64,000 nt of DNA from Candidatus Omnitrophota bacterium (GTDB lineage Bacteria > Omnitrophota > Gorgyraeia > JAFGIU01), in assembly GCA_016929445.1 (NCBI GenBank), contig JAFGIU010000057.1, positions 3,867 to 67,866 of the forward strand. Direction: 5' to 3'. Made by a program: the position numbers and the translations under genes. Below, piece by piece: positions 1 through 64,000 of the stretch (position 1 is its first letter; every line of letters begins with the position of its first letter). The notes beneath the pieces are model-generated. The model had not been told where the DNA came from. It was given only the letters and a program-made list of their open reading frames with translations, and made no database searches.

Positions 1-3000
1 CACAGAAGCAAAGCCCTCCCCGATCAGTTGCCCCTGAGAATCCAAAACCCCGATTCGAACCGGACCGTAAGGCGCAAGTTCGGGAACCGGAATCCGGCCC
101 TCGAACTGCATCCCGGGCAAAGCACCCGTAAGCGCGATGTCCGCGCGCCGTCCGTCTGAGAAGGTCACAAAGGCGGAAGGCATCGTGTTAAGTGAGCGCT
201 CCGCAAATAAACTCACTTGAGCTTCAAGCCCCGGCACCATGGGATCGGGATTTACGCGCGCGGAGAAATGCATCATCTCGCCGTACTGCATGATCTGATT
301 TACGAGACCGTAGGGCCTCTCGGTGCGCGTCGGCCGCTCCGGGTTGACGATCCACATGGCAGGGCCCGGCATCCAGTGGCTGGGTATCCTGACCCCGGCG
401 CTGAAGAAACGCCCGCTGCCGGAAACCGGCACTTCCAAGCGCTGCCCCTGCGACTCCAGGACCAAACGCGGCATTCTTTCAACCGCTCGCGGAGCTTCCA
501 ACTGGATTTGGACTTCCCCGCCGATCAAACCCGGATCCGGCATCGCAGTGACCATAAAGAAGGCGCCGCCCATCCCATAAGTCCCCAGCGGATCAATCTG
601 ATAGGTGAAGCTTTGGTATTGATTCTTGGAGCTTATCTCCAATAGAGCCGGGCCCACGGGAGTTGTCACATCCGTTTGATAGAAGGCTTCAAATAATTGA
701 TCCTGGCCCGAGACCGGCAGCAGGACATTCATCCCGCCTTCCAAACGCAGCATCATTGCCGGAGGCTCCCGAAGAGCGCGCTGTGTTTCCACCCTAAAGT
801 GAACCGAATCCCCCGGATGCGCGACCGGCGGCTCAGCCAGCAGGCGGAAGAAACCTTGCCCCATGACCTCCGGCTCAGGCAACCGGACCAGAAGCACGAT
901 TTCCTCTGAACTCAAGCCTGCATAGTTACTGGCCTGTACGCGCACCTCCACCACTTCGCCCATGAGACGGAGTTCATCCAGCTCTGCGGCACTGAGAAGT
1001 TTGCGGAACATGAAGCGGCCGCTCGCGTCCGCCGGCAAATCCAGCGGGTTATAGTCAGCGGCCTTCAAACGCACCATGGCTTGGGGTACCGTGATTCCCT
1101 GCAAGATGAATTCCGTTCCTGTCATCTCATAACGTTCGATCACAAGATCCAGCTGATTCAGATTCGCCCGGAGGATTTCAAAGGAAAGCGTCTCAGCTTC
1201 GGACTGTCTGTTTCCGGCCACATCCAACCCATCGCTGACACGGAGAGTGCCCATCCCCGCCGGAATTTCTGCGGATAGAGTCAGCAGTGCATTCAGAAGT
1301 CCATCCGCCAGAGAACCGCTAAGGGCCGGATGCAGCAGCTCTCCACCCGGAAGCTCCACCTCCAGCTTGGGCAACTCGGAAAGACTCTCACTGGCCTGGA
1401 CCAGGATCGAAAAGCTTCCCCCCGCCTCAGGAGAAGGAGGATCCAATTGAGCGGCAAAGCTAGGCGGCACCAAGTCGGTGGCATTGATCAAGAACGATGC
1501 GGGGCCGAGGATTTCCTGGCCCTCATTTCCGGCTTCATCCCTTCCGCTAATCCGCAGCTCTGCAGTTCCCGCAGGAGCATCTGCCGGTAAGTCCAGCGTT
1601 GCGTAAAACACGGAACCCGAGCCCTGCAGCGGAATGGACTCCGTCTCCCCGGTGGAAAGAATCACAAGGAGTTCAGGGGTATTGTTTAACGCGTCCGGCA
1701 CCTCTGAATCCGCTCCGTTAAAGGCCTGCACATTAAAATTGAGCGGTGAGCCCACAAGCGCGGGTTGAGGAGAAATCTCGATGTTGAATACCGGCGCGGT
1801 TTGGTCCGGAGGCAAGACTTCCAGCACTTCGGAAAAGGTGACATTGCCCAAACGGTCCTCTGCAGACAACTGCAGCGTGCTCATCCCCAAAGCCAATCTC
1901 AGTTCAAAGGCAGATCCGTTCAGATCGGCATTGATTCCATTGGCCATAACTCGTTTGAGACCTGAGCCTTCATCCGTGGCTGTCCCCGAAACAATCACTT
2001 CATTCTCCCTGTACTCAAGAGGATTTAGCTCCAAAACCGGAGGCGTGGTCTCCAGACCCACAAGGAGAACCTCCGAATCAGTGCCGAAAGGATCCGTTCC
2101 GATGAGCTCCAACGAACGCAGTCCGGTGTCGAGCGACAAAAAGACTTCAAAATTCCCCGCATCGGTCAAATACGTTTCCCGGTTGATGGTGACAAGAAGA
2201 TCCCCATAACTCAAAGGATCGATTGGACTTTCAATACCGGCGGCTTCATTGCCTTCGAGGTCGGTCGCCGAGATTTGAATGGTCTTCGGAGTGAAGTCCC
2301 CCATTACAACCTCCCCAAGGACCCCGACCGTTCCTTCTCCGTAAACAAGTTCCGTCACTTTCACTTTGGGCTGTTCAATCGCTAAAGGCACAATGCGTTG
2401 ATAGGACCCGTTCTCATAGACTTCGGCGGGAACCCCGTTGATCCATAAACCGCCCACACCCACGTCATCAATGAGCTGGCCGGCCACGTGCACTTCCGGG
2501 CTTCCAAAACTCAGAGACTTCGTTTGCAGCAACGGAGGCGAGTTATCCTCCGGAGCGTTCAATTGTTTAGGACCGATTGAAGTCACATTTCCAAAACCGT
2601 CAATCGCCTCAACCGTATAGGACTCAAGACTGCGGTTCACGGCCAAACGCCGCATAAAGGACCCGTCCTCGTTGAGTTGAGCCGGAATATTGTTGACCCG
2701 GACTTCCTTTAAATAGACGTCATCCGAAGCCTGGCCGCTGATCTCCACAGCGCCTTCACTAAACACAGGCTCCGCCAGCTTCAGCTCAGGAGACACTTTG
2801 TCGGTCAAGACACGCAATGCTTGTGTCTGCTTGCCTGACCGGTCAGTGGCCAATACCTCGATTGATTCCCGACTCGAAGAAGCTTGCCCCTCCCAGACAA
2901 AATGACCGTCCTCATCGACTTCAAGGCTCTGCCCGTCAATCTGCAGGCCTTCAAGGGCCAGATCATCCCACACCCAACCTTCCAACTGGATGCGCGCCCC

Positions 3001-6000
3001 CCCCAAGCGCTTAACATTTGAAACAATAAGCTTTGGAGCCCGGTAGTCCACGCGCGCGGGCACTTGCAACGCGGTCTCCGAAGAACGATTTCCGGATGCA
3101 TCTACAGCCACAAAGCTGACAGCCTGATCTTCAAGTTTTCTCGGCAGAGAAAGGAGGAAATCCCCCTGGGTTCCGGCCTGTGCCAAAACCTCGCCATTAA
3201 CCTCCAAACGGGCCTCCGGCTCTGTGCGCCCCTGGATCATCAAGCGGTCTGCTGTTTCCAGTTTTTCAGCCAGTTCTATCTTCGGAGCAATGCGGTCGGA
3301 AACGCGCAATTCCTTTGTGGTAGCCTTGTTGCCGGCAGCATCCACTGCCCGGACACGAATCATCCTCACGCCCTCTTGCAGCGAAAATGCCTTTTCAAAC
3401 TCTCCCCCTTGACCCAAGGCCAGTTGTTCACTATTAACCGTCAGGATGGGCCGCAGATTAACGGCATCTATGGGCACCACAAACTCACTGGAATTACCCA
3501 ACTGGTCAACGGCACTCACTTTAATTCCGCCCTCCAACGCCTTCTTGGCGGTTATAGCCAAATGCGTCTTCAGAGCTCCGCCCTCTCCAAGTTCAACGGG
3601 CTGGCCGTCCACCCGGACTTCCTGGATTCCGCTGGCGTCCTGCACAATGCCCTTGAGAACAATACTCAATTCATCGCTGACACGGCCCTTGACTTCCACT
3701 GTGTCTCCCACGTAATCCAACGGCTGAACATTGATATTCGGAGGAACCATGTCCTCTGTGCGCACATGAGCCACTTGGATGGCCGGTCCCGCGGAATCGA
3801 CAACAGGCAGTTGTTGTTCGTGGCGGTTTTGCCCGGATGCATCCATAGAAACGAGCGTCAACCCTTCCTCAGCCCAGTCCGGATTCCATGCAAGCCTCAT
3901 GCTGAAACGGCCCCCGGCGTCCGCCAGAATCTTTTCCTCCCCGACTTGAAGAGTGGCGCCGGGCGCAGTGCTGCCTGCAAGCCTCAGATTAAGCCCCGCA
4001 ATTTCCAAAGAGGCCCGGGTATCCTCTAACTCCACAGGTTGAATGGCGGATCTCTGAGCGCTCAACCACTCCGCATCCAACGGCATCTGGACCACAGGAC
4101 TGCGATTTCCGCTGGTGTCCGTAGCCCAGACCTTGAGCTGATCCCACGAAGAGCTGACCTTCAGAACAGCCTCGAATTTCCCGTCCTCCCCGGCCTCCGT
4201 GCGATTGCCATTGATCCACACTGCCTCTAAGTCCACCTTGTCAAAGGCCAAACCGCTGAGCTTCACTTGGTCTCCTGCATAATCCAAGTCGCCCACCTGC
4301 AAAGAAGGAGGCGTAGTATCCTTGAGGGCCGATAAGGCTCTCAAACCTTCCCGATATTTCTCCTGAGCCAGAATCGGCAAACCTTGATTAACCAAAGTCT
4401 GCGCCTCTGCTTGCAGGGCAACCTGAGGCCGGACTTCATACCCGGCAGCTTTCTTTTCCTCGAGCAAAGTCTCAAAACGCTTCACAAGCGCCCCTACATG
4501 AGCCGGCATGGACAGCTTGCCCGCTTCATCACTCAAGGCATTCAAGTCCTTGTCCAGCTTCTCCGGCTTCATGGAAAACGCCATTTTCTTAAGAGCTTCA
4601 AAGCGGTTGCGGAGTTCTCCCAGCTCGTATCCGGCCTCGGCCTTGGTATCAAGAGTCTCTCCAAGCAACGCGATTTTGTACTGTGACTCCGCACTCAATT
4701 TTCGCCTTAAATTGGGCAATGCCGCAACGACATCGTCATAGAGCTGTGCAGCAGGTGATTTAAAACCGCGCTCGTTGTAAACGCGGGCCGTCTTGAGTTG
4801 CTCGGCTACCTCAGCCACGTCATAGCCTTCCCCGCCCATTGCTTTGACCTTTTCGGCCAGCGCCTGAAGATCCCCGGATAGCGTTTCCGAAACCTGTGTT
4901 CGCGCCATATTGGAGCGCTCTTGGGCCTCCAAGAGTAGAGACTCCGCGCGGGTGAGCTCGCCCCGATCCGCGTAGAACACGGCTTTGTTCAGAGAAAACT
5001 GCGCCCCGTCTACCAGATAGCCGCGTTGTTCCTTTTCCATCAGGCTCTGGTCGAACTCTTCAAGACGCTTCTTCAGAGAATCGATCTTGTCCAAACCCTG
5101 CTCATCAAGACTGATTGAGGCCACCTGCCTGTTCAAACGCTGCAGATGATCCCTCATCTCATCCAAATCCTTTTGTTTCCATGATTTTTCCGCCTCGTGC
5201 CAGACCGCAACCGCAGCGCGGGTCTTTTCCGTAGGACCTGCCTTGAGCAATGTGTCAAGCTGCGCCTTTGCTCCTGCCAGCTCTTGCCGCGCAGCCAAGA
5301 ACTCGGGAGTGTAACGTTCCTGCAGTCCTGCCATCTCTTGTTCTGCGCTGGCTAACAGCTTCTTCACCTTTTCAGAATAATTCAGACTCGCGGCCAAGAA
5401 GATTTCCTGCAATGCAGAGTTCAGCGAATCGGTGTTATAGCCTTGGAGTCGCTTTTGATCATAAGCTTCCAAAAATGCGTCCAAGCGCTGTACAAGACCC
5501 GGGTGCAATTCCGTAAATCCCTTTCCGGCAAGTTCCCCGGCAGTTGCTTTGCGGCGCAACGGGGCTTCCTCTCCGCCGATGGTCCACACATTGCCGGCCT
5601 TCAGCGCCACACCGTTCTGACCCTCTGCATCCATGTTGTATGTGCTGCCTTCGAGCAAAATATTGCTGGTTGGTTTCCCTTCGCCACCCGCAACAATAGT
5701 CCCCTCGGTTCCTGTAATGCCCACAATCGCAGTAGAGGAGTGAATTTTAAACTCGCTACCCTTTTCTTGGATTTTGCTGACCTTATAGTGCATACTTCCG
5801 AGATCGAGTTTGAGCTCGCGCCGGCTCGTGCCCGATTCCGAATCAAGGGAATCATCCGCTAAGGTCAAAACACTATTTTCTTTAAGAGTGAGAACTGTCT
5901 GATCTGCATACTCCAGCACCGCTCTGGAGTTCATGAGAGTGCGAACCGTCTCGCCCGCCTGCAAGAGGGTTCCGGATTCCAGAGTTTCCCAAGAGCCGCC

Positions 6001-6417
6001 GCTGACTCTGCGCTGGACCCGGCCTGTTGATTCACGCAAAAGGACCTCTCCTGCCTGAAGCGGAGACAGAGCCATAGCGTCAGGCCCTGCGCTCTGCGAA
6101 GCCATCAGTTCTTGCACAAGCAGGTTTTGTCCGGGTTCGACCATGAGCGTGGATCCGGTCCCGGACTTAAGGACCATCATGGACGCAGGGCTCACATCGA
6201 GCCGGTCCTGAGGACCCACCTGCATGCCCACGGCGCCCTGAACCCAGGATTCATCCCCGGATCTCTGGATGCGCACCTGTCCCTGAATGGAATCAATGGT
6301 GAGGTCCTGGTCTGCCGGGTACACGCGTTCCGGCACAAAACCGAAGACCATCGAGAAGCCGAGGCACAGCGCGATCAGCTTCAAAGCGATCTTTCGTTGG
6401 CGGTGATTGTTTTTCAT
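1..6417 (-). CDS. Giant secreted repeat protein (partial; C-terminus lies beyond the left edge). Signal peptide, two FecR-like domains, then many bacterial Ig-like (Big/cadherin-like) repeats. More than 2139 aa fall inside the window.
   Basis: Hand-translated the minus frame starting at ATG 6417 (MKNNHRQRKIALKLIALCLGFSMVFGFVPERVYPADQ...). I checked codons at 1-300, 1921-2160, 3001-3060, 4681-4800, 5401-5460 and 6301-6417 and found no stops. The frame carries no track ORF because it has no stop inside the window. Recurrent motifs such as VSGTATDEGSGLKRVMANGINADL and GQASDD are typical of Ig-like adhesin repeats. The N-terminal G.V.V.R.G..W...G..L..GD pattern is FecR-like. Confidence 0.6.
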   Translation of the reverse strand, partial: MKNNHRQRKIALKLIALCLGFSMVFGFVPERVYPADQDLTIDSIQGQVRIQRSGDESWVQGAVGMQVGPQDRLDVSPASMMVLKSGTGSTLMVEPGQNLLVQELMASQSAGPDAMALSPLQAGEVLLRESTGRVQRRVSGGSWETLESGTLLQAGETVRTLMNSRAVLEYADQTVLTLKENSVLTLADDSLDSESGTSRRELKLDLGSMHYKVSKIQEKGSEFKIHSSTAIVGITGTEGTIVAGGEGKPTSNILLEGSTYNMDAEGQNGVALKAGNVWTIGGEEAPLRRKATAGELAGKGFTELHPGLVQRLDAFLEAYDQKRLQGYNTDSLNSALQEIFLAASLNYSEKVKKLLASAEQEMAGLQERYTPEFLAARQELAGAKAQLDTLLKAGPTEKTRAAVAVWHEAEKSWKQKDLDEMRDHLQRLNRQVASISLDEQGLDKIDSLKKRLEEFDQSLMEKEQRGYLVDGAQFSLNKAVFYADRGELTRAESLLLEAQERSNMARTQVSETLSGDLQALAEKVKAMGGEGYDVAEVAEQLKTARVYNERGFKSPAAQLYDDVVAALPNLRRKLSAESQYKIALLGETLDTKAEAGYELGELRNRFEALKKMAFSMKPEKLDKDLNALSDEAGKLSMPAHVGALVKRFETLLEEKKAAGYEVRPQVALQAEAQTLVNQGLPILAQEKYREGLRALSALKDTTPPSLQVGDLDYAGDQVKLSGLAFDKVDLEAVWINGNRTEAGEDGKFEAVLKVSSSWDQLKVWATDTSGNRSPVVQMPLDAEWLSAQRSAIQPVELEDTRASLEIAGLNLRLAGSTAPGATLQVGEEKILADAGGRFSMRLAWNPDWAEEGLTLVSMDASGQNRHEQQLPVVDSAGPAIQVAHVRTEDMVPPNINVQPLDYVGDTVEVKGRVSDELSIVLKGIVQDASGIQEVRVDGQPVELGEGGALKTHLAITAKKALEGGIKVSAVDQLGNSSEFVVPIDAVNLRPILTVNSEQLALGQGGEFEKAFSLQEGVRMIRVRAVDAAGNKATTKELRVSDRIAPKIELAEKLETADRLMIQGRTEPEARLEVNGEVLAQAGTQGDFLLSLPRKLEDQAVSFVAVDASGNRSSETALQVPARVDYRAPKLIVSNVKRLGGARIQLEGWVWDDLALEGLQIDGQSLEVDEDGHFVWEGQASSSRESIEVLATDRSGKQTQALRVLTDKVSPELKLAEPVFSEGAVEISGQASDDVYLKEVRVNNIPAQLNEDGSFMRRLAVNRSLESYTVEAIDGFGNVTSIGPKQLNAPEDNSPPLLQTKSLSFGSPEVHVAGQLIDDVGVGGLWINGVPAEVYENGSYQRIVPLAIEQPKVKVTELVYGEGTVGVLGEVVMGDFTPKTIQISATDLEGNEAAGIESPIDPLSYGDLLVTINRETYLTDAGNFEVFLSLDTGLRSLELIGTDPFGTDSEVLLVGLETTPPVLELNPLEYRENEVIVSGTATDEGSGLKRVMANGINADLNGSAFELRLALGMSTLQLSAEDRLGNVTFSEVLEVLPPDQTAPVFNIEISPQPALVGSPLNFNVQAFNGADSEVPDALNNTPELLVILSTGETESIPLQGSGSVFYATLDLPADAPAGTAELRISGRDEAGNEGQEILGPASFLINATDLVPPSFAAQLDPPSPEAGGSFSILVQASESLSELPKLEVELPGGELLHPALSGSLADGLLNALLTLSAEIPAGMGTLRVSDGLDVAGNRQSEAETLSFEILRANLNQLDLVIERYEMTGTEFILQGITVPQAMVRLKAADYNPLDLPADASGRFMFRKLLSAAELDELRLMGEVVEVRVQASNYAGLSSEEIVLLVRLPEPEVMGQGFFRLLAEPPVAHPGDSVHFRVETQRALREPPAMMLRLEGGMNVLLPVSGQDQLFEAFYQTDVTTPVGPALLEISSKNQYQSFTYQIDPLGTYGMGGAFFMVTAMPDPGLIGGEVQIQLEAPRAVERMPRLVLESQGQRLEVPVSGSGRFFSAGVRIPSHWMPGPAMWIVNPERPTRTERPYGLVNQIMQYGEMMHFSARVNPDPMVPGLEAQVSLFAERSLNTMPSAFVTFSDGRRADIALTGALPGMQFEGRIPVPELAPYGPVRIGVLDSQGQLIGEGFASV

Positions 6418-6433
6418 TGCGGCTCACTCCAAA

Positions 6434-6466
6434 AAAAGTCCCGCACCTGTTCGGGTGCGGGACGTG
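6434..6466 (-). terminator. Terminator or attenuator-like hairpin in the 5' leader of the giant gene. On the minus strand it reads GTCCCGCACCCGAACAGGTGCGGGAC followed by TTTTTTT.
   Basis: The stem is a perfect 10-bp GC-rich pair (gtcccgcacc / ggtgcgggac) followed by a 7-U run. The RBS GGAGTGAG and ATG 6417 follow immediately, leaving no room for a promoter between the hairpin and the start codon. Confidence 0.4.
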
Positions 6467-6907
6467 CGCGATTGCGGTCCGAAGACCATCCAAGAATTCC
6501 AATCCTTGGCAGCCCAGCGCCCCCTCTCTCCCCCGGAAAGTCGGGTCTGTGGCTTTGCGTCCCACCCTTAGCGAAGTGGTTTGCCTTTGACAAGATTTGA
6601 TTCTTACCTTCAAAGAACAGATTGAGGACTATGTGTCCTCTGCTATTAGAGCAACTCTGATGCCAACTTAAAAAAAGCTACCTATGTTTCGAAGGCAACT
6701 TACACTAACCCATTTAATATAAAAGGGTTACAAAATTTGTCTTGGGATACGCAAATTCGGCCTTCAGCGGCTCCCCCTGAGATCCTGAGCCACTCATAGC
6801 TCCGTTTTGGAGCCCTGCTTGATACTTCTTTTTGTAACTTATTTATTGATAGAGTGTTACAGTTTGTTTCCATTTGGCAACACTTGGCTCCGTTCCGGAA
6901 CCAATCC

Positions 6908-7141
6908 CTAGGCAACCCGGTGCCGGTTCATTCCCTCTTCGAGCCACGCATCCAGCAAATCTTTGCGGAAACGCCATTGGCCACGCAACTTGACGGCCGG
7001 GATATCGGTTTCTTTCAGGAGCCGGTAGATGGTGACCTCATGAACCCCGCAATATCTTGCAACGTCTTTCAGTGTCATCATTTCCGGTCGGGAGTTCTGC
7101 TGGTTTTCTCCCTCGGCAGGGCCATAAATCCGACGAATCAT
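6908..7141 (-). CDS. Small helix-turn-helix DNA-binding protein of the excisionase/MerR-like HTH_17 type.
   Basis: The segment MTLKDVARYCGVHEVTIYRLLKETDIPAVKLRGQWRFRKDLLDAWLEEG matches the excisionase-family HTH signature. The track start at 7144 is GTG. An ATG at 7141 is preceded by the SD sequence AAGGGGG. Confidence 0.55.
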   Translation of the reverse strand: MIRRIYGPAEGENQQNSRPEMMTLKDVARYCGVHEVTIYRLLKETDIPAVKLRGQWRFRKDLLDAWLEEGMNRHRVA

Positions 7142-7262
7142 CACACCATGCCCCCTTTTATTAAGATAGCTTTTCAGGCAAAAGGTATCATAAATGAGCA
7201 GAAAATCAAGCTAATGCAGATCAATGAGGTACTTTAGGAAGAGTTGTCGCAAGGAGGACAAA

Positions 7263-7281
7263 GCTGATCAAGGCTGATCAA
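7263..7281. repeat. Tandem direct repeat GCTGATCAA(G)GCTGATCAA, two TGATCA palindromes about 120 nt upstream of the HTH gene. Candidate operator.
   Basis: Read directly at 7262-7281: agctgatcaa ggctgatcaa. Confidence 0.3.
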
Positions 7282-7438
7282 AAGAGGCCAAATGCCCAAA
7301 GGCAATGCGCCGCCTGCGCAGGAGAAGGCTCAAGGCCGTCAATTCCGGCTGTCTGGCCTCCCCGGCCTTTGGGCCTATGATTGGATCCACACCCAAAGCA
7401 CCCAACACCGAACGCTGTCGCTCGAGCAGCCGGTCTGA

Positions 7439-8947
7439 TCAAGAGTCCGCTTCCGGCCCGCGAAGACCGTAGGCCTCGATCTTCCGGTCCAATCGATTTC
7501 TGGAAACCTGCAGAATTGTCGCCGTCTTGCGCTTGTTCCAACCTGTGGACCGCAACACACGCTCGATATGCCTTCGCTCCATATCCGCCATGGTTTCGCT
7601 CGTCTCCGTGCCCCGGAGCTGCTGCAGCGTATGCGGCAAATCTTTAAGGGTCAGCCGAGGGCCGCTTCCGAGGACCACCGCATGTTCGATGGCATTCCGC
7701 AGCTCCCGGATATTCCCGGGCCAAGAATAGTGCTCCAGCACCCGCACCGCCTCCTCCTCAATGCCCGAAAATGTCTTGCCTACTTCCCCTCCAAACCGTT
7801 GCAAATAATAGGTTACTAACTCCTGGATATCTACCGGCCGCTGCCGCAAAGGCTCCAGTTGAATCTCCACCACCTTGAGGCGGTAGTAGAGGTCCTCCCG
7901 GAACTTGCCTTGGGCAATCGCCGATTCGAGTTCCTCGTTGGTCGCGGCAATGATCCGGGTATCCACTCTCAATGTCTCGGCACTTCCCACACGCTCAAAT
8001 TCCCGCTCCTGCAAAACGCGCAAAAACTTGACCTGAGTCTCTAAAGACATCACTCCGATTTCGTCCAAGAAAACCGTGCCCCCGTCCGCCAATTCGAAAC
8101 GGCCGATACGCTTGCGGTCTGCTCCGGTAAAAGCACCCTTTTCATGACCGAAGAGCTCGCTCTCCAAAAGAGACGCACTCAAGGCGGCACAATTAACACA
8201 GACAAAGGCCTTGGCAGAGCGACGGCTGGTTTGGTGCAAAGCGCGCGCCACCAGTTCCTTGCCGGTGCCGCTCTCCCCCCTGAGAAGAACCGTTGAATCC
8301 GTCGGGCCCACCTTGGCAATCAGATCCCGCAAACCCAGGCTATACGGGCTGCTGCCGACCATCTGGATTTTTTCTTCCAAAGCCTCCCGCAGATAGCGGC
8401 GTTCGCGATCCATGCCTTGCACCAAGATGGCATTTTGAACCGAGACCGCGGCTTGGCTGGAAAAGGCAATCAGCAGATCCAGATCTTCTTGCGTAAACCC
8501 CTCCTCACCTTGGGAATTAACCACTTCGAGCACCCCGAGGATCTTGTCGCGGATTTTTAAGGGAGTGCAGAGAATGGACTCCGTCATAAAGCCCGTGACC
8601 TCGTCCACCTTGGAGTAAAATCGTTTATCCTGCTTTACATCGCTCACCAGCAAGGGCTCCCCGCTCTGGGCCACCCACCCGGCAATGCCCTGGCCCAATT
8701 TGAGCCGGAACCATTCCTTAACCTGTTCCCTCTTCTCCCCCATGGCCACCTTGCAGGTGAGATCCCCTGAGGATTCATCCAAAAGGATGACCGAACCGGC
8801 CTGGGCCCCCACTGCTTTGGTCGCATTATCCAAGATGATTTGCAACAACTCGTCGAGCTGGAGGGTTGAATTCAGTTGAGCGCTGACCTCCAAAAGGGCA
8901 GTCAGGCGTTCGAGCTTTTTCTCGGGTCCGGATGAGCTTGGATTCAT
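7439..8947 (-). CDS. Sigma54-dependent Fis-family transcriptional activator with an N-terminal GAF domain (GAF, AAA+ sigma54-interaction domain, HTH).
   Basis: Motifs [19 protein letters not shown] and [15 protein letters not shown], plus a C-terminal HTH ([13 protein letters not shown]). I placed the start at ATG 8947 ([11 protein letters not shown]), which is preceded by the SD sequence AAGGAA. The track's 9106 start overlaps the upstream gene. Confidence 0.85.
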
Positions 8948-8967
8948 GGAAGTTCCTTCTGCCGGCA

Positions 8968-9708
8968 TCAAATCGCGAGCAGCAACATCCACATGGCCAC
9001 ACCGATGCAACCGGCAAACGCTAGATTCAGGCAGTAGTCCACCGAGACCCGGAGCTTGGGGAAAGGCAAGCGCAAAAGCCCGGCAAGGAGAATAAGGTAG
9101 AAACATCGATCCGGATAAAGAAAAGATGTGGTGATGAGTGTTCTCTCAAGAATCCCGAAACGCCGGTTCAGATTCTCCAGGGAGCGGTCTTCTGCGCCCT
9201 CCTGGGCTCGATAGAAGCTTGCTTTAAAGAAACTCAAAAAATACGTTCCTGCAAATAAGGAAAAGACATAGGCCGTAATGATCACCATGGCGTGGTTGTC
9301 CAGGTAGAGCTGCACCAGCCATGAACCTGTATTGGATAGGGTGGGTACTTCAGCAACGGGCAGATACCCAAGCGGAGTCAGAAAAATCACAAAGATGGTG
9401 ACCACATGGATGACCTGGTCCAGGAAGAAACCCCAGAATCCGTTGAGCGGGGCCCATCGCGAGTACACGTTGACTTTGGCCCAGTCCTCAACAGTGTGGG
9501 AAATAAGCACAAAGATCATGGCAGCCCAAAACCACCCGTATCCCCAATAGGGCAGGCCCATCAAACACATGGTAAAGGTCACAATGCCGGCGTGGAGGAT
9601 CGTGCCGCGCAGACTTTGAATCTTGAGGCGGTAAATTGTGCCGGTTTGGAGAGGGAAGTCCCCGATCAGGTGTCCGAGCAGAAGTCGACTAAAAAGAAAC
9701 CACTCCAT
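8968..9708 (-). CDS. Polytopic membrane protein, DUF3307-like (N-terminal LLLGHLIGDFPLQT).
   Basis: A 246-aa ORF with multiple hydrophobic helices. ATG 9708 is preceded by a GGGGG-type SD. Its stop lies 20 nt upstream of the regulator's start. Confidence 0.55.
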   Translation of the reverse strand: MEWFLFSRLLLGHLIGDFPLQTGTIYRLKIQSLRGTILHAGIVTFTMCLMGLPYWGYGWFWAAMIFVLISHTVEDWAKVNVYSRWAPLNGFWGFFLDQVIHVVTIFVIFLTPLGYLPVAEVPTLSNTGSWLVQLYLDNHAMVIITAYVFSLFAGTYFLSFFKASFYRAQEGAEDRSLENLNRRFGILERTLITTSFLYPDRCFYLILLAGLLRLPFPKLRVSVDYCLNLAFAGCIGVAMWMLLLAI

Positions 9709-9752
9709 AGGCCCCCAGGATGGTTTTTATGGCCTTGCCCCCGTTACATAAC

Positions 9753-9776
9753 CCCAACCATACCATACGTTTGGTA
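9753..9776 (-). promoter_or_regulatory. Sigma70-like promoter on the minus strand (TTGACG, 17-nt spacer, TATGGT) upstream of the membrane-protein/regulator pair.
   Basis: The reverse complement of 9753-9776 reads ttgacg tattaccaaacgtatgg tatggt. It sits about 45 nt upstream of ATG 9708. Confidence 0.35.
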
Positions 9777-9848
9777 ATACGTCAACCCAACCCGTTGCAC
9801 TGAGGGAGGGGTGGCGCGGCCGGGGGGGCTCACAGCCCCTGCGCTCGG

Positions 9849-11087
9849 TTAACCGTGTCCGCCCCGGAAGAGCTTGATCATGTTCCACATGGGCAGGAAG
9901 ATCGCGAGAGCCATTCCGAGCACCACGGTGCCGAGAACAGCGGTCATGAGGGGTTCTATCAGGGTGGTGAGGTTCTTAATCATGGACTTGATTTCCAGAT
10001 CATAGTATTCGGCCACAGAATGCAACATCTCGTCCAGTTCGCCTGTTTTCTCCCCAATGGAGATCATATGCCCCACCAAGGGAGGGAACGTCTTGCACTT
10101 AAGTACTGTGTCTGAAATCCCGCGTCCGTCTGCCACGGCCTGCCGGATTTTGGAGACTTCCTTTCCCACAACCACATTGCCGACCGTGCGGCTGACAATG
10201 TCAAAGGATTGCAGGATCGGCAGACCCGCGTGGTTGAGGGTCATCAGCATCATCGAAAAACGGGACATAGCGACCTTCTGAAAAAGCTGCCCAAAGACCG
10301 GTATCTTTAAGGAAAGAGAATCAAAATGCCAGGTACCGATCTTGGTCTTGGCATAAAATCGAATGGCAAAGAAGGCCCCTACCATGGCCGGCAAAACAAT
10401 GAACCAATAATTGGTTATCGCAAAATTCGCCCAAATAAGGACCTGAGTCGGTAAGGGTAAATCCGATTCGAACCGTGCATACATGGATGAGAATTTGGGA
10501 ACAACAAAGGTGACCAGCACAAACATAGCCACGCCCAAGGCCACCAAAGTCAGAATCGGGTATTGCATGGCTTGCTTTACGTTCTGCCGCGTCTCATTAT
10601 CCCGCTCAAGCATGTCGGACAGCTTCAGCAACACGCTTTCCAGCACACCACCCGATTCACCGGCCGCAATCGTGTTGATATAAATTTCGGAAAACACAGA
10701 TGGATGCTTCTTGATTGCATCCGACAGGTTGGTGCCGCTTTCAATATCTACGATGGCCTCTTTGAGCACCCGTTTAAGCCCGTCGCTCTCGGTTTGCTGG
10801 GCCAGAATACCCAGGCCTTGCACAATGGGCACACCCGCCTTGATGATGGTGGCGAATTGGCGTGTAAAGGCAATGAGATGCATCGCTTTGACCTTGGGGG
10901 GGCCAAAACTGATATTCATGTCACCCGAGAACTTGCTGGGGCCGCCTCCTTTGCTCAAGGTAATGGAGATCGGCGTGTACCCCATCTCATCCAAACGCGT
11001 TGAGACAGCGGTCTCGTCTCCGGCAGTTAGAGTGCCTTTGACAATCCTTCCCTCAGAGTCTGTGGCTTTGTAGCTATAGGCAGGCAT
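9849..11087 (-). CDS. pilC: Type IV pilus platform protein PilC (GspF family).
   Basis: A 412-aa protein with the two-repeat GspF architecture. It starts MPAYSYKATDSEGRIVKG and ends in a membrane-helix region (LIEPLMTAVLGTVVLGMALAIFLPMWNM). Confidence 0.9.
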   Translation of the reverse strand: MPAYSYKATDSEGRIVKGTLTAGDETAVSTRLDEMGYTPISITLSKGGGPSKFSGDMNISFGPPKVKAMHLIAFTRQFATIIKAGVPIVQGLGILAQQTESDGLKRVLKEAIVDIESGTNLSDAIKKHPSVFSEIYINTIAAGESGGVLESVLLKLSDMLERDNETRQNVKQAMQYPILTLVALGVAMFVLVTFVVPKFSSMYARFESDLPLPTQVLIWANFAITNYWFIVLPAMVGAFFAIRFYAKTKIGTWHFDSLSLKIPVFGQLFQKVAMSRFSMMLMTLNHAGLPILQSFDIVSRTVGNVVVGKEVSKIRQAVADGRGISDTVLKCKTFPPLVGHMISIGEKTGELDEMLHSVAEYYDLEIKSMIKNLTTLIEPLMTAVLGTVVLGMALAIFLPMWNMIKLFRGGHG

Positions 11088-11109
11088 GACAAATGGAACT
11101 GCTGGTGAA

Positions 11110-12339
11110 TCAGCCCTTCTGGCTATTGATGATGTCCTGGATCCAAGACCTCACAAGCTCGGCATCTTTGGCATTCGGGGCCAACTCCAGGTACTTCATG
11201 TAGTGGTTTAACGCCTCTTGGGGGGACTTCCCATACTCCTCCAAGAGCACTCCCAGATTATAGTGGGCTTGGGCATCTTGAGGATTGAGCGAGAGTACCT
11301 GGCGGTATGCGGCGATGGCAGGCTTATACTTACCGGCTCTCGCATGCTCTACGGCCAAGTCCGCCACAAGATTGGGGTTCTGCGGATCCAACTCAATTGC
11401 GGCACGGAAATTTTCGATAGCCTGGGGATACTTCCCCTCAGCTCCAAAATGCAACGCAAGACGGTGCCGAAGCTGAACCTCTCGATGAACCAGTTCTTGC
11501 TCCTGCGCCAAGAGCGCAAGCTGTTCCTGACCGTAGACCTTGAGACGGCCCTCGGAATCGGCAATACGGGCCTTTTCAGCTTGCCTGAGTTCTTCAGCCC
11601 TTTGAACACTGCGGCCAAAATGCAATACTTCGCGCTCAATCTTCACATACTCGGCAGGAATCTGGGCCTTCTGTGCCTCCAACTGGCTGCGCTCTCTCTG
11701 ATACGCCGCCTCGAGCTGGTCAATCTGCTTCTGTACTTCCTCGCTGAATTTTTCTTCGCTGATCTCGCCTTGGGGCAGAGTATAAACCTGACTCCGGAGC
11801 TCAGCCAGCTTGGCCTGGGCGTCGCGGGCCTTCTGCGCCGACATCCAATAGTCACGCTGCGCCTTGGAGACCTCTGTCTTAATTGCACCCCGCTGCTTAT
11901 CGATAAATTTACGGTTTGTTACGACCTCATTGAGCAAGGACTGCAGCAGCTCCATTTCCGAAGGAGCGCGTTTCGCAATCTCAGACGGTGCGTCAGTGGA
12001 CCGGACCGGAGAAAAGTCTTGAAGCGGCGCCGCAGTCTGTTCTCTTTCCGCCACCTGCCTTTCCGGGACGGCAATCGCAGCATTCTGGGTTGGGATTTGC
12101 GGCGCGGGAATGCTTTCAACGAAACTGACAGGAACACCCTGCAACACTTCATCGTTCAAACCCTTTGCAATCGCCTGTTTGTAAAGCTGCAAGGCCTCTT
12201 GAAAACGGCCTTCCTGGTACAGACTGCGCCCTTCTTCGTAAAGCGACTGAACCTCTGAGTTCCCGGCTAGGGCCACGGGAGCTCCCAGAACTGCACTCAA
12301 GGTCAGACTGATTAGAAGTCTACTCCAACCGTTTTGCAT
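11110..12339 (-). CDS. Secreted TPR-repeat protein with a central coiled-coil region. Candidate PilF/Tgl-like T4P accessory protein.
   Basis: Signal peptide MQNGWSRLLISLTLSAVLGAPVALAG. TPR-like segments at both ends (YEEGRSLYQEGRFQEALQLYKQAI; AIENFRAAIELDPQNP...AQAHYNLGVLL). It lies between pilQ and pilC. Confidence 0.65.
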   Translation of the reverse strand: MQNGWSRLLISLTLSAVLGAPVALAGNSEVQSLYEEGRSLYQEGRFQEALQLYKQAIAKGLNDEVLQGVPVSFVESIPAPQIPTQNAAIAVPERQVAEREQTAAPLQDFSPVRSTDAPSEIAKRAPSEMELLQSLLNEVVTNRKFIDKQRGAIKTEVSKAQRDYWMSAQKARDAQAKLAELRSQVYTLPQGEISEEKFSEEVQKQIDQLEAAYQRERSQLEAQKAQIPAEYVKIEREVLHFGRSVQRAEELRQAEKARIADSEGRLKVYGQEQLALLAQEQELVHREVQLRHRLALHFGAEGKYPQAIENFRAAIELDPQNPNLVADLAVEHARAGKYKPAIAAYRQVLSLNPQDAQAHYNLGVLLEEYGKSPQEALNHYMKYLELAPNAKDAELVRSWIQDIINSQKG

Positions 12340-13765
12340 CCCTCTGTGCCTCCTCTTCCTGAACGCTCAGCATCCACTCCAGCTCTTGCCCTAGAACTTC
12401 CGCGCGCTTTTGCGTTGCAGTATTTGTATCGGAAAGCGAACGGATCTCCTCGATCGCCCGCAATGCCTGGGACAATTCCACCAACTTTGCCTGCATCCCT
12501 TCGCTAACCTCAGCCGCTTGGACCAGCTGGGTTGAGGCTCGGCTCTGCACCGTGCGCGCCAAGGCCAGATCGGAGCTCATCTCCTCCTGTTGCCCTTCCA
12601 GCAGCACCACCCGGCCGCGCAAAATCCGGTTCTGCTCGGCTGTATTATCTAGAGAAAAGGCCAAGTCCGATATGGTCTGCCGGCTCTCGTCCAAAATACC
12701 CTGTGTTTCCGCAAGCCGCCCGCTAAGCTCAGCCTGCTGAAGTTGCTTGGCTTCAATCGCCTGTTCCAAGGCCGCGATCTCATCGGACTGGCGGACAATG
12801 ATCTTCTCCTTATTGACCAAAGCACGGCCCAAGTCATCGGCATCGTCCAAAGCCACGGTGTACATCCCCTCCACCTCTCCCATATGCCCCCGGATGTCGT
12901 TGACCTCCTGCTCCAGCTTGCTCTTGGAATCCTTCACGCGAGCCACCTGTTCGCGGAGCGCAGTCTCTTCCCGGCTCAAGGCCTCCAGATCCTCTGCTAA
13001 CGCGGCCAAGCGTTCTTCTTTTGCCCGCAAGGCATTGGTGAGATTGCCGATTTCCGATGTGAGGCCCTGGTTAACTTCCAACTGCTGGCTCAAGCGCTTG
13101 GAAGCGGTTCGCAAGAGGCCTTCGAGGGAGGCCTTACTCTCTTCGGCCTTGGCCAACTGCAACTCCAACTCCAAAATCCGGGCCTCGGCCCTGTCCGTCC
13201 CTTTCTTGCGATTCCCCTTTCTTGAGCTGTAACTCGCGACTTTGTCATTGAGACTTTCGTTAATGCGGGTGAGATTCTCCACATTTTCTGCAGCCTGGGA
13301 CATTTGCGCATCCAGTGCGGCAATCCGGGATTTGAGGTCCTTGTTCTCGCCCACAATGGCAGACAAAAATTTGGCGTCCTCAGACTGTTTAACATGAATA
13401 CGAATTTCTTCGAGATTTCTCTGGAGGGTGTTCACTTGGATCTCGGCCTGGGCAAGTTGAGACTCCAAATCCTGGTTGATGGCCTGCTGGATCTGAATTC
13501 CCTCATTGAGCTCATTGACTTGCGCCGTCAAACCCCGCCTGTCTTCCTCAGTGGACTTAAGCCGGACGTTCAGCGTATTGACATGGTTTAAGAGACCCTG
13601 AACCTGAGGCTGAATGCGATTCATGGCCCTAAGTTCAGCTGTCTGCTCCATGCGGTCTGCCGTGACCTTCCACAGAATTAATACAGCCACCAGGGCAACC
13701 GGCGCGATAAAAGCAAACACTCTAGAGACCCGGTCTCTTGCAGCGTCACCAAACCTAAGCTTCAC
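12320..13765 (-). CDS. Membrane-anchored long coiled-coil protein (N-terminal TM helix, then about 440 aa of heptad-rich sequence).
   Basis: GTG 13765 is preceded by GGAGGGG, which spans the pilQ stop. Hydrophobic anchor VFAFIAPVALVAVLILW. Composition rich in E, L, Q, A, R. Its last 20 nt overlap the TPR gene's start. Confidence 0.6.
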   Translation of the reverse strand: MKLRFGDAARDRVSRVFAFIAPVALVAVLILWKVTADRMEQTAELRAMNRIQPQVQGLLNHVNTLNVRLKSTEEDRRGLTAQVNELNEGIQIQQAINQDLESQLAQAEIQVNTLQRNLEEIRIHVKQSEDAKFLSAIVGENKDLKSRIAALDAQMSQAAENVENLTRINESLNDKVASYSSRKGNRKKGTDRAEARILELELQLAKAEESKASLEGLLRTASKRLSQQLEVNQGLTSEIGNLTNALRAKEERLAALAEDLEALSREETALREQVARVKDSKSKLEQEVNDIRGHMGEVEGMYTVALDDADDLGRALVNKEKIIVRQSDEIAALEQAIEAKQLQQAELSGRLAETQGILDESRQTISDLAFSLDNTAEQNRILRGRVVLLEGQQEEMSSDLALARTVQSRASTQLVQAAEVSEGMQAKLVELSQALRAIEEIRSLSDTNTATQKRAEVLGQELEWMLSVQEEEAQRDAKRLE

Positions 13766-13774
13766 AAACCCCTC

Positions 13775-15397
13775 CTATTCCTGGCCTCCAGCACCCCGGT
13801 GGTTCAATTTCAACGGCTTTTTGCTCTTGCCCGCAGATTCTTTCACAGGAGTCTCCACGGCCGCAGCCACCTCGGCAACTTCGGCCGTCTCCACCGGATC
13901 AACCAGAGGATCCGCAAAGAAACTGGGTTTGTCCACACGACTTATTGCATGCCGGGCGCTCCGGTCCACCATATCATCGTTCATGATATGGCCGGTGATA
14001 AACACCAAGAGATCCGTCTGGGTAAGGTCGTCCGTCTTTTGTTTAAAGAGGTAACCCAGTAGCGGGATATCTCCGAGCACCGGGACTTTGGTGCTCCCTT
14101 CCGTATTGACTTCTTCCAGCAAGCCGCCGATCACAACCGTATGCCCGTCCGGAACCCGCACGCTGGTATTGGCCGTTCGGGTAGAAACCACCGGCACTTC
14201 GAATTCAGAAGTAAAACGCAGGATGCTGCTGACTTCCGGAACGATATCCATGGTGATGTAATTGTCATGACTCACGTGCGGTGTGACCGTCAGGGTGATT
14301 CCCACTTCCTCTTTGTCAAAACCGGTGATTTCAAAACTACCCGTGTTTTCATTGCGCTCAAAGGTCGGGACCGGCGTGCGCGTTCCCACCACAATACGCG
14401 CTTCCTGGTTGTCCAGGGTTGTCACGCGCGGATTGGAGAGGGTTCGTGTCTCGCTGTTGCTGTAAAGGATCTGCAGTGCGGCTTGAAAAGCCGAAAAATC
14501 CAAGGTGCCGAAAACAAAGTCCGTGATCGCGGCCGCGGGAAACTGGGCGAACTGCAAAGTGTCGTTACCCAGAATAACCCCTTTGAGACCAAAGTCCGTG
14601 GCAATGGTGGTCTGGAACTGGTCCACGCCGTTGACTTCGACAACTTCCTGGGAGATCTCCCGCTCGTTCTGCGGGTATATGTCCTTGTCGCTACCCCAAT
14701 TTTTCCAGGGCGCTGTCGTGGGTCTGGAGGCCCCTCTGGCAGAAGCCTGCATATTCCAGTTGATTCCCAAAGCCTGGTTGTCGCCAAGCACTGTTTCAAT
14801 GATGCGTGATTCGATCAATACTTGCGGAGTCTGGTAATCCAGGTCATTAATCAGCTCTCCCACACTCTCCACCGCAGCCGCCGTATCGGTCACAATAATG
14901 GAGCGCGAACGCTCGTCCACCTGGATGGACCCCGTGGCCGTCAGCACGGGCTGCAATGCAGCCTGCAGGGTCGCCACACTGGCATTATTCACGGTAAATA
15001 CGCGGGTTACAGGAGGCTCGCGTTCCGCCGCTTCCGGAGTCGTGACCTTGATTACATTGCCGCGCCGGGTATAGGCATAGCCGTTGACGGTAATCACCGC
15101 ATCAATGGCCTCGTCCACAGTCACCTCTGAAAACTGCACAGTGATCGGGCCGCGCACCTCTTCGGAAAGAATAATATTCATGTCATGCTGCTTGGCCAGC
15201 AAACGCAGGACATCCCCAATTTCCGTATCCCGAAAATCCATCGTAATCAGAGACATCTGTTTGTGGCTCGAAGGGGGAGGAGTTCCCGGCGATTCCTGCG
15301 CCAAACCCAGAGAAGTCCCGCTCACAATTCCAAGCGTCAAAAGCAGAGCGGCCACAGAGGCCCTTCTGTAAAACTGACTGAGGTGTCGAATCGCCAT
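13775..15397 (-). CDS. pilQ: Type IV pilus secretin PilQ.
   Basis: C-terminal secretin motif VVIGGLLEEVNTEGSTKVPVLGDIPLLGYLFKQKTDDLTQTDLLVFITGHI. Signal peptide at the N-terminus. Sits in the pilMNOPQ order. Confidence 0.85.
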   Translation of the reverse strand: MAIRHLSQFYRRASVAALLLTLGIVSGTSLGLAQESPGTPPPSSHKQMSLITMDFRDTEIGDVLRLLAKQHDMNIILSEEVRGPITVQFSEVTVDEAIDAVITVNGYAYTRRGNVIKVTTPEAAEREPPVTRVFTVNNASVATLQAALQPVLTATGSIQVDERSRSIIVTDTAAAVESVGELINDLDYQTPQVLIESRIIETVLGDNQALGINWNMQASARGASRPTTAPWKNWGSDKDIYPQNEREISQEVVEVNGVDQFQTTIATDFGLKGVILGNDTLQFAQFPAAAITDFVFGTLDFSAFQAALQILYSNSETRTLSNPRVTTLDNQEARIVVGTRTPVPTFERNENTGSFEITGFDKEEVGITLTVTPHVSHDNYITMDIVPEVSSILRFTSEFEVPVVSTRTANTSVRVPDGHTVVIGGLLEEVNTEGSTKVPVLGDIPLLGYLFKQKTDDLTQTDLLVFITGHIMNDDMVDRSARHAISRVDKPSFFADPLVDPVETAEVAEVAAAVETPVKESAGKSKKPLKLNHRGAGGQE

Positions 15398-15400
15398 GGC

Positions 15401-15904
15401 CTATTCCCCTTCCTGAAGAGACAGAATGTAGCGGCGCCCCTCTCGCTCAAGGAGAACGCGCCTTGCCTCAATTTCGACAATGATATTTCTCTCGTACATA
15501 TCGCCGGTTTGGAGGATCTCTCCGTTCACAATAGCGTAGGATTTCCCATCCGGCCGCCAGGAAATTCCCTGCAAGTCCAGAGACGTCTCCCGCGCACTCA
15601 AAATAATTTCCTGCATAAAGAAAGGATCCCTGCCCCACGGCCGCTCCAGGCTGGCCAACTGTAAACGTCGCGACTCTTCATCAAAAGCTCCCATGGTAAC
15701 CACCGGTCTGGAGCCGCGTTCCGGAACAAATGCCGGGGTTTCGGCGTGTGGCTCAGACGCAGGCTCTTCAACATGGGCCTCACCGCCCCCGCCCTTGTGG
15801 CGGTTCTTGACCTTGAAAATGCTGTTCACAAAGGCAAAGAGCATAACCACGCAGAGAACCCCGATCATGATCAGTTGTTTTTTGCTCTTCTCATCAAGAG
15901 CCAT
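15401..15904 (-). CDS. pilP: PilP-like pilus assembly lipoprotein/inner-membrane protein.
   Basis: TM helix followed by a conserved RDPF motif and a C-terminal beta domain. Its position lies between pilO and pilQ. The start overlaps the pilO stop by 1 nt (TAATG). Confidence 0.6.
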   Translation of the reverse strand: MALDEKSKKQLIMIGVLCVVMLFAFVNSIFKVKNRHKGGGGEAHVEEPASEPHAETPAFVPERGSRPVVTMGAFDEESRRLQLASLERPWGRDPFFMQEIILSARETSLDLQGISWRPDGKSYAIVNGEILQTGDMYERNIIVEIEARRVLLEREGRRYILSLQEGE

Positions 15905-16482
15905 TAGCTGCTTCTCCCGGCAGTGAGCACATAACTGCTCACAATCAAATTCGCCTGAATCAGGCCTGCGGGGATATCCTTATTTGTTTCCAAGGTCATA
16001 TCCTCAATAGTGCACAAGAGGGTCAGGCCTCCGAGCTCCTCTATATACCGGCCCAGGGACTGGTAATCCGTTTGCAGCTGGACTTCAACATAAATTCGGT
16101 AGACACCTTGAGGAGCAGCCCCCTTCACGTTTTCAAAATCATCGCGGGGCCGGATAAAGGCAACCTCAATTTCCAATTCCTCGCTTTTGGAAGCCAGCTG
16201 CTGGATCAAACGCGGAATATCCATTGTCGCGGGGGCCATCTGCTCCAAACGCAAAGTCTCTTCGTTTATCCTTGCAATCGCACCGACCGGATCCGGGGCC
16301 CTCAAAATCATCCCTTCGTACTCCACCATTTGGTCGTGCAAAGGCTGTAATTGCTCCTTGAGCTTGGCCGTCTGCCGGATTTGGCCCTTGTACGGCCCGA
16401 TATAGAAGCCCACCAGAAACACAAGGAACCCGACGAGCCCCAAGAAAAGCATTTTGTTCTGCTGAATCAATGATTTAATCAT
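15904..16482 (-). CDS. pilO: PilO-like bitopic pilus assembly protein.
   Basis: N-terminal TM helix (LFLGLVGFLVFLVGFYIG), a coiled coil, then a ferredoxin-like periplasmic domain. Positioned after pilMN. Confidence 0.6.
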   Translation of the reverse strand: MIKSLIQQNKMLFLGLVGFLVFLVGFYIGPYKGQIRQTAKLKEQLQPLHDQMVEYEGMILRAPDPVGAIARINEETLRLEQMAPATMDIPRLIQQLASKSEELEIEVAFIRPRDDFENVKGAAPQGVYRIYVEVQLQTDYQSLGRYIEELGGLTLLCTIEDMTLETNKDIPAGLIQANLIVSSYVLTAGRSS

Positions 16483-16485
16483 GGA

Positions 16486-18498
16486 TTAGTACACCAACTG
16501 ACACGACACCTTGAACTCAGCACGCGGCGTCGGTGAGTACGGATCGCGGTCCGTGGAAACTAACTGCACCCTTTCGAAAAACGGGGATTCATCCAGCGCA
16601 ATCAAATACTGCGAGAGAGCCACATCCAGAGAGGTGTAGGTTTGGGCCACCAGCCCCTGCAACAGAAGCTGCTGAGGTTGTTCCTGCTCCATGACCTCAA
16701 TCTTTTTCAGCACAATATTGTCGCTTGTGATGTGGCTAAGCTCCTTCAAGACTCCGTGCCAAAGGGGTTGGCGTCCCACGGCCTTGTCCAGCAACCCTTT
16801 ACGTTTCTCATAATTCGCCTTTTTCTGATCCAGAATCTGAATCTGGGAAACCGTGACCTCCATCTGTTCCAGACCGGATTCCGCATTGGTAATGAGTCTC
16901 TTGTAGTTGGCCACTTGCGCAGAAACACCCAGGTACATAAAACCAGCGGCAAGCGCAAAAAGAGGAATGAGTAGTTTTAAACCGAGCTTAAGACTGGCCA
17001 GCCGGTATTTCAGAGCCAGCTCCGGCGGAGCCAGATTGAACTTCTGGCGCTTAGGACGCACCACAAGCCCCAGGGCCACGGCCAGATCCGGGGAAGCCGC
17101 CTTCAGACGTTTCCAATCGTAATTATCTGCGTCAACCCACTCCCCGACCAGCTGGAGGGAATTGAGCTCGGAAACCTGGACCTCGGGCAAATTCTTGCTG
17201 AGGTATTCCAGGAAGCCCTTCATGCGCGATGCTCCGCCGCAAATGAGCAAACGGTCTATCTTTGTAATCTTGAAGGTCTGCTTGTAGTAGTTGAGTGAGC
17301 GCTGAATTTCAGTACGCAGGCGCTCCAGCACCGGCCGGACCATGCCGGCAATCCCCCACCCCGTCAGACCCCCGAACTCGGCCTCGTGTTGGTCCGGTCC
17401 GGGAATCCCCACTTCCTTTTTAACTTGCTCTGATTCTTCGAAACTGACATCCCGCTTGCCGGACGCGGTCGTAACTGTGCGCATCATGGATTGGGTCAAC
17501 TGATCCCCGCCCATGGGAAGTTCCCGGAAGAACTGCAAACGGCCATGGGCAAAACAACTGAGGGCCGACCGCTTGGCCCCCAAATCCAACACGCCCACCA
17601 CCTCGTCTTCCCGGATCAAATTGGCCTGGGTCACCAAATTCTCCAAGGCAAAAGGAAGCACGTTGATTTGTGCGGGGTGCAAACCCACCTCTTCCATAAT
17701 GGCGACCGCATCGTCAATGTGATCCCGCTGCGAAGCCACAGTCAGAACCTGGAGCTTGCCCTTTTCCGGCGAGTCGGTCCCGGCCACATAGAAAAAATTA
17801 TTCGGATCCACGGAAAAGGCCGCTTGCTTTTTAGCCTCCATAATGAGCGCGCCCTTGAGGTCCTTGCCCGAAAGCTTGGGAACCAGCACAGAGGAAATGC
17901 TCACGGAATCCCCGCTGCAAAGCCACATGCCGTGAGCCACCACCCCCGGCTCCGGAACCACAAGCCCGCGCAGGTACTCAATCAAGTACTCGCGGCGCCT
18001 GTCACGCTTGGCGCAAACCGCCGGCGGAAGTTCTTGGTGCCAAAAATCCGCGAGCTGAAAGCCGGAAGCCACTTGGCGGACTTTGACCACCTTGACACTG
18101 CTGTCTCCCAAATCAATTCCGTAAATAATCTTCTTGGGGGAAAATTTCTCGGTGAGTTTGTGAACAAAAGAACGCGGAGGCTCCTCACTCAAAGAAGCAT
18201 CAATAAGTGTGGGCGCTTCCACTTCCGTGGCCCGGCCTGTAGTTGGGGCATTCTGGGCTGAGGCCCCGGGCGGCACAGACTCCTTGGGAGGCACTGAATT
18301 CTCTTCTCCTGCTGAAGGCGGCCACGAGGGGGCAGAAGACTTTTCTTCAGGTTGGGAACCTGAAGGAGGCGGAGGCCAGGCAGCAGGCTTGGGATCTTGA
18401 GGCTGCTCCGGAGACTTGCCTGCGTCTCCTTCTTCTCCTGGCTTCTTCTTTATGTAACCGGCGAATTCGTCAGGAATTTCTGAAGGGTCGACGACCAC
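16486..18498 (-). CDS. pilM: PilM-PilN fusion (actin-like ATPase PilM joined to a PilN-like TM/coiled-coil domain) with a roughly 120-aa Pro/Glu/Ser-rich N-terminal extension.
   Basis: PilM core KKIIYGIDLGDSSVKVVKV...GGASRMKGFLEYL. PilN-like C-terminal part FNLAPPELALKYRLASLKLGLKLLIPLFALAAG. GTG start at 18498; no internal ATG precedes the PilM core. Confidence 0.7.
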   Translation of the reverse strand: MVVDPSEIPDEFAGYIKKKPGEEGDAGKSPEQPQDPKPAAWPPPPSGSQPEEKSSAPSWPPSAGEENSVPPKESVPPGASAQNAPTTGRATEVEAPTLIDASLSEEPPRSFVHKLTEKFSPKKIIYGIDLGDSSVKVVKVRQVASGFQLADFWHQELPPAVCAKRDRRREYLIEYLRGLVVPEPGVVAHGMWLCSGDSVSISSVLVPKLSGKDLKGALIMEAKKQAAFSVDPNNFFYVAGTDSPEKGKLQVLTVASQRDHIDDAVAIMEEVGLHPAQINVLPFALENLVTQANLIREDEVVGVLDLGAKRSALSCFAHGRLQFFRELPMGGDQLTQSMMRTVTTASGKRDVSFEESEQVKKEVGIPGPDQHEAEFGGLTGWGIAGMVRPVLERLRTEIQRSLNYYKQTFKITKIDRLLICGGASRMKGFLEYLSKNLPEVQVSELNSLQLVGEWVDADNYDWKRLKAASPDLAVALGLVVRPKRQKFNLAPPELALKYRLASLKLGLKLLIPLFALAAGFMYLGVSAQVANYKRLITNAESGLEQMEVTVSQIQILDQKKANYEKRKGLLDKAVGRQPLWHGVLKELSHITSDNIVLKKIEVMEQEQPQQLLLQGLVAQTYTSLDVALSQYLIALDESPFFERVQLVSTDRDPYSPTPRAEFKVSCQLVY

Positions 18499-18567
18499 AG
18501 CTCAGCCCTCAAGGAAACAGGATTTCATTTTGAAGAATCTACAATTTAATTCAAATGCCCAGTGAGA

Positions 18568-18596
18568 ATTCTAACATTTATCAAAAAATTAGTCAA
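18568..18596 (-). promoter_or_regulatory. Sigma70-like promoter (TTGACT, 17-nt spacer, TAGAAT) for the pilMN-O-P-Q-...-pilC operon.
   Basis: The reverse complement of 18568-18596 reads ttgact aattttttgataaatgt tagaat. It lies in a roughly 150-nt AT-rich island about 70 nt upstream of the pilM start. Confidence 0.4.
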
Positions 18597-18653
18597 TCCT
18601 ATACACAATAGTACGCAACTTTTCTTATCTTTGCGAGGTATTTTCTTCCCGGC

Positions 18654-18956
18654 TCATTTTTGGCTCGCCCGGATCCGGATCACCCCCAACTCCTGGAGAA
18701 TCTGTTCCTGGTTCTTGAGCACCTGGGCCATCTGATTTGAGAGTGCCTCCAAACGTCCCGTGGAATCGCCGCTGTCACCGGCCCCCTTTATCCCGAATTT
18801 GCGTATGCGGGACACATCACCGGAGATCTCCTCGAGCTTCTTCATGATCTCCGAAATGGTGGCTTGAGGGACCGTGGTGGAACCGGCTTGAACAGGGGTG
18901 GAAACGGCTAGAAAAAGTAGCGAGAAAATAACTACGGCTCTAACAGCATGTTGCAT
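18654..18956 (-). CDS. Small secreted protein of about 100 aa (signal peptide plus coiled region); hypothetical.
   Basis: ATG 18956 is preceded by GGAGAGGG. Signal peptide MQHAVRAVVIFSLLFLAVSTPVQA. Confidence 0.45.
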   Translation of the reverse strand: MQHAVRAVVIFSLLFLAVSTPVQAGSTTVPQATISEIMKKLEEISGDVSRIRKFGIKGAGDSGDSTGRLEALSNQMAQVLKNQEQILQELGVIRIRASQK

Positions 18957-18970
18957 GACCCTCTCCTAAC

Positions 18971-19046
18971 TGTCATCCCCGCGCAGGCGGGGATCTATTT
19001 GGATGACTGAAACGACTAGATTCCCGCTTCCGCGGGAATGACACGC
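18971..19046. repeat. Family-A-like tandem palindromes, GTCATCC(CCGCGCAGGCGGGG)...GGATGAC and ATTCCCGC-TTCC-GCGGGAAT, immediately 3' of the stop of gene 19047..22718.
   Basis: Inverted repeats read directly; see the repeat-family finding. Confidence 0.4.
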
Positions 19047-22000
19047 CTAATTCTTCTGACTCAATTTAAAGAACGCGCTCGGAGTGGTGCTGCGCACCCC
19101 TCCTTCATTCAAGAACAGCAGTTGCACCACAAGCGAATGGGAAGCCCGCACCGTGCCCAAAAAACTCATCCTCCCATCCCCTGCAAATTCCCGCACCCCG
19201 CCCATACTGCGCACGGGATTGGGCCACTCCAAGGCCTCTTCCTCAACGACTTGCTGCTGCAACAAATAGCGCACACCCAACTCCATAACCTGGCGATAGA
19301 GCTGGGCCCGGTCCGGGAACCCGGCCTCCTCGGCCAAAGCCGAGGCCTCTCCCATAGATAACGAGAAAATTCCGGTATCTGCCGTGGAACCGTGAGGCCC
19401 GACCCCGCCGAAGATCTCCCAACCCTCTCCGAGCGAAGCACTTTGCAAAGGCACCAACCGGTCTGCGCTGCGCACCACCCAATCCGCATAAGCCTCCTCC
19501 CCCGTGGCCCGGTAGGCTTGGTGCAGGGACTGAATCAGCCAATAGGCGGTTTCCAGATCCTCGATCTGTCCCGCATACTCCGCCAGAAAAGGGAAGCTGG
19601 TCTCGACCCGTTTCAGGAAGATGTCGTGCCCGGTAAAATAATAGAGTTCCATAAAGGCCGATAGCGCATAGCCCACCTGCAAGAGAGAGGCCTCCTCCGG
19701 ATCGGACTTGAACACTCCGCTGCCCCAGCGCCCGTCCTCCTCCTGCAACAGACCCATGAAGCCCACCAGCTTCTCGAGTTGCCCCTGATACAGACGCGGC
19801 TCCCTCAACTGAATGATCCCCAAAACACCCAGAGCCGTGGGCCCCAGTTGGCCGCCCTGATCCGGCCCGCCCAAATACCCGAGCTGCAAGTTCCCGTCAA
19901 AATCCGCGCCTTCCAGGGTGTAGTCGTGATAGGCCTGCCTCAAATGCAAACCCAGTTTGTATTGGAAGAGTTTCTCCAAGTCATAGTTGGAGGTAAAGGC
20001 CGCCAGGAGACCCATGCGCAAGGAGCCCTCGAGCTGATCCGCCAGAGTCCCGGTGGAAAGGTAAAGATCCCGGGGCGCATCATAGGCGGCAGCCATCCAG
20101 CCCGTGTCATCCATATATCCCTGCAAACACCAGCGCGAGGCATCATAGAGCCGGCCCCACAGGGCCGTGGTATCGGCCAAGTCGGGATCCTTGAGACAGA
20201 ACTGGATAATTTCTTCCCGGCTCAGGGGCGCGACCAAGTCCCTGGCCTTTTGGATAAGCTCCCGGCGCTTATACGCATCAAAAAGCCTCAAGCGTCCGGC
20301 CAAACGGTGGCGCAGATCCGAGGTGCTTTCCTTGACCACTTTGTAGGGATCCGAAGGCAATGAAGACAAGAGCGATGCGTTCAAACGCGCCGTGGGCTGG
20401 TGCGTGGCATCCGGAGAGCGGAATTCCAGAATGAGGTCATCATCGGTGTGAAAGTCTCCTGCTCCCGCGTACTGGCGCAAACCTTCCTCGCCCAATACAA
20501 AACAACTGAGCAGATCATAGAGGGAGTCCACCCCAATGCGCGCAAGGTCCTGACGCAACTGCGTGCGTTTGAATTGCCCCCGGACCTTCTCCACATCAAA
20601 CTCCACAGGAACATCCGAACCCAGCAGGAGCACATCCACTCCGTGCGCCAGCTCCCAGACCTGCGTGTGCGGGAAGACTTCCCCAAAAGTGCGCGTGAGC
20701 AACTTAAGGTCCGCGGGATCGAGGCCGTCCAGAGGAATCCACTGACAAAAAACTCCGCCGCTTTTCAATGCCGCGCGCCCGGCAGCCAGACTTTCATAGG
20801 TGAGCAACGCCCCCGAAGGATAGCTCCACAAGTCCTGCGGCCCGGAGATAATGACATCGTAAACATCAGCCTGCGCGCGCAAGTACCCGCGCAAGTCTTC
20901 GCGCACTAAATGCACCCGGTGATCGGCCAGCACATTACGGTTGTGGAGAGTAAAGAACTGCGAGGCCTCCACTGCAGCCTGCTCCGGCTCCAGAATATCA
21001 ATCCCTTGCACCGCATGCGTGGCCACCGAACTGCTCAGGATCCCGGTTCCCAAACCCACCACCAGAACCTCCCGGGCCTCAGTATGCAACATGAACGGCA
21101 ACTGGCCGGCAAGCACTTCGCTCTCAAGCCGGCTCTTGGCCGCCCCGATAATCCGGCCGTTCCGGACCAAGTAACGGTCGGACCCATCCCGCTCGTCAAT
21201 CACACTCACGGTTTGCGCCGAGCCCTCCCGGTAATACCGCACATCATAACGCGAGTGCAAGTCCTGGCGGAAAGAAGCCCAGCTCGGATTCGCGGTCTGG
21301 AAAGAACTTTGATGCAAGTCGCGGGTAAAAAGGAGAGGATCCCAGGGGGCCAGATAGGCCACAATCAAGGTCAAACAAGGAAGCGCGGTCACGGCTGCAG
21401 CGCGCATTCCAAAAGAGTGACGCCGCGCAGAACGCCAATTCCACAACACAACACCCACCGAAAGATTCACGGCAATGGCCAGGATCACTCCCAAACGCCC
21501 GCCCACGGCAGGCACAATAGCCACGCCCAAGACCAAGGCCCCGCCCACAGCACCCAAAGCTCCCATAACGGTGAAAGCCGCCGCATCCCGGCCCATATGC
21601 CGGCGCCCGGTTGTGGCTGCATCCAAAGCCAAGGGAATCCCCGCGCCCATAAAAAAGGCTGTGGGCAAAAGGATAACGGTGGTTACCACAAGCATCCATC
21701 CCACCGTGGGGTAGAATTCCCCGCCAATGACCCGGCCGAACAAATAGTCAAAAACCGGCAAAAGCCCGCAAAGATAAAGAGTGGTGCAGGCCACAGCTCC
21801 CACCGAAAGCTGGGACACGGCCAGAAGCCGCAAGCGGTCCCCGCGCGACACACCGGGAAAACGCAGAACCGCCAAAATCCCCAACCCAATCCCGAGAAGA
21901 AAGGCGGAAAGCCCGAAGGAGAGCGTATAAATCGACCCGCCCGCATAGAAACTGAGGAAGCGCACCCAACTGACCTGATACACCAAGGCCGTGCCGCCGA

Positions 22001-22718
22001 TCAGGGCCAGAACCGCCAAACCCAGCGTGCGCCTTTGCTGCGCCAAAGGCGCCAGCCGCGCTGACGTGCGCATCACATGCGCGACGCGCCTGCGGCGCCG
22101 GACCCCCGGAGACGGCGGAGGCACACTGCGCTGGGATTCCGGCAGACTCCCCCAACCCAAAGCCGCGGCAATCACATGGCCCAGGGCTGTCAGGAAGACA
22201 GCCCCGGTCACACCCAAGAGCGCAAGGGAGAAAAACACACAGGCCAGGCAGCCCACCACCGCGCCCAGCATGCCAAAGCCGTAAAGCTGGGCCACCTCAT
22301 CCCCGCGCCGCTGCGGCAACTGCATCCAATAACGCGCCAAAACCGGCACACCTGCGCCGATAAAACCTGCAGGCACACCCAAGGCAAGGACCAGCGACAA
22401 GAGAAGAAAACCCCGCGGAGCGCCTTGAGCCAAAATTTGAATGAGAACCGGAAGGAGAAGAATGTAAGCGCCTGCGGCCAACTGAAAGACCGCGTATTTC
22501 CATAGCGCGCGGCGTCGATCCCACGCATCGGCAGTGCGGCCGCTTAAATAAGAGCCCGCGCTAATACCGCCGAAAAAAGCGAGGATAACAAGAAGGGTGG
22601 CGTGGAATTCTGAACCCACCAAGGGCAATACCAAACGCTGCCAAAGGATTTGGGCTGCCAAGGCGGCGCCCCCCGCCAAGGCAAGTGAAATCAGGAGCGC
22701 CTGATTTCTCCACTTCAT
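19047..22718 (-). CDS. Large membrane protein of 1223 aa: a multi-TM N-terminal region, a spermidine/spermine-synthase-like methyltransferase-fold domain, and a C-terminal alpha-helical domain of unknown function.
   Basis: SpeE-like segment VLVVGLGTGILSS...DVIISGPQDLWSYPSGALLTYESL. I placed the start at ATG 22718 (MKWRNQALLISLALAGG), preceded by AAGGAGA. The track's start at 22757 contains that SD. Confidence 0.65.
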   Translation of the reverse strand: MKWRNQALLISLALAGGAALAAQILWQRLVLPLVGSEFHATLLVILAFFGGISAGSYLSGRTADAWDRRRALWKYAVFQLAAGAYILLLPVLIQILAQGAPRGFLLLSLVLALGVPAGFIGAGVPVLARYWMQLPQRRGDEVAQLYGFGMLGAVVGCLACVFFSLALLGVTGAVFLTALGHVIAAALGWGSLPESQRSVPPPSPGVRRRRRVAHVMRTSARLAPLAQQRRTLGLAVLALIGGTALVYQVSWVRFLSFYAGGSIYTLSFGLSAFLLGIGLGILAVLRFPGVSRGDRLRLLAVSQLSVGAVACTTLYLCGLLPVFDYLFGRVIGGEFYPTVGWMLVVTTVILLPTAFFMGAGIPLALDAATTGRRHMGRDAAAFTVMGALGAVGGALVLGVAIVPAVGGRLGVILAIAVNLSVGVVLWNWRSARRHSFGMRAAAVTALPCLTLIVAYLAPWDPLLFTRDLHQSSFQTANPSWASFRQDLHSRYDVRYYREGSAQTVSVIDERDGSDRYLVRNGRIIGAAKSRLESEVLAGQLPFMLHTEAREVLVVGLGTGILSSSVATHAVQGIDILEPEQAAVEASQFFTLHNRNVLADHRVHLVREDLRGYLRAQADVYDVIISGPQDLWSYPSGALLTYESLAAGRAALKSGGVFCQWIPLDGLDPADLKLLTRTFGEVFPHTQVWELAHGVDVLLLGSDVPVEFDVEKVRGQFKRTQLRQDLARIGVDSLYDLLSCFVLGEEGLRQYAGAGDFHTDDDLILEFRSPDATHQPTARLNASLLSSLPSDPYKVVKESTSDLRHRLAGRLRLFDAYKRRELIQKARDLVAPLSREEIIQFCLKDPDLADTTALWGRLYDASRWCLQGYMDDTGWMAAAYDAPRDLYLSTGTLADQLEGSLRMGLLAAFTSNYDLEKLFQYKLGLHLRQAYHDYTLEGADFDGNLQLGYLGGPDQGGQLGPTALGVLGIIQLREPRLYQGQLEKLVGFMGLLQEEDGRWGSGVFKSDPEEASLLQVGYALSAFMELYYFTGHDIFLKRVETSFPFLAEYAGQIEDLETAYWLIQSLHQAYRATGEEAYADWVVRSADRLVPLQSASLGEGWEIFGGVGPHGSTADTGIFSLSMGEASALAEEAGFPDRAQLYRQVMELGVRYLLQQQVVEEEALEWPNPVRSMGGVREFAGDGRMSFLGTVRASHSLVVQLLFLNEGGVRSTTPSAFFKLSQKN

Positions 22719-22780
22719 AGACGCATCTCCTTGAGTGACATTGAATTGTAGCATCACTCAAGAATCGCAGTCAAACTGCA

Positions 22781-22890
22781 GGGACGGTTCTTACCGTTCG
22801 TTGAACTCGGCGGGCCGTAAGAACCGTCCCTGGTGTCAGGCACCGGTGCCAGGCACCGGTGCCTGACACCGTGAAACTATTCTGTTTCAC
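22781..22890. repeat. Cluster of three hairpins 3' of paralogue P1. (1) GTGAAAC-tattct-GTTTCAC spanning the stop codon. (2) A 39-nt near-perfect palindrome GGTGTCAGGCACCGGTGCC-a-GGCACCGGTGCCTGACACC. (3) A family-B hairpin GGGACGGTTCTTAC...GTAAGAACCGTCCC.
   Basis: Read directly at 22871-22890, 22832-22870 and 22781-22830. Confidence 0.5.
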
Positions 22891-24532
22891 GCCAGTCTAC
22901 CCAACGGTAAGGACGCACGGCAATTTCTGAGTCCACCAAATTCAAGACCTGTTCCGAATACAGGATGTCGCAATAGCCCTGGTCATTGGGAATGTGAAAC
23001 TCCCGGCCATTGAGAAGCACTGCGCCCAGAATCTGAGGCCGCTGATCCACGAGACTGCTCCCCCCTCCGAATGCGCTGTCCAGCACCAAGGGCACATTGA
23101 AGTGATTGTGGAATTCAATTTCCTTGGCTATAAAAGCGCCTCCCAAGTCAATATGGTTATTGCCCGTAAAAGAGCCGTTGGGCAAATACAGATTCGCGTA
23201 CATGACCACATGGTTGCGATCCACATCAAAATCGCCGGCCACATAGAGCACGCAATCCTTGGCGCTCAAACCGCTCCCCGCACCGGCCTGAAGCGTAAAC
23301 CCGTTGTCAATTGTGATGTCCCCAGCCACATGCAGGTTTGTTGGGGCCTGGAAGTAAATTTCACCCCAAACCCCCATGCTCAGGCTATTGAGATAGTAAT
23401 CCCCGCCGCTCAGGTAAAGCACGCAATGCCCGCCCATGCTGATGTTGCGGTAGGAGCCTGCGGCCAAAGTCTGCGTACTGTGATCGCCGAAAGCCAGATC
23501 CGTGGTGCCCGCGCTAAAGCTGGGGAAGCCAGGAAGGCTCATGAGCGGAAGACTCAGTGTGGTATGGGTTGTTCCTCCGATGCTCGAGTGATGACCCACA
23601 GAACCGGAATTGTAATGCAGATCTCCGGCCACTGTGGCGTGATGATCCAGGCTAAGGTTGTCGGCCATAATGCTTCCCCCCCAGACACCGTGAGAATCCG
23701 CGCTGAACCACCCCCCTGCGTTGACCACACCCACATTACCGGAAGCCACGTCCTGATGGTTGTGCATGGCCATGCGGTCCAGAGCCAGGAGCGCAAAGTC
23801 TCCCGCATCAAAGGGACTAGCCGGAGTCCCTATCAACTGCAGACGGGTCACATCCTCCACGCTGCCCGCGACATCGTGCTGATAAACCAACACCAAACCT
23901 GTCCACTGGGCATTGTTCTCCATGATCAGGCGCGGAGGCCTGGAAGCCGCAGGGGTCTTGTCTTCGATAAACAAGACCCCAAAACCTTGGAAGTCATCCT
24001 GGAGTGTGAGTCGGGCATCGTCCACATGCACGATCTTGTAGTTACCCGGGCTCCCGATGGCACTGCTGCCGTTATAAGTGGTGTCCGCTGAAATCACCAT
24101 ATCCGCGATCTGGCGAAAATAGTCGATCATCACTTCCACATCCACGGGAGTGACACCTCCCTCTATTGCAAGCGGGTCGCCGCTAATCGCTGTGTGAAGC
24201 ATGGAGATCACACCGGCATTCAAATCCGTCACTGCGCCGGGACGGTCCCCGGAGCCGGCCAAATTCCCCGATGTGTCAAAATTGTGGCCGTCAATGACCG
24301 CCTCTGCAGGGTAAGTAGGGCTCCCGTCGAGGCTCAGAGAATAACTCGCCTCCCCGGCACGCGAGACAAAGGATACAGCGCCCAGGCTCCCGGCCACTGC
24401 ACCGACCTGGGCCTTCTCGCCGGTCACGACGACTTTCTTGCCTTCAGCGGCAAGGGAAAGGGGCGCCACACACAGTGTGAACGCCCCTATTAACACCAAG
24501 CAGGTTGTTGGTTGCTGGATTCGCGTTCTCAT
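22877..24532 (-). CDS. Secreted His-rich beta-helix-like repeat protein, paralogue P1 (551 aa). Candidate pilus-associated or tip protein.
   Basis: ATG 24532 is preceded by GGGGGAGGAGG. Signal peptide LVLIGAFTLCVAPLSLAAEG. About 85% identical to P2 across long blocks (for example MHNHQDVASGNVGVVNAGG...HYNSGSVGHHSSIGG). Conserved C-terminus RPYRWVDWRETE. Confidence 0.75.
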   Translation of the reverse strand: MRTRIQQPTTCLVLIGAFTLCVAPLSLAAEGKKVVVTGEKAQVGAVAGSLGAVSFVSRAGEASYSLSLDGSPTYPAEAVIDGHNFDTSGNLAGSGDRPGAVTDLNAGVISMLHTAISGDPLAIEGGVTPVDVEVMIDYFRQIADMVISADTTYNGSSAIGSPGNYKIVHVDDARLTLQDDFQGFGVLFIEDKTPAASRPPRLIMENNAQWTGLVLVYQHDVAGSVEDVTRLQLIGTPASPFDAGDFALLALDRMAMHNHQDVASGNVGVVNAGGWFSADSHGVWGGSIMADNLSLDHHATVAGDLHYNSGSVGHHSSIGGTTHTTLSLPLMSLPGFPSFSAGTTDLAFGDHSTQTLAAGSYRNISMGGHCVLYLSGGDYYLNSLSMGVWGEIYFQAPTNLHVAGDITIDNGFTLQAGAGSGLSAKDCVLYVAGDFDVDRNHVVMYANLYLPNGSFTGNNHIDLGGAFIAKEIEFHNHFNVPLVLDSAFGGGSSLVDQRPQILGAVLLNGREFHIPNDQGYCDILYSEQVLNLVDSEIAVRPYRWVDWRETE

Positions 24533-24660
24533 GACATCCTCCTCCCCCTTCAGGGATTAGTTTTCAGGGCTTCAGATCCGGACCGGGCAGTGTCTCTAGG
24601 ACCCCCTTGCCGCAGTCCGCTGGTTTAGCCCCGGAGGATGTCACCTCCCGCTTACCAGCA

Positions 24661-24756
24661 CGTCATTGCCAGGAGCGCTACTCGTCATCCCGAGGAGCGA
24701 AGCGGCGGGGGGATCTATGTCCCGCAAAGATTGCTTCGCTACGCCCGCAATGACGA
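24661..24756. repeat. Family-A palindromic repeat copy A1 (CGTCATTGC...GCGAAGC...GCTTCGC...GCAATGACG).
   Basis: Nested inverted repeats at 24661-24669 / 24748-24756 and 24697-24703 / 24733-24739. Confidence 0.5.
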
Positions 24757-24786
24757 AGGAGGCTCACTCGCCATGACTACGGTGTT

Positions 24787-26454
24787 TTATTCGTCTTCCC
24801 TCCAATCCACCCACTTGAACGGGCGCGCTGCGAGCTCAGAGTCTACTGCTGTCAGGACCTCTGAGGAATATAGAATGTCCGCATAAGTCTCGCCGTTGGG
24901 AATGTGGAACTGGCTCCCTGCCATGAGCACCGCGCCCAGAATCTGCGGCCGCTCAGCAGAGCCTCCTCCAGCGCTACCAAAACCACTGTCGAGACTCGCC
25001 GGCACATTGAAGTGGTTGTGGAACTCGATACTTCTGGCGATAAACGCTCCACCCAACTCAATGTGATTATGGCCCGTAAATGATCCATTAGGCATATAGA
25101 GATTTGCGTAAATGACCACATGATTGCGATCCACGTCAAAATCGCCGGCCACGTAAAGCATGCAGTCCTTCGCACTCAAACCACTCCCTGCATCAGCCTG
25201 CAGCGTAAAACCATTATCAATATTGATATCGCCCGCCACATGCAAGGTTGTGGGAGCCTGGAAATACACTTCACCCCAAACCCCCATGCTCAAGTCTTCG
25301 ATATAGTAGTCACCACCGCTCAAATAAAGCACGCCATTGCTGCCAAAAGTAATATCCTTGTAGGATCCCGCTGCCAGTGTATGCGTTGCGTTGTTCCCCA
25401 AGCTGACATCTGCAACCCCTGCAGAGAAGCTGGGAAAAGTGGGCAGCGTCAACAAGGGCGTACTCAAAGTAGTATAGGTTGCGCCCCCTATGCTGGAGTG
25501 ATGATCTACAGAACCTGTGTTGTAGTGCAGGTCACCGGCTACCGTACAGTGATGGCCCAGCGAGAGGTTGTCGGCCATAATGCTTCCACCCCAGACCCCA
25601 TGGGCATCCGCCGTAAATGTCCCGCCTGCATTGACGACACCCACATCACCACTGGCCACATCTTGGTGATTGTGCATTGCAATGCTGTCAATACCCAACA
25701 ACACAAAATCACCCACATCAAAGCCGGTCGACGCCGCAGTCCCCATCATTTTCACGCGTGTCACGTCATCGGCGCTGCCGGCCCCATCGGCCTGGTTCAC
25801 AAGCACCAAACCTACCCATTTGGCGTTATTGAGCATGACCAGGCGGGGATCCCTGCTTGAAGCGGGGTTCTGGTCGTCGATCACTAACACGCCGTAGCCC
25901 TCAAAATCACCCTCAAGCGTGAGCTGCGCGTCCTGGACATAGACGATCTGGTAGTCCGCGGCCCCGCCGATGTTATTGGTTTCGTCGTAGGCCGTGTCCG
26001 CAGTGATCGTCAAATCAGCCGCATACTTAAAGTATGCAACCATTTCGGCTGGATCGACAGCACTGAGGTCTTCGCCTCCCAACAGGGCCGAAGGATCTCC
26101 GCTCACCACGGCATTGCTGGTTGAAAGAGACCCCACGACTTCATCCGTAACCAAGCCGGGCCGGTCCCCGGCGCCCGTCAGGTTGCCGCTGGCATCGTGG
26201 TTCTCGCCTTCAACCACCAGCTCGGATGCGGCTGAAGCGCTCCCGGCCACAGTCAACGCATAGGTCGTTTCTCCGGCGCGGCCCAAGAGACTTAAAGCAC
26301 CCAGACTTGCGGAAACAGTCCCCACAGCCGGCTTAATCCCTGTGACCGAGACCTTTTTCTCCTCTGCGGAAAATGCGGTGCCGGCGCTCAGGCAAAAAAT
26401 GCCGAAGCCCATCACTAGTAACAGGCTTATTGTGAGTACGCTCATTCGTTTCAT
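24787..26454 (-). CDS. Paralogue P2 (555 aa), a tandem duplicate of P1.
   Basis: Start moved to ATG 26454 (MKRMSVLTISLLLVMGFGIFCLSAGTAFSA), preceded by GAGGAGG. The track start at 26625 would read through repeat A2. C-terminus RPFKWVDWREDE. Confidence 0.75.
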   Translation of the reverse strand: MKRMSVLTISLLLVMGFGIFCLSAGTAFSAEEKKVSVTGIKPAVGTVSASLGALSLLGRAGETTYALTVAGSASAASELVVEGENHDASGNLTGAGDRPGLVTDEVVGSLSTSNAVVSGDPSALLGGEDLSAVDPAEMVAYFKYAADLTITADTAYDETNNIGGAADYQIVYVQDAQLTLEGDFEGYGVLVIDDQNPASSRDPRLVMLNNAKWVGLVLVNQADGAGSADDVTRVKMMGTAASTGFDVGDFVLLGIDSIAMHNHQDVASGDVGVVNAGGTFTADAHGVWGGSIMADNLSLGHHCTVAGDLHYNTGSVDHHSSIGGATYTTLSTPLLTLPTFPSFSAGVADVSLGNNATHTLAAGSYKDITFGSNGVLYLSGGDYYIEDLSMGVWGEVYFQAPTTLHVAGDINIDNGFTLQADAGSGLSAKDCMLYVAGDFDVDRNHVVIYANLYMPNGSFTGHNHIELGGAFIARSIEFHNHFNVPASLDSGFGSAGGGSAERPQILGAVLMAGSQFHIPNGETYADILYSSEVLTAVDSELAARPFKWVDWREDE

Positions 26455-26551
26455 GACATGCCTCCTCAGTGTCCCTGTTTCAAGGCCATTGCCGCCCGGC
26501 CCACGCCCTTGAAACACACAGTATGCAACCCCCGTCTTGTGTCGTTGCCTC

Positions 26552-26652
26552 AAAAACGCCGTCATTGCGAGCCGAACCTGGCGAGGCGCGGCAACCTTTA
26601 CGGAACGCGGAACAAAGATCACCACGTCGCTTCGCTCCTCGCGATGACGAGG
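26552..26652 (-). terminator. Family-A repeat copy A2 acting as a rho-independent-type terminator between P3 and P2: hairpin CCGTCATTGCGAGC...GCTCCTCGCGATGACG, followed on the minus strand by CGTTTTTG.
   Basis: Inverted repeat at 26559-26572 / 26635-26652. The U-run corresponds to plus-strand caaaaacg at 26551-26558. Confidence 0.45.
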
Positions 26653-26661
26653 TCCCGCATC

Positions 26662-28290
26662 TTATTCTGCTTCCCGCCAATCCCTCCAAGCATAGGCCCG
26701 GTCATCAATCAAGGCCTCACATGCATCCAAGGCCTGTTCCGAATAGAACACATCAAAAAAGGTCTCTGTATTGGGTAAATGCATCGTGCTCCCCGACAGC
26801 AGCACAGCCCCCAAGATCATGGGACGCTCTTCCGCCCGCCCCCCAATAAAAGCCGAGTCTCCGTTGACTGCTGTGGCCAGGTTATTACTGAAGTCCACGA
26901 CGTTGGCAATCACCGCTCCCTGGAAATCAGCGCCGTTGCCTACCACAATGGACCCGTTGGGAATGTAGATATTGGCATGCACGACCGGGTTGTTGAAGGT
27001 GCAGTCAAAGGTGCCCGTAATATAAATCATCATATCTTTCGGCCCCAAGCCCGCAGCCCCCTCGATCAAGGAAAATCCGTTGGTCACATCAATATCCTCG
27101 GCCACGTAGAGATTGGTGGCTGCAGTGTAATACACGGTGCTGTTTTGGCCCATTTGCAGGCGCCGGATGTAGATATCCCCTCCGGTGAGATAGAGCGTCG
27201 CGTTGTTGCCCATGCGGATCTCGTCATAGGAGCCCGCAGCCGCGCTTTCGATTGCGCCATTGGCCGTGTTGATGATGTCGTCGCCTGGCGCGCCCGCGGA
27301 AAAGACCGGATAGGGCGGCAAAGCCACGTCTGAAAAATCCAGACTGGGATAAACAGTGCCCACCACTGTGACGTTGTTGTCCACGGTCAAATTATTCGAG
27401 TGCACGTCCTCGTTGATAATCACATTCTCCTCGAGATACACCGAATCCGCCAGCACACTCCCGTTAATCACGGCGCCGTTTTCGACAGTCAGAGTATTTC
27501 CCGCGTTGGCGATCCCGATATCCCCGTTGATGATGGCTCCGGTACCGATGATCAAGTCCGAAAGACCCAGCAGCGCATAATCCTGCATGAGAATTTCCAT
27601 GCGGCCTTCCAAAGTGACCCGCGTGACCTGGGAAGCCACAGTCGAATCCTGATATACCACCACCAAGCCCGTCCAAGTCGCGGTGTTGTGCATGACCAGC
27701 CTCGGAGTAGTCCCATCACCGCTCCTGTCCCAAATAGCCAAGACGCCGAAGCCTGCGAAATCCTCTGCCAGAGTGAGCGTCGCGTCATCCACAAAAACAA
27801 TCTGGTAATTTCCGGCGCTGCCGATGCTCCCGCCGTTGTACGTGGTATCCCCGGTAAAAATGATATCCGCGCGGTCCCTGTACCACTCCACCATCTCGAA
27901 GACATCAATGGAGGCCACACCCCCCAGCTGGCCTGAGGGATCTCCCGTCACAACCAGGTTCGAGGCCGTGATCGTCCCAACCACCTGGTCCGTGGCAATC
28001 CCGGCCTGGTCGTCCGCCCCGGTAGCTGTGGCAGTCAAATCGTAATTCGTGCCGTCAATCACGCCCTCCAGCGGCTCCCCGGGTTCCCCGGCAGCCACCA
28101 GGGAATAGCTCGCGGCTCCGTCCCGGCCCATAAAGTTCACGGCCCCAAAGGTCAAGGCATCCAAGGCCGGACGGGTCGCGGTCACTTCCACCTTTTTGGC
28201 TTCAAACCCAAAAGTCCGGCTTGCCGCGCCCAAGGCATTCATGGCCACAAACACCGCCAAAATAAAGACACTCCCCAAGAACCTCTTCAT
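26662..28290 (-). CDS. Paralogue P3 (542 aa), a divergent member of the same family.
   Basis: Start moved to ATG 28290 (MKRFLGSVFILAVFVAMNALGAA), preceded by GGGGGAAAGGG. The track start at 28305 is GTG. Shares the C-terminal block ...YIPNGS...FQGAVIANVVDF...RPMILGAVLLSG...AWRDWREAE. Confidence 0.75.
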   Translation of the reverse strand: MKRFLGSVFILAVFVAMNALGAASRTFGFEAKKVEVTATRPALDALTFGAVNFMGRDGAASYSLVAAGEPGEPLEGVIDGTNYDLTATATGADDQAGIATDQVVGTITASNLVVTGDPSGQLGGVASIDVFEMVEWYRDRADIIFTGDTTYNGGSIGSAGNYQIVFVDDATLTLAEDFAGFGVLAIWDRSGDGTTPRLVMHNTATWTGLVVVYQDSTVASQVTRVTLEGRMEILMQDYALLGLSDLIIGTGAIINGDIGIANAGNTLTVENGAVINGSVLADSVYLEENVIINEDVHSNNLTVDNNVTVVGTVYPSLDFSDVALPPYPVFSAGAPGDDIINTANGAIESAAAGSYDEIRMGNNATLYLTGGDIYIRRLQMGQNSTVYYTAATNLYVAEDIDVTNGFSLIEGAAGLGPKDMMIYITGTFDCTFNNPVVHANIYIPNGSIVVGNGADFQGAVIANVVDFSNNLATAVNGDSAFIGGRAEERPMILGAVLLSGSTMHLPNTETFFDVFYSEQALDACEALIDDRAYAWRDWREAE

Positions 28291-28547
28291 GGCCCTTTCC
28301 CCCACAATAAAATGACCGGAACTCCGAACTTGCGCACCTGCTCCACGCGAGCCTCCCCTTCAAATCCTGCCCTCTCAGACTGTTCTCCCTAACCGTCGTC
28401 TCAAACGACTGACCCCGTACCCCTGAGGCAATGACGGCCTACCCCCATCAGGACAAGAACTTGGGCCCGCAGGCTACCCCTTCAGGCTGTTCGGTTTCCC
28501 GGCCAGATACACTTGCTGTATCGTGGACATAACAAGATCCATCTGGG

Positions 28548-28575
28548 AGTATAACACCAATTAGAATATTTTCAA
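28548..28575 (-). promoter_or_regulatory. Sigma70-like promoter (TTGAAA, 16-nt spacer, TATACT) for the P3-P2-P1 unit, with a leader of about 250 nt.
   Basis: The reverse complement of 28548-28575 reads ttgaaa atattctaattggtgt tatact. It lies in an AT-rich island between the pseudopilin gene and P3. Confidence 0.35.
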
Positions 28576-28627
28576 GGACTCTTTTAATATCGTATTGTTA
28601 AGTTGTTTAATGCACATTTTGGCAGGA

Positions 28628-29032
28628 CTATGCACCCAGCATGGAGGATTCAATCGTCACTTCGATATTGGCCCCCACCGTGTTCACGGTAATGTCATAG
28701 GAACCCGTGGTTCCGCTGATGGTGAAGGTCTCGGTGAGCACGCCCCCGCCCGGGGTCCAGGAAGGATCTTCCGCCAAGAGCTGCTTGGCCCGTTCATAAC
28801 CCGAATCCGCCACATACAGGGCCTGCGCTTCGCGGTAGTTGGAGCGCGCGCCCTCAAGCTGCCCTGCTGAAATTGAGACCAGAACCATGCCCATGGCCGA
28901 GAAAAGCATCATCACAAAGACTGCGATGATGGTCGCAAAACCCGATTGGGAATTCAGCCCGCTCCGCTTGGGCACCGGACTAGGGTCTGAGGTTCCGCGG
29001 GAAAATAATGGAATTATAGGTAATCGATTCAT
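28628..29032 (-). CDS. Minor pseudopilin, GspK/PilX-like (lacks Glu5).
   Basis: The segment SGFATIIAVFVMMLFSAMGMVLVSISAGQLEGARSNYREAQALYVADSGYERAKQLL matches the GspK-type N-terminus. The start is uncertain (ATG 29032 or GTG 28975). Confidence 0.55.
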   Translation of the reverse strand: MNRLPIIPLFSRGTSDPSPVPKRSGLNSQSGFATIIAVFVMMLFSAMGMVLVSISAGQLEGARSNYREAQALYVADSGYERAKQLLAEDPSWTPGGGVLTETFTISGTTGSYDITVNTVGANIEVTIESSMLGA

Positions 29033-29477
29033 TTCCGCTCGCCACGGTTATGCTCACTCCGACACGCCAGATATCCGTCACATCCCCGACCGGCGTTGCA
29101 AGAGCGGCATTGTTTTCGTCAAAATAGGTAAAAAGCAGGTTGGTCACATTCCTGCACAGCGGGTCACTGTTCCGCTGCAACTCACTCCCGGACAGCTCAA
29201 ACACGATATTGACATCATCCCCGTCAAAGAAATCAAACTCATCCGTATCCGCCACCTGGATATCTGCCGCGTCATTCCCCCGCAAAGTCCGGATTTCGCG
29301 GGTCATCCAGTCGATGGCCATCTTGCCCATCACGGCTTCGTCATTGCGAAAGCTCACAAAAGACCACAGGTCGACCACGGCCAGCACCGTGCCCGCAACG
29401 CCGGCACTCAAAATGCCGGCCACAGCGATCACCGCGACCAGCTCGATTAATGTGTGGCCTTTGTGGTCTTTCTTCAT
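28980..29477 (-). CDS. Minor pseudopilin with a prepilin-type cleavage/methylation N-terminus, GspJ/PilW-like.
   Basis: MKKDHKG|HTLIELVAVIAVAGILSAG. Confidence 0.65.
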   Translation of the reverse strand: MKKDHKGHTLIELVAVIAVAGILSAGVAGTVLAVVDLWSFVSFRNDEAVMGKMAIDWMTREIRTLRGNDAADIQVADTDEFDFFDGDDVNIVFELSGSELQRNSDPLCRNVTNLLFTYFDENNAALATPVGDVTDIWRVGVSITVASGNESITYNSIIFPRNLRP

Positions 29478-29490
29478 TGTTTCAGCTCTG

Positions 29491-29660
29491 TGATTCCGTC
29501 ATTGCGCGTCACTGGTTCGTCATTGCTGGCATCCCACCGTCATTGCGAGCATAGCGAAGCAATCTATGCTCCACAACGATCGCTTCACTCCGTTCGCAAT
29601 GACGAATTCAGCTCGATGACGCTTCGCGTTAGATAACCACGCTTCGCCCGCCATGACGGG
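29491..29660. repeat. Family-A repeat array A3: three direct CGTCATTGC units plus inverted GCAATGACG, GATGACG and CATGACGG units.
   Basis: Direct units at 29498, 29517 and 29538. Inverse units at 29596-29604, 29615 and 29652. Confidence 0.5.
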
Positions 29661-29668
29661 CTCACCCG

Positions 29669-30271
29669 TCAATTTCCGCTATGGCTCGAACTCACAACCT
29701 CGCTAAAGGTCATGGTGCCCACTTTTGCGTGAGTCACCGTGACATCGATCCGTTTGTAATTGGTCCGGGCGGTGTCCAGCCTGACCGTGTCAAAATCCGT
29801 GTTCAGGGGATCATCATCCGCATACACATAGTAGACCGTGGCTGAGCGGGTAAAGCCCGGATACCCGGCAATTGCCGTCTCAGAGTAACCGTCGTAATCA
29901 TCCACATCATCAAAGTCGGCATTGGTGGACTCCCCTGCATTTGTCCCCAAAGCATTACTCCAATTGGTGGGCCAAACAGTGATGGGGTCCCCGGAGGGAG
30001 GAAAGGGTGTGGAAGAGCTGTTCTCATCAAAGTCCTTGGCAATGATCTCTTCCATCAGGGCGCGGCCCACGACCGTGGCCGTATTCTGGAACTCCGAATG
30101 AACGGATTCAATGGCGACCATGGAATACATATCCATGAGAGGCAGGGCGCAAAGGCCCAGAATGACGATGGCAAAACTGAGCTCCATCAGACTCATCCCG
30201 GACTGAGTCAGAAGTTTTGCCTTCAGGATGGATTTAAGAGACGCTCCCCGCAGGTCCCCCATGAATCTCAC
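29669..30271 (-). CDS. Minor pseudopilin, GspI/PilV-like.
   Basis: Prepilin N-terminus LTQSG|MSLMELSFAIVILGLCALPLM. Confidence 0.6.
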   Translation of the reverse strand: MRFMGDLRGASLKSILKAKLLTQSGMSLMELSFAIVILGLCALPLMDMYSMVAIESVHSEFQNTATVVGRALMEEIIAKDFDENSSSTPFPPSGDPITVWPTNWSNALGTNAGESTNADFDDVDDYDGYSETAIAGYPGFTRSATVYYVYADDDPLNTDFDTVRLDTARTNYKRIDVTVTHAKVGTMTFSEVVSSSHSGN

Positions 30272-30381
30272 CTCCCCAATAAGTCCGGATATTGCACAAG
30301 TATATCATGCAAGTGCCCCACAAACTCCCTGGAATGAAGGACTTATGCGCAAAATAACGCAAGGGTCCGTAAGTCGGCGCG

Positions 30382-31341
30382 TTATTTGGCCGAGGCCGTG
30401 TGCCACTGCCACATCCACTCCAGAGTCTCGCGAAGTGTGTAACGCAGTTCCCATCCCGTGGCCAGTTTGAAGCGGGAGCAATCCCCCAGGAGGATGGGCA
30501 CATCACTGGGACGCATGGCCTGAGGGTCGGTCTCCACCTCATTGCTCACACCCGCGATCCCGCTCACCATATCAACCACCTCGCGAATAGTCACCGTCTT
30601 GCCGGAACAAATATTGTAGACCTCGCCGGGTTCCGCCTTTTCCAAGGCCAGCCAATAGGCTCTCACCATATCGCGCACATCCGTGAAGTCCCGCTTTGCA
30701 TCCAAATTGCCCAGGCTGTAGCGCTCGCGCTTGCCCTGCTTGATCTCCAAGGCCTGCTTTACCACCTTGCCGCAAATAAACTCCGCAGGCCGGCGCACGC
30801 CCGTATGGTTAAAAGCGCGCGTGCGCACAATGTGCAACCCGTAAGAACGGTGGTACTGAAAGCCCAAGAGATCCTGCGTTACCTTGCTCACTCCATAAGG
30901 ACTCAAAGGCCTTAACGGATTCGTCTCTTTGACCGGGGTTTCCTCTTCATGCACCAAGCCGTATTCCTCGCTGCTGCCGCACACCAAAAACCGGATCGGG
31001 TAATCCGCCCGCCTCATGGCTTCCATCAGATTGAGTTGGGAGATCACGTTATTGTCCAAGGTCTCTTTGGGCGCAATCCAGGAAGTGGGAACGTGGGATT
31101 GAGCTGCCAGGCCGAAGATCCGTTCCGGCAGAGTCTCTTTCACGACGCGCTCAACAGCCGAGGGGTCGCGCAAATCACACTCATAGAGTTGGACCCTGTC
31201 TTCGAGATGTTCAATATTGTCATGGCGGGAACGCCAACGGATGGTCCCTACCACCTTCCAGTCGGGATGCTCTGAAAGAATATGTTCCGCAAGGTGGGAA
31301 CCCACAAATCCGGATATCCCGGTAATCAAGCAAGTTTGCAT
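30382..31341 (-). CDS. gmd: NAD(P)-dependent short-chain dehydratase of the GDP-mannose 4,6-dehydratase family (Gmd/Rmd-like).
   Basis: N-terminal GISGFVGSHL Rossmann motif. Catalytic SPYGVSKVTQDLLGFQY and the RAFNHTGVRR signature (compare the Gmd NHESPRR motif). ATG at 31341. Confidence 0.65.
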   Translation of the reverse strand: MQTCLITGISGFVGSHLAEHILSEHPDWKVVGTIRWRSRHDNIEHLEDRVQLYECDLRDPSAVERVVKETLPERIFGLAAQSHVPTSWIAPKETLDNNVISQLNLMEAMRRADYPIRFLVCGSSEEYGLVHEEETPVKETNPLRPLSPYGVSKVTQDLLGFQYHRSYGLHIVRTRAFNHTGVRRPAEFICGKVVKQALEIKQGKRERYSLGNLDAKRDFTDVRDMVRAYWLALEKAEPGEVYNICSGKTVTIREVVDMVSGIAGVSNEVETDPQAMRPSDVPILLGDCSRFKLATGWELRYTLRETLEWMWQWHTASAK

Positions 31342-31371
31342 AGGGCAGGCGCTCCGAGAGAATGAAACACA

Positions 31372-31875
31372 CTAGTCGACCCAAGTAAGACCTGTATTTT
31401 GGTTTACCGTAACCGTCCGGCTATTTCCACGGCAAGCAACCACAACGCTCCCGTTGGCCCCCAAATCCACTCCGGCAGCGTCCTGGGGCACACCCAATGA
31501 GCTGAAGACCAAGGTGGCGCCCCCGTCAAAATCAGCGCTGGTGATCGTGACATCCTGAAGCTCCGGGTCATTGGGGTAGTCTATGGTCATGGCACCGCGG
31601 GTATGCGGGCTGATCACATCCGCGCCGGTGGAGACCACGTAAACCTGGTAGGTTTCGTTCACCGTGCTGAAGGCAATCCCGATGGCTTCGTGGGTATTGA
31701 TGGCCAGCTGCTGGGCAAAGCGCAGATCCGACACCAACTTACGCGCCGCGCCCTCAGCCTGCATACTGTAATAACTGTCGAAACTGGGAATGGCCAGAGC
31801 GGCCAGGATACCGATAATGACCATCACCATGGTCAACTCGATGGCGGTAAAACCGGACTGTTTTCCCCTCCCCAT
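31372..31875 (-). CDS. Minor pseudopilin GspH/FimT/FimU-like.
   Basis: Start moved to ATG 31875 (MGRGKQSG|FTAIELTMVMVIIGILAALAIP). The downstream ...ARKLVSDLRFAQQLAIN... block is GspH-like. The track start at 32007 adds 44 residues that do not fit a prepilin. Confidence 0.7.
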   Translation of the reverse strand: MGRGKQSGFTAIELTMVMVIIGILAALAIPSFDSYYSMQAEGAARKLVSDLRFAQQLAINTHEAIGIAFSTVNETYQVYVVSTGADVISPHTRGAMTIDYPNDPELQDVTITSADFDGGATLVFSSLGVPQDAAGVDLGANGSVVVACRGNSRTVTVNQNTGLTWVD

Positions 31876-32027
31876 GACGCCCCCCCGGTAGTCCGTGGCA
31901 GGATTCGGAACCCAAGTAGTAAGTATACCATTACTTGCAAATCCGATCTCCGGCCATTCAAGCAGCCTGGGTAAAGTTGGAGGCACTGTTTCGCTTCTCA
32001 GGCCCAATGGAGATAGTCACTGCATCA

Positions 32028-32083
32028 GGGACGGTTCTCGCCTATTCTCTGCGTGGCCGAGAGTTATGCGAGAACCGTCCCCT
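32028..32083. repeat. Family-B hairpin copy: GGGACGGTTCTCGC, a 25-nt loop, then GCGAGAACCGTCCC.
   Basis: A perfect 14-bp inverted repeat. Confidence 0.45.
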
Positions 32084-32299
32084 TAAGCTGAAAACAACCC
32101 AGCATACGCTAAGGGAGGGGCGGCGCCTCACGGAGGAGCTCAAAATCGCTGAAGCCATAAATGTCTTTCCAGCGTGTGCCCTGCGATTTTGGGCAGCCCC
32201 CCGTACTTCACCTATTGCGGAACAGAATAGCTAAGGCGATCCGGAGTGAGGACGACCGGCCCGATCCTTGGGGATGCAGATCCAATACCCCTGCCAAAA

Positions 32300-32353
32300 G
32301 GGACGGTTCTCGCGTAAGTCCATGTTGCGTATGGAATTGGCGAGACCTGTCCC
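32300..32353. repeat. Family-B hairpin copy (imperfect): GGGACGGTTCTCGCG...CGAGACCTGTCCC.
   Basis: Read directly. It lies 3' of the TMTC-like gene's stop at 32415. Confidence 0.4.
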
Positions 32354-32414
32354 TGATTTAATTGCTGAACAAGGATCCCCACGCCTGCGGCTCGTGATGA
32401 CGGCTGCGGAGAAA

Positions 32415-33923
32415 CTACAACGCCTTCCGGGCGGCGGAGTGCAGGGGTTCGAATTCGAGGACTTGCTCGAAATACCCGCGCGCGATTTCGGAATTACCCA
32501 GGCAGGTCTCCACTTGGCCCAGCAAATAAAGCGTGTGCGTGGAACCGGGCTCAAGGCTGAGGGCCTGCATAAAGGCCCGGCGAGCCTGCGCATACCGCCC
32601 CCGCACCAAAAGGGCCACACCCAACTCGTGATAAGCCTTGTGCGAAGCGGGCGAATAGGTTGTTTCCAGCTCCCACATCAAAACCGGCTGGGCCCAAACC
32701 TCATTCCGCGCAAAAGTCCCGACTCCATACCCGGTCAACAGCAATGCCACGCACAAAATCCCCGCGGCATGCCAGGCCCTCTGCCGCTCCTGGGCGGTTA
32801 TGAGGATCCACACCAAACCCATACCCACAGCCCAATGCCAGGTGAGCCCGGATAGATACACCAAATGCTCCACCAAAAGTCCGCCAAAGGGCACCAAGTT
32901 TGAAACCGGCAACATCAGAATCCAAAACCACCCCAGCACAAAGAAGCCCAATCCATTCTTGCGCAGGCGCCAGAATAAAAACCCGTTGAGCAACAGAAAG
33001 AGCAGGCCGCCGATCACCCGCGGATTCATCACCGAATGCCGGATCGCAATGGTATGCAGTACGTGCAAATCGGAAGGAAAGAGCAGAAGCCTCCAGTATT
33101 CCAGCCACACAGGCGCCATGGTCATCATGGTCGCGTACAAACTGCCGCCCCAATACTCGCGCTGCGCTACGCTGTGCAACAGGTGAGTCCTCAAAGCCAA
33201 GTAGAACCCGCCCACGGCAAAGAAAAACAACCACACAGGCAAACGCTTGCGCCATGCCGCTTCCGGTCTCAAGCATCTATCCAAAAGGAGGAGGACAAGA
33301 GGCAAAACAATCCCGCTCTCTTTGGAGAGCAAGGAAGCACAATAGGCCAAAAGGCTGAAGACCAGAACTCCGGGCCTCAAGCCTTTCCCCTCAGTGGCCG
33401 CCAGGTATAGCAACAGGGCCAGGAGAAAGAAAAAGGCATAGAGCAAATCTCCGCGGGAAGCAATCCAGGCCACGGATTCGGTCTGAACCGGGTGCAGCCA
33501 AAAAAGCATCGTGCTCAGGAGCGACGCGCTCCAGTTCAGATTGGAATCCCGGGAGGAGAATTTAATCAGGCGCAGGGTCAGGAGAAAAACCAGGAGTCCG
33601 TTGGCCCAATGAAGGAACACATTGTGCAAGTGATAGCCCAAAGGATTCAAGCCCCAGAGGGAATAATCCACGGCAAAGGAGAGCGTGCGCAAAGGCCGCC
33701 ACAGGGCGTGAAACCCGAAGGCCGCGCTGTCCGGGTCACTAAAGAATCTCGTCCACACCTTGGACAGAGGGCGAAGGGCGTCGTTGGTAACGATGAATGA
33801 AAAGTCGTCGTAGAAAAATTCCCCGCGCAGAGCGGGCAAATACAAAAGGAGGACGGCCGACATCCCCGCAATCAGCCAGAAGATACTCCGTTTCTTCCAA
33901 CGGCCATATTCAATCGGTCGCAT
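32415..33923 (-). CDS. TMTC-like GT-C-fold membrane glycosyltransferase: DUF1736-like multi-TM N-terminus with a YDD motif, plus C-terminal TPR repeats. Paralogue A.
   Basis: MRPIEYGRWKKRSIFWLIAGMSAVLLLYLPALRGEFFYDDF..., 10 or more TM helices, and C-terminal TPR (YHELGVALLVRGRYAQARRAFMQALSLEP...). ATG at 33923. Confidence 0.75.
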   Translation of the reverse strand: MRPIEYGRWKKRSIFWLIAGMSAVLLLYLPALRGEFFYDDFSFIVTNDALRPLSKVWTRFFSDPDSAAFGFHALWRPLRTLSFAVDYSLWGLNPLGYHLHNVFLHWANGLLVFLLTLRLIKFSSRDSNLNWSASLLSTMLFWLHPVQTESVAWIASRGDLLYAFFFLLALLLYLAATEGKGLRPGVLVFSLLAYCASLLSKESGIVLPLVLLLLDRCLRPEAAWRKRLPVWLFFFAVGGFYLALRTHLLHSVAQREYWGGSLYATMMTMAPVWLEYWRLLLFPSDLHVLHTIAIRHSVMNPRVIGGLLFLLLNGFLFWRLRKNGLGFFVLGWFWILMLPVSNLVPFGGLLVEHLVYLSGLTWHWAVGMGLVWILITAQERQRAWHAAGILCVALLLTGYGVGTFARNEVWAQPVLMWELETTYSPASHKAYHELGVALLVRGRYAQARRAFMQALSLEPGSTHTLYLLGQVETCLGNSEIARGYFEQVLEFEPLHSAARKAL

Positions 33924-35622
33924 GACCCAACCCTTCCAGTCTCTTCAGATTCTCCATGGCCTCACGCGCTGCCAATGACCCGGGCTGGACCTCAACCGCC
34001 TTTTCAAAAAACCCCTGCGCTGCTACCGGGTCCCGCACATAAGCAGCCTGAATAATCCCGAGTTTGTTATAGCTGTAGGCAAAAGCGGGATTGGCAGAGA
34101 CCGCCCGGTAGTACTGGGCTTGGGCCCCCTTCCAGTCCCCCGCCTCTTTGAGCAAATCCCCGATCGCCACAAAGAGCTCTGCCCCGCCCGGCGCAAATTC
34201 CAATCCTTGTTCATAGGCAGAACGCGCTTCGGCGCGGCGCCCCAAACCCTCGAGGGCTTTCCCCCGCCCCAACCAAGCACCCGCGTTTTCAGGCTGCACC
34301 CGCAGCAGCTGCGCATAAAGATCCAGCGCCCTGCCGAATTCCTTCTCCTGCAAATGAAGCGTGGCCCGCCCCAGCAAAGCCTGCGGATGCCAGGGAGAAA
34401 CGCGCAACAAGCTGTCCAAACGTTTTTTAGCCGCGTAACTGTCCCCTGCCTGATAGAGCGCCCAACCCAAGCCAAACTGCGACTTCGGACTTTGCGGATA
34501 GTGGTAATAGGCGGCAGACCACAGCGCCAAATCATCGGCCCACACCCCTGACTGCCGCACTGTGAGAAAAGAAAAACCCGCAAAAGCAATGAGTGCCACC
34601 CCGCCGGCAACCTTTCTCCAAATACGGTGCGCTTTCAAGGCAGCGACGAGCCACCCGCAAAATTCCGCCACGAGCATCACAGCCCCGAACATGGGCAGAT
34701 AGAAGAAGCGCTCCGCCCCGGGATTGGCCACAGGATAGAGCCCGAGCGCGGGCACCAAGCCCGCACCCAGCCAAAGCAGCCCGGCTTGGAGACGAAGATT
34801 CCGGGACCGCGCCCGCAACACCCCACCCAAACCCAGGCCGGCCAAACCCAATGCCGCCCACAAGCGCCAATCACTCAGACCGACCACTGCCTCAAACTCA
34901 TGAACCGGCGACAAGGCCACCGGCCAAAAGAAAGACCGCAGGTAGTGCACCCAAACCCAGAGTCCTGTCCCCAGCGCCGTGACAAGACTCCCCCCGGGAT
35001 AGGGCGGGAGTGTATCTGCATGATGGCTCATCCATCCAAAACGCAAGAGCACATAAGCGCTGATCACCAGCCAGTACCCTAACCAAGGTTTCTTCCAAAA
35101 CCGCAATACAGAGTCAAAGGTTCCGGCCTGTTGATCAGCCGCCAACACAAAGCCCACTAACAAAGGTAAGACCAATGCCGATTCCTTGGACAACAAGGCC
35201 AAGGCCCCCACTAAATAAGCCCATCCATGCCGGCCTGCCAATGCCAAACGCACGGCCGCCAGCACCCCCGCCACCATCAACAAATCTTTACGGTAGGTCA
35301 CGCACATCACTGCCTCCGAAGGAAGCGGATGCACACCAAACAGCAAAGTCCCCACAAAGGCCGGGATCTCGCCAAATCCAAGGCGCGTGAGCAAGGACCA
35401 CACCAGCACACAAGCCCCCAAATGCCACAGAAGATTCACCAAGTGAAGGGTCCAGGGATTGAATCCGTACAAATGGACGTCAATCCAATACGAGAGGGTG
35501 GTCAGGGGGCGGTAGGTGAATTCACCCGAGGCATTAAAGTATTCCTGCGTAAACCACAGGGAGGGATCCAAGGGCACTCTCAGGATCTTGGCGTTGAGCA
35601 GGACTGAATAGTCGTCATACAC
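33910..35622 (-). CDS. TMTC-like GT-C glycosyltransferase, paralogue B. Its first TM helix is encoded upstream in the same frame with no start codon. An ATG with a good SD sits at 35710 in the +1 frame, so this looks like a frameshift (see finding).
   Basis: The ORF begins MYDDYSVLL (GTG 35622). In-frame upstream codons encode ...QRSFYFLIIALLGIAITYLPSLSNGF, which parallels the N-termini of the other paralogues. The in-frame stop is at 35788-35790. Confidence 0.65.
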   Translation of the reverse strand: MYDDYSVLLNAKILRVPLDPSLWFTQEYFNASGEFTYRPLTTLSYWIDVHLYGFNPWTLHLVNLLWHLGACVLVWSLLTRLGFGEIPAFVGTLLFGVHPLPSEAVMCVTYRKDLLMVAGVLAAVRLALAGRHGWAYLVGALALLSKESALVLPLLVGFVLAADQQAGTFDSVLRFWKKPWLGYWLVISAYVLLRFGWMSHHADTLPPYPGGSLVTALGTGLWVWVHYLRSFFWPVALSPVHEFEAVVGLSDWRLWAALGLAGLGLGGVLRARSRNLRLQAGLLWLGAGLVPALGLYPVANPGAERFFYLPMFGAVMLVAEFCGWLVAALKAHRIWRKVAGGVALIAFAGFSFLTVRQSGVWADDLALWSAAYYHYPQSPKSQFGLGWALYQAGDSYAAKKRLDSLLRVSPWHPQALLGRATLHLQEKEFGRALDLYAQLLRVQPENAGAWLGRGKALEGLGRRAEARSAYEQGLEFAPGGAELFVAIGDLLKEAGDWKGAQAQYYRAVSANPAFAYSYNKLGIIQAAYVRDPVAAQGFFEKAVEVQPGSLAAREAMENLKRLEGLGHATD

Positions 35623-35764
35623 AAAGCCGTTGGAAAGCGAGGGCAGATAGGTAATCGCGATGCCTAATAAGGCGATGATGAGGAAGTAAAACGAACGTTG
35701 GTGGGGACATAGATCCTTCGTCGCTTTTCTCCTCAGGATGACAGCAGAGTTTCTTGGCCTGACA

Positions 35765-37030
35765 CTAGGATTTCTTGGCTTTGATGATCAGCTCGGACCC
35801 CGCAACATAACGCACTTCCTGGATCTCACAGCCACGGCTTAGCAGTGCAGCCTTAAGACTGGCTTGGGTGTAGTGAGTCACGTGCTCATCCGCATATCCT
35901 CCCCGGTGCACCCAGCCATAAACCTTTTCAATCCACACCCACGAGATCCTGTCGTAGTCGGGCGTCCCCACAATCAAGGACCCGCCCGGGGCTGCCACGC
36001 GCACAAGCTCGTCCAGAATTTCTTCGGCATCCAAACAGTGTTCAATCACCTGTGAGCTAATGACGGTTTCAAAGAGATTGTCCGCAAAAGGCAGTCTTGC
36101 ACCGCTTCCCCGAAGCAAACGGGTGTTGGTTCGCCTCATGAAACGCAATTTACCCATGCTGGGATCCAAGCCAACAGCCAAAGGCAAGTCGACAAGGATC
36201 TTGCTGGAACCGCAGCCCACATCCAGGATGCTGGTGCCGGGCTTTACCAACTCGCGAATATGGCGGTGCCTTTGGCGCTGCCACCAACGCTGCAACGGGA
36301 TCCGGCTGTAAAAGGCCCTGAAATCATAGTCTGCGCATTGGATGGAATTGCGCAACTGCCACAAGGAGCCCAAGGTCTTCAAATAGGACCGGGCAAAGGA
36401 GATGAGACGCGCGTGCGTCCGGCCTTCTTTGCGCGGCCGGTATTCGAAGGGAACTTCCTGTAAACGCCACCCCCCCGCATAGATTTTGAGAAGCAGCTCT
36501 TCCAACAGATCAAAATCCCGGCCCTGCGTTTGAATCTGCCGCAGGACTGAACTCCGGTACATGCGGAAGCCGCTGGACATGTCCTTGACCCCGATCGCCA
36601 AGACATGGCCATAAATCACATTTAGACAACGACTTAGAACCCACCTAAACCAGGGCATTTCCGCGCTGCCCCCGCTCACATAACGTGAGGCAATCACCAC
36701 ATCCGCGCGATCGCGCCAATCCCACATGCGCGCGATAAACTCCGGATCGTGCGAAAGGTCCGCGTCCAAACACAGAACATACTCCCCGCGCGAACGTTCA
36801 AACCCCTCCCTCAAAGCATTCCCATAGCCGGGGTTTGCCTGCACAAAAACTTTTGCGCCTGCGGCCTCGGCCTCCGCACAGGTTCCGTCTATGGAACCGC
36901 CATCGATGACCACCACTTCCCAGCTCAGCTCCATCCGGCTGAGCACTTGCGAAGTCCGTTCAATCAGCGGCCCCAGATTCCCGCCCTCGTTATGGGCTAA
37001 GATGAGAATGCTGAGATTCAACTCACTCAC
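35765..37030 (-). CDS. Bifunctional protein: GT2 polyprenyl-phosphate glycosyltransferase (Ppm1/DPM1-like) fused to a C-terminal class I SAM-dependent methyltransferase.
   Basis: LSILILAHNEGGNLGPLIERT...CLDADLSHDP is the GT2 DxD region. ILDVGCGSS...GGSLIVGTPDY is the methyltransferase part. I propose a GTG start at 37030 with the SD GGAGAGG, forming a GTGA overlap with the upstream stop. Confidence 0.75.
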   Translation of the reverse strand: MSELNLSILILAHNEGGNLGPLIERTSQVLSRMELSWEVVVIDGGSIDGTCAEAEAAGAKVFVQANPGYGNALREGFERSRGEYVLCLDADLSHDPEFIARMWDWRDRADVVIASRYVSGGSAEMPWFRWVLSRCLNVIYGHVLAIGVKDMSSGFRMYRSSVLRQIQTQGRDFDLLEELLLKIYAGGWRLQEVPFEYRPRKEGRTHARLISFARSYLKTLGSLWQLRNSIQCADYDFRAFYSRIPLQRWWQRQRHRHIRELVKPGTSILDVGCGSSKILVDLPLAVGLDPSMGKLRFMRRTNTRLLRGSGARLPFADNLFETVISSQVIEHCLDAEEILDELVRVAAPGGSLIVGTPDYDRISWVWIEKVYGWVHRGGYADEHVTHYTQASLKAALLSRGCEIQEVRYVAGSELIIKAKKS

Positions 37031-39447
37031 TTCTTGCGTCCTCTCCACAGGGAAACTCCCCCTGCAAGCAATATCCACACAAAAACCGACCCCAAGGCTC
37101 CTGCCGAGACCGTTGCCAAACGCTGAAAATCATAAGAAGCCACCCACTGGCAATGAGTGACGGATTCTCCTTGGGGAAGCATCCAAACAGGGAAGCCCGG
37201 CGCAAGCATGCCAATGACAGCACGCCTTTCATTCACGCGAATTTGCCAGCCTGGATCCGCCGTCATTTTCAGAAAAGCAGCGCCCCCCTCCGGCGCCTTG
37301 GAAAGCATGGAATGCCGGCCCCCGCCCCCCACATTCACCCACTGTACCTGAGGCACTGCAACATCGTCCAGCTCCTGAGGCAACGGGCCCAGTTCACGCC
37401 ACAACCCGGGCACAGAGGGCAAACCCGGTTCCAAGGCCGTGTAAGAACTCAAGCGAAGATTCTGATTCGAGTAAACAGAAATCCCCTTGTCCGCGCAACG
37501 CTGCAACAGCGTCCTCCAAAACGGGCTCTCTATCCCAAACTGTCCGGGCTCCAAAAGCACGAGCGCGCGCACCTTGCCTCCTTCTATCCAGGTTTCAAAG
37601 TCCCGAGGCCGGGGGCTTAGCCGCACCAAAGGCCAAACCTGCCGGTAGCCGCCTTCGCGCATAGCCCACATAAACCAGCTGTGGCTGAGTTCGTACCAAT
37701 CCCGCAGATTGGATAAAACCAGAACAGGGGAAGCCCAGAGAGGATCAGCCAGACTTGCGGGGACGCTTCTCTGAGTGAGAGCCAGACGATCCAAGAGAAA
37801 CGTCCCTGGCGCACTGAGTCCGCCGAGATGAGTGACTCCATAAAGATCCAAAATCCACGGATGCTCCTCTGCCGCGTTATCCGGCCACCAAAACTTCGGC
37901 GTCCCTCCCCAATTCGACGCGCTGCTCGAGCCACGGGCCTTGGGATGGGACAAGCCCGAGAGCGTGGCCAGGTCCTCCAGCCCCGGACTCCGCGCCTCAT
38001 ACAACACGCGCGCGCCCGGATTCTCTGCCCGGATTTGGAGAAGCTCCCCGGTCACGGCCTCCATAAACTGCTCTGCGTCGCGCTGTCCCAATTCGCGCGC
38101 CGTGCGCAGGCGCTCATACAATGCCGGCGCTGAAAGAACCAGGATCAAGGTCAAACACAAGACAATGCCTTCGCGGGTGCGCGCCACCATGGGATTAACT
38201 GTCTCCCTGTAAAAAAATTCCCGCACCCAGCGCGTCAGCGCCGTCACCACGGAGGCGGCCAAAACTGCGGTGCCTATCTGCAGGAGAAACACCGCGCGCC
38301 ACTGCATAAGTTCCCCCCACATAGGAACACGGTTCATCCCCGGAATCTCATCGGCGCCCAATATCAGCGCCAAAGAAACACACAGAAGAGACAGAACCAT
38401 CACCTCACCTGTCTCCCACTCCCCGGGTCTGCACAAGTAATAGACCAAACCAAGGACCGCCATCCCCGTCAGGACAGGCCAGCGCCCTTCACTAAGAGTC
38501 GGCTGCAAAAATGCCGGCCCCAATTGGATCCACGTCTCCGGCAAAGCCACGCCTTCGAAAAGCGCTCCCAAAAACCAGGAATGCAGGAGCGCCGGAACCG
38601 ACGGGCTCTGCCACAAGCCTGTAAAACGATAGAGTTCAGGCTGAGGGATAACTAAATGGAATTGGCTATAGGCAATCGCGGGCCACACCCACAAGCACCC
38701 TATAGCCAGAGCAAACACGAAAACTAAAAATAATTTGAGGACCGGCCATGCGCTTCGCCGGCCCTTGCGGGAGAGCAAAATGAGAACTTCAAGGATCGCC
38801 ACCCAGCAGAGGAAGAAGGCGGCAATGGGATGGGCCAATAGCAAGAGTCCCGTGCCCAAAGCAGCCCAGGCCCAGGAGCCTTTGTGCCAAAGGCAGCGGT
38901 GCAGGGCGCTAAAGGCCAGACAAAAGAGCACATAGCCCAGCAACTGCGCTTGCAATCCAATTAATGTGTAGGCTTCCAGGCTGTGGCCCCAAGGATTGAA
39001 GAAGAGCAAACAGAAAAGACTCGCGCCCCCGGCAGTCAAGGCAGGCAAATCCAGCGACCGGAGACACCGGTATAATGCCAGGGGAAAAGCGCTCCACAAG
39101 ACCACCGTCGAAAGCCAAACCCATACCACAGCCCCCAGCAGGGGAAACACCGCGCGCAATCCCCCCGCAATCAAAGCATGCAAGGGCGGATAAGCGCTCC
39201 ACAAAGGCACACCCAATCCCGCAGTCCAAAAACAAAAGGGGTGCTTGTGGGCCAGGAATTGGCGGGCAAAGGCCTCCGCATGAGCGGTATGAAAGTAGAA
39301 GTCCTCCGAAAGCACAGCGTGAGAATGGCCCAGGGCTAAGGCCCCCAGGACTGCGGCCAAAATGCAGGCCAAAAAAGCCAAAGCCCGCCCTGCCGTGTGA
39401 TCCCAAGCATCGGCTTCGGGAAAGGGCGCTCCCATCACCGGCAACAT
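37027..39447 (-). CDS. Large polytopic membrane protein with a C-terminal periplasmic beta-rich domain. YfhO/GT-C-like; family uncertain.
   Basis: About 800 aa with 12 or more predicted TM helices. The C-terminus (...GWQIRVNERRAVIGMLAPGFPVWMLPQGESVTHCQWVASYDF...) resembles a YfhO-type tail. The start is ambiguous (ATG at 39447, 39465 or 39435). ATG 39447 lies 1 nt after the upstream stop. Confidence 0.55.
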   Translation of the reverse strand: MLPVMGAPFPEADAWDHTAGRALAFLACILAAVLGALALGHSHAVLSEDFYFHTAHAEAFARQFLAHKHPFCFWTAGLGVPLWSAYPPLHALIAGGLRAVFPLLGAVVWVWLSTVVLWSAFPLALYRCLRSLDLPALTAGGASLFCLLFFNPWGHSLEAYTLIGLQAQLLGYVLFCLAFSALHRCLWHKGSWAWAALGTGLLLLAHPIAAFFLCWVAILEVLILLSRKGRRSAWPVLKLFLVFVFALAIGCLWVWPAIAYSQFHLVIPQPELYRFTGLWQSPSVPALLHSWFLGALFEGVALPETWIQLGPAFLQPTLSEGRWPVLTGMAVLGLVYYLCRPGEWETGEVMVLSLLCVSLALILGADEIPGMNRVPMWGELMQWRAVFLLQIGTAVLAASVVTALTRWVREFFYRETVNPMVARTREGIVLCLTLILVLSAPALYERLRTARELGQRDAEQFMEAVTGELLQIRAENPGARVLYEARSPGLEDLATLSGLSHPKARGSSSASNWGGTPKFWWPDNAAEEHPWILDLYGVTHLGGLSAPGTFLLDRLALTQRSVPASLADPLWASPVLVLSNLRDWYELSHSWFMWAMREGGYRQVWPLVRLSPRPRDFETWIEGGKVRALVLLEPGQFGIESPFWRTLLQRCADKGISVYSNQNLRLSSYTALEPGLPSVPGLWRELGPLPQELDDVAVPQVQWVNVGGGGRHSMLSKAPEGGAAFLKMTADPGWQIRVNERRAVIGMLAPGFPVWMLPQGESVTHCQWVASYDFQRLATVSAGALGSVFVWILLAGGVSLWRGRKK

Positions 39448-39448
39448 C

Positions 39449-39835
39449 TCAGCGCGCGGGAACATAGGCCCTCGTTTTGAATTGCCCGGCCCGGCTCCAG
39501 CGCAGAGCTTTTTCCTCCTGCCAGGCACGGACCTGCCAGAAGTACCCGGTCTCGGGCTCCAAGGCGGTCACATAGATTTCCGGAGCTTGTATCTCTTTAT
39601 TCTCCAATGTCGCGGGGACTTCTCCGGGCAAACCCTGAAAAATTTGGACTTCGTATTGAATCTCTTCTCCGGGCACGGGATTCCAAACAAGGTGAACCGC
39701 ATCCGGATTGAGCAGCGCCCCGTCTGCCGGACGAATCAGCACAGGCTTGAGCCAAAGCATTTGCTGCAGGTAGCAGCCCAGGAGCCAGCTCAGAAACAAC
39801 AATACCACCAGCCTGGATAAATGAGGCACTCTCAT
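39449..39835 (-). CDS. Small membrane-anchored or secreted protein with a fibronectin type III-like domain.
   Basis: ATG 39835 (MRVPHLSRLVVLLFLSWLLG) forms an ATGA overlap with the upstream stop. FN3-like W...W pattern (LVWNPVPGEEIQYEVQIF...YFWQVRAW). Confidence 0.5.
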   Translation of the reverse strand: MRVPHLSRLVVLLFLSWLLGCYLQQMLWLKPVLIRPADGALLNPDAVHLVWNPVPGEEIQYEVQIFQGLPGEVPATLENKEIQAPEIYVTALEPETGYFWQVRAWQEEKALRWSRAGQFKTRAYVPAR

Positions 39836-42276
39836 AACATCGGCCAGTTCTTTTTCCAAGAGTAAAGCTCTTTTAGCGCCGCGCGCACCTGGAGCGATTC
39901 CGGTTGTAAACCTTGGGCCTGGTGCAAAGAGGCAAGTGCCTGGGGCCAACGCCCGAGCACCGCATATAAGCGGCCCATCTCCAAAAGAGCCGCAATCTGT
40001 TCCTCGGGAGACAGACCCTTAAACTCATTTTTCAACACAAGGATGCGGCGCTGCAACCCTTCCTCATGGGCTTGGCGCTTGTTCAAAACCAAAGTCCTCC
40101 CGAACACCAGGCCCCCGTGGTAAAACCAGCGAGGATCCTGGCGCGCCAACGCATTGCCTACCCGCTGCATGTATTCTTGTTGCGCCTCCAAAGCCGCCCC
40201 GTAGTCTCCGGCCTCTTCGTAAAGGTACGCCAGATTAGCCCACGCATCCACAAACCAGGGTTCCTTTTCCACCACCGCGCGGGTCAGTTTAACAGCGGTA
40301 TCCAAATCTCCGTCCGCCCAGGCCCAGTAGCCTTGGTTGCAACGCGTGCGGAGACGCGCCAAACCACTCTCGCCCATCTCTGTGCGGGGATCCGGCATGA
40401 CCGGGGCTCTCAGATAGGATTCCAGCATGCGGTGGTGATGGGCCAGACGCATGTGTTTTCCGGGCGCACCCTCCCCGGACTCCAATTCCAACCAGGCCAA
40501 GTCCTCAAAGACCCGGTACGAGTGCGGGGACTCTGCGGCACGCCGCATTTGCTTGAGCGCTCCGCTGAGATTTCGCTCCCGGCGATAGATATCCCCCAAA
40601 ATCTGCGCTCGGCGGCTGTCCAGCCCGCTCTCCCCTTCCAGTCCTTGGAGGAGCAGGGTCTTGGCCTTATCCAATAAGCCTTCCTCTCTATAAAGAGAAA
40701 CCAAACGCAGGCGTGCCTCAGAATTTTCCGGGCCACTGCCCCAGACTGCCAGCGCCTTTCCCAAGGTAATTTGATAGACCTTCCAGGAATAGCCGATGTA
40801 GTCCACAGGTTCAAAATCGAGCAACCATTCAACCTGTCCCTCGCTCCCCAAATACCCCCTCAAACTGTTCACACTCGCCAAAACAAGACCGGTGGCGGGC
40901 TCAGGCGGTTCCAAACGAACGCCCGGATGATCGGCAATATAGGCTTCCACAAAACCCAGGTCCTGTTGCCAGTCCAGATTCGAGTCGATCAACCACTGGT
41001 CTCCCCTTTCCGGCCCGCCCGCCGCACGGTTAAAGAAGGCCAAGTAATGCGGATAAATCAATGCCGACTCCAGGACAAAACCAATCAAACACAACCCGGC
41101 CAAGACAGAAGACCAAAGCCGCCTGGGGGAATCTCCTGCCCTTGGCAGGATAGCGGCGGCAATAAACAGAAAGGCAAAGGGATAGATCAAGAGCACATGG
41201 CGCAGGCCGATTTGGAACTCGCTCACAAAACTGAAGTAAACAAAAAAGACCAGGGGCGGCCATAACAAAAAGGCCCGGTCTGTCCACCTCAGCCGGCCAA
41301 TGCATAAAAGCGATAGCAGAAACAGGATGAGTAAACTCAGCGGCGTTTTCACGGCCATTGCAACCGCATAGTAATTCGGGAATCCTTTGACTGAGAACTC
41401 GCCCATCAAATAATTCAAAAAGCCGTATTCGGTAAAGTATTTCTGAAAATCCAGGCCGTTAAGATAGGGCAAAGGAAAGAACCATAGCAGCCCTCTGCCC
41501 AATAAGGTCTGGGATAAGTTGTCGAAGAACGCACTCTGCCATAAGAAACCGGCCTTGGAGCTAAAGGCCCCTTGAAACCCATAGCCCAAAACCAAGATGA
41601 AAAAGGACACGCCCAAGAGGATGCCCGCGGCAGAGAGCATTCTCCAAACAGAGCGCCTTTCAAGAAGCATGGCCCAGAGGAGCAGGGGGAGCAAAACCCC
41701 GGACATTAAGACAGCCGTGTATTTGCTCAGCAGGGCCAAGCCCAAATAAACTGCAGACAAGAGGAGTTGATTGAGCCGGTGTTCAGCCGCAAAACTCCAC
41801 AAGTGATAGGTACTCGCCAAGGAGACGCTGACAAAACAAATATCCGGAGTCACCAAGCGGCTGTGAGCCAAAAGGTTGGGACTGAAGGCCCAAAGTGTTA
41901 AGACAAATAGAGCCCCGCGGCGGCCGTTCAAGCGCCGCGCCCATAAAAAGAGATAAAAACCCAGCAAGAGCCCCCAGACCAAATTCAAGAGGCGCGCGGG
42001 CAGAAGCCGGTCCGCCAAATCCTCCTGCCCCCAGCGCAACGGCAACCAACCATGCACATACGCAGTCAAGGGCGCATGCATCACATTGACCCGCTGCTGC
42101 CAGTGCGAGCCGCGCACCAAACTCACGGCCGACCGCAAATAGAGGTCCTCGTCGCTGGTCATGGACTTGACCGACAAACTGGACACAGTCTGAAAAAGCC
42201 AGAAGAACACTAGGAAGGCAAGAAGAACCGCAGTCCAGACACGTTGATTTGTGCTTTCTTCTTTGGGTTGTTCCAT
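39832..42276 (-). CDS. PMT_2/ArnT-like GT-C glycosyltransferase (GT39/GT83 type) with C-terminal TPR repeats.
   Basis: Start moved to ATG 42276 (MEQPKEESTNQRVWTAVLLAFLVFFWLF), which overlaps the upstream stop as TGATG. Motifs SDEDLY, ...SKYTAV and LLAHSRLVTPD fit the PMT_2 family. TPR repeats at the C-terminus. Confidence 0.75.
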   Translation of the reverse strand: MEQPKEESTNQRVWTAVLLAFLVFFWLFQTVSSLSVKSMTSDEDLYLRSAVSLVRGSHWQQRVNVMHAPLTAYVHGWLPLRWGQEDLADRLLPARLLNLVWGLLLGFYLFLWARRLNGRRGALFVLTLWAFSPNLLAHSRLVTPDICFVSVSLASTYHLWSFAAEHRLNQLLLSAVYLGLALLSKYTAVLMSGVLLPLLLWAMLLERRSVWRMLSAAGILLGVSFFILVLGYGFQGAFSSKAGFLWQSAFFDNLSQTLLGRGLLWFFPLPYLNGLDFQKYFTEYGFLNYLMGEFSVKGFPNYYAVAMAVKTPLSLLILFLLSLLCIGRLRWTDRAFLLWPPLVFFVYFSFVSEFQIGLRHVLLIYPFAFLFIAAAILPRAGDSPRRLWSSVLAGLCLIGFVLESALIYPHYLAFFNRAAGGPERGDQWLIDSNLDWQQDLGFVEAYIADHPGVRLEPPEPATGLVLASVNSLRGYLGSEGQVEWLLDFEPVDYIGYSWKVYQITLGKALAVWGSGPENSEARLRLVSLYREEGLLDKAKTLLLQGLEGESGLDSRRAQILGDIYRRERNLSGALKQMRRAAESPHSYRVFEDLAWLELESGEGAPGKHMRLAHHHRMLESYLRAPVMPDPRTEMGESGLARLRTRCNQGYWAWADGDLDTAVKLTRAVVEKEPWFVDAWANLAYLYEEAGDYGAALEAQQEYMQRVGNALARQDPRWFYHGGLVFGRTLVLNKRQAHEEGLQRRILVLKNEFKGLSPEEQIAALLEMGRLYAVLGRWPQALASLHQAQGLQPESLQVRAALKELYSWKKNWPML

Positions 42277-44402
42277 CAATACCGCCTGCGCCTGATGAAG
42301 GCCACGGCCCCCAACAGCAGCCAAAGGGAAGGTGCAATCAGAAATCCCAGTGTCACACTCCTGGGCCGGTAGTCCATTCGCACCGTGTGCTGGCCACTGG
42401 GCAAATATACTGCGCGCATCAAATAGTTGGCGCACAAAAGCTCTGCTGGCTCGCCGTCGAGAGTAGCCCACCAGCCGGGATAGTAGGTGTCCGAGACCAC
42501 CAGAAATCCCGGGTCCTCGGACACTGTATCAATTATCAAAGAATGAGGATTCGAAGACACCACGGTGGCTGCGGAAAACCCGGGCGAATCCACCTGCGGC
42601 AGATCGATCGGCGCCTTATCCCATTCCAGGAAGACTTCTTCCTCATAAGCCCGCCCTTTGCTCAATAACTGAGTCAGGGCGGATTCGTCATCAAAAACCA
42701 CTTTGGCCCGGTGCACCACCCAAGCCCGGGGGCGCGCGCCCAAACTCCCCCAGACTTGATAGCGTGAATTCTGAAAAATAACAGGCAAAGACGGATCCGG
42801 CGCCGGCAAGGGCGAACGCTTGTCACTCACCCAGAGCCGTGCAGACAACAAGTCAAAATCCTGCACTCGAATTTTTTTGAGAGTCTGGCGCTGCGCCTGG
42901 GCTGTGTCTGCGGGCAGTCCCTGGATCCGGTTCAAGTAAGCAGACAAGGGACCCGGCATCAAGCCCTCATTGCCGAGACAATTCTGCAAACCTTCAAAAG
43001 AACCGCCGTTAAATCCGGGCCAAAGCACACGCCCGGATCCCACATAAGAGCGAAGAAAGTGCCCGAGTTCCGGATCGATGCGATAAGGATGAGCTTCCAT
43101 AACGCGCACAAAAGAGGCCCCGTGAAAAAAGAGTTCCATCACCAGGCACACGGCAATGACTCGTGTCAGCACACGCGCCCTATCCTTTCCCGCCCCCTGG
43201 CTCACTCCTTCAAAAAGGCGCTGCATCCCCAGGGCTGCCAAGAAAGAAAGCGCAAAGGCAAACACATACAGCCAACGGCCCGGCACACGAAAGTATCCGT
43301 AGGTCGGCACCAAGCGACGGACCCATCCTTCCAAAGGGAGCGCAGGACCCAGTGCCAATGCTAAGGAGATTAGAGCCAGGAGCGCGGCAGTCATTTGAAA
43401 GGGTCTTCTTCGGCCCAGTAACCCGGCCAAGATTAACAGCAATGCCACCCACCCCGTATAGATCTGCGGGGCCCCAGACGCGCGTCCCTCCGCCCGGGCA
43501 GAGGGAGCGGGGTTCTCCGTTCCGGAGGGAGGCATCACCAAACCCAGGAGATTTTGGGGAGCCAGCGAATTCTCCCGGGAGGAAACCACATGAGTCAGCA
43601 AAGAACGATCACTGAGATGCGCATACTCCAAGGATGGCAAGACGCGCGGAGCAGCCAAACCCGCCGCAAGCAAGGCAATGCCCGCGGCCACAAAAAAAGC
43701 TTCGCCCAATCCATGCCAAATCTCCGAAGCCTCCTCCCCTTGCGCGCCCACCCCAATCAAATATAAGAGCCCGGCTACCCCCATCATCCAAGTGCCCTGA
43801 GAATGCCCGGTCATGCACAGCAAGGCCAAAGCGATCGCCGCCCAAATCGCGGCGCCCAAAGTGCGCCGGATCACATATCTTCGAAGCGCCGCCCACCACC
43901 AGGGACTCATCCAGTACACGGAAACAAGCCCGATGTGGCCGGCAAAGAAGCTTTGCAGTACATATCCGTTCCCCACAAACACGAACACACCGATCGCGCT
44001 GGATAAGGGATTCAACTCACTCAACCGGCAGAGCCAGTAAAATCCCAGGGCACCCACAAGCAAATGCGTGAGCAAACTCAAATTAACGACACGCTCCAAG
44101 GACAGCGGCGTAAACACCCAAACCAAATTCAAGGGATCCACAAAACTGAAAGTCGCGGTGGGAAGGTACGGAACCCCGCAAAAGATATTCGGATTCCACA
44201 AAGGCAGGCTGCCCAGACTCAAGGCTTGCCGGCCCAAATTGACCAAGGCAAGTTTTTGGTAAACCAGATCCAGCCCCAAAAGCACGCGCGGGCCCAGAAG
44301 CACCCACCCCAAGCTCAACACAAGAAGGGCAAGAATCGTGAGTACAGGCACTATGTCTTGGCGAAGGGAACGTTCGTGGGTCATTGAGCCGCTAAGAGTC
44401 AT
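42276..44402 (-). CDS. YfhO-family GT-C-like membrane protein, paralogue 1.
   Basis: The N-terminal LPLWNPNIFCGVPYL motif and the C-terminal ...YYPGWWATLDGEPAELLCANYLMRAVYLPSGQHTVRMDYRP followed by a TM helix match the YfhO architecture. Probable start at ATG 44402 or 44384. Confidence 0.7.
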   Translation of the reverse strand: MTLSGSMTHERSLRQDIVPVLTILALLVLSLGWVLLGPRVLLGLDLVYQKLALVNLGRQALSLGSLPLWNPNIFCGVPYLPTATFSFVDPLNLVWVFTPLSLERVVNLSLLTHLLVGALGFYWLCRLSELNPLSSAIGVFVFVGNGYVLQSFFAGHIGLVSVYWMSPWWWAALRRYVIRRTLGAAIWAAIALALLCMTGHSQGTWMMGVAGLLYLIGVGAQGEEASEIWHGLGEAFFVAAGIALLAAGLAAPRVLPSLEYAHLSDRSLLTHVVSSRENSLAPQNLLGLVMPPSGTENPAPSARAEGRASGAPQIYTGWVALLLILAGLLGRRRPFQMTAALLALISLALALGPALPLEGWVRRLVPTYGYFRVPGRWLYVFAFALSFLAALGMQRLFEGVSQGAGKDRARVLTRVIAVCLVMELFFHGASFVRVMEAHPYRIDPELGHFLRSYVGSGRVLWPGFNGGSFEGLQNCLGNEGLMPGPLSAYLNRIQGLPADTAQAQRQTLKKIRVQDFDLLSARLWVSDKRSPLPAPDPSLPVIFQNSRYQVWGSLGARPRAWVVHRAKVVFDDESALTQLLSKGRAYEEEVFLEWDKAPIDLPQVDSPGFSAATVVSSNPHSLIIDTVSEDPGFLVVSDTYYPGWWATLDGEPAELLCANYLMRAVYLPSGQHTVRMDYRPRSVTLGFLIAPSLWLLLGAVAFIRRRRY

Positions 44403-46452
44403 CCTTGGCCCCGCCCCAAACACGGCGGACCCGCGGAAATGACAGCATGAGTAACAGACATATTGTAACGAGTGTAATAGCAATACCTAAGAAAACTGAG
44501 CGCGAGCAGTATCGGAATTCCACCCGGTGTTCCCCGGCAGGGACCCGGACCGCGCGTATCAGCCCATTGGCAGGATAGACGTTAACAGGACTTCCGTCGA
44601 GCCCGGCCCTCCACGCCGGGTCATACGGCTCCGAGAGCACCAGCCAGCAGGGCGAAGAGGCGCGGACCCCCATCTCCATCTCATGAGGGCTCTCACTCAG
44701 GAATTCAATCTCCCCCTGCACCCAATCCGCGGACGCCGGCCACTGGCCCTCGCCCTCCAAATAAAGAGTCTGAACCGGATCAAATCCGGGCTTTGCAATG
44801 CGTTGCCAAATTTCCCGGCGGTCCCGCACCCAGCGGGCCTCAGGGATCAACCAAGCCCGCGGGGAAGTTTGAATACGGCGGTAAAGCGCCAAGCTCTCTG
44901 CATTCAGCACTTTTTCCCATTCAGAATCCGGAGGCTCCACATCCGCAGATTGAATCAGATACCTCAGATTCAGGAGCTGCCAGAGCGGGTGACCGGGATA
45001 GCGCAGGTATTTCAGATAGCTGACGGGCCGGTCCAAAGGCGCCCCTTCGAGAGTGTTCACAAACTCCGCATAGCGCTGGGTGGCAATGGGCTTGTATCCG
45101 TTAACCAAAGGAATTCCGGCCAACATCTCCAAATTTGTGAGGGCCTGGCCCTGCCAAAGCACCCGAAAAGGTTCCTCATCCTGAAGCAAAGCCCGGACGA
45201 TTGAATCGGGCATCTTAAAGATGCCGGGATGCGCGGGTTGGATATACCGGCTCCCAAAAGAGTGCATGTCCAGGACCACCACGAGCAGAACCATGGACGG
45301 AAGAATCTTCGAGCGCCGATAAAACTCGGGTTGCTCGAAAATACGCGAACAAAGCACGGCCCCGCTCACAGCGATTCCCAAATTCCAAAAGAGCAGGAAG
45401 CGGCCCGGTTCCCTAAAAACGGAAAAACCCGGCAGATATTGGTAAAGAAATCCGTACACGGGCGTGTGATTACCCAGGGCGAGCAGAAGTCCCCCGAGCG
45501 CCATAAAACACCAGAGCCTTGCGGCGGGCGGGCCGAAAAAAAGCGCAAGCAATCCCAGGATTGTGAGAAAAACCCCGGCATAGGCGGTCCGCTCCCACCA
45601 CAGGCCCGCCCCCCGGTAGCGGGTAGTGATTTGATCGCCCAAGGCCCAAGGCTGAATCAAAGTAATGAGTTCCCGCGGCGCAAGGGAGCGCGCTGCTGCC
45701 TGGTCCCAGCTCAAGCCCCCGGCCCTCTCGGAATCTTTCTGGAATTCCATCGCAGGCATCCACTGTGCCGCACCCAGGCCTGCAAAAAGTCCAAAGGCCA
45801 GGAATAATCCCAGAACGGAGTGCCCGGTTTTCGCCCTGTCTCGCTTAAGAAGCTGCGCAAGAACGAAAATACATAGAAAACCCGCAGTCATCAAGCTGAG
45901 CTGGACATGGCCGGTATAAAGCATGAGTCCCAAACACAAACCCACCGGAACCCAACTCCTGATCCGGTTCTTGCGCAAAGCCCGCAGAGTCCACATAAAA
46001 ACAAAGGGCACCAAAGCCGCTGTGTACACTATGTCAAAGTGCCCGGCAAAAAGACGCCCTATTTGGTGTCCTCCGAATCCAAAAGAAAAACCCGCCATCA
46101 AAGCTGCGGCTCTGATCCCGCCCGTGCGCCTTACAAGACGGTAAGCCCCCCAAGCTCCGAGAGTGAGAAAGAACGCATGGAGGAAGTTCAGTTTCTGGAA
46201 AATTGAAAGGCCCGGCAGCAAGAACTCGGCACCCAGGCGCGGCAGCAAGGTACGGATATCCGTGGCTGCCCAAAAGGGCATGCCCCCGTGCACAAAAGGA
46301 TTCCAGAGCGGAAGTTCGCCGGCCCGCAAACATCGCAGCGCAAACTCCTGATAGCAGAACAGGTGGCGGTCCAGTGTATATAGAGGAAGGCCTGAGGCAA
46401 ACAAGGGTCCCAGGTACAAGAGCGGAAAGAGCAAGAGCAGAAGTGCGATCAC
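44392..46452 (-). CDS. YfhO-family GT-C-like membrane protein, paralogue 2.
   Basis: ...GELPLWNPFVHGGMPFW... and C-terminal ...YDPAWRAGLDGSPVNVYPANGLIRAVRVPAGEHRVEFRY. Probable GTG start near 46452, overlapping the upstream stop as GTGA. The track's ATG at 46575 overlaps the upstream gene by 127 nt. Confidence 0.65.
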   Translation of the reverse strand: MIALLLLLFPLLYLGPLFASGLPLYTLDRHLFCYQEFALRCLRAGELPLWNPFVHGGMPFWAATDIRTLLPRLGAEFLLPGLSIFQKLNFLHAFFLTLGAWGAYRLVRRTGGIRAAALMAGFSFGFGGHQIGRLFAGHFDIVYTAALVPFVFMWTLRALRKNRIRSWVPVGLCLGLMLYTGHVQLSLMTAGFLCIFVLAQLLKRDRAKTGHSVLGLFLAFGLFAGLGAAQWMPAMEFQKDSERAGGLSWDQAAARSLAPRELITLIQPWALGDQITTRYRGAGLWWERTAYAGVFLTILGLLALFFGPPAARLWCFMALGGLLLALGNHTPVYGFLYQYLPGFSVFREPGRFLLFWNLGIAVSGAVLCSRIFEQPEFYRRSKILPSMVLLVVVLDMHSFGSRYIQPAHPGIFKMPDSIVRALLQDEEPFRVLWQGQALTNLEMLAGIPLVNGYKPIATQRYAEFVNTLEGAPLDRPVSYLKYLRYPGHPLWQLLNLRYLIQSADVEPPDSEWEKVLNAESLALYRRIQTSPRAWLIPEARWVRDRREIWQRIAKPGFDPVQTLYLEGEGQWPASADWVQGEIEFLSESPHEMEMGVRASSPCWLVLSEPYDPAWRAGLDGSPVNVYPANGLIRAVRVPAGEHRVEFRYCSRSVFLGIAITLVTICLLLMLSFPRVRRVWGGAKDDS

Positions 46453-47189
46453 CACTTGAGCCTCTCCCGGCGATCCCTCACAGCCCGGTACACCTGCTCC
46501 ATCTCCTGCGCAGTCTGGACCCGGCCCGGATCCAACAATAAAGCCCAACGGTAATGCAGGAGCGCGCGCTCCCACTCACCCTGGACCGTGAGCAATGCCC
46601 CCAAGCTCGATTGGAGATCCGCTTGTGCAGGATGATAGCGCAAAGAAGTGCGCAAGGCTTCCGTCGCATCCCTCACCCGCTCCTGGTCCAGATAGAGATG
46701 GGCCAAAGAGCGGGCAGGTTGCCAGGCATTGGGCCGGATGGATTGCGCTTCGAGGAAATAGGATTCCGCCTTGGGGTAATAACCCGCAAAATGCATGAGC
46801 CTTCCCAGAAGGAGCGCCCCCCAATACGCATCGTACGGCTTTCCCGGATTCCAGATCATGAGATCAGGGCGAATCTCGAACTTCTGCACAAAATCCTGAT
46901 TCTGGATGCTGCGTTTGAGAAGCACGGCATGACTCTCGTCCAAATAGACCACGGCCCAATCCGGATTTCCCCAGAGCTGCGCCAGCCACTCGGGCCGTTC
47001 CAGACTGTGCGAAGCAGTCCGGCAAGTCGCGGTCTCCTGCAGCCCCTGTTGGGCAATCCAGCTTTGAGCCTGTTGGGATTCGCGATAGCGCAAAGGCACG
47101 CGTTCCGAACGGGTCGCCCGCGCCTGCTCCGCTGCGGTTAAGGAGGCAAGAAGAATCCAACACAAAGTAATGACAAGGGGACGCTTCAT
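46449..47189 (-). CDS. Secreted TPR-repeat protein (246 aa).
   Basis: ATG 47189 (MKRPLVITLCWILLASLTAAEQ) overlaps the upstream stop as ATGA. TPR-like repeats (AESYFLEAQSIRPNAWQPARSLAHLYL...). Confidence 0.65.
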   Translation of the reverse strand: MKRPLVITLCWILLASLTAAEQARATRSERVPLRYRESQQAQSWIAQQGLQETATCRTASHSLERPEWLAQLWGNPDWAVVYLDESHAVLLKRSIQNQDFVQKFEIRPDLMIWNPGKPYDAYWGALLLGRLMHFAGYYPKAESYFLEAQSIRPNAWQPARSLAHLYLDQERVRDATEALRTSLRYHPAQADLQSSLGALLTVQGEWERALLHYRWALLLDPGRVQTAQEMEQVYRAVRDRRERLKW

Positions 47190-49612
47190 CTCCGGTACTG
47201 GGCGAGCAAGGCCTTTTTCCAAACGGCCGACTCTTCCCCCAATTCTCCTTGTGCTTTGATTTGGGCATCTTCCAAGGCCATCCAGGCGCGCGCCGTCTCG
47301 CGCTGCTGTGCATAGTGTTGGGCCAAGGCCAAGTAAATCCTCGGATCCTGGATGTCCCGGCCGAGCTGCTTGAGCTCGATCTCGTACCGCAACTGCCTCC
47401 AACGCAAAGGCGCGTGCGTTTTGATCATCAATTCCTCAGTCAGGTACACAACGCGGTCCCCGTAAATGACCATGGGCAGTTTGATGCCATCCGCAGAAAG
47501 GGCCGTTTCCAGGGCGCGGTCAAACGAAGCCATGGCCCTGATTCCAAGGCCCATGCTGTCCTCGATCACTGCCCGGTTTAAAAGCACGGCCGGCCTGCGC
47601 GGGTCCAAATCAAAGGCCTTATCCAAGGCCTCCAAAGCAACGCGATTATCCCCCTGCACCCAAAGTGCGACGGCCAGATTATTCCAATTCACAGGCTGAG
47701 CCGCGTCCGCCTCCGCCTTCTGACGCCAGTGCGTGGAGTCCAACTGCAGTTCTTGAAAAGTGCACAACTCCATGCGGCGCAGGTGCTGCCGGCCGAGGAC
47801 CTCCAAGGCCTCGGCCCTTCTGCCCTCTTGAAGCAAGGCAAAAGCTAAGGCATCGTAGACCTCTTCAAAAGCCGCTGCAGACTTGGCAGCCGCGGACAAC
47901 CATTTCACTGCCTCTGCATCTTTCCCCTGGGCCAAGGCCCCCAATCCCCTGTAATAAGCCCAAACCCAATAATCCGCTTCGGATTGCAGAAGGCGGGCAG
48001 TGCGCATTTCGAGTTCTGCTATTTCTCCCCGGCGATACAGAAGCTGCAGAAGGGCCCGCTGAAGTTCATCATCCTCCGGCGACGCTTCGCTGAGCCTGCG
48101 AATCTCTTCCAAATCCACCTCGTACACAAGATGCGTGTGCCCGATTTGGTCCACAGGCTTGAGGCGCTTCAACCAGGCCGCCCGGTCCTCTTGGTTCAGG
48201 TAGTTCTGAAGCATTCCGGCCTTCACAATCACCTTCCCCTCCATTGCATCTTTGGGGTTAAGGTGTGCGCCCGGATGTCTCTTCATATAGCGCTGAACCA
48301 AAAAAGCATCCTGCCCCCAGTCCAGATTGGAGTCCAACAGCAAACGGTATCCCGCTGACGGGCCGCCCGCAGCCTCATTAAAATACGGCAGGTAATGCGG
48401 CCAGGTCCCAAGAGTGCCCATGACAAACCATGCACACAAGAAAGCAACACCCATGCGTCCCGTTCTTCCCCAATTCCACAAACTCCAGGCCCCGTAGGCG
48501 CTCAGCAGAAGGACCAGCGGGGTGAGCGGCAAGAGGTGGCGGTAGCCGATATTGTAGTGATTGAGAAACAGGAAGTAGAAAGCAATGCAGATCAGCGGAA
48601 CAAAGAGAACCCCTTGCAAGCGGCGGTTTTGACCCTCCTTGGGACGGAACAGAAGGATCTTGCCCGCACCAAAAAGTGCGATTAGAGGCAAGGGTGTCTT
48701 GGCCAGCCACACCACCGGGAAGTAATACCACCAGCCGTAACGGGAGTGCGCGCCCATGAGAAAATTGGGAAATCCGAATTCGCTGTAGTGGCGCTGAAAA
48801 TCCAAACCCCAGATATACGGCGCGGGCAAGAGGCCAAGCAGACTGCGCACGGGTTCGCGAGTTCCCCAATGGCTGAAGAGATCACTCGTAAACCAGCGCG
48901 CGTCCGGGGCCTCTCCGACCCCCTGCCATCCGTAAAGTGTGCAAAGCACAATCCAGGAAACCAGACAGACAATCCCGAGATAGCCCAGCCCCTTGTGATT
49001 TCGCGGCGCGAAAATTCCCAGAATGAGAAAAGCACTCAGCCAAACAAGGACTGCCGTGAATTTGGTGCCCAGGGCCAAGCCCATGCAAAGCCCGGCCAAC
49101 GCATAGCCCAATGCAGACGGTTTTTCAATGGCCCGCCAAACCGCGTAAAAGCACAGCAAGGCCATGGCTGCCATGGGAAAGTCCGTGTTCACCAGCCGTG
49201 CATGCGCTAAGAGATTGGGCTCAAAAGCTGCCAAGCCTGCAGCCCAAAGCCCGGCAGCCGGGGCCCAGGCCCTGCGGCCCCAAAGCCAGAGAATTCCAAA
49301 AAAAAGAAACACAAAGGGAAGCATGCAGAGACGGCACAGCATGAGTCGCACAGCAGGGTTCTTATAATCAAAAGAAGCCGAAAGCCACCCGTGCAAATAG
49401 GAAGTCAGCGGCGTGTGGGTGAGGTTTTCGCGCACAGCCCAGCGCGAGCCTTCGTAGAGATACTGAGCGGAGTCCATGTAGAGCAACTCATCGCCCGCAG
49501 GAGCCTTGAGAACAGCACTCGAGAAAGCCTGCACGAGGAATACCCCCATCAGCATCCAAATAACAATGCGTTCCTTCTTCCGGCTCTGAGCAAAAATATG
49601 CATATTCGCCAT
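47186..49612 (-). CDS. PMT_2/ArnT-like GT-C glycosyltransferase with a long C-terminal TPR domain, paralogous to 39832..42276.
   Basis: APAGDELLYMDSAQY..., GTKFTAVLVWL and FEPNLLAHARLVNTD, plus a multi-TPR C-terminus. ATG at 49612. Confidence 0.75.
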   Translation of the reverse strand: MANMHIFAQSRKKERIVIWMLMGVFLVQAFSSAVLKAPAGDELLYMDSAQYLYEGSRWAVRENLTHTPLTSYLHGWLSASFDYKNPAVRLMLCRLCMLPFVFLFFGILWLWGRRAWAPAAGLWAAGLAAFEPNLLAHARLVNTDFPMAAMALLCFYAVWRAIEKPSALGYALAGLCMGLALGTKFTAVLVWLSAFLILGIFAPRNHKGLGYLGIVCLVSWIVLCTLYGWQGVGEAPDARWFTSDLFSHWGTREPVRSLLGLLPAPYIWGLDFQRHYSEFGFPNFLMGAHSRYGWWYYFPVVWLAKTPLPLIALFGAGKILLFRPKEGQNRRLQGVLFVPLICIAFYFLFLNHYNIGYRHLLPLTPLVLLLSAYGAWSLWNWGRTGRMGVAFLCAWFVMGTLGTWPHYLPYFNEAAGGPSAGYRLLLDSNLDWGQDAFLVQRYMKRHPGAHLNPKDAMEGKVIVKAGMLQNYLNQEDRAAWLKRLKPVDQIGHTHLVYEVDLEEIRRLSEASPEDDELQRALLQLLYRRGEIAELEMRTARLLQSEADYWVWAYYRGLGALAQGKDAEAVKWLSAAAKSAAAFEEVYDALAFALLQEGRRAEALEVLGRQHLRRMELCTFQELQLDSTHWRQKAEADAAQPVNWNNLAVALWVQGDNRVALEALDKAFDLDPRRPAVLLNRAVIEDSMGLGIRAMASFDRALETALSADGIKLPMVIYGDRVVYLTEELMIKTHAPLRWRQLRYEIELKQLGRDIQDPRIYLALAQHYAQQRETARAWMALEDAQIKAQGELGEESAVWKKALLAQYRR

Positions 49613-49617
49613 TCTTA

Positions 49618-49757
49618 GGGACAGGTCTCGCCATCCCTATACCGTATAATAGGTTACATGAGATCCGTCCCCATCCCCTTCACCGGTGATGAACGGCGAT
49701 AGGGGGACGGACCTCGCGTAACCCGCTATGCTGCAATGGATTCGAGAGACCTGTCCC
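49618..49757. repeat. Family-B nested inverted repeats. The outer pair is GGGACAGGTCTCG...CGAGAGACCTGTCCC and the inner pair is GAGATCCGTCCCC...GGGGGACGGACCTC. The element overlaps the 3' end of the TMTC-like gene 49680..51341.
   Basis: Read directly: 49618-49630 / 49743-49757 and 49660-49672 / 49702-49716. Confidence 0.45.
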
Positions 49758-51341
49758 TGGTTGTGGGGGGTTCCCGGTGTGCTGCAAATAGCAAGTCACG
49801 GTTTGGTTTTCCGGATACGCCTGATGCAGCTCTTCAAAGATCTTCCTTGCCTCCACCAGGTCTCCCTGTTTCCAACGGAGAACCCCGAAATCAAAAAGCA
49901 CATTGGCGTAGTCCGGGACCAGTTGCAAAGCCCGCTCGTAATGCCTCTCTGCCGCCCCCAGATTGCCCTCCTGCATATAGTCGGAACCCAGGTAGTAGTG
50001 CGCATGCGCATTGTCCGGCTCCAAAGCCACGGCCTTACGCAGATGCGCCAAGGCCGCTGAGTAAGCGCCTGCGCCCTTGAGACGGATACCGGTATTGAAG
50101 TGCGCGGCAAAACTCTGCGGCTCTGCCTGTAAAGCAGAGTCCCACAACTGGGCATCATTCCTCCACACTGCAGCCTGCGCAAGTGTCAGCGCCCCCAGCA
50201 CGCATACAAGCAGCACCCCCACATATTGAGGGCCCTGCTTTCCTTTATCCCAAAGATAACGACCCAGCAACCCGGCCAATCCGATTAGCGGCAAATACAA
50301 AAATCGCTCAGCCACCAACGCATTTAAGGGAACTAAACTCGAGGTAGGCAGATAGACCAGGAAAGAAAAAGCAATCAGGAAAACCGCAATCCGGTCCCCG
50401 CGCCTTAGGCGATCAGCGACACAAAACAACAGGAAACCCGCAAAGCCCAAGCCCACCCAAAGTCTGGGCTCAATGCCTGTAATGGGCGGCACCGGATGGT
50501 CGGGCGCCAAACCAAGCGGCATAAGCAGCAGCGAAAAGGCCCTCGCCCAGGCATAGTAGGCAGTCGCCAAATTCGTCCACGGCGTGCCGCCATGCCATGT
50601 GCGCTGACTCGTCCTTCCGAGAACGCCCATCCAAATCGCGGCATAGATGACTGCCGTGGCAAAAAACGGAATCAAGAAACGGTACCGGGAAAAGGCTCCG
50701 GAACTTTGCTCAGCTCTCTTGGATCCAAACAAAGCCTCCCAAACCAAAAGAACCAGCGGCAGCGTAAGGGCCACTTCCTTGGCCAGGGCCGCCAACAGAA
50801 ACAGACTCCAGGAAAACAGGCGCAAGCCTTGGCCGCCGGCTTCTGTACGCCTCGAACGCACATAGCAGAGAAAGGCGCCCAAATACAGCGGCGCGCACAA
50901 GACATCCGCCCGGCTCGAAATCCAGGCCACAGCTTCAACATTCACAGGGTGCAAGGCGAATAGGGCCGTCCCCCAGAGCGCTGCTTCAGATTCCAGAAAC
51001 TTACTAAGAAACAAGAAGACCAACAGGACGGTCAAAAGGTGGAGACCCAGACTGCTCAAGTGATAGCCCAGCGGATTAAGCTTCCACACAAAATAATCCA
51101 AGGCAAAACTCGTGGTGCGCAAAGGCCTGAAAATATCGTCCCAGACAATATCATCCGCCAGGGTATGCTGCGGCCGCAGAAAGAAATCGGGGATATTTCT
51201 CAAGGTCTGAAGATGCGAGTTGCCTGCGATAAAGAAGTGGTCGTCGTAGACAAAGCCTGCTTTGAGCACCGGTAAATAGGCCACAAAAGCCAGAAGAAGA
51301 ATTGCCCACAGCTGGATGCGAACAGACGGGCGTTGCAGCAT
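49680..51341 (-). CDS. TMTC-like GT-C glycosyltransferase with TPR, paralogue C.
   Basis: MLQRPSVRIQLWAILLLAFVAYLPVLKAGFVYDDHFF... and C-terminal TPR. ATG at 51341. The last roughly 25 codons run into the family-B repeat. Confidence 0.75.
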   Translation of the reverse strand: MLQRPSVRIQLWAILLLAFVAYLPVLKAGFVYDDHFFIAGNSHLQTLRNIPDFFLRPQHTLADDIVWDDIFRPLRTTSFALDYFVWKLNPLGYHLSSLGLHLLTVLLVFLFLSKFLESEAALWGTALFALHPVNVEAVAWISSRADVLCAPLYLGAFLCYVRSRRTEAGGQGLRLFSWSLFLLAALAKEVALTLPLVLLVWEALFGSKRAEQSSGAFSRYRFLIPFFATAVIYAAIWMGVLGRTSQRTWHGGTPWTNLATAYYAWARAFSLLLMPLGLAPDHPVPPITGIEPRLWVGLGFAGFLLFCVADRLRRGDRIAVFLIAFSFLVYLPTSSLVPLNALVAERFLYLPLIGLAGLLGRYLWDKGKQGPQYVGVLLVCVLGALTLAQAAVWRNDAQLWDSALQAEPQSFAAHFNTGIRLKGAGAYSAALAHLRKAVALEPDNAHAHYYLGSDYMQEGNLGAAERHYERALQLVPDYANVLFDFGVLRWKQGDLVEARKIFEELHQAYPENQTVTCYLQHTGNPPQPGTGLSNPLQHSGLREVRPPIAVHHR

Positions 51342-51342
51342 C

Positions 51343-52902
51343 TCAAACCCCTAGCAAAGACAGGTGCCGGAGCAGTTGGCCGGCCTGCGGATAGTTGAAC
51401 TGCTGCGCCAGAAGCGCATGAACCATGGACTCCTCCAAACGCTGGGGGTTCTGATGCATGAGCGTGAGCGATAAACCGTAATGAGCCAACCCACTGTCCC
51501 CGCGCAAGGAAATGGCTTTACGGAATTGATCCTCGGCCAGGAGAAAATCCTGGCGATGCGCGGCCGCCAGGCCCAAACCAATATGAGCCTGAAATGAGGC
51601 CGGCGCGGCTTCCACCTCATGACTCCAAAGAGTCCATTCATTCTGCCAGTCCTCTCCCCGCTCCAGTGTGAACAGGCCATAGGACAAAAGCATCGTAAAC
51701 GCCAAAAGGCTGGGCACCAGGCGCTCCTTCTTGTGGGCGCGGTCCTCATTCCAGGACCGGTTCCACAGCCGCACAAAAACCGCTCCCAAAATCCAGCCAA
51801 AACCCAGCACCGCCAAATAGAGAAAATGCTCGGCCATGATCCCCCGGAAAGGAACCAGATTGGAAACAGGCAGAAGAGTCCAAAAGGCCAAGGCCAAAGC
51901 CATAATGATCCAACGCCGGCCCAGGCCTACCCACAAGAGCGCGCCCGCCAAGGTCCCCATCAAAATCAGCGGCTGCCAAAAAGCGCCACTCGAAGCAGTG
52001 CTCACAGCCGAAACCTGCCGGATCACATAGAGCGGATGCGGAAAAAGCAGGAGTTCAAAATACCCATAGACAATACTGGGCACGGTCCACAAGGTGGGCC
52101 AAAATCCTCCGGCCCAATACCCCCTCTGCGCCACCGAACCGACCACAAAAAGACGCACCAGAAAGAAGACGCCTACCAAAATAAGATGCGGTTTAATAGT
52201 CCGAATGAGTCTGCCCAAACGCCGGATACGGATACGGTCTCCAAGACAAAAGGCATAGGTCAGGAGCAAGAAAGGCAGTACCACGGCAGTCTCCTTACTC
52301 AAAAGCGCAAGGAGCGTGGCCGCAGTACTGAAGAAATGGGCCCAGCGTTTGCCTTCAACCAGATAGAGCCTATAGGCCAAGAGCGCCCACAGGGCAAAGA
52401 ATGCATAGAGCAAATCCCCGCGCGAGGAAATCCAATACACGCTCTCGACCTGCACCGGATGCAAAAGAAAGACCGCAGCCCCAAACCAGGCCGCCTCCAT
52501 AGCGCGTTTCTGATCCATCCAGGCAAAATCACCGAACACCCGGATCCCCAACCACCAGGCCAACAGGACATTGAGCAAATGCAAGACCACCTGTGTGCAA
52601 TGGTAACCCCAGGGATGCGCCCCAAAGGCCCGCCACTCCAGGGCATAAGAAAGGGTGCGCAAGGGCCGGTAAATTTGATGATCCTCGGAAGAAACTGCCC
52701 GGGAACTCAGAAAATAGGAAGGCCATTGAGACAAGTCGTGTTTGGCCGTGTTTTCCACGATAAAGGAAACATCGTCGTACACAAACTCCCCTTGAAGGCT
52801 CGGCAAATAAGCCAAAGCCCCCAAAAGCACAAGGGCGAGTCCCCCGATCAGGTACCGGGTGAATCTGCCTCTGAAAATGGTTTCAGCATTTGATAAAAAC
52901 AT
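51343..52902 (-). CDS. TMTC-like GT-C glycosyltransferase with TPR, paralogue D.
   Basis: ...YLIGGLALVLLGALAYLPSLQGEFVYDDVSF.... Probable start ATG 52902 (MFLSNAETIFRG), 2 nt after the upstream stop. The track's 52980 start overlaps by 76 nt. Confidence 0.7.
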   Translation of the reverse strand: MFLSNAETIFRGRFTRYLIGGLALVLLGALAYLPSLQGEFVYDDVSFIVENTAKHDLSQWPSYFLSSRAVSSEDHQIYRPLRTLSYALEWRAFGAHPWGYHCTQVVLHLLNVLLAWWLGIRVFGDFAWMDQKRAMEAAWFGAAVFLLHPVQVESVYWISSRGDLLYAFFALWALLAYRLYLVEGKRWAHFFSTAATLLALLSKETAVVLPFLLLTYAFCLGDRIRIRRLGRLIRTIKPHLILVGVFFLVRLFVVGSVAQRGYWAGGFWPTLWTVPSIVYGYFELLLFPHPLYVIRQVSAVSTASSGAFWQPLILMGTLAGALLWVGLGRRWIIMALALAFWTLLPVSNLVPFRGIMAEHFLYLAVLGFGWILGAVFVRLWNRSWNEDRAHKKERLVPSLLAFTMLLSYGLFTLERGEDWQNEWTLWSHEVEAAPASFQAHIGLGLAAAHRQDFLLAEDQFRKAISLRGDSGLAHYGLSLTLMHQNPQRLEESMVHALLAQQFNYPQAGQLLRHLSLLGV

Positions 52903-52904
52903 GG

Positions 52905-53921
52905 TTATTGAAATAGAGTTTTGGAGAGCTGAGAGAGAATGGTCTGATAGGCCTCGCAAGGCGTCCAGCACTGCGGGCACTTCCCCTCTTCGATCTCCTT
53001 CCTTAGATTCTTGGTTTCATTCTCTTGCCAAAAACGGGCCAGATCGTAATCGCAACCGCGCAGACTGCCCGCCTTCCGGTCATAAATCGAACAAGGATAA
53101 ATATCCCCGAAGGGATCGATAAAAACCGAGGAGGCTAATGCCTGGCATACCATAGGCGACTGACCCGAGCGCGCAAACTCCGGGGCCAGAGCCAAGTAAC
53201 GGTCTTCCAGCCAGGCCACAGGATTTCTTGGCTTCCCCCTGAGCTTTCGGATCTCCCCCAGGATCTCCTGCAGTCCCTCAAGCGAGGCCCGGGGCATCCC
53301 CCCGTTTTGATAGTAATGCCCGGACTCGTGCGCCACGTTAACATGAAAATCCTTGTGCGTCACATAGGGCAGCTTAGCCTGCACATCCTTCACCGCCTGA
53401 GGGAACTGGCCCTCATTAAAACCGGAAAGCGTGAGCCCAAAATAGACTCCGAAATTTTCGCGGTTAATTTGCCGCAAAAGATTGAAGGTATCCGTGCATC
53501 GCTCCCATGCCCCCTCCACTTGCCGAATCTCATCGTGACCTTCCCGCGTGCCGTCCAGGCTCAGCGTGACCAAGAGCCGCTTGGGTTTGAGATCGAGGAT
53601 CTCCCGCACCTTCTTCTCAATATACTGGGTCTGCTGACCTGTGCTCGGGAAATCAATCAAGTACAAGTCTTTGCAGTTCCCGATCATGAGCTTCACGATC
53701 TCAATAAGATCCGGGCGCATAAAAATCTCACCGCCGCTCAAATTAATCCAGGAAAACCGGTTGGACTTCTGAAAAAATTCGCGGTATTCGTCCAGGCTCA
53801 TCTGAGCGCTGGAATCGCGTTGCCAAATATTGCACATCTTGCAGCGGCAATTGCAGGTGTACGTCAAGATGAGTGTGAGCTTATAGGGAAAAGGCAGGCG
53901 TTTGAAGTTGGTGGCGAACAT
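52905..53921 (-). CDS. Radical SAM enzyme with a C-terminal SPASM-type Cys-rich domain.
   Basis: CNCRCKMC is a CxxxCxxC cluster near the N-terminus; the C-terminus carries CPQCWTPCEAY. I propose the start at ATG 53921 (MFATNFKRLPFPYKLTLILTYTCNCRC). The track start at 54017 overlaps the upstream gene by 70 nt. Confidence 0.7.
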   Translation of the reverse strand: MFATNFKRLPFPYKLTLILTYTCNCRCKMCNIWQRDSSAQMSLDEYREFFQKSNRFSWINLSGGEIFMRPDLIEIVKLMIGNCKDLYLIDFPSTGQQTQYIEKKVREILDLKPKRLLVTLSLDGTREGHDEIRQVEGAWERCTDTFNLLRQINRENFGVYFGLTLSGFNEGQFPQAVKDVQAKLPYVTHKDFHVNVAHESGHYYQNGGMPRASLEGLQEILGEIRKLRGKPRNPVAWLEDRYLALAPEFARSGQSPMVCQALASSVFIDPFGDIYPCSIYDRKAGSLRGCDYDLARFWQENETKNLRKEIEEGKCPQCWTPCEAYQTILSQLSKTLFQ

Positions 53922-53947
53922 GCGCGCGGCCAGTGCGGAGAGCGCGT

Positions 53948-56125
53948 TCACCCGTTCAGCTCCGCGGCCTCGGGTTTTTGCCCATAGACCCCGATGCGAT
54001 ACTGCCCGCCCAGCCACCGCGCTGTCTGATTCACCGCGGCAATCCCTGCGCGCGTGACTTTATTCAAGGAACCGGGTTTATCCCAGCGCTTGCTGGGGTC
54101 GGCGTCCTCCCCCACAACTTGAACCACTTGCAGGCCCTCATTCTGAAAAAGCTGTTTGAGCGATTGGAGTCCGAAGAAATACGTATGGCTATTATCGTAT
54201 AAATCGTAGACGTAACGGTCAAAGAAGTGAAAGCTGCCCAAGTAGATCATGCGCGCCACGCGCATCAACAGGCTTTCCGCATTCTGGGCCACCACTAAAA
54301 GCAGACCGCCTGGCCGCAGCAAGCGGTAGGCTGTGCGCAGATCCGTGAATGGATCCGGCAAGTGGTCCAAGGTATCCCAGAACACCACCACATCAAAGGA
54401 GGCATCGGCATGAGGCACATCTTGAAGCGTGCCGCAGTGGACATCAACGCCGAACTGCTCCATCGCGTACTCCGCTGCATGCCGGGAGATCTCAACCCCG
54501 CAAGGCTCGGCCCAACCTGCCCCCTTGGCCATGTCCAAAAAAATACCCATGCCCGAGCCCACTTCCAGGATGCGCCCCTTTTGACGGTATTTGAGCATTT
54601 CCCAAAGAGCCCGCCGGTAGAGCGCTATCTCCTTACGGCTCAAACGCCTGCGATAATCCTGTCCATAGCGATGCAACTGACCTTGTTCAAAATACGTGCG
54701 ATCATTATAAAAACTCAGCAAGGCCCGTTCCGAACCCTCCATCAAACGTCTCTGCATCAAACCGCAATCCGCGCAGCGATAGAGCTCTCCGAAAAAATAG
54801 GGATAGCGCCGCTGCTGCAAGGGGTAATACATCCGCACCTGCGCAGACCCGCAAAGATGGCACTTTCCGTGCTCCGGCACTGCCATGGATAACTCCTCTT
54901 GCCAATTCGTGTCCAAGCCCTGCCCAGGCTCTTCCCGGGGCTCATCAGAAAAATAGCGCGCCTTGAGCGTGTCAAAAACCTCTTGCACGCTAATGCTCCA
55001 AATACACACCGGAAACTGGCAACTGCTGGTTTTTTGATTGAGATTCGTAATGCAAGGGCTGCAGGGCAGGCGATGGTAAAAGGCCGTGTGCTGCTCCCCG
55101 CCCCAGGGGCCGTAAAGGACCGGGGTGTTGGGCCCATAAAAACCTGCCACAGGCGTGGACATGGCGCACCCGAAATGCGCCAGGGCCGTATCATTGGAAA
55201 GAACCAAGTAAGCCCGGTCTGTGAGAGCGGCCAGTTCAGTGAGATTGATTTTCCCGGCCACGCTCGCGGAAGAAGCCTCCATCTTGTTACGGATGCGCTC
55301 AATAAGAGCGTTTTCCGCGCGTGTGCCCGTAAACACCACCCGCGCCCCGCACTCCGCGGCCAACCGGTCTGCGAGTTGGGCAAAAGAGTTCTCCGGCCAG
55401 CGCCGCTCCGCAAAATTCTCCCCGGATCCCGCATGGATCAAGACAATGCGGCCCTCTTGCCCGATGCCCTGATCCGCCAATAAGCGCTCCACGCGCCGGG
55501 CCTCTTCTGCTTTATAAGGAATAGCCACCGGCTCCAGATTCTCACAAGGCACTCCGGCGGCTTGCGCAATTGCGGCAAAGGCCGGCACCATGTGCCGGTT
55601 TTCCGGATAGTCAACGGGATGGGTATACACAAAGCCCCGCATCTGCCCGGGCGTCTCAAATCCGTAACGGTAGGGCGCGGCAGTCAAAGCGCTAAAAACA
55701 CTGGCGGTCTTGGCAAACTGTTCAAAATCCAGGACCATATCGACCCGCTCCACGGACAGATGCCAGAAGAGTCTCAACAGGCTAACAGCAAAATGAAAGG
55801 CGCTGGTCGTATCCAGATAAAGCACTCTGTCCACATCCGGAACGGATTCCATCAAGCCCGCGTTTTGGCGCAAGGTAAGAAACAGAATCTCGGACTGGTC
55901 AAAATGGACGCGAAGCGCCCGCACAGTGGGCAGAAGCATCACAAGGTTCCCGATACCCGGAAACTTGATGAGGAGAATCTTGGATGGAGATTGAGAATCC
56001 GGCGGGATAATCCCCAGAAGCCGGCGTAAAAACAAACGCAAGGGCAACACAAGCTGAAGCGCCACACAGAGCACATAGCAGGCGTACTTATCCAGAATCC
56101 GAATACCTTTAGAGTTTAGGGTCAA
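53948..56125 (-). CDS. Bifunctional protein: GT9 (heptosyltransferase-family) glycosyltransferase fused through a Cys4 zinc ribbon to a class I SAM-dependent methyltransferase.
   Basis: SKILLIKFPGIGNLVMLLP...TGTRAENALIERI is the GT9 part. CHLCGS...CADCG is the zinc ribbon. RILEVGSGMGIF...LLRPGGLLLV is the methyltransferase part. TTG start 56125 overlaps the upstream stop as TTGA. Confidence 0.7.
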   Translation of the reverse strand: MTLNSKGIRILDKYACYVLCVALQLVLPLRLFLRRLLGIIPPDSQSPSKILLIKFPGIGNLVMLLPTVRALRVHFDQSEILFLTLRQNAGLMESVPDVDRVLYLDTTSAFHFAVSLLRLFWHLSVERVDMVLDFEQFAKTASVFSALTAAPYRYGFETPGQMRGFVYTHPVDYPENRHMVPAFAAIAQAAGVPCENLEPVAIPYKAEEARRVERLLADQGIGQEGRIVLIHAGSGENFAERRWPENSFAQLADRLAAECGARVVFTGTRAENALIERIRNKMEASSASVAGKINLTELAALTDRAYLVLSNDTALAHFGCAMSTPVAGFYGPNTPVLYGPWGGEQHTAFYHRLPCSPCITNLNQKTSSCQFPVCIWSISVQEVFDTLKARYFSDEPREEPGQGLDTNWQEELSMAVPEHGKCHLCGSAQVRMYYPLQQRRYPYFFGELYRCADCGLMQRRLMEGSERALLSFYNDRTYFEQGQLHRYGQDYRRRLSRKEIALYRRALWEMLKYRQKGRILEVGSGMGIFLDMAKGAGWAEPCGVEISRHAAEYAMEQFGVDVHCGTLQDVPHADASFDVVVFWDTLDHLPDPFTDLRTAYRLLRPGGLLLVVAQNAESLLMRVARMIYLGSFHFFDRYVYDLYDNSHTYFFGLQSLKQLFQNEGLQVVQVVGEDADPSKRWDKPGSLNKVTRAGIAAVNQTARWLGGQYRIGVYGQKPEAAELNG

Positions 56126-57213
56126 CTAAACCTCGGGCTCGCTTCCGGGCTGCGGTATTCCCCGCAGTCCTTACATACGCTAAAGAACTTCTTGCGCCGG
56201 TGACTGCGGCGCAATGCGCGCATCTTGCCGCCGTTCCACAAATCCCTAACCGGAGTCTCCCGCGCATTGCCGATCACCAGATCACCCTCCGAATCGGCAC
56301 AGCACACGGTCACCCGCCCGTCCCACAAGACAATGGCACTCCCGCGCCAAAGCTCCCGGCATTTGTGCTCCCGCGGGTGCTCCTCCAATTTGGGAATGAG
56401 CTGCACGCGATCCGCGATCGGCCCCCATTCCTGCCGGTAGCCCGCAACGTCCCGCTCAGTTTCCTCCCAAACCACCATGGAAGTATCGATCTTGAGAGGG
56501 CTATGGGTCGCATCACGCATCTTTTTGAATTCCAGAATATTGCGTTTGAGTTGCTCGTACTCAAAGCCGCGAATCTTTGTGTGTGTGTCCCCCAAGCCGT
56601 CCACTGAAAACGTAATGCGATCCAGGCCGGACTCCAGGATACGCTTAATGGCCTGCGGGCTCATGAAAGTCCCGTTTGTGGTCATCATGGTGCGGATGCC
56701 CCGGTCATGCGCGTAGCGAATCATCTCCAGAATCCGCCGGTGCAACATGGGCTCACCCCACTGAAATACCAGGATGAATTCCAGCTCCGGGTGCTCATCC
56801 ACAATTTTTTTGTAAAGATCGAAATCCAACAGGCCCTTTTTGCGCTCCATCCCGTGATTGACGGGACACATGGCACAAGCCAAATTGCAGGCATTCGTGG
56901 CTTCCAGATTGATGGTCACCAGCTTGAATCCCCGCTCCCGGCCCAAAACAAAATAAAGTTCATTCATGAAACCATGGAAGGCGGACTTGAAATCGGGAAA
57001 CTTGACGGCCAGGATACCTGCCTGATCCGGACGCCGCAAATACCAACGGGCCACAAACCCCATAAAGCGTTCCATAATCCAGGATTCCCACACCCGGACC
57101 TTGGCCGTGGCCGGCGGGATAAGCACATCCTCCGGCCGGATTTGCTCCGTCTCCGGGCTGGACTTAGAATGAGCTATGGCCTCTTCGACAATCGGATCTT
57201 TTTCTTCCGGCAT
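56122..57213 (-). CDS. Radical SAM/SPASM-domain enzyme (second copy).
   Basis: CNLACAMC is the CxxxCxxC motif, with C-terminal Cys clusters (CCADSEGD...CKDCGEY). The start is uncertain: ATG 57213 overlaps the divergent plus-strand gene by 38 nt. An alternative is ATG 57078 (MERFMGF). Confidence 0.7.
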   Translation of the reverse strand: MPEEKDPIVEEAIAHSKSSPETEQIRPEDVLIPPATAKVRVWESWIMERFMGFVARWYLRRPDQAGILAVKFPDFKSAFHGFMNELYFVLGRERGFKLVTINLEATNACNLACAMCPVNHGMERKKGLLDFDLYKKIVDEHPELEFILVFQWGEPMLHRRILEMIRYAHDRGIRTMMTTNGTFMSPQAIKRILESGLDRITFSVDGLGDTHTKIRGFEYEQLKRNILEFKKMRDATHSPLKIDTSMVVWEETERDVAGYRQEWGPIADRVQLIPKLEEHPREHKCRELWRGSAIVLWDGRVTVCCADSEGDLVIGNARETPVRDLWNGGKMRALRRSHRRKKFFSVCKDCGEYRSPEASPRFS

Positions 57214-59053
57214 TCTCTTTACACTCTGGATTTGGCTCGTATTTTACGAGCTGGGTCGTTTTGTCCTCAACCGGTTCAGGTTCTCTCCTGCTCCGGAAAT
57301 CCAAACACTGAGCTTTGCAGGCCTGGGCTTTCTGCTCTTTTCCCTGCTCACCCTCGGTCTCGGCCTCCTGGGAGGCTTTCATATCCCCGTCTTTCGATCT
57401 CTCTACGCGGCGGGCTGGACCGGACTCTGCCTGCGATGGGCTCAGCGCTCCCTCCCCTATTTGTTAAGGAAGAAGCCGCTTTGCCTAAAGCTGCCTCCCG
57501 CTGCCTGGGGCTGGACCCTGATTTTCTTGCTCTTTGCCTTACAAGCTTACTTGTCCTTTGGCCCGCCCATTGGCAGGGATGCTCTCAACTATCATCTCAC
57601 TTTGCCGCAGTTCTACCTGCAAACCGGGGGTATTGCCCTCATGCCCCAGAATCTGTACTCCAGCTTCCCCCAATCTCTGGAAATGGTCTATACCTGGGCC
57701 CTGGCCCTTGCCCCGGACTACTCGCCCAAACTTCTGCACACGCTCATGGGCCTTGCCTGCGCGCTCACACTTTTTGCCGCTTTGAGAAAACGCTGCCCCG
57801 ACGGCATCGCCCTTCTGGCAACGAGTCTATTCTATTCCACTCCTTTGCTCGGCCAAATAGGACCTTGGGCTTATGTGGATCTGGCCTTGGCCTGGGCCGA
57901 GCTCCTCGCCCTGCTCTATGTGTTGGACTGGATGGAAAACGCCAATCCGCAGCGTCTTTGCATAGCCGGCGCTTTCACGGGATTGGCCCTAGGCGTCAAA
58001 TACTTGGGCATGCGGCTCCTGCTGATGCTGCCGCTTCTCGTCCTGGCCTACACATTCAATGAACGAAAATCCTTTAAAGAGACTTTTAAGCTCCTCGGCC
58101 TGTTTCTGTTGCCCGCCCTGGTCTTGGGAGCCCCCTGGTATCTCAAAAACCTGGCCTTTACCGGGAATCCCATCATGCCCTTCTTGTATTCCGTGTTCGG
58201 CGGGCCGGACTGGGATGCAGAACGCGCCGCCCTCTTTGCTCAATTTCTCAGAACCTATGGCTTTGGAACCCGAGTCCCGGACCTGCTGCTATTGCCCTGG
58301 CGGCTGAGCGCGTACGGTACCGAAGGGATTGCTCACTTTGACGGCTGGATCGGCCCCGGATACTTGCTCATGACTCCCGCCCTGTTAGGCATCGGTCGAG
58401 TGGCGCGCCCAATACGCTTTGTCGCGCTCTATGCAGGCCTCTCTTTTGCGCTCTGGACCGGGATGAGCCAACAAGCCCGCCTGCTGTTGCCGGGCCTTGC
58501 AATCTTTGCGCTGGGCTGGGGCCCTTGTTTCAGAGAATTCCGCGCAGCTTGGCCGCGAGCGGCACAGTGGCTGGGGATCGTACTCGCACTCACCTGCGTT
58601 TGGAACATTGGCCCCACTCTGGCTCGCGCCATTAACGACGGGCCCGCCCCTATTTGGAAGAGGGAAGTTTCACGCGAGCACTGGCTCGCGTCCAGGCTGC
58701 CCAGCTACACAGCTGTCAATCACATGAATCGAAACCTGCCTCACGACGCCCGCGTGCTCTTTGTGCACTTGGGGAATATCGCCTACTATGCGAATCGTTC
58801 GTATATTGAAGATCCGCTTTTCCAGGAGCACACGCTTCTGGAAAACATCCGCCACAGCGCTTCAGATTCCGGTCTGGCAATGGCGCTCTCCCAAGATGGG
58901 GTGACTCACCTACTTATCAACGAGCAGGCCTGGGCCGAGTTCGGAGCACCGGAACTCAGCAAGGCTGAAGCAGAGCGCTTCCAAAGGTTTCGGGACAACC
59001 ACCTCAAACCCCTTGCAGGCGACGGGACTTATTACTTGTATGAGCTAAGTTAA
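57176..59053 (+). CDS. Polytopic membrane protein, probably a GT-C-fold glycosyltransferase (ArnT/PMT-like; family uncertain). The only plus-strand gene in the window.
   Basis: A 625-aa ORF with 12 or more hydrophobic helices. It has a periplasmic loop with RDALNYH and a C-terminal soluble domain. ATG at 57176. It is convergent with the pilin genes. Confidence 0.55.
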   Translation: MASSTIGSFSSGILFTLWIWLVFYELGRFVLNRFRFSPAPEIQTLSFAGLGFLLFSLLTLGLGLLGGFHIPVFRSLYAAGWTGLCLRWAQRSLPYLLRKKPLCLKLPPAAWGWTLIFLLFALQAYLSFGPPIGRDALNYHLTLPQFYLQTGGIALMPQNLYSSFPQSLEMVYTWALALAPDYSPKLLHTLMGLACALTLFAALRKRCPDGIALLATSLFYSTPLLGQIGPWAYVDLALAWAELLALLYVLDWMENANPQRLCIAGAFTGLALGVKYLGMRLLLMLPLLVLAYTFNERKSFKETFKLLGLFLLPALVLGAPWYLKNLAFTGNPIMPFLYSVFGGPDWDAERAALFAQFLRTYGFGTRVPDLLLLPWRLSAYGTEGIAHFDGWIGPGYLLMTPALLGIGRVARPIRFVALYAGLSFALWTGMSQQARLLLPGLAIFALGWGPCFREFRAAWPRAAQWLGIVLALTCVWNIGPTLARAINDGPAPIWKREVSREHWLASRLPSYTAVNHMNRNLPHDARVLFVHLGNIAYYANRSYIEDPLFQEHTLLENIRHSASDSGLAMALSQDGVTHLLINEQAWAEFGAPELSKAEAERFQRFRDNHLKPLAGDGTYYLYELS

Positions 59054-59058
59054 ATAAG

Positions 59059-59171
59059 CCGTCATCCCGAGCCGCCATAACTTGTGGCGGAGAAGGGATC
59101 TGTGTTCCGTAAAGATCACCGTGTCGCGGAGTTTACCCTGAGCCCGGCCGAAGGGTTCCTCGTGATGACGG
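59059..59171. repeat. Family-A repeat copy A4: CCGTCATCCCGAG...CTCGTGATGACGG, with an internal hairpin CCGCCATAACTTGTGGCGG.
   Basis: Inverted arms at 59059-59071 / 59159-59171. It lies immediately 3' of the plus-strand gene's stop. Confidence 0.45.
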
Positions 59172-59290
59172 ACTCTGCTCCGCAGCGGGTGTCGAGCACC
59201 TAGCAGTTCCGCCAACCTCACCGATAGTAACCGCTTCTTCAAACCCGAATATGCTGGTTGACCGGGTGCCTGACACCCAAAAAGCTCAGT

Positions 59291-59328
59291 TAAAAACGAA
59301 AAAGGGGAGAAGGCAATGCCTTCTCCCC
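59291..59328 (-). terminator. Rho-independent terminator downstream of the tandem pilin genes. On the minus strand it reads GGGGAGAAGGC-att-GCCTTCTCCCC followed by TTTTTCGTTTTTA.
   Basis: A perfect 11-bp GC-rich stem (59304-59314 / 59318-59328) with a 3-nt loop. On the plus strand it is preceded by taaaaacgaaaaa, which is the U-run on the minus strand. It lies about 25 nt 3' of the pilin stop at 59353. Confidence 0.6.
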
Positions 59329-59352
59329 TTTCGACTCCCCCCTCCAAACCGG

Positions 59353-59679
59353 TCAACCGGTAGTTACCTTATTGACCACGCCTGTTCCGGAGGCATAAGT
59401 GTAAGAGTACGGCGAATCAAAGGTCGGAACCTGAGCATCAGCAAACAAACTGGTCATAATGGTCGCTGGAAAGGTGGCACCCGATGCCAAAGTCGCGGCG
59501 GTCTCACCATAATAACTGCCTACTGCCGTCCGCATATTCCCCACATTCCCTTCTGCAGCAGCGTTGGACGCCTCATCCCTCAATTCGACAAATCTAGGAA
59601 TTGCCACAGCGGCCAAGATACCGAGAATAACAATCACCATGACCAATTCGATCAATGTAAACCCTTCAGCCGGTCTCAT
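59353..59679 (-). CDS. Type IVa pilin (major pilin candidate), copy 1.
   Basis: MRPAEG|FTLIELVMVIVILGILAAVAIPRF is a class III prepilin signal. The start is ATG 59679 with the SD GGGGTGG. The track start at 59685 is GTG. Confidence 0.8.
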   Translation of the reverse strand: MRPAEGFTLIELVMVIVILGILAAVAIPRFVELRDEASNAAAEGNVGNMRTAVGSYYGETAATLASGATFPATIMTSLFADAQVPTFDSPYSYTYASGTGVVNKVTTG

Positions 59680-59712
59680 ATCCACACCCCAGGCTCGACT
59701 CGGCCATACTGT

Positions 59713-60039
59713 TTAACCGTTTGTACCCTTGGTCACAACACCGGTACCCGAGCTATAACTGTACGTGTACGGTGATTCAAAGGTCGGAACTGTACCATCG
59801 GCAAATAATGATGTCGCCATCGCCGCCGGGAAAGTCGCACCCGATGTCAATGTAGCGGCTGTCTCAGCATAGTAGCCGCTTACGGCTGTTCTCATACCAC
59901 CAATACTTCCCTCAGCAGAGGCATTACGCGCTTCATCCTGCAAACTTACAAAACGCGGAATCGCCACAGCGGCCAGGATACCGAGAATAACGATAACCAT
60001 GACCAGCTCGATGAGGGTGAAACCTGATCTTTTTTGCAT
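59713..60039 (-). CDS. Type IVa pilin, copy 2 (tandem paralogue).
   Basis: MQKRSG|FTLIELVMVIVILGILAAVAIPRF. The start is ATG 60039 with the SD GGAGGTG. The track start at 60105 adds 22 non-pilin residues. Confidence 0.8.
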   Translation of the reverse strand: MQKRSGFTLIELVMVIVILGILAAVAIPRFVSLQDEARNASAEGSIGGMRTAVSGYYAETAATLTSGATFPAAMATSLFADGTVPTFESPYTYSYSSGTGVVTKGTNG

Positions 60040-60140
60040 CCGTATCACCTTGCACCTCCAGCGGTTGATTTGTACCCTTGATACCCACAGCCCTGCCCGT
60101 TCCAATGGGGACAGAATAGGAGTTCAGGTTATGTAAGGTA

Positions 60141-60156
60141 GCAAGCTATGTGCCAA
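60141..60156 (-). promoter_or_regulatory. Sigma54 (RpoN) promoter, -24/-12 elements TTGGCAC-ATAGC-TTGCT, about 100 nt upstream of the pilin genes.
   Basis: The reverse complement of 60141-60156 is ttggcacatagcttgc. The GG-N10-GC spacing is exact and matches the TGGCAC-N5-TTGCW consensus. A sigma54-type PilR-like regulator is encoded immediately upstream. Confidence 0.6.
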
Positions 60157-60283
60157 TTTTGAGAATGTGTTCTTCTTTTTCAGTAGGGTCTATTGTGATT
60201 TATGTTAAGGGCTTTCTTAGAGAGTTTAACCTGATGTGTATCAATGAACTTCCGGGAAAGACATTACTCAGATGGGTAATCGC

Positions 60284-61687
60284 TTACCCGTTTTCCGGAT
60301 TGTCCTCGTCCCCCTTCTCAAAGAGATTATACTTCTTCATCTTGTTGTGCAGGCTCTTGCGGCTAATACCCAACTCCTCCGCAGCACGCGTCCGGCTACC
60401 CCGCACGCGTCCCAGGGCCTCTGCAATCGCCCTTTTTTCCACTTGAGCCACGACATCCTCGAGCATTTCCCTGAGAGGACGCGACGGGTCCACATTCGAA
60501 AGATCCAAACCCGGCTTTGGTTTCGTCTTGCGCAGCAAATCCGGCAAATCTTCAAGACCCAATTCTTCACACTTGGCCAGCACTATAGCCTGCTGCAAAA
60601 CATTCTCGAGCTCGCGCACATTGCCGGGCCAGTCATAGTTCATCAGCACTTCAACCGCTTCAAGAGTAATGTGGTGTATCCGGCGATTCAGCGCTCCGTT
60701 ATACTGGGAGATTAGGTGATCTAAAAGCTGGGGGATATCTTCGCGGCGATCCCTCAAACTGGGAATCCTCAAGGGAACCACGCTCAACCGGTAAAAGAGG
60801 TCCCCGCGAAAGTTCCCTTTTTCGACTTCGGCCTCCAGATTCTTGTGTGTGGCGGCGATAATCCGCACATCCACCTGAACCGGCCCGGTCCCTCCGACCC
60901 GCACATATTCCTTTTCCTGGAGCACACGCAACAACTTGGCTTGGGTAAAAAGACTCATGTCGCTGACTTCATCGAGAAACAGCGTCCCCCCTTCGGCCAG
61001 CTCAAACTTGCCGGGCTTTGCGGATTCTGCGCCGGTAAAAGCCCCCTTCTCATGGCCGAAGAGTTCACTTTCCAAGAGAGTCTCGGGAATCGCAGAACAG
61101 TTGAGGCCCACAAAAGGCCTGTTTGCCCTAGCTCCTTCGCGATGAATCGCGCGCGCGACCAACTCTTTCCCTGTACCGCTCTCGCCCTGAATGAGAATCG
61201 TGACATCCGTATCAGCCAAAGTCGCAATCATCTCCCGCACTCGCGTCATGCCCATCCCGGTTCCGACAATCTCCCCGCCAACCAGAAAGTCCCCGCCAAC
61301 CAACGTATTTGTCTGCCCTATGGCCCGGGCCACCGACTCGCGGATCTTGCTCAACTCAAAGGGCTTGGTCAGGTACTCCACCGTCACCTTCCCCAGTTCG
61401 CCGGTCGGCATGCGCTCCTGTCCGTGGGCTGTGATCACAATGGATGAAAAATGTTCCCGGATACGGCTCATCTCCTCCAGGGCGTCCAAACCGCTCATTC
61501 CCGGCATGCGAATATCCGTGACCACGACCTTATAAGGAAAACGGCGCATCTCTTCCAAGGCTTCTTCGCCCGAGGATGTGAGCACTACTTCATATCCCAC
61601 CTTCTGCAGGGCATCCCGCAGGTACAGACGCATCCCCTCTTCATCGTCCACCACCAGAACTTTTTCTCTATCTTCGGCTTTGCTCAT
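60284..61687 (-). CDS. Sigma54-dependent response regulator, NtrC/PilR-like (REC, AAA+ sigma54-activation domain, Fis-type HTH).
   Basis: REC domain VLVVDDEEGMRLYL...[27 protein letters not shown] and [16 protein letters not shown]-terminal AAEELGISRKSLHNKMKKY. The start is ATG 61687, 2 nt after the kinase stop. Confidence 0.85.
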   Translation of the reverse strand: MSKAEDREKVLVVDDEEGMRLYLRDALQKVGYEVVLTSSGEEALEEMRRFPYKVVVTDIRMPGMSGLDALEEMSRIREHFSSIVITAHGQERMPTGELGKVTVEYLTKPFELSKIRESVARAIGQTNTLVGGDFLVGGEIVGTGMGMTRVREMIATLADTDVTILIQGESGTGKELVARAIHREGARANRPFVGLNCSAIPETLLESELFGHEKGAFTGAESAKPGKFELAEGGTLFLDEVSDMSLFTQAKLLRVLQEKEYVRVGGTGPVQVDVRIIAATHKNLEAEVEKGNFRGDLFYRLSVVPLRIPSLRDRREDIPQLLDHLISQYNGALNRRIHHITLEAVEVLMNYDWPGNVRELENVLQQAIVLAKCEELGLEDLPDLLRKTKPKPGLDLSNVDPSRPLREMLEDVVAQVEKRAIAEALGRVRGSRTRAAEELGISRKSLHNKMKKYNLFEKGDEDNPENG

Positions 61688-61689
61688 CC

Positions 61690-63162
61690 TCAACCTTTGT
61701 TCTGAGACTGCAACGGCAGTGTCACTGTAAAATTTGTGCCTTGCCCTTCCACGCTCGTCACCTGGATCTCTCCCCCATGATGGTTTACATTTCTTTGGGC
61801 AATGGCCAAACCCAATCCCGTTCCTCCCGTGCGGGTGGAAAAGAAGGGTTCAAAAATCTTGTCGAGTCTTTCCGCAGGAATCCCGAAGCCTGTATCCCGG
61901 ATCTCCACCTGGGCCTTTGCCCCTTCGTCGATGGCCCGGGTTTTCAAGGTCAGGATACCGCCATCAGGCATGGCATGGGCGGCATTCAATACAATATTCA
62001 AGAAAGCCTGCTGAAGCAAATCCAGATTCCCATACAGCTTGGCCGCCTCTTGCTTGTACTCCCGGACAATAGAAATTCGCTCCTTCCCCAACTCCTTGAG
62101 TCCGGCTAAGAGCAAACAGTGGTCCAGCAGCTTGTGCAGGTCTAAGGCCTCGTGAACTTTCTCCTCGGGCTCAGGGCGTGAAAGACGCAGCAATCGTTCT
62201 ACCAAAAGATTGACCCGGTCCACTTCCTTTAGAAGCAAACCCACGTACCGTCTATTCGGCGCATCCTCGGGCATGTCCTCGCCGATAAGCTCCACAAAGC
62301 CCTTGATCGACCCCAGCGGATTGCGGATTTCATGCGCCAGATTGGCAGCCAGTTCCCCCAATCCCACGAGCTTGTCCAGACTGGCCATACGCCGGTTTTC
62401 TTCCTCAAGTTCATTGAGGTCTTTTAGGTGAATGGCCACGCCCACAACCGTGTCGTCCTCGCGCTTCAGCAAAGCGGTGTTGAGTTTGACAGAGACCGAG
62501 CGGCCTTCCGCAGTATGCAAGGTCATGTCCGAGGACTTATTGACACGCCCTCCTTTCATGGCCCAGTCCAGAACTTCATAGAAGGGAGCGTTCTCTTGGA
62601 TCTTGGGAAAGACTTCGGAAATTTTCTTGCCCACCGCGCTTTGTGAGTCCGCGCCCAAAATCAAACGCGCAGTGGTGGGATTCATGGCCACAACACGCCC
62701 CTTCTGGTTCAAACTCAAGAACCCGCTCCCCAATCCCTGGAGAATGTGCCGGTTCACGGACACAAGGATCTCGTCAAAGGCCGCTCCCACCGAACCGATT
62801 TCGTCCGTCCGCAGCATACCCAGGGTCTGGGTTAGGTCCCCTCCGGAAACGCGTTCAGCTGCGGTAATCATGTGGCGCAAAGGCAGGGTGATGCCGTAGG
62901 CCAAACCTGCGCCGATAATCAAGGAGATAAACAGACTCGAAATAAGCAGGGTCTTTAGGCGGTCCATGGCCCTGGCAAGCTCCGCAGCGCCTGCCGGGGC
63001 CGCGCCGCTGGACACAAAGGAATCAAAGACACCCAGGTAGATGATCCCATAGCCAAAAACCAAGGCAGCAATGGTCAGAGGAATCGCAACGGTAAGACTG
63101 ATATAGACGCGTTTACCGCGAAGGCTGGAATAGAGGGGGCTGGAAACGTATCTCGCGGGCAT
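61690..63162 (-). CDS. Sensor histidine kinase (TM, HAMP, PAS, HisKA, HATPase_c), NtrB/PilS-like partner of the regulator.
   Basis: H-box LANLAHEIRNPLGSIKGF and G-boxes DTGFGIP / GGTGLGLAIAQ. ATG 63162 is preceded by GAGGA. Confidence 0.8.
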   Translation of the reverse strand: MPARYVSSPLYSSLRGKRVYISLTVAIPLTIAALVFGYGIIYLGVFDSFVSSGAAPAGAAELARAMDRLKTLLISSLFISLIIGAGLAYGITLPLRHMITAAERVSGGDLTQTLGMLRTDEIGSVGAAFDEILVSVNRHILQGLGSGFLSLNQKGRVVAMNPTTARLILGADSQSAVGKKISEVFPKIQENAPFYEVLDWAMKGGRVNKSSDMTLHTAEGRSVSVKLNTALLKREDDTVVGVAIHLKDLNELEEENRRMASLDKLVGLGELAANLAHEIRNPLGSIKGFVELIGEDMPEDAPNRRYVGLLLKEVDRVNLLVERLLRLSRPEPEEKVHEALDLHKLLDHCLLLAGLKELGKERISIVREYKQEAAKLYGNLDLLQQAFLNIVLNAAHAMPDGGILTLKTRAIDEGAKAQVEIRDTGFGIPAERLDKIFEPFFSTRTGGTGLGLAIAQRNVNHHGGEIQVTSVEGQGTNFTVTLPLQSQNKG

Positions 63163-63168
63163 GCGTCC

Positions 63169-64000
63169 TCAGGTCTGGGACCGGGCATTCACCCAGCGGT
63201 CCAACGCCTGGGCTGTCTCCGAGTCCAGATCTAAAAACTCCACGCCTAGGACATAGGGATCTGAACCGTCCTTGGCCGGAAAGCTTCTGGAAGCATGGGC
63301 CACTCGCGCCATCGCGCACACAGGGGCCGGCCCGCCCCAATCGCGCTGGGCCGCCAAATCCAAGGTCACCTTCACAGGCGTGCCCTTAGGCAGAAAGACC
63401 GCTGTGCGCACGGAAACCCCCTTGGCACTGAGATCTTCGGTGTAAGCTTGGACAGGACCGTCGGTAATCAATCGAATTGAGTGGTCGGTGAACTCCAAAG
63501 TCGCTGGATTCACGAAAGGCACGCGCGTGGATTCCCGCGTTTGCGGGGAACCCGGAGCAACGGAACCTTCATAATAAGAAAAGGCATCCAGCGGCGGCCC
63601 CGGACTTCCGTAAATGGCGTCCAGCGCCGAAAAAACCTGTCTTCCCGAGGCAATCACCGCCTCCACATCGAGCTGGGAACTGCGCCGGATCTCATCCAGC
63701 GCCGAAAGATTCAAGGGATTGGCCATGGCCACATAGAGCGTTCCCTCCACTTCAAAGAGCGGAGCAGCCAAAAACTCACGGGCCAAGTGTTCGGGAACAT
63801 ATTGGGAAAGGTTCAGACCCAAGCGGTAGGCGGAAAGGTCCACATAGGGCACAGATAGCTGGGCTCCGAAAAAACACGCCAGCTGTTCCTGGTTTAGAAG
63901 GCCTGAACGGACAAGTTCCGCCCAAATAGAACGCTCGCTGTTGCGCGCGCTCCATCGAACTTCATCCAGTTGCTGCCGGGTCAGAAGACCCGATTCAATA
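63169..64000 (-). CDS. GspE-N (T2SSE N-terminal domain)/PilZ-domain protein. Partial: the N-terminus lies beyond the right edge.
   Basis: The frame is open from 63999 (IESGLLTRQQLDEVRWSARNSERSIWAELVRSGLLNQEQLACFFGAQLSVPYVDLSAY...) and matches the GspE N-terminal domain. The C-terminal PilZ-like beta-barrel segment is ...VRTAVFLPKGTPVKVTLDL.... Confidence 0.6.
   Translation of the reverse strand, partial: IESGLLTRQQLDEVRWSARNSERSIWAELVRSGLLNQEQLACFFGAQLSVPYVDLSAYRLGLNLSQYVPEHLAREFLAAPLFEVEGTLYVAMANPLNLSALDEIRRSSQLDVEAVIASGRQVFSALDAIYGSPGPPLDAFSYYEGSVAPGSPQTRESTRVPFVNPATLEFTDHSIRLITDGPVQAYTEDLSAKGVSVRTAVFLPKGTPVKVTLDLAAQRDWGGPAPVCAMARVAHASRSFPAKDGSDPYVLGVEFLDLDSETAQALDRWVNARSQT

Follow-up and report, generated by a model that had tools for sequence, protein, structure and literature searches.

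In its public annotation, one of the four TMTC-like paralogues carried by the 64-kb stretch of DNA analysed here (the window) begins exactly at the catalytic DD motif of its family, and the question that this locus raises is whether the gene really starts there and, if it does not, what has separated it from its beginning. The annotated open reading frame of this gene (gene B) had been read from the minus strand in a preliminary description as starting with GTG 35622-35620 and opening with the residues (M)YDDY, and the sequence bears this reading out. The corresponding entry, which has the product name “tetratricopeptide repeat protein”, is the sole public record of the exact gene B protein. 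The presence of four paralogues in the window, also claimed in that description, is confirmed by BLASTP of gene B against the other three (E = 3e-31, 4e-22 and 6e-21). The gene, its paralogues and its upstream neighbour are arranged as follows.

33910..35622, minus strand: body of gene B as annotated (GTG start, 570 aa, NCBI MBN1586777.1).
35620..35622, minus strand: GTG start codon of the public annotation, without a Shine-Dalgarno (SD) sequence; it is the Val of GF-V-YDD.
32415..33923, minus strand: paralogue A, intact, first transmembrane helix (TM1) present; its ATG overlaps the end of gene B.
49680..51341, minus strand: paralogue closest to gene B (29% identity, E = 3e-31), intact, TM1 present.
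51343..52980, minus strand: fourth paralogue, intact, TM1 present; likely start ATG 52902.
35765..37030, minus strand: upstream neighbour MBN1586778.1, a fusion of a GT2 glycosyltransferase and a methyltransferase; 54 nt separate its stop from the ATG of gene B.

The body of gene B is intact, and consists of a GT-C-like membrane domain, in which the motifs DD, YRP, SKE and AER are present, and of TPR repeats at the C-terminus. The motifs of the membrane domain beyond DD are FTYRPLTT (in which P67 is invariant), LLSKE (in which K174 is invariant) and GAERFFYLP (R333, Y336), the expected places being loop 1 for YRP, the region after TM5 for K-E and the region before TM10 for AER. The C-terminal repeats are confirmed by several Pfam TPR families at residues ~410-555 (TPR_16, for example, with E = 6.6e-14). 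The membrane domains of gene B and its three paralogues give no match to Pfam PMT_2 (PF13231) or TMTC_DUF1736 (PF08409) even at E <= 10; among the 61 aligned relatives, PMT_2 is matched in 18 and TMTC_DUF1736 in 13. The closest homologue in a set of 5.8 billion proteins is 31% identical to gene B, and a TMTC2-like protein of the sponge Oscarella lobularis (P0054) is matched end-to-end, from TM1 and DD through the TPR region (BLASTP E = 1e-25). Family-conserved residues are kept at 38/44 positions in gene B, compared to 35/44, 38/44 and 34/43 in its paralogues, the codon usage of the body is normal (0.40 bits per codon), and the AlphaFold model has a pLDDT of 92.8. Judged by its sequence, gene B is a normal member of the bacterial TMTC-like family, a predicted GT-C membrane glycosyltransferase with periplasmic TPR repeats.

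The motif definition of the TMTC family used here, which specifies an N-terminal signal-anchor helix and a DD in the first outer loop, is that of PMC7801869. The TMTC1-4 protein O-mannosyltransferases and their bacterial TMTC-like and PMT_2-clan relatives combine a GT-C fold with a TPR domain, and gene B shares their architecture and motifs: the signal-anchor helix, DD, YRP, (L)SKE, AER(x)LYLPS, about 10 further helices and the C-terminal TPR. It differs from TMTC1-4 in being bacterial, since it comes from an Omnitrophota MAG, and in falling below the Pfam thresholds for PMT_2 and TMTC_DUF1736, and it differs from known TMTCs in belonging to a set of four paralogues tandemly scattered through a large envelope-glycosylation cluster and in having, in this copy, a start codon that is out of frame. 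The residues D31 and D32, which are conserved in 59/60 and 58/60 relatives (97-98%), correspond to the active-site motif that GT-C enzymes have in the loop following TM1, and TM1 serves as the signal anchor by which this loop comes to lie outside the cytoplasm (PMC7801869).

The annotated start of gene B therefore has to be compared with the codons that precede it in the same frame, the extent of which is set by the following features.

35623..35706, minus strand: 28 in-frame codons without a start codon (PHQRSFYFLIIALLGIAITYLPSLSNGF), encoding TM1 and the Y.P.L..GF motif that precedes DD.
35788..35790, minus strand: in-frame stop TGA bounding the open frame upstream of gene B; the frame is open back to 35787.

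It had been claimed that gene B as annotated lacks a first TM helix that its paralogues possess, and the alignment extends this well beyond the window: the helix and the motif are carried by 60/60 aligned relatives, the three window paralogues included, and in the 61-member alignment none of these 60 relatives is without TM1 or begins at the DD motif. In gene B the combination of TM helix and DD is encountered only when the 28 codons upstream of the GTG are read. The in-frame codons read ...CPHQRSFYFLIIALLGIAITYLPSLSNGF, and as far back as the in-frame TGA at 35790-35788 there is no ATG, GTG or TTG among them, just as had been seen in the sequence. The motif within them takes the form Y-LPSL-NGF, immediately ahead of DD, and the TM1 segment (FYFLIIALLGIAITYLPSL), which has a mean Kyte-Doolittle value of 2.11, aligns with the TM1 of all 60 relatives. 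When an N-terminal HMM is built solely on the pre-DD sequences of the 60 other members of the family, the upstream segment of gene B scores 10.5 bits (E = 0.056 over 1702 six-frame segments), while the best unrelated segment reaches 7.1 bits. The match sits at the single position where it is expected, and because a match of this score falls there, the upstream TM1 pattern is beyond chance. In the AlphaFold model the stranded helix is placed within the fold (residues 3-25, pLDDT 91-98).

Codon usage locates the point at which coding begins. In the frame of gene B, 35706-35623 scores +8.0 bits, which may be compared with a mean of 11.1 +/- 5.4 for true-frame control windows and with off-frame windows, 0/577 of which score above 6 bits. 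The 19 codons of the in-frame stretch upstream of a run of C residues at the 5' end of this segment score -9.9 bits. Because usage is positive downstream of the C run, negative upstream of it and also negative (-13.7 bits) in the frame of an ATG that lies just upstream, coding starts at ~35707. The features that surround this point are listed below.

35708..35710, minus strand: ATG, probable native start of gene B, displaced by one base from the frame of the gene body.
35714..35719, minus strand: Shine-Dalgarno-like GAAGGA, separated from the ATG by 3 nt.
35703..35706, minus strand: CCCC run (plus-strand GGGG), where the extra base is placed most parsimoniously.
35615..35710, minus strand: out-of-frame 31-codon ORF from the ATG (MSPPTFVLLPHHRLIRHRDYLSALAFQRLCV and stop), with codon usage typical of an off frame.

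ATG 35710 is the first start codon in its frame after the TAG of the upstream gene (35767-35765). The preliminary description was correct in stating that this ATG follows GAAGGA and lies in the +1 frame; the “right spacing” that it allowed was generous, given a spacer of 3 nt, and the reading frame that it put at about 30 codons has exactly 31. The grounds for taking ATG 35710 as the start are good but imperfect, because its spacer is shorter than those of the clear SD sites elsewhere in the window (5-10 nt). The window contains ATG codons with an SD-like 5-mer ahead of them at 8.4e-4 per nt per strand, and by simple arithmetic (~27 off-frame positions in a ~40-nt interval) the chance expectation for a wrong-frame SD-ATG combination at this place is ~0.02. 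The stop of the 31-codon ORF, TGA 35617-35615, falls 2 nt beyond the annotated GTG. Within 35500..36000 neither a terminator nor a minus-strand promoter is matched.

Deletion of one C from the CCCC run yields MSHQRSFYFLIIALLG..., and paralogue A does begin MRPIEYGRWKKRSIFWLIAG, so that the resemblance noted earlier is real. Alternative repairs exist, since any single-base deletion within about 35707..35696 restores the frame, and the repaired gene encodes a normal 597-aa TMTC-like (GT-C and TPR) protein. Four lines of evidence thus support the proposal of a one-base disruption of the frame between the true start and TM1, namely homology within the family, codon usage, the place at which the ATG lies and the structure model. 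The frame is broken, the codons stranded by the break are homologous to the family N-terminus and coding in character, and the remainder of the gene is intact. Because the disruption separates the real start codon from the first TM helix, the public GTG start of MBN1586777.1, at 35622, is almost certainly not native. The main consequence is one of annotation, in that this start conceals a TMTC-like predicted membrane glycosyltransferase whose first helix has been stranded in another frame.

It is then necessary to ask where the extra base came from. The preliminary description offered three causes without preferring any of them: a sequencing or assembly error, a genuine inactivating mutation, and expression that depends on slippage. 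The reading preferred here, tentatively and with a probability of roughly 0.45, is that ATG 35710 is the native start and that one extra base is really present, which would mean that one of four redundant paralogues has been lost or crippled very recently. An extra nucleotide between ATG 35710 and the TM1 codons, most simply the fourth C of the run 35706-35703, would put the start out of frame, and ribosomes initiating at the ATG would make a 31-residue nonsense peptide that ends at 35617-35615. The gene body could then be translated only from the SD-less GTG 35622, perhaps via reinitiation, and the resulting product would have no helix 1 and would start right at the catalytic DD motif, because of which, to judge from the family topology, it would probably be misinserted in the membrane and inactive. 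We infer both the exact site of the extra base and its existence in the DNA of the organism. The recency of such a loss fits the conserved columns retained by gene B (38/44) and the normal codon usage of its body, and an undecayed gene body is compatible equally well with an assembly or consensus error. A frameshift at the 5' extreme of a redundant paralogue which has an alternative start downstream is a type of lesion that selection tolerates, and this favours a real mutation. Gene B resembles other annotated genes that are frameshifted, whether as recent pseudogenes or through assembly indels, in its single-base indel, its stranded start, its intact body and the fallback of the gene caller on the next in-frame GTG, and there is no difference in kind. 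Because the break lies within the first four codons, 95% of the protein is left in one ORF and the annotation carries no flag. If the extra base is real, what is seen is that a redundant envelope-glycosylation gene family has very recently lost a copy.

The extra base may instead be an artefact, which is a distinct possibility: in the organism the run would number three C's and the 597-aa gene would be intact from ATG 35710 onwards, and the fourth C would have been introduced by sequencing, assembly or polishing of the MAG, or by the choice of a minority strain path by the assembler. This would account for a gene that shows no other damage at all and equals its paralogues in conservation, and for the return of a textbook N-terminus upon deletion of a single homopolymer base; the source is moreover a MAG contig known from a single public record, and local indel errors do happen in MAG assemblies. 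A run of 4 nt is, however, short for a homopolymer error with accurate short reads. Such a run is also unremarkable by itself, because the window has 747 runs of 4 bases, together with 293 of 5 or more, and 15 runs of 7-8 nt lie elsewhere in it. No other frame break or coding-like pre-start region is found among the other genes of the 64-kb window, and since the runs of at least 5 nt have produced no such anomaly, the assembly is not prone to homopolymer errors; a generally error-prone assembly was rejected on the same grounds. In addition, a contig from an independent k-mer assembly (Logan contig L001, run SRR13394437) corresponds to window positions 32188..34041, and its 1854 nt show zero differences, which points to accurate reads. 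This contig reproduces paralogue A exactly and ends 1.66 kb short of the C-run site. The lack of any other frame anomaly and the exact Logan match both favour a real mutation, and the presence of the extra base in the sampled population is judged slightly likelier than the artefact. If it is an artefact after all, the result is a correction to the MAG. Neither outcome alters what is known of frameshifts, GT-C enzymes or Omnitrophota, and the phenomenon is ordinary in both cases.

Two further readings accept the sequence as correct and keep the gene in use. It is improbable that gene B functions as it stands, either from a non-canonical start at ATC 35739 or CTG 35736, which would yield (M)LRRKATKDLCPHQRSFYF..., or as a functional TM1-less GTG product. 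The in-frame stretch is indeed open back to 35787, and its ILRRKATK segment carries the positive charge that the cytoplasmic side of TM1 should have, but the upstream codons look non-coding (the -9.9 bits over 19 codons given above), the 11 codons from ATC score -3.45 bits and include the rare AGG, AGA, CTA and TGT, and ATC, CTG and GTG are all without a preceding SD; the upstream ATC or CTG start was judged unlikely on account of the missing SD and the non-coding usage. The TM1-less product could result if ribosomes reinitiated after the upstream ORF of 31 codons, the stop of which overlaps the GTG closely enough to permit translational coupling, but this product would lose the conserved GF just before DD as well as the signal anchor which puts the DD loop outside the cytoplasm (PMC7801869), and it would be without parallel among the 60 relatives. 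Regulated expression, in the form of programmed frameshifting (at codons 2-3, where either the ribosome would shift by +1 at UCC-C or tRNA-Pro would move by -2 and re-pair with CCC instead of CCA) or of phase variation in which slipped-strand mispairing in the C run switches one of four surface-glycosylation paralogues on and off, is highly improbable, and it is likewise highly improbable that the four-C sequence is real and that full-length gene B protein is still made at a low, regulated level by such a +1 or -2 slip or by C-tract switching. The needed change of frame does fall in a C-rich stretch directly after the start codon, which is where +1 slips on CCC-C-type sequences were commonest in E. 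coli reporters (PMC6335274), and the UCC codon has the SD-like GAAGGA 6 nt ahead of it. The CCC-C quadruplet is nevertheless outside the ATG frame and the shift codon has no stop after it. AUG UCC CCA CCA is not a slippery site: a slip from UCC to CCC keeps 2/3 base pairs, and the next codon, CCA, is a sense codon. Programmed +1 frameshift sites are known from bacterial prfB (CUU-UGA-C) and antizyme (UCC-UGA-U), and gene B would likewise need a +1 shift at UCC with an SD-like element a few bases upstream; unlike them, it has neither a stop nor a demonstrably slow A-site codon, has no downstream structure, and would have its site at codon 2. When 35730..35600 is folded as RNA, no stimulatory structure is found (-22.2 kcal/mol, where the shuffles average -22.95 and 123/200 of them fold at least as well; z = 0.26). 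The slippage-dependent expression that had been suggested is accordingly unsupported, the run being just four bases long and a stimulatory structure absent. Homopolymer switches near the 5' ends of glycosyltransferase genes are a known strategy of some pathogens, and gene B shares with the phase-variable glycosyltransferases (Neisseria lgt, Campylobacter, Helicobacter fut) a 5' homopolymer whose length sets the frame. Contingency tracts are, however, typically at least 7 nt long, and the poly-G/C tracts of these genes are ~7-14 nt, whereas that of gene B is 4 nt, a length that is commonplace in the window, and none of the three paralogues has a tract or an equivalent 5' arrangement. Were regulated full-length expression true, one of four Omnitrophota envelope glycosyltransferase paralogues would be a variant under on/off or dimmer control.

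Independent copies of the locus were also sought. The exact DNA pattern with a variable C run was not found in genome or metagenome contig collections, and a protein-seeded search for the locus returned no relative in genome contigs and, as its sole match in metagenome contigs, a 30%-identical TPR. An exact-protein look-up gave no record of P0001 or of the 31-aa peptide, and a literature search for SRR13394437 gave no paper mentioning the run. The other coding-like segments that emerged from the pre-start scan of the window are accounted for by real genes of small size and by antisense shadows of genes on the plus strand.

Gene B (MBN1586777.1), a TMTC-like membrane glycosyltransferase gene and one of four such paralogues, has its reading frame broken by a single base right at its start; the feature is an ordinary one, and in the public annotation the gene's start has been silently shifted downstream. 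The gene is adjoined by MBN1586776.1 and MBN1586778.1 within a long series of minus-strand genes for envelope and glycosylation functions. When the sequence was re-read, every coordinate given for the break in the preliminary description proved correct.

Features at the 5' end of gene B
33910-35622, minus strand: annotated ORF of 570 aa, start GTG 35622, stop at 33910, N-terminus (M)YDDY
35710-35708, minus strand: ATG in the +1 frame, with GAAGGA (35719-35714) upstream across a 3-nt spacer
35710-35615, minus strand: short +1-frame ORF from this ATG to TGA 35617-35615, translation MSPPTFVLLPHHRLIRHRDYLSALAFQRLCV
35706-35703, minus strand: CCCC (the C run), between ATG 35710 and the hydrophobic codons

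Upstream of GTG 35622 the gene B frame is open as far as TGA 35790-35788, with the translation ...ILRRKATKDLCPHQRSFYFLIIALLGIAITYLPSLSNGF, and this interval contains no ATG, GTG or TTG in frame; no SD was found ahead of GTG 35622 itself. Removal of one C from the CCCC run produces MSHQRSFYFLIIALLG... and a gene B protein of 597 aa.

Judged from sequence, the stranded upstream codons belong to gene B, and this assignment draws on four lines of evidence: the paralogues, the wider family, a profile test and codon usage. BLASTP finds three paralogues in the window (E = 3e-31 to 6e-21).

Paralogues of gene B
32415-33923, minus strand: paralogue A, the intact gene directly downstream
49680-51341, minus strand: paralogue
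51343-52980, minus strand: 545-aa ORF, clearly a paralogue by BLASTP yet with no Pfam match at E <= 0.001

All three begin with a short charged tail and a hydrophobic helix, followed by YLP.L..(G/E)F(V/F)YDD. Searched against 5.8 billion proteins, gene B matched its own annotated record, and all other hits were distant relatives with no more than 31% identity. The helix and an L.Y.P.L..GF motif ahead of the DD pair are present in every relative of a 61-sequence alignment, the upstream codons of gene B align to this helix and motif, and the DD aspartates are conserved in 59/60 and 58/60 relatives. When the pre-DD segments of the 60 relatives alone were made into a profile and 1702 six-frame segments of the window were scored with it, the upstream segment reached 10.5 bits (E = 0.056 over the 1702 segments), compared with 7.1 bits for the best unrelated segment, and the match sits at the single expected position. 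Under a codon-usage model trained on the other genes of the window, the gene B frame scores +8.0 bits across the 28 codons 35706-35623; true-frame control windows average 11.1 +/- 5.4 bits and off-frame windows about -14 +/- 7 bits, with 0/577 per off frame exceeding 6 bits. The ATG 35710 frame scores -13.7 bits. Since the gene B frame above the C run (35763-35707) scores -9.9 bits, coding character starts at about 35707, just past ATG 35710. Homology, profile and codon usage thus uphold the frame break that had been proposed for the start of this paralogue.

In TMTC proteins the most N-terminal hydrophobic segment is a true transmembrane signal anchor, and the loop after it carries a strictly conserved DD motif, which aligns with the GT-C active sites of the solved ArnT (D55/E56) and Pmt1 (D77/E78) structures and must face the non-cytoplasmic side (PMC7801869). 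The other TMTC motifs, YRP, SKE and AER..YLP, are also present in gene B, and a sponge protein annotated as TMTC2-like aligns with it end to end (E = 1e-25). A product begun at GTG 35622 would start at the catalytic motif, lacking the helix and the conserved GF, an architecture found in none of the 60 relatives. For the 598 residues translated from 35706, AlphaFold gives a confident model (pLDDT 92.8, pTM 0.91) in which residues 3-25 form a helix at pLDDT 91-98.

In its own frame, ATG 35710 is preceded by no other start codon back to the upstream gene's TAG (35767-35765). Its position and +1 frame are as originally described, but the "right" SD spacing was imprecise, being 3 nt versus 5-10 nt elsewhere in the window (5-9 nt at the clear sites AGGAGG, AAGGAG and GGAGGTG, 6-10 nt at AAGG(A) motifs). 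ATGs preceded by an SD-like 5-mer occur in the window at 8.4e-4 per nt per strand, and at this density the estimated chance number in the wrong frames of the ~40-nt interval expected to hold the start is about 0.02. The in-frame ATC 35739 and CTG 35736 were judged unlikely as starts: both lack an SD, the codons after them include AGG, AGA, CTA and TGT, which are rare in this window, and the 11 codons from the ATC score -3.45 bits. Because ATG 35710 is well placed and these alternatives are poor, the simplest account is a single additional base somewhere from 35707 to about 35696, most obviously in the C run.

How the base arose is a matter of weighing priors. An old pseudogene is excluded because the gene body is undecayed: gene B keeps 38 of the 44 family-alignment columns with conservation of 80% or more (one of its six misses being the absent initiator Met), the intact paralogues keep 35/44, 38/44 and 34/43, and codon usage in the body is normal. 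A genuine recent insertion (probability roughly 0.45, a ranking from priors) is put slightly ahead of an assembly or consensus artefact, itself a serious though less favoured possibility, because the window assembly looks clean, errors in short runs are rare and the lesion is tolerable. Among the real genes of the window, gene B alone has a long stretch before its start that is coding-like yet lacks a start codon; a scan of the 64 kb for unannotated coding signal revealed no other frame switch, none of the 293 homopolymers of at least 5 nt disrupts a gene, and the assembly does not look error-prone, all of which counts against an artefact, as does the general rarity of consensus errors from short reads at a 4-nt run. 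In general, selection tolerates a frameshift at the extreme 5' end when the paralogue it hits is redundant. The independent Logan assembly of run SRR13394437 has a contig 100% identical to window 32188..34041 (paralogue A and the last 118 nt of gene B), and therefore the run contains this population; the contig ends 1.66 kb before the C run, a break inside gene B at 34041 that possibly reflects low coverage or strain branching. DNA-pattern, protein-seeded locus and exact-protein searches recovered no further copies of the locus.

Restoration of the frame by recoding or phase variation is far less probable than either. The correct frame would be regained if the ribosome slipped +1 at UCC-C or if tRNA-Pro re-paired by -2, moving from CCA to CCC, and in E. 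coli reporters C-rich quadruplets beside the start codon, as here beside ATG 35710, are hot spots of +1 slippage (PMC6335274). The CCC-C quadruplet is, however, out of the ATG 35710 frame, it is followed by neither a stop nor an evidently slow codon, local RNA folding is no better than in shuffles (z = 0.26), the tract is far below contingency-tract length, and the paralogues have nothing comparable.

The four TMTC-like GT-C+TPR paralogues lie in a very dense envelope-glycosylation cluster (30382..57213, minus strand).

Other members of the cluster
39832-42471, 42276-44483, 44392-46575 and 47186-49612, minus strand: four larger PMT_2/YfhO-like membrane proteins
35765-37030, minus strand: GT2+methyltransferase fusion
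53948-56125, minus strand: GT9+methyltransferase fusion
52905-54017, minus strand: radical SAM protein
56122-57213, minus strand: radical SAM protein with SPASM domain
30382-31341, minus strand: GDP-mannose-dehydratase-like gene

The 833-aa ORF 37027..39528 (minus strand), a membrane-protein gene, has no Pfam match at E <= 0.001. Between it and the gene for an 879-aa membrane protein, a 166-codon ORF (39449..39949, minus strand) overlaps the maximal ORFs on either side and is probably a real small gene, because its codon usage is strongly coding-like, at 20.1 bits over 30 codons. A tandem pair of type IV pilin-like paralogues (59353..59685 and 59713..60040, minus strand; FTLIELVMVIVILGILAAVAIPRF...) is overlapped by a long plus-strand ORF, 59251..59775, which appears spurious, and further pseudopilin genes with the N-methylation motif lie at 28980..29477 and 31372..31875 (minus strand), one with a GspH domain. 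A full-length c-di-GMP-I riboswitch (RF01051, 6505..6595, minus strand, 50.2 bits) stands directly upstream of a giant ORF (1..6414, minus strand) that starts near 6414 with the signal-peptide-like sequence MKNNHRQRKIALKLIALCLGF... and continues past the window start; its product, of at least 2138 aa, is likely a surface or adhesin protein under c-di-GMP control.
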